From: Diadema antillarum | Taxonomy: Eukaryota | Direction of reading: 5' to 3' | DNA: 64,000 bases | NCBI RefSeq assembly: GCF_040938485.1 | Contig: NW_027270999.1 | Span: 1,860,001-1,924,000 of the forward strand | Shown: one piece after another, positions 1 through 64,000 of the stretch | Numbering within the stretch: the first letter of the stretch is position 1 | Layout: every line of letters begins with the position of its first letter | Notes under the pieces: generated by a model | What the model was told of the DNA's origin: nothing | Databases searched by the model: none | Seen by the model: only the letters and a program-made list of their open reading frames with translations | Program-made: the position numbers and the translations under genes

Positions 1-11500: not shown

Positions 11501-14500
11501 TGTTGAAAAAATGATAAGATTGGTAAAAAATAAGTATTGTCATATTCTCAAAGAGAACCTGCTATTTGACTTTGAATAGAGTGCCATGATCATTGTTAGT
11601 TGTGTATTATTATCCAGCACCAAGCTAGATTTGGCACTTGGTTACTACTGTAGTAATGAGGCAATTAAAAGGATGGTTGACGCTGTGTCTACAACATATA
11701 ATGGTCTGCTAACAGCAAGTCATGAAAGACAAGATTACATGGTGGATTCTTGGATGAAATCAGTGGCAAAACCCAGTCATTCAACTGAGGAATCAGATAA
11801 GCACCTGTCACAAAATGATCATTATTATAGATGAAAGCTCATCTTCCATCCCTGTATGATTTTTGCATTGGTGCTTTGTCTCCACAATGAGATAAATGCA
11901 AAGTAAAACAATTTTTTTAATGGGTATGTGATTTTTGTCGTTTTCTGCAGTACTTTATAATATCTGTGATATCTAGCAGGTATAGTGCTTCATATCAAAC
12001 TCTTGCTTTCACAAAAATGTCAACACATTATGCTCTAGTCACCACACTTCTGTTTGATGCAGCCAACATGCAGACTATGCAGCCTGTTGACTTGAGGCAG
12101 ATAAAGTTAGGGCCAGTCTAGCTTGCAGGCACAAACCCTTGTTGGTCATAAAGGAGTCTATGCCAATACTATTATGCACTGGCACTGTCCCATATAGGCC
12201 CTGTACTGTAGCCTCTCCCAACGAGAGAGAGGCTGCAGTGCCAGCGGTGGGAAGCATATGTTGGAGCGATGTTCAGCCGAAGATATGAAATATGTTTTAG
12301 GATTAGGGTTAGATTTTACTCAGTTTATTACCCTAGGACAGTGAGAACAATGTTACCCTAACTCTAACCCTAATCCTAAAACATTTAATATCCTCGGCTG
12401 AGCATTGCTCCAGCACATGCTACCCCAGTGGTGCATGTATTAATTAGTCTTGGCACGGACTCCTTTACAACAAACAAGAGTTTGTGCCTGCAAAGTAGGC
12501 TAGTCTGTTGTTGCAGACTCAAATGACTTGGTCAACAATGATTTAGATTATGGGAGTTCGGGAGTTAGAAACCAATATTGATCATTACTTCTTCATGCAG
12601 GAACGTTACAGGACCATATGGTTGGTATGGACATGATTGCAGACTACATCCTCTTCACATTAAACAGCATGCAAAAGTTTGAGTAAGTTTCTGAATTTTG
12701 AGAGATTTTTTTTCCCGTTAATACCTTATATCGTTAGGTAAACATTATGAAAACAAGCAAACCAAAATCATTGCATGATGCTGTATACGCCATTTATTTT
12801 GCGTGGTTTTTATCTTCTCAAATTTTTGAGTCGCATGCTACCCTTAAATTTAACAACATACAAAAGTATTAACTCTGATCCTGGCATAAATGCAACCTGT
12901 ACACTGTATCCCTACATTTCTCTATTCATTACTGTACTCCATGATCATGAATTCAACCCCTAGCAAAATTATCAGAAAGTCCCGATTTTCAAAAATTAGT
13001 TAATTATTATAGCATATACAGTAATTAATAAAGAAATATCATACTTAATTTCTTTTTAACCCGTTGAAGACGAGTATACTCAGGGGCAGGTGTCTATGGG
13101 AAATGCGTGTTGTAGCGAAATCAAACCATCCTCAATGGGTTAATGTGCAAGCATGTATGTGATATCATTCAATTTTGCTGTTCTTGTCAAGAAAACTGAT
13201 TGATGTTTTCTGAAGTTGTTATTTCAATAGAAACTGATGTATGTGTCACTTCAAATGTATTTTGAAAATAACGAAATGTGAAATATTTGATATAATATTT
13301 AGCACAGTGGTGTTTTCCTTTGCAAAATCATATCCAAATATGAGAATGTATTACTGACAGTATCTATATAAAGACCTCGTGAATAAGATTCACACCAAAA
13401 TGGTTCTACAAGTGGACAGTGTCACAAACTGTAAAGTATAATGTGGATATCTTGAATGGAATATGAAAATGTGGTCATTTTTTTTTTCCAAGGGGGAAGA
13501 ATAGATGATGGGAATATCTATATCACAGTTGATGAATCCATGCAGAAAAAGCTCAGTAGTGATAGAAGAGTGCCCTAGAGTTCATTGCTATCATGTGTCC
13601 CTCTCACTCTCTCCAGCTATGTAGATGTTTACAGCCTTTCAGTGCCTTGTGATAGCATCGATAGTGTGCTCAGAGATGTGGCAGTAAAGTTTGGAAAGAC
13701 AAGGAAGCTGCGGACATATGAGGGTATGTATTACTGTAAGTTGGGAGTGCAAGTGAATGTATCTGTGCACAAGTTTCTGAGTTTTCCTTTCTTTAACCTT
13801 AAACCTTGTATTGTTTTATCCCAAAAATATATGATATTGTATGGTCTAGGGTAATGGTAGAAAGGTTATGGATATCAGTATGTGTGATAAGCCTGCCATT
13901 ACAGGGGCAAGAAAAAAAGGGGGGGGGGGTCATCCTTTTTTTTGGCTCATCAAAAAAAGAAAGGCGGGGGGAATCACAAAACCAATTTATTTCCAAAGGT
14001 TTCATCCTTAGATTCTTCCTGTTTTTCAGCCCCCACCCTAAAAAATGTTCTGCAGCCTTTGCATTATATGCATACAATACCTCATGACAAATGCTCTTTA
14101 ACACGCAGAACTTCACAAACAGCATCCTAATATACAATGCAAAATATATTGCTTTCATAGGAGACTTAATGATACAGAAATTAAAAAAATTAACCCATTG
14201 AGGACCAGCTGATTTTGCTAAAACATGTATTTCCCATAGACACAGGCTCAAGTATACTTGGGACTAGTCTTCAATGAGTTAAAAAAATGAAATATGATGG
14301 TCCAGAGAAAGAGGAATTGCAATTTTAGTAATAATATTCTTCATCAGACTCATTGTGTATGTGCAAATCGAGTGCCTCTTTCTGGTAAAATCATAAAGTG
14401 CATTAGATAGTTACTGAGGGGATTGTGATTTGATAGATAATAACTAAGTTCTTTACAACTGAAAAGCACCCAATTTTATCCTTTTTTTTCGTACAGGATC

Positions 14501-14591
14501 AAGGACAGAGGTTCTGAACCTTGAGGCAGCAGCAGCCATCTTTGTGCGTGATTTCAGGAATGGTGCGCTTGGGAGAATATCGCTGGATTGA
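5571..14591 (+). CDS. MTG1: Mitochondrial ribosome-associated GTPase 1 (RbgA/YlqF-type circularly permuted GTPase), 311 aa, 10 coding exons
   Basis: Exons: 5571-5655, 6336-6400, 6878-6982, 7718-7807, 8540-8687, 9934-9995, 10641-10737, 12601-12682, 13617-13723, 14497-14591 (936 nt, GT-AG, in frame, TGA stop). Motifs appear in cpGTPase order: WFPSHM, EVHDAR, LNKKD (G4), GIPNVGKSSLIN (G1), PGVT (G2), LDTPG (G3), C-terminal FRNGALGRISLD. An in-frame TGA upstream fixes the ATG at 5571. Confidence 0.96.
7092..7176. mobile_element. ~85-bp piggyBac-like mini-element (copy 1 of 5)
   Basis: TTAA flanks, CCCGTT left terminus and degenerate right end. Same family as 13060, 14194, 30250 and 36068. Confidence 0.7.
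7830..8260 (-). mobile_element. Degenerate RTE-clade LINE 3' fragment in MTG1 intron 4
   Basis: Minus-strand translation SLESWFNTARLQCAGHM resembles the RTE motif SIE...AQLRWAGHV.RM. Upstream RKLLPCHTRC resembles RKLN.FH.RCLR. Boundaries approximate. Confidence 0.5.
10966..11230 (-). mobile_element. tRNA-derived SINE (SINE2)
   Basis: Minus-strand head has box A TGGCTCAGTGAG and box B GGTTCAAACCC. It is followed by a non-tRNA body and an (ATT)n tail. There is no complete cloverleaf end. Confidence 0.8.
12250..12424. mobile_element. Palindromic MITE with inverted TTAGGG-like repeats and 9-bp TSD (Mutator-like)
   Basis: Arms GGAAGCATATGTTGGAGC.../...GCTCCAGCACATGCTACC. Internal TTAGGATTAGGGTTAG and CTAACCCTAATCCTAA. 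Flanks CCAGCGGTG (12241-12249) and CCAGTGGTG (12425-12433). Confidence 0.7.
13060..13139. mobile_element. ~80-bp piggyBac-like mini-element (copy 2)
   Basis: TTAA|CCCGTTGAAGAC...CCTCAATGGG|TTAA. Confidence 0.75.
14194..14278. mobile_element. ~85-bp piggyBac-like mini-element (copy 3, opposite orientation)
   Basis: TTAA|CCCATTGAGGAC...GTCTTCAATGAG|TTAA. Confidence 0.75.
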
Positions 14592-14789
14592 AACGTGGGA
14601 TCAGAAAACATGAACTATAGTCTCTCAGTGACTCAACACACTTTGAGATGTCTCTGGAAACATTTAAAACAAGTGGCCTTTGCTTTTCTTGCTACTAAGA
14701 GGAGACATTTTCCGGCTTTACGTGGCATGAATTGAACTGTCAAATAGAGAAGAGAGAGGAACATGCAGGACAGTAAAGTGGATGGACAA

Positions 14790-15110
14790 AGGGCTCTAAA
14801 ACTTAACACCAGCTTTTCCACATCCACCATTTTTTTCCCACTATTTGAATAATTTTTGATAACATCACACCTTCTTCCTTTTTCTGCCTGACTTTGCCAT
14901 AAAAATCTAAAAAACATCATATTCAACCTTTTCATAATCATTACTGGAGCTGAATCGAACATAAGCAAATGTACTATTTGACTAACTTCCAAATTTTTCA
15001 ATACTATCACTCTCCCAAAGAAAGTCAAACTTCTTTTCCTCCAGTTGTCTAGGAGGCATTGCATTTTATCCAGCTTATTTTCCCAGTTTGCTTTATATGT
15101 GATCTTCTCA
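14790..15110 (-). mobile_element. L1/Tx1-clade LINE ORF2 fragment (region after the RT core)
   Basis: Translation NWENKLDKMQCLLDNWRKRSLTFFGRVIVLK...FFRFLWQ...SGKKMVDV matches the L1/Tx1 W..R.LS..GR..L.K / F.W / GGL..D pattern. Lower boundary approximate. Confidence 0.75.
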
Positions 15111-16994
15111 CTCTCCGAATTGACCTCACCATTCTCTCCCACACCCCGCCCATGTGACTTGCCGTTGGGGTGTTTAAAGTCCAGTTTATTCCTTGATCAA
15201 GAAGGTAGTTGTTCACCTTGGACTGGTTGAGGGACTCCAAGCTCTCTCGCAACTATTTTTCTGCGCCCCTAAAATTTGTCCCATTGTCACTCACTATCTT
15301 CTCGGGCTTGCCTCTCCTAGCAATGAATCGTTTCAAAGCGTTGACGAAAGAATCCATTTCGAGCAAGTGAGCGACTTCAACATGAACTGCTCTGCTGTTC
15401 ATGCAGGTGAACAAACAGCCATACCTCTTTACTGTGCCATGGCCTTGTTTTTACCAGAATTGGTCTGAAATAGTCGACTCCTACATATGTGAAGGAAGGC
15501 TTGGCTGGTGTAAGTCTGTGCAACGGAAGCTCTGCCATCATCTGTTTCATTCTCGGTGCATTCCTCCTCTCGCACCTGAAACATTTTCCTACAACCTTCC
15601 TCACTGCAACTCCTCTCATCACGCAATACCTGGTTTTCAGGGGAGACCACGTCATTTCTGCTCCAGAGTGTCCTTCCAGATGATGGTACAGTGTGAAATG
15701 AGCCTCGTAACGTGATGTTCATGAGGCAAGATGACGGGATGTTTCTCATCGTTGTCAAAAGGAGCATTGCTGAGCCTGCCACCTATTCGGACGATTTTGT
15801 CTACTATGATTGGATTCAGCTTTTTCAAAGCACAGCCTTTCAGATCCTTGCCATCAAGATAATCACCAAACACACCTCTTTGCACGATTTTGATGATGTC
15901 TCTCTCAGCTAGCATCAGCTCTTCTGCTGGCAATGAAGACTTCAACTTTCCATTCTGTTTACCCTTTGCCTTGGCGAGAAACCACCTCTTGTAGCAGAGA
16001 AGCCATGCCACGACTCCCTTCAACCCTTCAATTTATTCCATGAAAAATATCTACTGAAGAGATCTTGCAAGTTACCTCTCAGTGAAGTAGCATACACATG
16101 GATTTCTTTCTTCACTTCTGGGTCACTTCGTGCAAGCTTTAGCACTTCTTGAGGTGTAGGCCAGAATTTCTATTCCTTCATGAGGAAATCCGGTCCGGTG
16201 ATCCATCGTTGATTGTTGAGAAGCTCTGATGCTTTCAGACCTCAAGATCCGTCATTTGCTGGATTTGATTTGGTGTCAGCATGTCTCCATTGTTCAGGTT
16301 CTGATGCCTTGTGGATTTGAGCAACTCTGTTTGTGACGAATGTCTTGAACCATCTGCATTTACTTTGTATGTACTGAAGCACCACTGTAGAATCGGTCCA
16401 GAACACGGTCTCATCGATATTGACTCCCACCTCACGTTTGATGCATTGGTCTATAGTCACTGCAAGGACAGCAGCCATCAGTTGCAGTCTTGGAATTGAA
16501 ACCACCTTCATGGGTGCTAATCTAGCCCTCCGTAAGACAAACGCACAATGTACTTCACCTGATCTGTCTGTCAGGCTCAAGTAGGACACAGCCGCATATC
16601 CAAGTTCAGATGCATCACAGAAGTGGTAGAGTTGAGCGGATTCAAGTTCTTGGAATCCCTCCTGCTTCAGACACCTACTTATCTGGATCTTGGTCAGCAA
16701 AGGCAAATCACTCAGCCACTCTTGCCACTGTTTTCCTTCTTCCAGTGAAATCTTTGCATCCCAAGTCGAATCCTATCTGCATAGGTTCTGTAGGAGTACC
16801 TTAGCTGGTAGCACGAATGGGGCGAGGAAACCCGATGGGTCATAAAGGGAGCTTGCAACAGACAAAATCCTGCATCTTGTTGCCGGCTTCTCCTTTACCT
16901 GGACCATGAACTTGAAAGAATCTGTTTCCATGTTCCACATGATGCCAAGGGTTTGTTGAACTGGTAAATCCTCTTTAGATCTAGGTTCAGCGCT

Positions 16995-17357
16995 GACTCA
17001 ACCCTTTCCGACTCAGGAATGGACGTCTCAAGGACGTCTCGATCATTGCAGAGCCATTTTGTGAGTCTGAAACCTCCTTGTGCTTGAAGATGCCTCAGAT
17101 CTTCCACTAGACTCATTGCATCATCTCGGCACTTCATTGACTTTAAACAGTCGTCAACGTAAGAGTTGTTCAGGACTCAACCCTTTCCGACTCAGGAATG
17201 GACGTCTCAAGGACGTCTCGATCATTGCAGAGCCATTTTGTGAGTCTGAAACCTCCTTGTGCTTGAAGATGCCTCAGATCTTCCACTAGACTCATTGCAT
17301 CATCTCGGCACTTCATTGACTTTAAACAGTCGTCAACGTAAAAGTTGTTCAGGACTC
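16995..17357. repeat. 179-bp near-perfect tandem duplication inside BEL RT, including the YVDD motif
   Basis: 16995-17173 repeats at 17174-17352, with GACTC microhomology at the junctions. I noticed one substitution (NNSYVDD vs NNFYVDD). Confidence 0.9.
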
Positions 17358-20300
17358 TATCAATGACTTCTTTGTTGAACTGTCCCCGAGCATCCTCGTG
17401 CAAACCCTGCACAACTTGGCGAAGAAGTCGCACCAAAAAGATGTACTGTCATGCGATATTCTGTAGGCTCCTTGGATAGGTCACCATCCCTCTACCACAG
17501 GAATCTCATCGCATCTGTGTCTTTGACTGAAACCTTGAATTGGTGGAACAGCCCTTGCACGTCTGCAACAAAGGCAACTCGTTCCTGCCTGAATCTTGTA
17601 AGTACTCCAGTCAAGTTGTTGGTTAGATCAGGCCCTTGTAGTACTTGATCGTTGAGAGCTGTGCCATGACAGCGAGCAGCGCAATCAAAGACTACTCTCA
17701 CCTTCACCGGTTTGTGTGGATGCATGACTGCATGGCATGGGAGGTACCACTTCAACTCCTTAGGTTCCTTTGATTTCTTTTCTCCATCGTCTGAACTCTT
17801 GGATTGGTGATCAGACTCGTCTTTCACCTCTCCAGCTTCCATGTGAGGTACATGTAGTTCAAGATGACTTCTGCCAGATAGGGATTGGACGGCATCTCAG
17901 GTGGCCAATATCACCATGGTAGGCTGACTTCATGATGATTACCAACCTTCCTTGCTGTATTTTCCATCATCTTCAGTGCCCGCTGGTCCTTGATTGACAT
18001 GCCCGTCCTCTCCTCCTGCAGATAGCCTCCAAAAGCCAGCTCCCAAAACTTTCAGTTGGCTGTGGCGAGGATCTTCTTCGTCTCTTACAAGTTGACACTA
18101 ACTGATGAGGATTCTGCTCTTTGATGACGTATGACATTGGTCCTAACAGACTCCATCCCAATGTTGTGTGCACAGCATATGTCTCCTTAGGATTGCCCCT
18201 ACATTGGTCTAACACCCAGAAAGCTTCTGGGGTGTCTCCTCCAATCAGAAGCTGTACATCTTCCTCATCAATGCAGGGTAGTGTGATCCCCTTCAAGTGT
18301 GGCTATCCTGCCAAGTCTGCCTGTGTAGGAATGCAAGTGTGTGAGATATTCATCTCCTTGACAGTCCAAACCTTCAGAAGATTGATGTTCTCTCTGTCTG
18401 TGATGTTGCTCACCATCAGCCCAACTTCCAAGCCCTTCTGGTTTGATAGACTGTTACCGACAGTGGTCAACTGGAAGTCTTTTGGAGCTCCTTGTATGCC
18501 TACGGTAGCTGCTTCACCTGTCACTTCGTCTGTCACTTCGTCTGTCACTGCAGAGAGACACGTCACTCCCTTCATCCAGTAATCCCCACGCTAAGATTAC
18601 TTGGCCATTTGCTGCAACATTTACAGGAACAACACGGAGGCAGACCTTTCTCCTCAATGAAGATGTGCTGAGACATTGACCTCCGTCTGTCTTGGATGTC
18701 GTCGGATCACTGGTTGCAGTCGCCGTGCTGGTCCCAGTAGAAGATGTAGGCGTGGAGGAATCATTTTGTCTTTGTTCCTTCTTTCCACTTTGTGGAGGGT
18801 GAAGAAGTGTGTGATGTTTCTTGTGGCAACCAGCTTTTTCACACTGCGGTTTTCTTAAACATCCAACAGCAAAGTGAGAAGGTTGGAGACAGTTATCACA
18901 CAGATGTAGTCGCCTGGTCAGTTTGATACGCTCAGAAAAGGGTCTTTCCTTAAACTTCTGGCATCTCTGGAGTCCATGCTGCTGGTCACAGCAAGAACAT
19001 TTTACACTCTGTGGGTGTGCATTGGTAGTCTCACCCTTCATACTTGCTTGAGTGGTGAAAGTCATCCATTGAGGTTCCTTCTTTGGCCCACTTCCGACAG
19101 CAGTCTTTGGTGACTTCCTTATGTTCTGTCCGAACATGTTGCTCGCAAGCTTTGCAGACTGCTCGATGAACTCAGTCATGCTCTCGAAGCTTGGGCAGAC
19201 CCCGTTGCTCATCATCCTGTGTGCCTGCTTGGCCCACTCAGATTGTAGGTGCATTGGTAGGAGGTCTTGGATCTGGAGAAGATTGTCAGAGCTATTCATA
19301 TCGGCTGAAAATCCCATTTGGCAGAGGACCATTTGACATCGGCGCATGTCCCTTGCCAAGATCCACAGTCTCACTCCATCTTTCGGCTTCACCTGTGGTC
19401 GATTCAAAACCTGCTGTATATGAGAATGAGAAACAGCATATGGTTGGCCAAACTGCTCATCCAAAATCTCTCTGGCCTTACACTAACCTTCCCTTGCACC
19501 CAACAAAACACAATTCTCAATGTTTTGTCTTGCCTTACCAGTACAGTATCGTATCAGATATGTTAGTCTCATACGATCAGCACATGCCTTGTCTCCTATG
19601 ACTACATCAAAATTGTTCATAAAACTCCAATACTCTACTGGATTACCACTGAATGTCACCAGCTCTGGTTTTGGCATATTCATTGCCAAATTGAAGGCCT
19701 GAAACATATGAGACATATTATTATCAAGAGTAGCAGCATCATTTTCACATTTATAATCTCTACTTGAGAAAATGGGGGTATGTGGGTTGAACTCTTTCTT
19801 TACTGTTGGGGAGGATTCAAGATTTCTACTCTCTACTTGAACATCCTGATTTTGCACATCAACTTCTTTAAGAGGCTCACCTGAATGAAGTTCTTCATTT
19901 ACTACCTCTTCTGCCCACAATTTTTCTTCTACACTTCTGTATTTGCGAACTCATCCTCGATCTCCATCCTAGCCAACTCTTGACCTAACTGAAACTGTTC
20001 CAATTTCATCCTTTGTGATCTTTCAAATTGCACTTTCGTGAGTTTGGCCAGTTCCTTTTTCACTTTAACCTCCCTTAGCCTTGTAGACAATGAACTCGCA
20101 CTGCTCCTTCGAGATGACCGACTGCTAGTCGTGGTCGCAGGCCTCACAGAAGCGTTGTCGTCATGTCGAACTGATTCAGCGCCACGCCTCTCTCCAGCCT
20201 CCTTCCAGTCCTTCAGTCTGCCACGAAACTCCTCTATGTTCTCCTTGCTCTGTTCAAATTTCTGTAATGCAGCTTCTGCATCAGCACCAACTAGCTTGCT

Positions 20301-20394
20301 GTGATATTCTCTGAATCTGCCTTCATACAGCTGGAATACACTTTTAAGCCGAGTGTACTTCTTCAAAACTGCATCCTTGTTATCAATAAGAACA

Positions 20395-20674
20395 TTGAGT
20401 TGCTTATACATTCCAGAGATGCTTCCCAGGTAGCCTTGACAGCACTGTCGCAATGATTTAACCTCATCTTGAGCTGGTTGAGAGATTTCAGATTCATGTT
20501 CATTGCTCTCCGTTGTGAACCATCCATATAGTTTTGAGTTGCTTATACATTCTAGTGATGCTTCCCAGGTAGCCTTGACAGCACTGTCGCAATGATTTAA
20601 CCTCATCTTGAGCTGGTTGAGAGATTTCAGATTCATGTTCATTGCTCTACTTTGTGAAACCATCCATATAGTTT
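20395..20674. repeat. ~139-bp tandem duplication in the BEL gag 5' region
   Basis: TTGAGTTGCTTATACATT...CATCCATATAGTTT occurs at 20395 and 20534, with several mismatches. Confidence 0.85.
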
Positions 20675-20808
20675 CAAGGGAGCGACATGAGTTGGAGTGT
20701 GAACTTTAAAAATCTAGCCTTGTCCAGAGGACCTTTACTACAATTGTAGATTTAACGTTGCAAAGGCACTGTCCATACACGCACAGTCAGAATCTGAATC
20801 GTAACACT

Positions 20809-20941
20809 TGTTATAGACCCAGTCCTTTATGTTCCACTGGCTATTAAAGTGACTTTATTCAGTTATCCGGCTCATGCAGCTCACAACAGCATAATGTCAT
20901 CTGTGTGATGTGATGTGTATACAGTAGAGTGATGTGTAACA
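20809..20941 (-). repeat. Putative 5' LTR of the BEL/Pao element (133 bp)
   Basis: On the minus strand it begins TGTTAC and ends TATAACA and contains AATAAA. It lies about 120 bp upstream of the gag reading frame. No second copy is available to confirm it. Confidence 0.6.
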
Positions 20942-22671
20942 TGAAGTGAAGTGGTTCACAACTGTTATGTATCCTGGTCAATAAATATAACTCTCCTCAT
21001 TACTCTTCTATTAGAAGACACTGCTTGTCCTTAAAGCTTCCAAACTCACTCTGCTATATAAACAAAGAGTATGCACTCTCTTGGGGTGAGGGTGCTCTAT
21101 GCAAATTAGCTTGGGTGTTCTATGCAAATTAGGGTGCTGAACAGAGCATGCATCATTTTGGAGTTTTGGGATTGTTGCAATATTTTGGGGGTGCCACTGT
21201 CTACCTATTGAGGGATAGTGTTGTCAATAGTATACTTGTTATGCCGCTACACACTGTATCAACTATAAAACAGAGCATGTATTCTTAGACTTTCCCTACT
21301 TTTTTGCTAGTTGTGCCTGCTTGTACGAGATCAGGTTAATGATAAATCACTCAGACTCGGGTTTCTATGGGAGTGTCATAATTTAATCTTGTCTTCTTTT
21401 ATCGCAACTCACTCCAATCCACTCCACTCCACTCCGTGAAAACTGTAACAGAGAATGATATAAACAAAGGCATATAATTAATACATGTGTTAACATACTG
21501 GCATAAATGAATGACTCATTTCATGTGTATGCATAGAAAGATAAAGAACTGTTTGTACCAATAAATGCATCTTATAAGTTAACACTCAGTATCTGACTCT
21601 TTACTTGTGTGTCTTGTTTGCATTTATCTAACTCGAACCTCAACTCTATCTATATTGTTTTCATAATTTCTTATAACATTTCTATTTTAACAGTTCTTTC
21701 AATATGAGACTTCGCATATAATTAAAACACATTCAACTTTAATTTCTGTCCTAAGTTGATACGCAACTCTGTGTTTAAAGACAACTCTAAAATACTCAGA
21801 AAGTCACCATGGCAACGTTCTGATATTAATAAACTTTCATAAATTCTTCTCAAATTTTGTTAGAATAATTTCAGTGCCGTTTTACGTGGCAGCCTAACAT
21901 GTACAATCTGAACAAATAGCTGTGTGTGACTTTGGCTTGACCTTGAGCCTGATTCATTTGACATTTAACTTTCATACGTGCACAAACGTGTTCTCCAATT
22001 AAAGGCTTTTCAACTATCTAAATTTTACCAACCATAACTGCAAGTGTTTGTTGCATAATCGTGTTCTTACACTAAACCTAAATTTCTGTAATGTACATAA
22101 ACGTACTTCGGTCAAGCGAAACACACACGCATACTGCGGTACACATTCTGTCACTGACTACAGTAACATTGCACAAATTATAGCCAAATTTATACATCTT
22201 TAGAGACATAATTTCAATAAATGCTTTAGAAAAGAGTAAATTACTGACCTCCATGCCTATATTTGTCGGTTTGGATTTACCAGGATTCAGGATTCTCAAG
22301 ATAATCCTGAATTTTCTCATTGCAAACAGGGCGAATCGTTCATTGCGACATCATGAATTTCAGTCTCCGTAGATGGCGCTATGAATTGTGCGTATCTCGT
22401 AATTTGCGAGATAAAATGAATTGATCAAACTTTACACTAGTACTTGCCAGTCTTATTAACACTCATAATGAAAAAACACTTGTTGCATATCAATTACAAC
22501 AAATCTCTCTCTGCGTTTTCTCAAAGTAAGATGCCAGTATGCCTGTGCTTTGTGCAACTGGCTCCTTTGACTAGATTCCTTAAACTACTTTCTCTTCACT
22601 GTCTTTGATTTGAAAAAGTAAGTACTAGATACCACTAAAAATTACCACAGAAAAGTACTGATCTGAATACA

Positions 22672-22859
22672 GTGCACTCCCATTATGACGAACACGGTTA
22701 TAACGAAATTCCGGTTACAACAAAGTAAAAATTCAGGCCGCAACATTATCCACTCTATATATTTTTATTATTTATTTGTTCAGTTATGACGAAATTTCGA
22801 TATAACGAAGAAAAAAAACTGCCGGTCCCGAGAACTTCATTATAATGGGAGTCCACTGT
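22672..22859. mobile_element. Tc1/pogo-type MITE (TA TSD); related copy at ~32693-32880
   Basis: TA|CAGTGCACTCCCATTAT...ATAATGGGAGTCCACTG|TA. Confidence 0.7.
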
Positions 22860-36900: not shown

Positions 36901-39900
36901 ACTGTTGAAAATATGTTTACAGTAATATATGACGAAAGGACCAAACATACTATCTTCGTCAAAGTAGTCATCAGGGAGGTCACCAATTCCCAGGTTTGGG
37001 TCAATCTCCATGGCAAAGAGGTTCTGGAAACCAGTGACCCTGGTAGGGACCTTGGAGAACTTCTGGTCAAAGGCATCTGAAATGTTATGGGCGGGGTCTG
37101 TGGAGATGATGAGGACAGTCTCCCTGTGTTTGGAGAGTTGGACCGCCAAGCTGCAGCTAAAAGAATGTCAAGTACAGGGAGCATGGTTCACACTGTGATC
37201 TTTGAGAAACTCCATGTCATATGAAAGAAAACACTATCCTTTCAACACTTAAACACCTGAAAAGTTGTTCTTTGGAATAGATAGCATGTCTGATTAGTGT
37301 AGACTTGGTATACCCAGATTATTGTTTACATACTCCCAAAGTTAACCAAAGTGGCAAAATCTATGCAAAGTGTATTTCCAGATTCTTCTTCTGGTTAAGT
37401 ATGCCTCCTTCAATAAGCTGAAGATTCTTGTAGACTGTGTTATTTACATTATAATACAGTTATTTACAGATATTTACAAGCACATAGGCCCTAGCAAATA
37501 TGAAGAACAAAGACTAGCCACTGTGATGTGATCAACCATTAGTCAGTTTCGGAATGCTCCCACAGATGGCCCTGTAACAATTTCCGAGGACAGGGAATTT
37601 CAGTGCCGGTACTTAACTGTTCTCATAGACCACCATAACCAACAATCCAAATGTCATTGATACTTTACCCCTTTGCTTATAAAATCAAATTTTTGACACA
37701 AATAAAACATTCAGAGTTGTCATTGATTATCATTTACATCAATCTGTTACAAGATCATGGAACTTGTTTTGATTTTTACCATGACTACCACATTATTTGA
37801 AACTCCCACAAGGACAATGCTTACAGTCAAAACATCATTACAAGGGTCAGTCCATGTCAAATCATCCAGTGCTTGTCACCCGACCCCCTCCGATTTTCTT
37901 TAAAATCGCACCAAATGTTTCCCAAAGTGTCTGACGGAATATCCCAAAATATTTTGCCCCAAGGTCAATTGGTTGCTAAGATACAGCCTCACATAGCAAC
38001 CAATGCGCATTCCAAAATATTAGTTAAAAGAAAATTATGCATTTTTGATTGATTGTGGTAGCATGGATATTTATGCAAAAGTGTTCATTATCTGCAAATT
38101 GGGAGAACTTTATAGTCTTTGCAAGAAAAAGTGACTGTGACGCGAAATTGACTTTTCGTTAACGTGCACAAGGTCACGGAAAATGGTGTTAAATGTTAAT
38201 TTCGAAAATTTTAATGCATATTTAGGGGCTAATATCTTCCACATTTCATCACCTTAGGTTCTAAAATATTATGCTGCTGAAGGCTTTGACTTGGTCAGTA
38301 ATTTTGAAAAAAATCAGCGGATTCGTGCCCACCGTTTTTACGGAGAGCGCCCTCAAAGTTGACAAAAATGAAAAATGTGCCAAATTCAAGGTCACGGATC
38401 ACCCTTCGTCCCACCTAGGAATGGCATCAATTTTTTTGTATTGATAGACATTTACCTATATTATCTTGGGTTACCAAAGAAATTTTGCTACTGAAATGTT
38501 CAATGGCAAATTTACCCCACTGAAAATGGTCGTAAACGGCCAAAGTCCCATGTAATATCACATATTGGGTTTAGAGGACATTTCAAATGCCCATGCTTTC
38601 AAGATGAAAAGCCCTAGCCCTGTGATATTTGCAGTAGGGGCAGTCTGTTACACATATTTTAGTAATATATACCACAAAACACTTTTATTAAATTATAATG
38701 ACCTTGAAATTTAATCCAAAATTTGAGAAAAACAATAAGTCGCTCCATTTTCCTCATTGCACTGCATGTAATATGTGTTTTGAAAGACTTTTCACAGAGC
38801 AATATTTCAAGAATTATGAAAGCTGACTGCCTAACATATTAAGGTTCTAAACTATTTGTGCTCTTCTTTCAGATTTGGTGTCAATTTGATCATGAATGTT
38901 ATACCCTTGACCTTGAAGTGCTTCTAAAAATAGCTGTAAATTTGTTAACTACAAATTACACACAGACAGGTGTTTTATGGCATGATATACTTGTGATTCT
39001 TTCACAAACACAAAAGCTTTTAATAGTGTGAATGTTATATACTGGAATAAATCTATAGGTTCTTGCAAGATATGTTACAATAAATTACTTTGTTCTGACA
39101 ATGACCCTCAATTTCAGTCACAAAAGCGGACAGTAATATTTTGTGATTTTGTGTGCATTTCCTATGGAAAACAGTGCTTTGTGGTGAAACTCATAAAAAC
39201 TTGACTATTTTTACTATTTATCACTTTGATTGATTAATTCTATTCAAATTATGGTAGAAAAAGTGGGCTGTGACAATTTCCAATAAAGAAAAAAACATGA
39301 ATGCTGTAGAAAATAAAAAACAAAGAAATACATAACAAATATCCCAAAAACAAGAAAATACATAAGAATGGAAATGATTTTGGATGTTGTCATAAGTTAC
39401 AGTACAAATCCCCCCAAAAAGATTACTCTCAGTGCTTTTAATGTGCGTTTCACAGGCTAGAAAAAGAATCATTCTTACGTGTTGGGCGCAATGTCCATAA
39501 TCAACTATTATTATGTACTTTTTGTATGGGCAGGAATAGGCATTTCTCCTGATTTTGAAGGTGATAAATTCAGGGTCACTGTCAGAATAAAGTAATTAAT
39601 TGTAACATATCTTGCAAGAACCTATAGATTTATTCCAGTATATAACATTTACGCCATAAAAACTTTTGTGCTTGTGAAAGAATCACTAGTATGTTATGCC
39701 ATAAAACACCTGTTGTGTGTGTAATTTGTAGTTAACAAATTTACAGCTATTTTTAGAAGCACTTCAAGGTCAAGGGTATAATATTCATGATCAAATTGAC
39801 ACTAAATCTGAAAGAAGAGCACAAATAGTTTAGAACCTTAATATGTTAGGCTGTCAGCTTTCATAATTCTTGAAATATTGCTCTGTGAAAAGTCTTTCAA

Positions 39901-42474
39901 AACACATATTACATGCAGTGCAATGAGGAAAATGGAGCGACTTATTGTTTTTCTCAAATTTTGGATTAAATTTCAAGGTCATTATAATGTAATAAAAGTG
40001 TTTTGTGGTATATATTACTAAAATATGTATAACAGACTGCCCCTACTGCAAATATCACAGGGCTAGGGCTTTTCATCTTGAAAGCGTGGACATTTGAAAT
40101 GTCCTCTAAACCCAATATGTGATATCACATGGGAATTTGGCCGTTTACGACCATTTTCAGTGGGGTAAATTTACCATTGAACATTTCGGTAGCAAAATTT
40201 CTTTGGTAACCCAAGGTAATATAGGTAAATGTCTATCAATACAAAAAAATTGATGCCATTCCTAGGTGGGACGAAGGGTGATCTGTGACCTTGAATTTGG
40301 TACATTTTTCATTTTTGTCAACTTTGAGGGCGCTCTCCGTAAAAACGGTGGGCAAGAATTCGCTGATTTTTTTCAAAATTACTGACCAAGTCAAAGCCTT
40401 CAACAGCATAATATTTTAGAACCTAAGGTGATGAAATGTGGAAGATATTAGCCTCTAAATATGCACTAAAATTTTCGAAATTAACATTTAACGCCATTTT
40501 CGGTGACCTCGTGCACGTTAACGAAAAGTCAATTTCGCGTCACAGTCACTTTTTCTTGCAAAGACTATAAAGTTCTCCCAATTTCCAGATAATGAACACT
40601 TTTGCATAAATATCCATGCTACCACAATCAATCAAAAATGCATAATTTTCTTTTAACTAATATTTTGGAATGCGCATCGGTTGCTATGTGAGGCTGTATC
40701 TTAGCAACCAATTGACCTTGGGGCAAAATATTTTGGGATTTTCCGTCAGACACTTTGGGGAACATTTGGTGCGATTTTAAAGAAAATCGGAGGGGGTCGG
40801 GTGACAACTTTTCTGAAAATTGGATGATTTGACGTGGATTGACCCACAATAGTATACATGTATCTACATTTTGTTTCCTTATGCAGGGCTGCACACCAAC
40901 CCATTTTTTTCTACTGGTCCGACCTGTTTGTCGGACCAGTAGGTTTGTCGGACCAGTAGGTACCCAGTTTTTCCATATTTTACTGGTCTATTGCTGAAAA
41001 AGTTACTAGTCTCAGATACTCCAACTCTCCCGCTTTCGACGGGAGATCTCCCGCCGAAAGCCCATTTTTGCAAAATCTCCCGTTCTCCCGTTTGAGATCT
41101 AATTTCTCCCGCCCTGGCTCTGTGTCTCCCGCTTGAAATTATTTCTTACTTAGTGTCAACGTAAGTTGAAAAATAAGCCTTAGATAGCACGAGAGAGCAT
41201 CTAGAACCCTAGAACTTCGCGCTTCCCGCACAATCAAGTTAGAGTCTCCCATTCGCTAGGGGTTTCAGGCGGGAGAATCTCCAGATCAGAAGGTTCTTGG
41301 GGTTGGAGTGTCTGTAGTCTGACAGTGATTTTTACTGGTCAGGGACCTTAGACCAGTGCCAGTGTGCAGCCTTGCCTTGTAACATTACTTCTCTCTGCCT
41401 GCATTCAAACATCACTCGTGTGAAGCAAGAATTAATACAAATACAGCAAATTTTGTTGCAAGTCCCTGATTTACACAAGGGATGGTTTACACAACTAAAT
41501 GAGTGTGTATTAGAATTATGGTTAGGTTTTTGTAGTTAGCGAATGTAAGCACAGACCTTATACTTACATGAGGAAGATGATGAAGTTTGTTTTATCTGTG
41601 ACATTGTCAGGTCAAATTTGTTTATTGCCACAGTTTAAGTAAACATGTTTTATTCAGTGAAAATAAATGAATTGATATGAATGAATGAAAATGTATTTTT
41701 CAGTGGAGGATTTTATATCAAACTCTTTCCAATGCAAGAAAGTTATGTACAACATGTAGTAACTTCAAAATTAATTTAAGAAATCCTGTGGTAAAGAACT
41801 CCTTCCTTAAGTTTTAGGCATACTGTCTACAAAAGATGAAGAAGCTAGCTGTGACCTGTGTGATAACAATACACAGCCCCGTTGCGTAGTGTTGGATAGT
41901 GTTAGCATGTGATGTGGTTAGTGTCACTGCTATAAGTAACCCCGGCGCAGGGCACTGTTAACCAGTCGGGCTACTACTACCACAGTATACCGGTAGACGC
42001 TCCGATGTCGTTATAGGAAGAGGTTCTAAAAAGCCTTTCTTGCTTTGCCGTTACTTCCATTCCATTCATACCACTACTGTCACTACATCTGCCGTCTGTC
42101 TCATACTATCAGCAGTGTTCGATAGGCCTAACTGCGACCAGCCCCATACGCAGGATGGGGCTGGTCGCACTACTACATGGTAAACAAGACCCACTGCATG
42201 CATGGGTGTATGGCAAAGTCCAACACTACAGTGCAGCAATGCAGATGCTGTCGCGTGCATCAGCATAAACCGGTCGACTGACATCAACATGGGTGTACTG
42301 GTTACTGCCAGCTTACATTCGACAAATCATGTAAATTATCTTGTACCTGCATGTCGTCTTCCCAACTCCTCCTTTTCCACCAACGAAAACCCATTTCAGA
42401 GATTTCTGCTCGATGATATTGCGGATCGAAGGCTCAAGTGGCTCAAAGTCGTCATCAACCATGGAAGTCGCCAT
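30961..42474 (-). CDS. ASNA1: ATPase ASNA1/GET3/TRC40 (tail-anchored protein targeting factor), 346 aa, 7 coding exons
   Basis: Exons (minus): 42474-42347, 37156-36951, 36398-36308, 35331-35181, 34560-34453, 33600-33394, 31110-30961 (1041 nt, GT-AG, in frame). Motifs: [14 protein letters not shown] (deviant Walker A), STDPAHN (switch I), [19 protein letters not shown] (switch II), [11 protein letters not shown], and the CRMC Zn-dimer motif. Confidence 0.97.
31476..32238. mobile_element. Non-autonomous piggyBac-like element (763 bp) in ASNA1 last intron
   Basis: TTAA|CCCTAAAAAGACT...AGTCTTTTTAGGG|TTAA, with subterminal G/C homopolymers in inverted arrangement. Confidence 0.8.
36068..36152. 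mobile_element. ~85-bp piggyBac-like mini-element (copy 5)
   Basis: TTAA|CCTGCTTAAGATG...CATCCTCAATGGG|TTAA. Confidence 0.7.
37844..40845. mobile_element. 3.0-kb foldback DNA transposon with ~1.28-kb TIRs and 4-bp TSD (possibly Sola-like) in ASNA1 intron 1
   Basis: 37844-~39120 is the reverse complement of ~39561-40845 with high identity. The AT-rich spacer is about 440 bp. Termini GGGTC...GACCC, with ACAA directly repeated at 37840-37843 and 40846-40849. No coding capacity seen. Confidence 0.88.
40884..41374. mobile_element. hAT-like MITE interrupted by a nested 302-bp TIR element (41013-41314)
   Basis: Outer TIR CAGGGCTGCACAC / GTGTGCAGCCTTG. Inner TIR CAGATACTCCAAC / GTTGGAGTGTCTG, flanked by TAGTCT on both sides. 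Confidence 0.7.
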
Positions 42475-43843
42475 ATTGGTTTATTACTCAGCTTTTAGTA
42501 CATGACGACCCAAACCAAAGACCAATCAATGAGCGTCACGTGATGAATGCAAAAAACAATAACAATAACAACAACAAAAGAAGACAAAATATCGTGACGT
42601 GTACACATGAGCGTAGAACTTGTTTTTGTTGTTATTTTGTTTGCCCTGCATAACGTCGGTTTGTTTTGTTGTCCAAGAAAGTACATGTATATAAATAAAC
42701 ATCTACATAATTCTTCATTATCTACATAATTCTTTGGTTGAGATGGGGCTTCAGGTTCCAATGTTATTTCTTATGATTTTTTTTCTTTTTAGATAATGAG
42801 AAACCTCCTATGAAAATGTGAAAGAGCATGAAATTCTATGAGGAATTCGAAGTTTACTTGATGAAAATTGGTTTTGAAATGGCTGCGATATTCAAAATAA
42901 AGCGACCCTAGTAAAAGGTGGGACCCTCTTTTTATTACGCTCGCTTTGTTTTACTTTGTTTTTTGATATCTCAGCCATTTCAAAGCTGATTTTCAAAACA
43001 TAAAGTTTGAATTTCTCTAAGAATTTTATTGTATGCTTTTTATCATTTGATAAAATTGTTTCTCGAGTATCTCGTAAGAAAGAATCCACACCTCAACCAA
43101 AACTATGTCATCCCTGATGTTTTACGATCTGGACTACGCATGAATAAGGGTAGAGTTACTGAACAGACACTCTCAAGTCTAAGTATAGTACTTTGTTTAA
43201 AAAAAAAAAATGTGTCCTCTATTGACTGGTTGAAAAAGTTTCTCGTGATTATTTGTATTTTCAACTATTTCAGAATGATGGCATGTTTGACAAACGTGCG
43301 AGGTACTAGGCGAGCTCGCCTAGTACCTCCTTGGTTTGACACTCGATGGTATACTATTTAATTGGACCATGACTCGGACATCGCTTTTAGTGACGATTTT
43401 TTTTTCTTCAAATAATACGTACTATTTGATTGTAAAATAATGCCACAAAGCAAGTGCAACAACGCGCTGCTTCGTTCGGTGACTTTCTGAAAAACAATAT
43501 GTCACCATGGAGGTATTGTTCTAATAGTAGTTCCATGTTCATACTGTGCACATTATAGAAATCGCCACAGTAGACCAAATTAAGTATATCGGAATATGGC
43601 CAGCTAACCTCAATAGGAGCCTATAGCGGTTCTGCGATGTAAGGATGAAGAACTTGACGGAATTCGGAAGTCGGGACCTATACGATTGAAAGTTAGTTCA
43701 GTAATTTCAACCCTCAAAATCCATGTTGATCAATGTCAGGATGCTATATAATACTCTATAATGTCTCGTTGAGAAAATCAATCGCTTTCGTGGCTTTTGG
43801 CGACAATTCAGGTGTCTAATCGACTACTGTACACGGGCTTTAA

Positions 43844-44224
43844 AGGGATAATACAGTATTGGTGGAGATGAGAATTGGGCTTTTAACTTTTTGTGAGATA
43901 CCAAGAAAACACTTATGATATAGTACAGAACATACCATTTTAAGAGGAATTCAAAGTTTATTTGATGACAATCAGGTTTGGAATGACAAAAATATCCAAA
44001 AACAATGTAAAACAAAGCGATCGTTATAAAGTGTGGGTCCCACACTTTATTAGAATCGCTCTTTTTTGGATATCTCAGCCATTTCAAAACCAATTTTCAT
44101 CAAATAAACGTTGAATTCCTCATAGAATTACATGCTCTTTCATATTTCATTTGAGGTTTCTCATTATCTCACCAAAAATGTTAGAAACCTGAAATTAGGT
44201 GTCAACCAAAACTGTACGGTCCCT
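43844..44224. mobile_element. Kolobok-like MITE (TTAA TSD); partial relatives at ~29862-30246 and ~42790-43110
   Basis: TTAA|AGGGATAATACAGT...ACTGTACGGTCCCT|TTAA. A shared internal block ATATCTCAGCCATTTCAAAACCAATTTTCA occurs at all three loci (with minor variants). Confidence 0.7.
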
Positions 44225-44350
44225 TTAAGTTATACCCACATCTCACTGTATATGCCACAGTTCCCTTGAGGTGCTCAAATTTATTTGATATCTATACATT
44301 CTTGTTCCCTTATTTTGGCGATACACTGATTACTGCCAGGATGCAAAGAA

Positions 44351-44542
44351 NNNNNNNNNNNNNNNNNNNNNNNNNNNNNNNNNNNNNNNNNNNNNNNNNN
44401 NNNNNNNNNNNNNNNNNNNNNNNNNNNNNNNNNNNNNNNNNNNNNNNNNNNNNNNNNNNNNNNNNNNNNNNNNNNNNNNNNNNNNNNNNNNNNNNNNNNN
44501 NNNNNNNNNNNNNNNNNNNNNNNNNNNNNNNNNNNNNNNNNN
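44351..44542. other. Assembly gap (192 N)
   Basis: Run of N characters. Confidence 0.99.
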
Positions 44543-44703
44543 CAATATAAAAACTCCGTTAGAGACGTAAATTTGACGAATTTTCGCCCATAGGGCTTTG
44601 TCAAGTCAATACATTTAATCATTTAATCATTTAAATGTATTGACTTGACAAAGCCCTATGGGCGAAAATTCGTCAAAGTTACGTCCACGGAGTTGTTATA
44701 TTG
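44543..44703. repeat. Near-perfect ~160-bp hairpin (arms 44543-44618 and 44631-44703)
   Basis: TTTGACGAATTTTCGCCCATAGGGCTTTGTCAAGTCAATACATTTAA is followed after a 12-nt spacer by its reverse complement. Confidence 0.85.
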
Positions 44704-44850
44704 ACTATATACTGTTTTGAATCTATACTTTCTTAGGACTCCGAGCAGAAACTATAAATTGCTGTTATTCATATATGTATACATATGTATATATAACATG
44801 TTTTCACTATCCCATTTGTTTCTGGTCATCGGTTTTCCCTTTATTTATTT

Positions 44851-44852
<2 letters not shown>

Positions 44853-44901
<49 letters not shown>
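44853..44901. repeat. (TA)n microsatellite; another at ~55688-55722
   Basis: Uninterrupted TA run. Confidence 0.95.
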
Positions 44902-44905
<4 letters not shown>

Positions 44906-45229
44906 ATATATATCTTGAGTTGGAGACTTAGGCATATATAATTATTGTGTTTCTTTTTGCATTGCTGCAAATCCCATGGCATGTTTAAGGCCACGTGAGC
45001 AGAGTCTGAGCGGCCCGATAATAATTAATACTGAGCAAGAGAATTGTGATAATACGATGGCGGCAGGTGTGAATATTCTCAAACTGTCCCGTGACTATAC
45101 ACACACAAAATTATCTCTGCTGCTCTCGTGGACTTGTACAATGATAAACAGACATGCCGAAGTGCAGGCCATTGTACCGCGCTCGAGGTGACACGATCCG
45201 AGTCTCTTGTTGCTGCTGCTTTTAGTCCC

Positions 45230-45425
45230 CTCCTCCTCCAGTCCTGCGTCAACTTCTTTCTTTTTCCGCCTTCTCCCAGCCATCCTCTCCTTTTCCTCCT
45301 CCTCCTCCTCCTCATGATCATGATCATCATCATGTCTGATTCTTCCTCATCTTCTCTTCTCTTTCTGCTTCTTCTGCTACTATACTCGAACTTTCTGCTT
45401 CTCGTCAGCATCTTTCTCATGTATT
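45230..45425. repeat. Pyrimidine-rich low-complexity / (CTC,CTT,CAT)n simple repeat
   Basis: CTCCTCCTC, CATCATCAT and TTCTGC runs. These explain the spurious acidic/basic ORFs in the track. Confidence 0.85.
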
Positions 45426-45772
45426 TTATTTCATTTTATTAGAGCTGTTCTGCTGGCGGTCCTATATGGAAGTTCATTTCTTCTCGTTTGTTTTATTTTA
45501 AAGGTTTAAAATTATCATGGTGACGGTAATGATGAAAGTGACGATGATGAATATGATAGTGATATCTACAAAAACTATATATTTATGTCAGTTTTAATCA
45601 CAGTTTAATATTGGTCAGTTTAGTCACAGTCAAAGCGGAGGATCGCTACCACGACTTGGATTTTAGTTGTGATGAACATGATGAAGCAGCACTTTTTATA
45701 CAATCTATTATATTTTGATAACATGGCTGTGACTGACAGATTACGTAATGAAGTATATGGCTTGCCTTAAAG

Positions 45773-46192
45773 CAGGGCTCCACACTAACTTTTTTGTTTG
45801 GTGGTCCGATGGGGCCACCAAAATCATCAATTTCAAATTTTTGGTGGCCCGAGAGAAAAATTTGGTGGCCCGAAAAAACAATAAAAAACATTAAAAGTCT
45901 TTTTTTGATGAGTCAAATAATTAAGTTTTATCATAGTAAGAATTGGAAGTTGGACATATCTACTCATAAATAAACCTCCACAAACTCGCAACACTCACTC
46001 TCAGGCACTCGTTCAGTCCTTTTCATCCATCCTTTAAATATTTAACTGCTAATTTTCGACACAAAAAGTTACGAATTTATTGACATGCTTTTCAAGGCGG
46101 GCCACCAAATTTGCCCTTTTGGGAAATTTGGTGGCCCGACTTTCATTTTTGGTGGCCCCGGGCCACCGGGCCACCATTAGTGTCGAACCCTG
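45773..46192. mobile_element. hAT-like MITE with internal GGTGGCCC repeats
   Basis: Termini CAGGGCTCCACACTAA / TTAGTGTCGAACCCTG, with CTTAAAG duplicated on both flanks. Confidence 0.7.
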
Positions 46193-46309
46193 CTTAAAGT
46201 GACTATGATATCAAATTCAAGCGCTTTTATCAATAGGACGCATGAGTATGTGTGTATTATTGTGTCTCTTGTTTGTTCCATAAGTTCTTTTATATAAGGT
46301 ACAATTTAT

Positions 46310-46549
46310 CTGTTGTTGTTGTTGTTGTTGTTGTTCATTTTCCATCTGTGAAGATGGCTGGATAGCCCATATTCAGCTACACTAAGCTGGTCTTCCATGG
46401 GGTCCAGTTGGATGTGGGGTGGGACCACTTCACCGGGTTAGACACCCTGCTCTTTGCGATGAATGAATGGATGAAGCGGGATCTTTTACGTGCATGAGCT
46501 GTGACTCTCTCATACACGGGACCTCCATTTTATGTCCTATCCGAGGGAC
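46310..46549 (-). mobile_element. 5'-truncated SINE body with (AAC)n tail
   Basis: Contains GGGATCTTTTACGTGC and CACGGGACCTCCATTTTATGTCCTATCCGAGGGA, resembling conserved invertebrate SINE central domains. (GTT)n on the plus strand at the lower end. No tRNA head. Confidence 0.55.
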
Positions 46550-47314
46550 AAAAACACAAACAAAAATAATTCACACCCTCATCACATACACGACTCAATT
46601 TTTTCATTGAATACATCGCAGTGATATTAGTCCTCTTTTTTATTTTCTATACAAGTCAGACATGTGCAACTAATTGGGGGAAACCGACGGACACATTACG
46701 TATAAAAAGGTGACGAAACAACGAAATGTATGCAGGTACCGTACGTGTGTAAACCTAGCTGTTGAGGTCTCTATTGTCGCGTCATGAACATTTCTTTATC
46801 AAGTATATAGGCTCCTGTATGTGTTTCTTCTAATAGGTATCTTGCAACGTATGGACTATGTCTATGCGCACAACACTCAAACACATCCTAAGCACACATG
46901 TATACGCACATATACTCACACAATGTGATTATGAACATAAGCTGAATCTAGAGCTTTCAGAATGAGCATATAAATTTCTGGCATTGAAAGAAACAAAGAG
47001 TTGCACGATGGGGCACAATAAGACGCCAAACAGAGAAGCGCGTTTTAATGGTTTACGTTTATTTGACATTGTACTCCCAAACAAATCGTTTTGCTGTGTG
47101 AATATTTACCGTGATCATGTGGTGGTACAGGAAAACAAGACAAGAAACATTTACTTAAAAAAAAAAAAAAACCAGATTGGAAATGTGCCAGTCAAGTCAG
47201 CAAATAACAATTCCAAAATATCGTATATTTCATTAAAATGTTGAAAATGGCTTCTAAGATTTTATGTTTGGTGGACGGGAGTCTTCTCCATCTCTGTTAT
47301 ACTTCATACACCAG

Positions 47315-47475
47315 GGCCCCATTTCATAAAGAGTTTATTTGATGACAACTCTTTGCTGGAATGACTATATTGTCATGGTAACGACAAGAATACAGCTTCC
47401 TGATTGGCTGTTTGCTGTGGAAAGTTGTCATTCCAGCAAGAGTTGTCACCCTAACATCTTTTATGAAATGGGGCC
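47315..47475. mobile_element. PIF/Harbinger-like MITE (3-bp TSD CAG)
   Basis: CAG|GGCCCCATTTCATAAA...TTTATGAAATGGGGCC|CAG. Confidence 0.75.
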
Positions 47476-47748
47476 CAGCTGTCATAATTATGTTTTGAAG
47501 TATATGCATCACTCAATCATTTCACCCCATAGAAATTACATATCTACATACGTAACCTTCACATTTTGAAGTTTTATTCTCAGAATAAAGAGGGCAGGAA
47601 AAAAAAAACGCACTAACGATTCCTTTACCAGTTGTTTACCACGTAATGAGGCGCACCTTACATGCATCACACACCCCTAGAATGACTGAAAATTAATTGT
47701 GCACTACACTATTAATTCTAGCTCGTATCCGATTCGGTGGTCGATCTC

Positions 47749-50700
47749 CTACGGCTCGTAGGTGAGGACATGAACGCTCCCGTCGGAGTAGCACGGAATG
47801 ACCACCTCAACGTTGCCATCGCCGTCGAGATCATGAACGGTTGGCGCACCCACGGTTCCATCCGTAGCCTCGAATATGGACCTCTTCGTGTAGCTCCAGT
47901 TGTTGGTGTCGGAGTCGTTCTCCGATTCGAACACGTAGATGTTGCTGTCGTCGTCACCGGTTAGCATTATCAGGGGCTTGTTCCTGAACAAAACACCATT
48001 TGAAGCAAAGTAGATTAGCATCTAACAACACCAGAAATGATTATTTTACAAAATGATAATAAAAAGGATGATAAGAAAGCATTCCTTTCTCCCTTCACTT
48101 TTCTCCTCTCTCTTTCTTCCTCATTACTACCGTTATCAGTGGTTACAAAAGTTTGACTTTGGTATATAATCTTGAAAATACCATGACATGAATATCTCCC
48201 ATCATGTGCATCTCTGACTTAAGTATTTCTTTAATTGGACAAATGATCGGAAAGTTATTGTCAGAAAAGATTCCATGGTTATGGACGTTAAAATGCGACG
48301 GCAACACAACAGCAACACAACAGAAGACAGAAGTAAACACAAGGATACAACAACCGGCAGATTAAAATGTGTACAGAAACAGTTGCGCAGCAACCTGAGG
48401 AAATTAGGCTTACTTGAAAAGAGACAAAGCGAGACCAAAGCGATGATAACCTCGTGATATTGGGAAATAGTAGCGATGAGTTAATGGGAAATGTATCGAT
48501 TAGGGACTTTCAAAGGGTTTCCAATGGATATAATTCTGCTCAGAAGTCACATTTCTATGACAAAATTTGCTCTCAGCCCATGAGATGCAAGAGTTTCAGT
48601 AGCTAATAACAACTATCTGAACTTGTTATTGATAACGACTTTCATGAAACGGGTCCTGAAGGCCTCTCTAAGACTGACCTGTACGTCCCGTCTGGCTGGA
48701 AGGTGAAAGTGGTTCCGGGTGAACCCATACCCTCAGTCACGACCAGACCAGGGGGCTTGAAACCTTCAGCGATCAGGTGTCGAGTCCACGTGCCAGTCGC
48801 CCAGTTATCGGGGATTTCAAACACGACCAGTTGACCATTTGATTTACTGTGGAAATGAAGTATTTTATATTACAAGGAGTAGAGAGGACACTGAACGGAT
48901 GTGTTCAATATACATAGTGAGAGGAAATTCTGCGGGGAATGTTGATTTAAAGGCAACAATTGTATATAAGATCAATTAAATAATTACACAAAAATGGCTA
49001 AACATGAAAGGAATTAGATGGAATAACGGTATATCACGTTTCTGTATGTTAGTGTACATTTTAGTTTTTACAGGAATTTTAAAGTAAAAGATGAATTGGT
49101 ATCGTGATTGCGACTTTGTATATACGTTAAACTCCACAACACCCTCTTCCTGATATATTTGATATGATTTGCTTCGTATTCCCGACTGTTGCCTTTATTT
49201 CAAAGTATATACTATCCTACATTGTAGCTATAGATCAGATTATTTTTATTTCATTCTTGTTTAAAAGCGATCATTCTAAACACCTGTTGATGGAGACTAG
49301 GAGGTCCTTTCTGCCGTCTCCGTTGATATCAACGTACTGAAATACAGGAAATGATAACGAACAATAAACAAGGGTCATAATTTGATTACTAGTATACGCA
49401 ACAATGGAACATGATCATAATACTATATACTTCAAACAAAGGCATAAGTACAAGACACTTTCAACCCGTTCATACGAACTTTTCTGACGGCAATTTATCT
49501 TTGCATTCAACGTCAGCGATGGTATTAGAATTGATATAATTTTGTATACATTGAATACAGATGTGGGTGACTCATTATTTCTATACAAATGTATCAGAAG
49601 CTGGTATACTGCTGTACCAAGTCTCAAAATGGTCACATAATGTACAAATAACATCCACACACACACACACGCACACACACATACACACACACAAAGGAAA
49701 CTATTTGAAAACCAAGAAGTAATCTATCATTAGAACAAGAATGTAGGCCCCACATTTATTCCGACCCATGTAATCACCATGACAATCTACATCATCCTAA
49801 ACTTAAACTGAAACTATCTATGTATTAAGTTCAATGTCAGAGGAGAATTTTGGTTTACCTCACAGTCGAAATATCGATTATCGGCAATCGCCTCAATAGT
49901 ACGGTGGTTCAAGTTCTTGAAATTTGGCTGATCTGCAAAAAATGAAAAAAAAAATCGATTGTTTTGTTTTTATCAAGAAAAAAATAAATCCTGTGCAAAT
50001 GCACTGATATTCGATAAGTTTTTTTTTTTGTGTGTGTGTGTGTGTGTGTTGTATTTTCCCTGGCTTTCTAATACTGAATTTTGTCATCAAAGTTTATGTC
50101 GATAAGTCAAACAATGTAATGTATATAGACGTAATGATGTAACGATATTACAGAAAAATGATTGCGAAGATAAACGCTTTACTTTCTCGCACTGATTGTT
50201 TCAAAAATGAATTCTGATGATTTCTGCCACCGGTATCAACATCATCATCATTGTCACCATCAGATGAATATTGAAAGAGATATTTTAAACTATCTGATTG
50301 ATTAGATAAACGAATAATTATTTAATCAGCAATCAATATATTAAATTTGTCGCAATTTAAACAGTATAGTACAACCGAAAAAATACCCTAATAGTACTTT
50401 GAAACACGATAGCAAGATGGAGAATTCTTTAGAGCAAAAATTCGTCAATATACCCACCGTCGTCGGACCAGGAGGCGACCAGTTTCTCGGCAAAGTACTG
50501 CGTGCTGAAGATGGCCGTACGCGTGACCCATGGCGACATCGGTATCTCCTCGTAACGGAAAAGGGCATCGGGACCCTCGAAGAGCGTGTCAACATCCCAT
50601 GTGGTGGAGATGGGATTCATCCGTGGCTGACTGAAGTACACCATCTCTGCCAATGTCGTTGAGGCGGATGCTAAAGATTCAGGAAAGGAGGGAGTGGGCG

Positions 50701-53229
50701 GGGGATGATAACGGGATGGTAATCATGGGTTCCTGTTATTACTGCATGTCACTGAGAAACAGGTGGGTGTGATGAATTATATTTGTAGCCTCATTCTGAA
50801 CATTATTTTATCAAGAGCAATAACGATGTCGATGGAAAAGTGAACAAATTGGAAAGATTAAGGTTGCTTAAAGTTATAAAGGGGGAAGTAAAATCTGAAC
50901 TCATAAGCAATGATGAGACTTATACATCGACTCAGTATCATCAGGGTTCTTGTGGCGGTAAACAGCCACGCTTTCAACGACCAACGAATCTGTTTTAATG
51001 CTCCATTAAGTGATGATTAAATCACTTTCCATTAACACAAGAATATTGCTAAATAGCGGTGTTACTAACAACCGTTGAGTACACAGAAATGCCGCAAGTC
51101 GTCCGCAAAGTTTTGTCATGTATGTAAAATGCAATATCTATATCGGATTGCCCTTGTCTACATCGGTCCTATAACTATGTTAAAACCACGAACTCTTTTT
51201 GTTTTCAATACAGTACTTCTCCACCGGACTTTCCCTGCATTTTCCCCGAGTTCATAACGAAGGATATTACCCACATGTATCGGCTCTGGCGGTGAGCATG
51301 TCTTTTCGTCCGTCACCATCGACATCGACGAAGTAGACACGATGATACCACCAGTGCTCCGTGACCGACCCAGTGGTCAGGTCGTGGTAGGGAGCCGGGT
51401 GGGCTGTGTGGAGAAAGCAACAACTGGAGAGGTCATCTTCCCTTGCAAACACTCTCTTCTCCTGTCGAACAAGATTCACTCACAAATGAAATTTACTGCA
51501 TTTCTTAAAAAGTGATGATTATACTTCATCATTTACAAGCTGATACATGTACATGATACACAATGTGGACAGGTTAATTCTATGTTACATGTTGATGTTT
51601 GATGAATACGTTGTAGAATTGAAATTGGAGTCAAATGACTCGAAATATCATACTTTCTCAGACATACGTGATTCTCTATAATATCATATTTAATTGAACA
51701 TGATTGCCACATTGCCAGACCCATTCTTTTTAGGTTTCTGTTTAACATAGTATTTGTAAAGAGAATTGTCTAAGTTGTCAAATAATATTACGATTCAAAA
51801 GTGATACCCCTCTGGTTCAACGCAGGCTCTAAACAATCAAATTAGACATTTAGATCATTTACAATTTGAATGAACACATACAATGGCTTTTCGTTCGTCG
51901 CTGTTCAGTTCACTGTATGATTATACACGTGTGGCTGCGTTTGTCTGAGTTGATTTCATGTATGTCTTTTTTGCTCTAATGAGAGTACTTTACTTAATTT
52001 TTCAGATATGATGGGAAATGCAAAATCATGATATTGGAATATCTTTTCAAAGGCATTAATACATAGATTACTCCTGCCTTCCATTAAAATAACATCCCAT
52101 AAAAAAAAGAAATAAAATAATACATTACAAAAGGTGAGTTCAAACACACAGGCCTACAGGTCATGTATACATCTTAGGTATAGAAAAAAAGCACTGTCGA
52201 GTCCAGAGGACATATTTTTCAACTTCTCGTTTAACTCTTAGCTATAAGTTGATAGTCATTCCAATAGATTAAACAGAAAATGACACTCACACGAACTGTC
52301 TGCTTCAATCACACCAATACTTCCTGCTGTTTTGCCGGGGACCAAAAATCCGTTGGCCACCCACCAATACCGATCGGTGCCGAATACATCTTCTGTATAA
52401 TGAGAAAGGGAAAGCAAGGTGGTTTCGACAAGTCCGTTTCCCCTAAAATAAGGTCAATAGTACAGTTCAGAGTGGGATTGAAAGAAAAGCAATTTACCAG
52501 GAAAGAAGAACTTGAGGCAGAAAGATGTATAGTTAGTATAGTCCTTTGTGGTTAAGGGAATTTTTTTATGAATATGAAAACTCATTAGTAATTACGGAAC
52601 GAAAAACGTGGGCGTGTCTCCATACAAATCATTACAATCAAGACAATAGTGACATCAGCTATCTCTAATATTTGGTCATGTAGAAGAAATACAAATCACA
52701 CAAACAAGCACAATCTATCTTTCTTTCATCAAAATAAAAAGCAACAATTCTTCTCGCGATCTCTGTTGGTCAGCTCGTCACATCTAAGGTCATGATTAGT
52801 TATTTCGCATAATATTTTTGCACTTCACTCCGTTTCTGTCTATTTTTCTCCTTTTCTTTTAATACTTCCTCCTCTCTCCCTACATGATGAGATGTTGATA
52901 AAGTCGTCCATACCTGGAACAGGTTCCACTTCGTTGGGCCACAGAAGACCATCAGCCAAGGTCTGTCGGGCTGAGTTCAGGTTACTACGGCCCAGCTTGC
53001 TGCCGATGTCCCTGATCACGTACACTTCGTCCGTAGACAACGGGTTGGCATTGAAGGTGCTCACGGTCAGGTCCAGCTGGTCAGGATTGTTGGGATTCTC
53101 GTGGATGGCCGAGAAGGCTGCATCATCCGCGTCGAATGAGGTTATTTCAACGTAACTATCTCCCCGGGCCGCCCCGTTGAGGGCAAGCAAGACGAGGCCC
53201 TGCGCAACAAGAAGTAAGATTCTCTCCAT
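47749..53229 (-). CDS. Uncharacterised secreted FG-GAP/VCBS-like repeat (predicted beta-propeller) protein, paralog A, 429 aa, 8 exons
   Basis: Exons (minus): 53229-52914, 52392-52291, 51403-51275, 50670-50458, 49932-49859, 49336-49284, 48846-48679, 47983-47749. Total 1290 nt, GT-AG, phases 1,1,1,1,0,2,2, TAG stop. Hydrophobic signal peptide MERILLLVAQGLVLLALNGAARG. Three DxD/NxDG loops: FVDVDGDGRKD, YVDINGDGRKD, HDLDGDGNVE. AATAAA on the minus strand at about 47572-47577. Confidence 0.88.
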
Positions 53230-54244
53230 TTTGAGTCGGGAGATGTGTCGAAGACGGTATCTCAGTGAAAATGAGAGGAGTTGTTATCTGTATCGAGTAT
53301 AGATATCACAGACACAGGAAAATATGTGTCGTTCTTCGCCAGAAGGGCGTGTTCCCAAGCAAAGCTTGTCGGTCGTCATCAGTAGAAGACGTAATACTTG
53401 GTGCTGTACAGAAAGTAACTACAAAGGTCATTAATTTACCATAAGTCTGCCACCTGAAAACTTGCTGTCTAGACAAACTGATTCTCCCTCTTGATTCAAG
53501 ATGATTCGTCTATCATCATCAAACGGAGCGTAAACCGTAATACACCCATATACAGTACATACACACATACACTCCCACACACATTTAGTTCCTATACATT
53601 GATGGTTACATTTTGAAGTCCGCCTATATAGTTCAATGAAATTTCGTCAGATTTATCAAGATTGGCGCCAGTGAGTACCAGAGTGACTAACCTCATTGGT
53701 TGATAAACAGGCACAGAAAAATATGAAGAGGATGCAGGTATGAATGAAAGCATTATGCATTATCATTTATACGATAGGAAAAGACAACAAAAATTCAGAT
53801 CAAATGAAATCAAATCAACCCAAGTATAGGGGAATGAGCATTGCAAGCGAATGTGAACTAATTGCATTCTAGGTCTTCTATACTTGTGCTCACAGCCGGA
53901 GCACGAATTTTAGGCAAGGTTCACACAATATTGTATTTTTGTTTTTCTAACGACTATAAACCAATAAATCAGAGTACCATTAGCAAATTACTGCATGTTC
54001 CCCTAACCCCCTTCCCCCTCAAAAAACCCACAACAACAAACAAGCAAAAACGAACGAACTATAAACAAAACACTGAATGAATTGAGTTTTTAACCACCTA
54101 AAGACATCTTAGCAATTTCTGCAACAGAATTGCGTATATAGTGGAGAAATACATGTGAATAATGGAGGGAAAGTCTCACAATCTTCATTCCCCTTTGGAT
54201 GTTTTGGACAACATTGAATTCTCTCATGTCAATGTTAACATGTA

Positions 54245-54276
<32 letters not shown>

Positions 54277-54309
54277 GGGAGAGGGTGGGACTTTTACCAA
54301 AGGCTTTAA

Positions 54310-54804
54310 GGAAAATTCCAGTCCAAATATAAGTTAGTTTGATCCAAGAAAGGGTAAACTATAAGGTAAAATTTTGATCTAAATCGGGTGAAAATTGAGG
54401 AAGTTATAAAATTTTGAAGTTTCGTTAATTTTTCAGGAAACAGCTCTTGCACAGTCAACATATGCAAATAGCAAAGTGAGCAAATCTTAGTATATCTAAC
54501 TGATCTCTATTCTGAAGTTATTCAACCAGGAATACCATCATGTTTCAGAATTCAATGACAAACATTGAATTTTCGTCATTTTTTTACACGATCCATGGAA
54601 AATATTGAGGCTATGCCATGGTTAGCTCACTCATTTGCATATTTATATCAACCGTATAGAAGAACTGTTTTGCTGAAATTATCAAAACTTCAAAATGTCA
54701 TAACTTTTATTTTTCATCCGATTTCAGTGAAAATTCTACCGTTTAACTGGTAAGATTTTACTCTTTTTTATCAGACTAACTTATATTTGGACTGGATTTC
54801 CCCT
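54310..54804. mobile_element. Kolobok-like MITE between the two paralog start codons
   Basis: TTAA|GGAAAATTCCAGTCCAAATATAAGTTAGT...ACTAACTTATATTTGGACTGGATTTCCCCT|TTAT. Confidence 0.7.
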
Positions 54805-55164
54805 TTATTACGACGGCCTTACAGAGAGCCAAAAGTGACAATGGACACATTAACTTCTAGCCCTCTCATTCGTTTTAATTAGGGCGTGTGATTTAAAGCC
54901 CACACTATCTAGGAATGGGGTGGATACTTTGTCCGTAGAAATGCCTCATGATGTCCGACGGCGTTTAAACTCTTAAATCATAATACAGCAGTCTTTTTCA
55001 TGATTCTCGCCTGCCGTTACATATAGTATGCCTCCAGTGTTTTCGAAAATCGCTCTCACGTGCTTGCAAATGAGATGTAGAGGTAAACAACGGATGTTGA
55101 GTAATTTCTTTCCATAATCGTAAGCGGATTACTGGCTAATGCTCTTAATACCAGCCATGAGATG

Positions 55165-55172
55165 TATATAAA
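55165..55172 (+). promoter_or_regulatory. Candidate TATA box of paralog B
   Basis: TATATAAA about 120 bp upstream of the ATG at 55290. Confidence 0.4.
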
Positions 55173-55289
55173 GCCCTCAGCACTTGTCTGAATCACATAC
55201 TTTTGGCCCTTGACACCAACAACTCAAGTTGACCACATCTGCAATATAATAAGAGGGCAAATATTTAAAATACATAAATTTCTGTGAAA

Positions 55290-55683
55290 ATGATTCGTTG
55301 GTTGGTATTATTAGTCTTGTATCCAGCCGCCATGGCTTGGACGGTGCGGAATCTCGGGCACATCGACATCCCTTTCGCTGCCTTCACCTCCGTTCTTCCC
55401 GACCCCAACACGGGAGTGGACACCGTCTCCATCAGCACATTCAACCCCGTGCCAGGCACCAAGGATAACATCTACATCGTGCGCGACGTTGGGCGACAAC
55501 TCGCCGACAACGGTGCGAACGCCCTGGTGACCGAGGTCCTCGCGGACGGCATGGTGTGGCCCAACGAGGTCGAAGAGATTCCCGGTAAATCTTAATCAAT
55601 TTGGTGATAATTATTATAACAATGACAATTGTGATTTTCTTTACCAATTAAGAGTAGACTCCCAATGGGCCCAATAAAAAATG

Positions 55684-55727
<44 letters not shown>

Positions 55728-58700
55728 CCCAGCATTACAAGGTAACACGTTTTGTTCAAGAGGGACATTAGACATCTAAGCACAGTGCGTGGTTCGAACT
55801 CCAAACAGCAGACTGGAAGTACAGCGCCTTATCCACTGTACCACAGTGTATAGAAGCCTTTTATGTTGAAGGGGAAATGCGTCTTAAAAGCGACAGTTTG
55901 AATACAGCAGTACTTGTATGTAATTTTGGATAAATTTCAAGGAAACCTGAATGGGAGTATCCCCATATATTCCAAACTAAGCTTTCATTTAAAAAAGGCG
56001 AAGCTGCAGAATGAAGTACCCCACCCCGACTGAGACGGGTGGTCTAAACTTTAAAACTGATGAAAATGCCTACGGGTAACACTGGTAACATCAATGAAAA
56101 GTTCCCGACAACAAGAAACTTAAGAAAGTTTCAATGATAGTAAATTGACACAGACACGTAAATACAACCCTGCTCGCCCCAGCGTTATTTCTCTGATATT
56201 TAGCTTGTCAAACAACAACGACAACATGATGTTGTAGAAAATGTGGTCTTTTTTAATGCATTCACTCAAGGAATATTTACTTCACCTAAGCAATATATTC
56301 AAGAACATGAATTTTTGCTTACACATGTCACAGCAACCTCGTAGCGAAATGCTACATTGCAGAAAATTCATGTGTCAAAATAGTAGGCTTTCTTTAACAA
56401 CTACGCACCTGCTTCAAACAATGGTAAAATTTACAGACAGAAATTGCCTTAACTCTGTTTAGAGCACGGTACAGCAGCAAGTACTGGTCCTGTCAGGATA
56501 AAGTATTTAATGCTAGGACAAAATGGTGTCAATTTTTTTTTCAAGAATAGTTATCAGACAAGTTTATATGCTTCTGCGTATATTTTACATTTTTGTGAAT
56601 TTTTGATGTTATTGTCTTTTCTTTACAAAATTACTACAGATTCAAAACACTGTATCGGGCCTGCACTTCGATTTGAACCATTATTTAAGTGAGAGAAGTG
56701 TGCATCATAAGTATAGAAAAAGCTATGTAGGTTATTCCTAAGTCTGCGGTATCTTAGCCTTTTCAAAACCAATTTTTCATCTAGTGAACTTCGAATTTCT
56801 CTTAGAAATTAATACCTATTCTCTAGATGATATTTCATCAGTGGTTTCTTATTTCACAAACAGTTAAAATCTGAATTTCCACTCTCGTGATTAACTATGC
56901 ACGCGACTGATATGCCAATGTATGGTATTATGCAAGTTAAAGGACAAGTCCACCTTCATATACATAAGGATTGAGAGAATGCAGCAATATTAGTAGAACA
57001 CATCAGTGAAAGTTTGATGAAAATTGCACAATCCGTTCAAAAGTTACGAATATTTTAAGTATCTGCGCAGTCACTGCTGGAAGAGAAGACTACTACAGTG
57101 TATGATGTCACATGCGTACAACTATATAAGGAATATAAAAAGAGAATTTCACAAAACTTTACTTTTTGAATAAAGTGCACATTTCTTCGACTTGATACTG
57201 ACGTATGTTAAGGGTAATATTATTCCCCTGCCTTCTGAAAGAGAGAAGTCGAGTGTTCTGTTGTTATGCGAGAAAAATTGAAATATGTTGAATTTTCTTT
57301 ATTCTTTCTTTATATCGTTGTACTCATGTGAAATCACAAGCTATAGTAATCTTTTCATCCAGCCGTGACTGAGCGGAAACTTCAAAAATTCATAACTTCT
57401 GAACGGATTGTTCGATTTTGCTCAAACTCTCACTGATGTGTTCTACTAATATTGCTGCATTCACTCAACCCACATGTCTATGAAGGTGAACTTGTCCTTT
57501 AATGACGTGTACTGTGACATCCAAGAACAATAGTTATGATCAATGTCTTCAGGTATATAGCCCCATCCATCATCAATAGAATATGGTGCCGGATACATGG
57601 CGATGTGTAATCTAATCACAAGGCCAAATTAAAATAATGCACTGTACCAGGCAAGGAATTATTCTCGGACTAATATTTGAGAAAATTTACACCTGTCCGT
57701 TCCAATTGTCTTATCTTGTCAATAGATAAATTCAGTCTTATCGGATATAACAAACACAACTCACATGTGGTGACACTGGGATACTGGTACACAATAATGT
57801 AGGCGTGTAGGCACATCATGCCGTTTTATCGTACGAGATATACAGCGACTGCGCAAAGACCCTCTTGAGCCCATAGTAACCAATGGTTTGAAGCGGGATG
57901 CAATTGTGGGATTTGCGCATGTCTGTTTCTCTCGTACTCGTATCACCCGAGTTTGGTGACGTTTTAATTGGTTATATAGCTGATTAAGGTGACCGTGTAA
58001 GTGATGGGGGGGGGGGGGGCAGAAGAAAAAATAGAAAGAAGGGAAGAGGGACAGAAGGAGGGAGAAAGGGAGTGATGAAGGAATACTGATGGATATGTTA
58101 TTCGGCGGGAGCAAGGCACACACGAGTTTACACTCAGGGATCTGTAATCGCATTAATATATTTTGCTGTACCATGATTTCGACCTTTCGCAATACGTGAT
58201 TCCACTAGATATGAAAAGCACATTATTTGTAGGATATGAAAACATGATTATACTTAACTGTCTGAAATGCTAATCATAATCAACTTTATAAAACAGCAAC
58301 TAGTAACATAAACTCTTGCTTGTCACAACAATTTCACTCAAACAACTCTTTAATACAAAGACATGAAGTCATAGAAAAGACTAAAGGAATAGCTCTTGGG
58401 TGAGCCTTTAAGTTTCAAGTTTGTATAACATTTATTTTCCATCTTTTTTTCATGTAGGAAATCACATGCATGAAATTATTGTACAGGAAGGCAGAACCTC
58501 AAAAAAGCAAAGCTTGTGGTGAGCTGCCTTTAATCTTTACATGAATCATAATTACTCTACCTTATTCTTTCGAGGCATAAACTGGATGCCATCCAGAACT
58601 CACGTACCCCTAGCCTTAGACTTTATTAATGGACGTTTAATCCTTTTCACTCAGACGACGTGTTTGGTCGCCATGGTCTGTGGTGGGTCGCCAATGGGTT

Positions 58701-59314
58701 CCTGGTCCCGACCAAAACGGACGGTAACATCGAGATCATCGAAGCAGGGAATGACACTTCCAGTGAGTGTACACAGTCAAGATAAACACTATTTACCTTA
58801 AACGTTCGCCATCAACCTGCAGTCAGTTTCTGGAAGAATCTGATGCGGTATTCAAAGTCGTATGTTTGGGGTTCTCTCTTCCCCAGGCAGGCTTCACGTC
58901 TTTCCACATTACCCCTCCCCACACACTAGCATAATAATTATAACGCCATTTTGAGCTTATTCCCATTTTGACTGATGTACCGAAAAGGAAATCATCAAAT
59001 TGGTAACGTTTTTATTGGCACCGTCCCGTATTGGTGCTTTGGGATGTTTGAATTTTAATACTCTATTTTTACGTTAATTGCGCTAATAGACCTGTCAGGC
59101 ATAATACATTTGTAATGACTAAAATTAATACATTCGCTCACATGTAGTCATCTGTTTGTCTGAAATTTTCACAAAGTCGCACCGGCCACCACCTATGACA
59201 TCACTACCCGAGTCCTCGACAGATCCAAATGGTTCTACCATCGAGTTTACTTCGTCGATATGGACAAAGACGGCCTCAAGGACGCCCTCACGTGTCGTGC
59301 ATATGTACCAGTAG
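55290..59314 (+). CDS. Uncharacterised secreted FG-GAP/VCBS-like repeat protein, paralog B (exons 1-3 only; 3' part not found in window)
   Basis: Exons: 55290-55584, 58655-58762, 59177-59314 (GT-AG, all phase 1, the same positions as paralog A). Signal peptide MIRWLVLLVLYPAAMA. Shared motifs STFNP, RDVG, LADGMVWPNEVE, WWVANGFLVP.KT.G.I and WFYHRVYFVDMDKDGLKD. Confidence 0.85.
55730..55847 (-). mobile_element. Degenerate tRNA-derived SINE head
   Basis: Minus: TGGTACAGTGGATAAG (box A) and GAGTTCGAACC (box B), then non-tRNA sequence. Confidence 0.55.
56941..57498. mobile_element. Kolobok-like MITE with long TIRs and TTAA TSD
   Basis: TTAA|AGGACAAGTCCACCTTCATA...TATGAAGGTGAACTTGTCCT|TTAA. Inverted similarity extends over more than 150 bp. 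Confidence 0.8.
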
Positions 59315-59354
59315 GTAAGCACATAATCATTTTGCAACCGGAGAGTCTTCGAAA

Positions 59355-62300
59355 TAGTCTGGGTGCCAAAGCCACTTTTTGGGCCTAACCTTGTTTTACC
59401 GTCCACCCAATGTGTTTTGATGGCTTTACCCTATTTCGGGGGTGCTGAATCCGAATCTGGATGATGCAACTCTTGCATCCTTGAGGGTTTTGAGATATTC
59501 AAGATGGCCGCCAAAATGGCCGCCAAAACCGAAAATTCCCACGTACTTCCTTCTAAATGGTGTGAAATCGGAAATAATTGATGATTCTCCCTATTTGGAA
59601 GATGCTGAATCCGAATCTGGATGATGCAACTCATGCATCCACGAAGTTTTTGAGATATTCAAGATGGCCGCCAAAATGGCTGTCAAAATGGCCGCCAATT
59701 AAAACCGGAAATTCCCATGTATTTCCTTCTGAATGGTGAGAAATTGAAAACAATTGATGGATCTACCCTATTTCTATGGTGTTGAATCCGAGTCTGGATG
59801 ATGCAAACCTTGCATCCTTGAGGGTATTGAGATATTTAAGATGACCGCCAAAATGGCCGCCAAAATGGCCGCCAAAATGGCCGCCAATCAAAACCGGAAA
59901 TTTCTATGTATTAGCTTTTAAATGGTGAGAAATAGAAAACAGTTGATGATTTTACCCTATTTCGAGGGTGCTGAATCCGAATCTGGATGATGCACCTCGA
60001 GAAAGTCAAGATGGCCGCCAAAATGGCCGCCGAATTGGAAACTCCAATGTATTTCCTTCTTATAAATGGTGAGAAATTGATGGTTTTCGTCAATGGCACA
60101 GTTTGAACTTGCTGTATATACAGTGAAACCAGCTCTACTGGATATCTTTGAGTTGGTACGATACAAGTGTGCCAGTAATTAACCCTTCAAGACTACAGAT
60201 GCGGTTGAATAATTGCAAGATTACACTGTTTCCTCTACATATAATGGATAAGTTTTGAACACTAACAATTAATGGACAAGACATGTTCATCTAAATCATA
60301 TTGTGATAGTGATGTAGAGAAGTGTACTGAAATTACCCAACATTACCTGCCTTAATCCATGAGCAGTTTTAATCTCTTTATCCATGAACACTCAAATTGG
60401 TTATTTGGTTTATATTGGTGGTCTTGATGACATTGATGAAGACACGAGTGGGAAATTTTTATTGTTATGCTTCAATTTTTTCTTCAATATGATGTAACAT
60501 TATGTATGTGTATATGTATATAATTATGTATATATAATCTATTACAAACACACACGAGGGGACGTACAAATCACCAGGTAACGCGCCGTGAAAAAAAAAA
60601 CTAAATAAAAATCAAACGACAACATGGAAGGTAATAGTTGATAATCCAGTACTTATGAATATCATAATCGCGCAGAGTGCTTTTGAAATTACCCTTATTG
60701 ATATCTGCTATATAGTGGTCATGGATGCAACCATTTCCAATGACCTAATCAGAATATGCGACAAGTTTCACAAGAATACGAGGCGAGACTCGTCAGAATA
60801 CAAGACAAGTTTCAAGACCAAATACCAACATGCCATAATTTAATTTTGCTCTATTGATAGCCGAAAAGGATTAACTTTACATCTATGGAGCCATATTATT
60901 GGCGACCACAAGCATTATTTCATAACAATTATGCATAAAGACATTTTCAGTCGTATCTTTCTTTGCGTTTGTACGTTTCAGTATGATGTCAATATCACTT
61001 TTTTTTTCCAGTACGTGTTAAAGTTCCGTTTGAGACATATCGGAATATCTCAGTATATTACAATACCATTGTGACTGTCATTTTGACTGTCAATAAATTT
61101 TGGCTGATTTGACAAATTCGCTCAACTGAGTTGAATTCAAGAATACGAATTATTGGTTTTCACCCTGCATGGGTTTAATATCCCACTTCGCGTTGGAGCA
61201 CAATACTGCACCATTTCAGTATAAGAACATGTTAAGGAGTTTCCGTTCATACAGGACATTTATAGATGTCCGAAAACCTTCAAAGACCTTCAGCACCCTC
61301 GAAATAGGGTAAGACCATCAATTTATTTTAAAATTTTTACCATTAAGAAAAAATATATTAACATTGGAATTTCTGCCACTTATTTTGGCTGTCATCTTGG
61401 ACGTCTAAAAACCCTAAAGACTGGACGAATTTCAACAACCAAGTTTCGAGGGTGCTGAATAGGGCCTAAAATTTACCAATTTTTGACAGTTATTTTGGCG
61501 GTCATCTTGGACATCTCAAAACCCTTAAAAAAGAACACGAAAGTTGCATCAACCAGGTTCGGATTCAGCACTCTCGAAATAGAGTAAAACCGCCAATTGT
61601 TTTCAATTTTACACCATTTAGAAGGTAATATAGGGCTTACATGGAAATTTTCGTTTTTGACAGCCATTTAGGGGCCATTCTGGCGGCCATCTTTATTACC
61701 TCAAAACCCTCAAGGAAGTAAGAGCTTTATACTGGAGCTTCAAATTCAGCAAACTCAAAATAGTGTAAAACCACCAACTGTTTTATATTTTACACCATTT
61801 AGAAGGAAATAGGGGGTCTACATATGAATTTCCGTTTTTCGCGGTCATTTTTGGCGACCATCTTTATCATCTCAAAACCCTTAAGGATGCAAGAGTTGTA
61901 TCCTGAGCTTCGGATTCAGCACACTCAAAATAAGATAAAAACCACCAATTGCTTTCAAATTGTCACCATTTAGAAGGAAATACATGGGAACTTCCGTTTT
62001 GGGCGGCCATTTTAACGGCCATATTGAATATCTCAAAATCTTCAACAATGCAGGAGTTGCACCATCCAGATTCTGATTCAGCACCCTCGAAATAGGGTAA
62101 AACCATCAATTGTTTTCAATTTCTCACCATTTAGAAGGAAATACGTGGGAATTTTCGGTTTTGGTGGCCATTTTGGCGGCCATATTGAATATCTCAAAAT
62201 CTTCAAGGATGTAAGAGTTGCATCATCCAGATTCGGATTCAGCACCCTCGAAATAGGGTAAAACCATCAATTGTTTTCAACATCTCACCATTTTGAAGGA

Positions 62301-63137
62301 AATACGTGGGAATTTCCTTTTTTAATTGGCGGCCATTTTGGCGGCCATCTTGAATATCTCTAAAACTTCATGGATGCAAGAGTTGCATCATCCAGATTCG
62401 GATTCAGCACCCTCGAAATAGGGTAAAACCATCAATTATTTTTAATTTCTCAACATGTAGAAGGAAATACGTGAGAATTTCCGGTTTTAATTGGCGGCCA
62501 TTTTGGCGGCCATCTTAAATATCTCTAAAACTTCATGGATGCAAAAGTTGCATCATCCAGATTCGGATTCAGCACCCTCGAAATAGGGTAAAACCATCAA
62601 TTGTTTTTAATTTCTCAACAGTTAGAAGGAAATACATGGGAATTTCCGGTTTTGATTGGCGGCCATTTTGGCGGCCATCTTAAATATCTCAAAAACTTCA
62701 TGGATGCAAGAGTTGCATCATCCAGATTCGGATTCAGCACCTTCCAAATAGGGAGAATCATCAATTCTTTTCAATTTCACACCACTTGGAAAGAAATACG
62801 TGGGAATTTTCGGTTTTGGCGGCCATTTTGGCGGCCATCTTGAATATCTCAAAACCCTCAAGGATGCAGGAGTTGCATCATCCGGATTCGGATTCAGCAC
62901 CCTCGACATAGGGTAAATCCATCACTTGTTTTCAATATCTCACCATTTAGAAGGAAATACGTGGGAGTTTCTGGTTTTGGCGGCCATCTTGGCGGCCATC
63001 TTGAATATCTCAAAACCCTCAAGGATGCAAGAGTTGCATCATCCGGATTCGGATTCAGCACCCCCGAAATAGGGTAAAACCATCAAAAAACATTGGATGG
63101 ACGGTAAAACAAGGTTCAGCCTCTGGCACCCAGACTA
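59355..63137. mobile_element. 3.8-kb non-autonomous TIR element (TAG...CTA termini, Academ-like) with inverted subterminal minisatellite arrays
   Basis: Termini TAGTCTGGGTGCCA / TGGCACCCAGACTA, with AAA on both flanks. About 4 copies of a ~160-190-bp unit at 59425-60080 and about 11 reverse-complement copies at 61285-63080. The central ~1.2 kb is unique and has no long ORF. Confidence 0.82.
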
Positions 63138-64000
63138 AAAATGGGGTATCGAGCACACATAAATGTGGTGCACACATTTCTGCATTAAGTCGAAATAGCA
63201 GTCGAAGTATAACGGGTATTTGAAGGCCTGAGTTTGAGAGGTGCAGTAATTCGATTATATTTTGTAAGTCTCATAATGATATCATCATGTTATGTTATCA
63301 TTATCGAAACAGAAACTTATTTTCCAATCCCAATAGATTCGACACAATTTGTACAGAGTTGATTATTATAAGAAGAATAACCTATCTTCAGTAATATCTG
63401 CCTATGTTATGAGATGATTTATTGACACGGTTTTACAGGAAGGCGTATAAAAGGAAAATTCATTATTCCTACAGTATGCCGCTGGATAATAACTTTTTGT
63501 TTGCCATGGAGTAAACCTCCTGTCAAACGTATGCCATATTATTCTGAGATCTGATTTTGAAAAAGATTCTAAATAATGATCATAAGCTGAAGGGTAGTAC
63601 GTCCTGTAATATGCCTATTTAATGATAAGGTAGACTAAGCAGTCACAGATAACCATTTTGATGCCTATATTCGAAAGATGTCTTGATAGGTCTACAGTCA
63701 TTTCATAATGATATAACGATTTTTTTTCATTCTTTGAGTGATCCTATTTCATTCTTTAGAATATGTTATAATCAAATCAATAATGAATCATGACGCAAAA
63801 GAGAGTGGTGCATGTGACACCTGTCTCCCATGGACCCGTCTCTTTTTGTTCGTTTTTTAAGTGCTGACTGGCACAGGAAACCCCAATAGTTGTGCACACT
63901 GGCCAATGGTCCCGGGACTGCATGCCTATATTATCTGCTCGAGGCCTGTCGTGATGTTCTGTCCATGTACCTCTTACTGAAGTATGAAAAATGCATTGAT

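What the first reader, a model, noticed from the sequence alone, without database searches (positions are those of the whole stretch)
47749..53229. Complete, unnamed 429-aa secreted FG-GAP/VCBS-like beta-propeller gene
Seen: eight GT-AG exons splice in frame into a protein with a signal peptide, three DxD/NxDG loops (FVDVDGDGRKD, YVDINGDGRKD, HDLDGDGNVE) and Trp/aromatic-rich beta-strand motifs (WPNE, YWWVANGFLVPGK, WWYHRV, WDVDTL, WTRHLI, WSYTK). It has no transmembrane segment and no integrin thigh/calf region. Established: DxDxDG loops bind Ca2+ in integrin-alpha FG-GAP propellers, ITFG proteins, bacterial VCBS proteins and fungal PVL-type propeller lectins. Inference: this is a soluble stand-alone propeller that matches none of the named metazoan FG-GAP genes I know (integrin alpha, GPLD1, ITFG1/2, KPTN, CRTAC1). 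It could be a secreted lectin-like or pattern-recognition or matrix/biomineral protein of an uncharacterised family.
Basis: partly seen in the sequence, partly recalled or inferred. Interest (0 to 1): 0.75.

Follow-up and report, generated by a model that had tools for sequence, protein, structure and literature searches.

The report
Unstudied secreted calcium-loop beta-propeller gene
This is a real, intact sea-urchin (Diadema antillarum) gene for a secreted seven-bladed FG-GAP/VCBS beta-propeller; its family is old and well conserved in many marine animals, some fungi, protists and a few bacteria, and I found no study of it.

Summary
On the minus strand, eight GT-AG exons (53229..47749) join in frame to 429 aa. 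The product is 100% identical to two RefSeq "uncharacterized protein" models of Diadema antillarum and 97.2% identical to the D. setosum orthologue. All splice sites are conserved and dN/dS is 0.10.

An AlphaFold2 model of that orthologue (pLDDT 92.9) is a seven-bladed propeller. It has an N-terminal signal-like helix, three conserved DxDxDG loops and no other domain. Pfam gives only FG-GAP_3/FG-GAP. No named metazoan FG-GAP family fits (integrin alpha, ITFG1/2, CRTAC1).

The closest solved fold is the catalytic propeller of fungal aldos-2-ulose dehydratase (Z about 30, 12% identity, no sequence link).

The family (about 415-450 aa) occurs in echinoderms, a hemichordate, lampreys, tunicates, molluscs, a brachiopod, a lobster, fungi, protists and a few bacterial MAGs. 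Every member is unnamed. Its tree follows species phylogeny.

The blades are strongly diverged. Family-invariant residues concentrate on the inferred top-face loops. This points to one conserved pocket (an enzyme or a specific ligand binder) rather than a multivalent lectin. Function remains inferred.

A paralogue lies head to head in the window. The scan also noted a similar pair on another piece of this genome. No RNA run was listed.

The parts
52914..53229 (-). Exon 1: start ATG at 53227-53229. Signal-like segment at residues 1-23 (about 53161-53229). Closing strand of blade 7, blade 1, and the WPNE loop.
   Evidence: The AF2 model of the orthologue has a helix at 2-20 and its first strand at 25-33. 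The donor gtatgg is conserved in D. setosum.
52291..52392 (-). Exon 2, phase 1: blade 2, including the invariant G120-F121 of the NGFLVPGK loop.
   Evidence: One RefSeq model (P0130) carries 2 extra aa at this junction, probably from an alternative in-frame donor 6 nt downstream.
51275..51403 (-). Exon 3: WWYHRV strand, with H160 nearly invariant. Ca-type loop 1, DVDGDGRKD, at 51300-51326. TAR motif.
   Evidence: Per-exon Pfam FG-GAP_3 E=5.2e-05. Conservation.
50458..50670 (-). Exon 4: the end of blade 3, the invariant GPD loop and blade 4.
   Evidence: The acceptor at 50670 was fixed by comparison with P0104. My earlier acceptor at 50630 was wrong.
49859..49932 (-). Exon 5: the last strand of blade 4 and the start of blade 5.
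49284..49336 (-). Exon 6: Ca-type loop 2, DINGDGRKD, at 49304-49330.
48679..48846 (-). Exon 7: FEIPDNW and WTRHLI strands of blade 5. Long loop ending in the invariant SPG.
   Evidence: One RefSeq model (P0129) is 2 aa shorter at this junction, probably from an alternative in-frame donor at 48685.
47749..47983 (-). Exon 8: blade 6 (GDDD loop, NWSY). Blade 7 with Ca-type loop 3, DLDGDGNVE, at 47806-47832. Stop codon at 47749-47751.
   Evidence: Per-exon Pfam FG-GAP_3 E=1.3e-05.
53230..55289 (.). Spacer of about 2.06 kb between the two divergently transcribed paralogues. It is a presumed shared promoter region and was not analysed.
   Evidence: The same head-to-head layout occurs in D. setosum.
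55290..55584 (+). Exon 1 of the head-to-head paralogue. It is 100% identical in protein to D. setosum XP_072173367.1 and 38% identical to exon 1 of the gene under study.
58651..58761 (+). Exon 2 of the paralogue (approximate limits from tblastn).
59164..59313 (+). Exon 3 of the paralogue (approximate limits). No later exon was found in the rest of the window.

Best explanation
The locus is an intact, selectively constrained gene of Diadema antillarum. It encodes a secreted, single-domain, seven-bladed beta-propeller of the FG-GAP/VCBS superfamily. Shown: the exon structure, the conservation, the fold of the 97%-identical orthologue, and three conserved DxDxDG loops in blades 3, 5 and 7. Established knowledge: in integrins and PVL such loops form the A-B hairpin on the lower face and bind Ca2+, so here they most likely rigidify the propeller. 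Inferred mechanism: the protein works through one conserved pocket on the opposite (upper) face. That face is built from the D-A and B-C loops, which carry the family-invariant, non-repeated residues W97-P98-N99, G120-F121, G129, H160, R179, G215-P216-D217, P339-G340, G361-D362 and T395/G397. I judge the most likely role to be binding, and probably chemical conversion, of a small carbohydrate-like ligand in the extracellular or luminal space. This is by analogy with the nearest fold, the catalytic propeller of aldos-2-ulose dehydratase. The gene belongs to an ancient, vertically inherited bilaterian family that also occurs in fungi, protists and a few bacteria. The family was duplicated in echinoderms, and one paralogue lies head to head in this window.
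For: Gene model: eight GT-AG exons give 429 aa. It is identical to RefSeq D. antillarum models. All splice sites are conserved in D. setosum, with dS 0.12, dN 0.012 and dN/dS 0.10. Superfamily: Pfam FG-GAP_3 44.9 bits (cut-off 26.9) and FG-GAP 27.6 bits (cut-off 22.1) on the orthologue, with weak per-exon hits on the window itself. Fold: the AF2 model has pLDDT 92.9 and pTM 0.90, 28 strands forming 7 blades, and the N-terminal strand closes blade 7. Nearest structures: AUDH 4a7y/4a7k/4a7z at Z 29.6-30.2, 373-379 residues aligned, rmsd 3.6-3.8. The next unrelated propellers reach Z 27.2 or less. One conserved face: 19 of 95 inferred top-loop positions are at least 85% conserved, against 5 of 98 bottom-loop positions outside the Ca loops (Fisher p=0.002). 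Diverged blades: only the pairs 3-5, 3-7, 5-7 and 5-6 are detectably similar. Family breadth and constant length. The tree follows species phylogeny. A holothurian member stands as an uninterrupted 449-aa ORF on a 4.1-kb run-assembly contig, which is consistent with a spliced mRNA.
Against: No experiment or paper bears on the function. I had no model coordinates, so 'top face' is inferred only from strand order and the known position of DxDxDG loops, and the clustering of invariant residues in 3D was not seen. The AUDH match is at fold level only: 12% identity, sequence E=0.4 and in a shifted register. It stands only about 3 Z units above generic seven-bladed propellers. Many invariant residues are Gly or Pro and may be structural. 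Bacterial gene neighbourhoods give no functional hint. No RNA run was listed for this locus, so expression of this particular copy is not shown. The signal peptide was judged by eye and from the model, not by a predictor.
Confidence: 0.5

Rival explanations
1. It is a soluble lectin or pattern-recognition protein. It would bind microbial or dietary glycans, possibly at several inter-blade sites as in PVL or tachylectins, and act in immunity or mucus and matrix biology.
For: It belongs to the VCBS superfamily, which includes PVL and is linked to tachylectins (PMC8023676). It is secreted and stands alone as a single domain. It is tandemly duplicated in echinoderms. Photorhabdus lectin PLL5 is among the Foldseek matches.
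Against: The blades are strongly diverged and there is no repeated site motif. dN/dS is 0.10, and the family has a constant length from bacteria to chordates, with one-to-one orthologues. This is unlike fast-evolving immune lectins. There is no Pfam Tachylectin hit.
Confidence: 0.2
2. It is a non-catalytic protein-binding module. It would be an extracellular adaptor or ligand that docks a partner protein on its upper face, in the way the LGI1 EPTP propeller docks ADAM22 or the integrin alpha propeller docks its beta subunit.
For: LGI1 EPTP (Z 26.7-27.2) and integrin alpha propellers (Z 25.5-26.0) are among the best fold matches. Integrin alpha-IIb is the best PDB sequence match (E about 3e-5). 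A conserved upper face is also what a conserved partner interface would produce.
Against: The family occurs in bacteria, fungi and protists with the same invariant residues. A conserved metazoan protein partner is therefore unlikely. The invariant polar residues (N, H, R, D, D, T) look more like a small-molecule site.
Confidence: 0.2
3. It is a silent or decaying copy, or an annotation artefact, with no function of its own. The function would be carried by the paralogues.
For: No RNA run could be listed for this stretch. Three paralogues lie on one chromosome in D. setosum.
Against: The frame is open over all eight exons. There are 12 non-synonymous against 33 synonymous differences to D. setosum (dN/dS 0.10), and all splice sites are kept. 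One-to-one orthologues exist in Strongylocentrotus, Lytechinus and holothurians.
Confidence: 0.03

Closest known systems
N-terminal catalytic beta-propeller of fungal aldos-2-ulose dehydratase/isomerase (AUDH; PDB 4A7K, 4A7Y, 4A7Z)
   Same: It is a seven-bladed VCBS-type propeller of about 430 residues. It is the best structural match (Z 29.6-30.2, 373-379 residues aligned). It is the only top match in which the propeller itself is named as part of an enzyme.
   Different: AUDH is a 900-aa protein whose chain continues for about 470 residues beyond the propeller. From memory of Claesson et al. 2012, which I could not read here, the extra parts are cupin and lectin-like domains. This protein is the propeller alone and carries a signal peptide. 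Identity is 12%, and the profile-to-sequence match is not significant (E=0.4) and out of register. Whether the AUDH metal and substrate residues are conserved could not be tested.
Integrin alpha-subunit head propeller (for example alpha-IIb)
   Same: FG-GAP repeats with DxDxDG Ca2+ loops. It is the best PDB match by sequence (E about 3e-5, local). The fold match is Z about 25.5-26.
   Different: There are no thigh, calf, transmembrane or cytoplasmic parts. The sequence match covers only single repeats. The family-specific motifs (WPN, FYH, GPD, SPG, GDDD) are absent from integrins as far as the local alignments show.
Psathyrella velutina lectin (PVL)-type propeller lectins
   Same: A stand-alone propeller of about 400 aa in the VCBS superfamily, with DxDxDG in the A-B loops (PMC8023676).
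   Different: From memory of Cioci et al. 2006, PVL blades are closely similar and bind sugar at repeated inter-blade sites. Here most blade pairs show no detectable similarity, and conservation is unique to each blade. PVL did not appear among the top fold matches.
Named metazoan FG-GAP proteins: ITFG1 (TIP/LINKIN), ITFG2, KPTN, CRTAC1
   Same: The same repeat superfamily. UniProt auto-names one oyster member 'T-cell immunomodulatory protein'. ITFG2, KPTN and CRTAC1 give fold matches in the generic range.
   Different: Pfam Itfg2 scores 13.1 bits, below its cut-off of 27. CRTAC1 gives E=0.03 and ITFG2 gives E about 0.6-1.2 by sequence. There is no transmembrane segment, UnbV/ASPIC domain or EGF domain. 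The length and motif set are different.

Membership tests
FG-GAP/VCBS beta-propeller superfamily (Pfam PF13517, PF01839) | Significant match to the FG-GAP_3 or FG-GAP repeat models | tested here: met
   On the 97.2%-identical orthologue P0104, FG-GAP_3 scores 44.9 bits (cut-off 26.9) and FG-GAP scores 27.6 bits (cut-off 22.1). Window exons 3 and 8 alone score 24.2 and 26.1 bits.
FG-GAP/VCBS beta-propeller superfamily (Pfam PF13517, PF01839) | Dx[DN]xDG calcium-type loops in blade hairpins | tested here: met
   There are three loops, at residues 166-171, 281-286 and 403-408 (window 51300-51326, 49304-49330, 47806-47832). They are at least 91% conserved across 33 family members. Ca2+ binding itself was not tested.
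FG-GAP/VCBS beta-propeller superfamily (Pfam PF13517, PF01839) | Seven-bladed beta-propeller fold | tested here: met
   The AF2 model of P0104 has pLDDT 92.9 and 28 strands. It gives Z 25-30 to seven-bladed propellers over residues 20-429. The window's own joined protein was not folded.
Integrin alpha subunit | Thigh and calf domains, a transmembrane helix and a cytoplasmic tail after the propeller | tested here: not met
   The protein ends at the last propeller strand (residue 429). The only helix longer than 4 residues is the N-terminal 2-20.
ITFG2 | Pfam PF15907 (Itfg2) above its gathering score | tested here: not met
   13.1 bits against a cut-off of 27, E=0.057.
ITFG1 / TIP / LINKIN | A protein of about 610 aa with a C-terminal transmembrane segment after the propeller (from memory; see also PMC4275582, listed) | tested here: not met
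   The protein has 429 aa and no transmembrane helix. No family-specific Pfam hit appears at E<=1. The oyster name 'T-cell immunomodulatory protein' is an automatic label. No direct alignment to an ITFG1 sequence was made.
CRTAC1 | UnbV/ASPIC domain and an EGF-like domain after the FG-GAP repeats | tested here: not met
   No such Pfam hits. The profile against the CRTAC1 chain gives E=0.03-0.04 over 24-28 residues.
PVL-type propeller lectin | Closely similar blades carrying repeated sugar-binding sites | tested here: not met
   17 of 21 blade pairs have z below 2 against shuffles. Only pairs 3-5, 3-7, 5-7 and 5-6 are similar. Sugar binding was not tested.
Aldos-2-ulose dehydratase (AUDH) | A propeller followed by the further C-terminal domains of the 900-aa enzyme (cupin and lectin-like, from memory) | tested here: not met
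   The protein has a single domain of 429 aa. The AUDH chain has 900 residues.
Aldos-2-ulose dehydratase (AUDH) | Conservation of the propeller's metal and substrate residues | not testable with these tools
   No model coordinates or structure-based residue alignment were returned, and the primary paper is not held. The sequence match is E=0.4 and out of register.

The most novel reading that the evidence does not exclude
The family is a previously unrecognised class of secreted, Ca2+-stabilised propeller enzymes acting on a small sugar-like substrate (a dehydratase-, lyase- or isomerase-type reaction at a central upper-face site). It would be shared by bacteria, fungi, protists and most marine bilaterians. 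It is retained in lampreys and tunicates, and it was not found here in jawed vertebrates.
Probability: 0.25. Interest if true: 0.65.

Novelty: new member of a known kind. Interest (0 to 1): 0.4.

Why it matters
The gene itself is already predicted in RefSeq, so the locus is not a discovery. The value lies in the family. It is a well-conserved, constant-length, secreted propeller with its own invariant motif set (WPN, GF, FYH, TAR, GPD, SPG, GDD). It is present from bacteria to lampreys, and I found no name, structure, paper or assay for it. Its distribution, strong constraint and one-sided conservation make it a tractable 'dark' protein family. One recombinant protein, one structure and a small substrate or glycan screen could assign a function to hundreds of genes in animals used as developmental and aquaculture models (sea urchins, sea cucumbers, oysters, Ciona).

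Tried and rejected
1. My first splice model (exon 3 donor 51271, exon 4 acceptor 50630, 417 aa) was in frame but wrong. The RefSeq orthologue showed 12 more residues, and the correct sites are 51275 and 50670.
2. A brute-force enumeration of splice combinations timed out.
3. The word search with exon 1 alone found nothing, as expected from its length window.
4. The look-up of sequencing runs listed no RNA run, so read laying was not used and junction reads could not be checked.
5. Exon-wise PDB sequence searches gave only FG-GAP repeat-level hits or noise.
6. NCBIfam gave no family match.
7. Gene neighbourhoods of bacterial members contain a PDZ protein, a 7TMR-DISM cyclase and a PQQ-type propeller. 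No operon logic emerges.
8. Longer diatom and metagenome relatives (670-875 aa) were tested as a possible sequence bridge to AUDH. They have no PDB hit and no Pfam domain.
9. Literature searches by accession, LOC identifier and key words found no paper on any member. The AUDH structure paper is not held.
10. Rfam found nothing in the window.
Exons were searched by reference, and the returned orthologue P0104 stood in for full-length scans and the fold. Joining was done only inside local scripts, from references, to check frame, length, identity and dN/dS.
Full report
**1. What is in the sequence**

The gene lies on the minus strand between 53229 (ATG) and 47749 (last base of the stop codon).

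I listed candidate GT donors and AG acceptors around each fragment. My first chain of eight exons was in frame but gave 417 aa. Comparison with a returned RefSeq protein (P0104) showed that the exon 3 donor and the exon 4 acceptor were misplaced.

With exon 3 set to 51275-51403 and exon 4 to 50458-50670, the eight exons sum to 1290 nt. That is 429 codons plus a stop, with canonical GT-AG at every intron.

Exons were searched by reference. Joining was done only in local scripts, to test frame, length, identity and substitution rates.

**2. Whose gene it is**

A profile of exon 1 and its in-window paralogue (A1) was run against the 1.84-billion-protein representative library. It found 78 proteins at E<=0.001. 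Among them were full-length proteins of about 420-450 aa.

Cluster look-ups and word searches named the sources:
- The window's model is 100% identical to Diadema antillarum XP_071500272.1 (427 aa) and XP_071486916.1 (431 aa).
- Those two models differ from each other, and from my model, only by 2-aa insertions at the exon 2/3 and exon 7/8 junctions. Candidate alternative in-frame donors are visible at both junctions.
- The window is therefore D. antillarum.
- The D. setosum orthologue XP_072172998.1 (P0104) is 97.2% identical, with 12 substitutions and no indel.
- All sources call these proteins 'uncharacterized'.

**3. Is it a working gene?**

In the D. setosum genome the eight exons have the same lengths and are flanked by the same AG and GT dinucleotides. 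The extracted CDS translates exactly to P0104.

Flanking and intronic DNA is only about 78-92% identical between the two species. The exons are 93-100% identical. There are 33 synonymous and 12 non-synonymous differences, giving dS 0.12, dN 0.012 and dN/dS 0.10. This is clear purifying selection.

Direct expression evidence for this copy could not be obtained, because no RNA run was listed. One holothurian family member stands as an uninterrupted 449-aa ORF on a 4.1-kb run-assembly contig, which fits a spliced mRNA. Oyster members occur as full ORFs on many contigs of about 1.5 kb.

**4. What the protein is**

- **Per-exon scans.** Pfam scans of the window's exons give FG-GAP_3 at E=5e-5 (exon 3) and E=1e-5 (exon 8), just under the cut-off.
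- **Full-length scan.** On the orthologue, FG-GAP_3 (44.9 bits) and FG-GAP (27.6 bits) pass their cut-offs. Itfg2 (13 bits against 27) does not. No other domain is present. NCBIfam has no family for it.
- **Fold.** An AlphaFold2 model of P0104, built with a 33-sequence family alignment, has mean pLDDT 92.9 and pTM 0.90. It shows a helix at 2-20 and then 28 strands.
- **Blade assignment.** I placed the DxDxDG loops between strands A and B, as in integrins and PVL (PMC8023676). The strands then group into seven blades, with the N-terminal strand 25-33 closing blade 7.
- **Secretion.** The N-terminus has a short charged stretch, 14 hydrophobic residues and then NGAARG. Every aligned homologue has a similar hydrophobic start. 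I therefore read it as a signal peptide. This is an inference; no predictor was available. There is no transmembrane helix and no hydrophobic C-terminus.

**5. Comparison with solved structures**

- By sequence, the family profile reaches only integrin alpha-IIb (E about 3e-5, single repeats), CRTAC1 (E=0.03), AUDH (E=0.4, out of register) and ITFG2 (E about 1).
- By fold, Foldseek ranks aldos-2-ulose dehydratase (AUDH) first, followed by CRTAC1, LGI1 EPTP and integrin alpha heads.
- VIA-align against 48,161 representative chains puts AUDH 4a7k first. Its Z is 29.8, rmsd is 3.6 Å and 373 residues align at 12% identity. The next chains reach Z 27.2 or less with 349 or fewer residues aligned.
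- A second look at Foldseek's top 1000 chains gives Z 29.6-30.2 for the three AUDH entries.

The AUDH propeller is thus the nearest known structure, but only by about 3 Z units over generic seven-bladed propellers.

**6. The family**

Members of about 413-450 aa, all with the same motif set, occur in the following groups:

| Group | Examples |
|---|---|
| Echinoids | Diadema, Strongylocentrotus LOC100889205 (70% identity), Lytechinus LOC129271434 (64%) |
| Other echinoderms | sea stars, sea cucumbers |
| Other deuterostomes | Ptychodera, lampreys, Ciona and Clavelina |
| Protostomes | bivalves, Patella, Lingula, Owenia, Homarus |
| Fungi | two species |
| Protists | a colponemid, Stygamoeba |
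| Bacteria | a handful of MAGs: Silvanigrellaceae, Sandaracinus, Sericytochromatia, unclassified proteobacteria |

Longer diatom relatives (670-875 aa) also exist.

A maximum-likelihood tree of 26 members separates deuterostomes, protostomes and non-metazoans with good support. It places three echinoderm paralogue groups. The window's gene and its head-to-head neighbour fall in sister groups, and each group has a holothurian member. Inheritance within animals therefore looks vertical, and the duplication is old.

Absence from jawed vertebrates, insects or nematodes was not tested exhaustively.

**7. How it probably works**

Three DxDxDG loops (residues 166-174, 281-289 and 403-411) are at least 91% conserved. 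By established knowledge they most likely bind Ca2+ and stiffen the lower face.

Outside these loops, positions that are at least 85% conserved are enriched in the inferred upper-face loops (D-A and B-C). The counts are 19 of 95 there against 5 of 98 in the lower-face loops (Fisher p=0.002). The conserved positions include N99, H160, R179, D217, D362 and T395, together with fixed Gly and Pro residues.

The blades are otherwise very different from one another. The conserved surface is therefore a single, non-repeated site.

Three things lead me to favour one upper-face pocket that binds, and perhaps converts, a small carbohydrate-like ligand:
- strong constraint on the sequence;
- constant length from bacteria to chordates;
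- the AUDH resemblance.

This is inference. I had no coordinates to see the residues in space, and no experiment exists. A multivalent lectin and a protein-docking module remain possible and are scored as rivals.

**8. Surroundings**

A paralogue starts 2.06 kb away on the plus strand. Its exon 1 is at 55290-55584, with exons 2 and 3 near 58651-58761 and 59164-59313. It matches D. setosum XP_072173367.1 at 92-100% per exon, and no later exon was found in the rest of the window. D. setosum has the same head-to-head layout.

Another note (s1-208781) reports a similar pair on another piece of the genome. I did not check it. RefSeq does place the two D. antillarum models on two different contigs.

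**9. Verdict**

The gene is already predicted in RefSeq, and its superfamily is known. It is therefore a new member of a known kind, belonging to a conserved subfamily for which I found no name, structure or assay. Interest is moderate.

Noticed in passing
window 55290-59313 (+): Head-to-head paralogue of the gene (50% protein identity to it). Only its first three exons lie in the window. The stretch after exon 3 (59355-63137) was flagged by another first-stage note as a transposon with inverted minisatellite arms, which would sit inside the paralogue's intron 3.
   Followed up: partly
window about 14600-20700 (-): A decayed BEL/Pao-type retrotransposon. The ORF at 16245-16706 matches Pfam Peptidase_A17 (Pao retrotransposon peptidase, E=1.3e-23). 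Neighbouring ORFs look like gag with a zinc knuckle and pol fragments, broken by stops.
   Followed up: partly
window 595-1092 (-): An ORF containing a peptide (…LFERYRAMFALRNRNDEES…) that reminds me of deoxyhypusine hydroxylase HEAT repeats. Pfam gave no hit at E<=0.001, so this is unverified.
   Followed up: partly
window about 44350-44550: A run of 192 N (an assembly gap or masked stretch) inside the 44281-44622 region.
   Followed up: no
window 52285-52291 and 48679-48685 (-): Pairs of in-frame GT donors 6 nt apart at the ends of exon 2 and exon 7. The two RefSeq D. antillarum models differ by 2 aa at exactly these two junctions. Which donor is used in vivo needs junction reads.
   Followed up: partly
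L004:6884-8284 (+) (metagenome contig): In one metagenomic relative's contig, the gene 8 bp downstream encodes a PQQ/BamB-type beta-propeller (Pfam Beta-prop_ACSF4, E=6e-50). This pairing is not seen in the other bacterial contexts.
   Followed up: no
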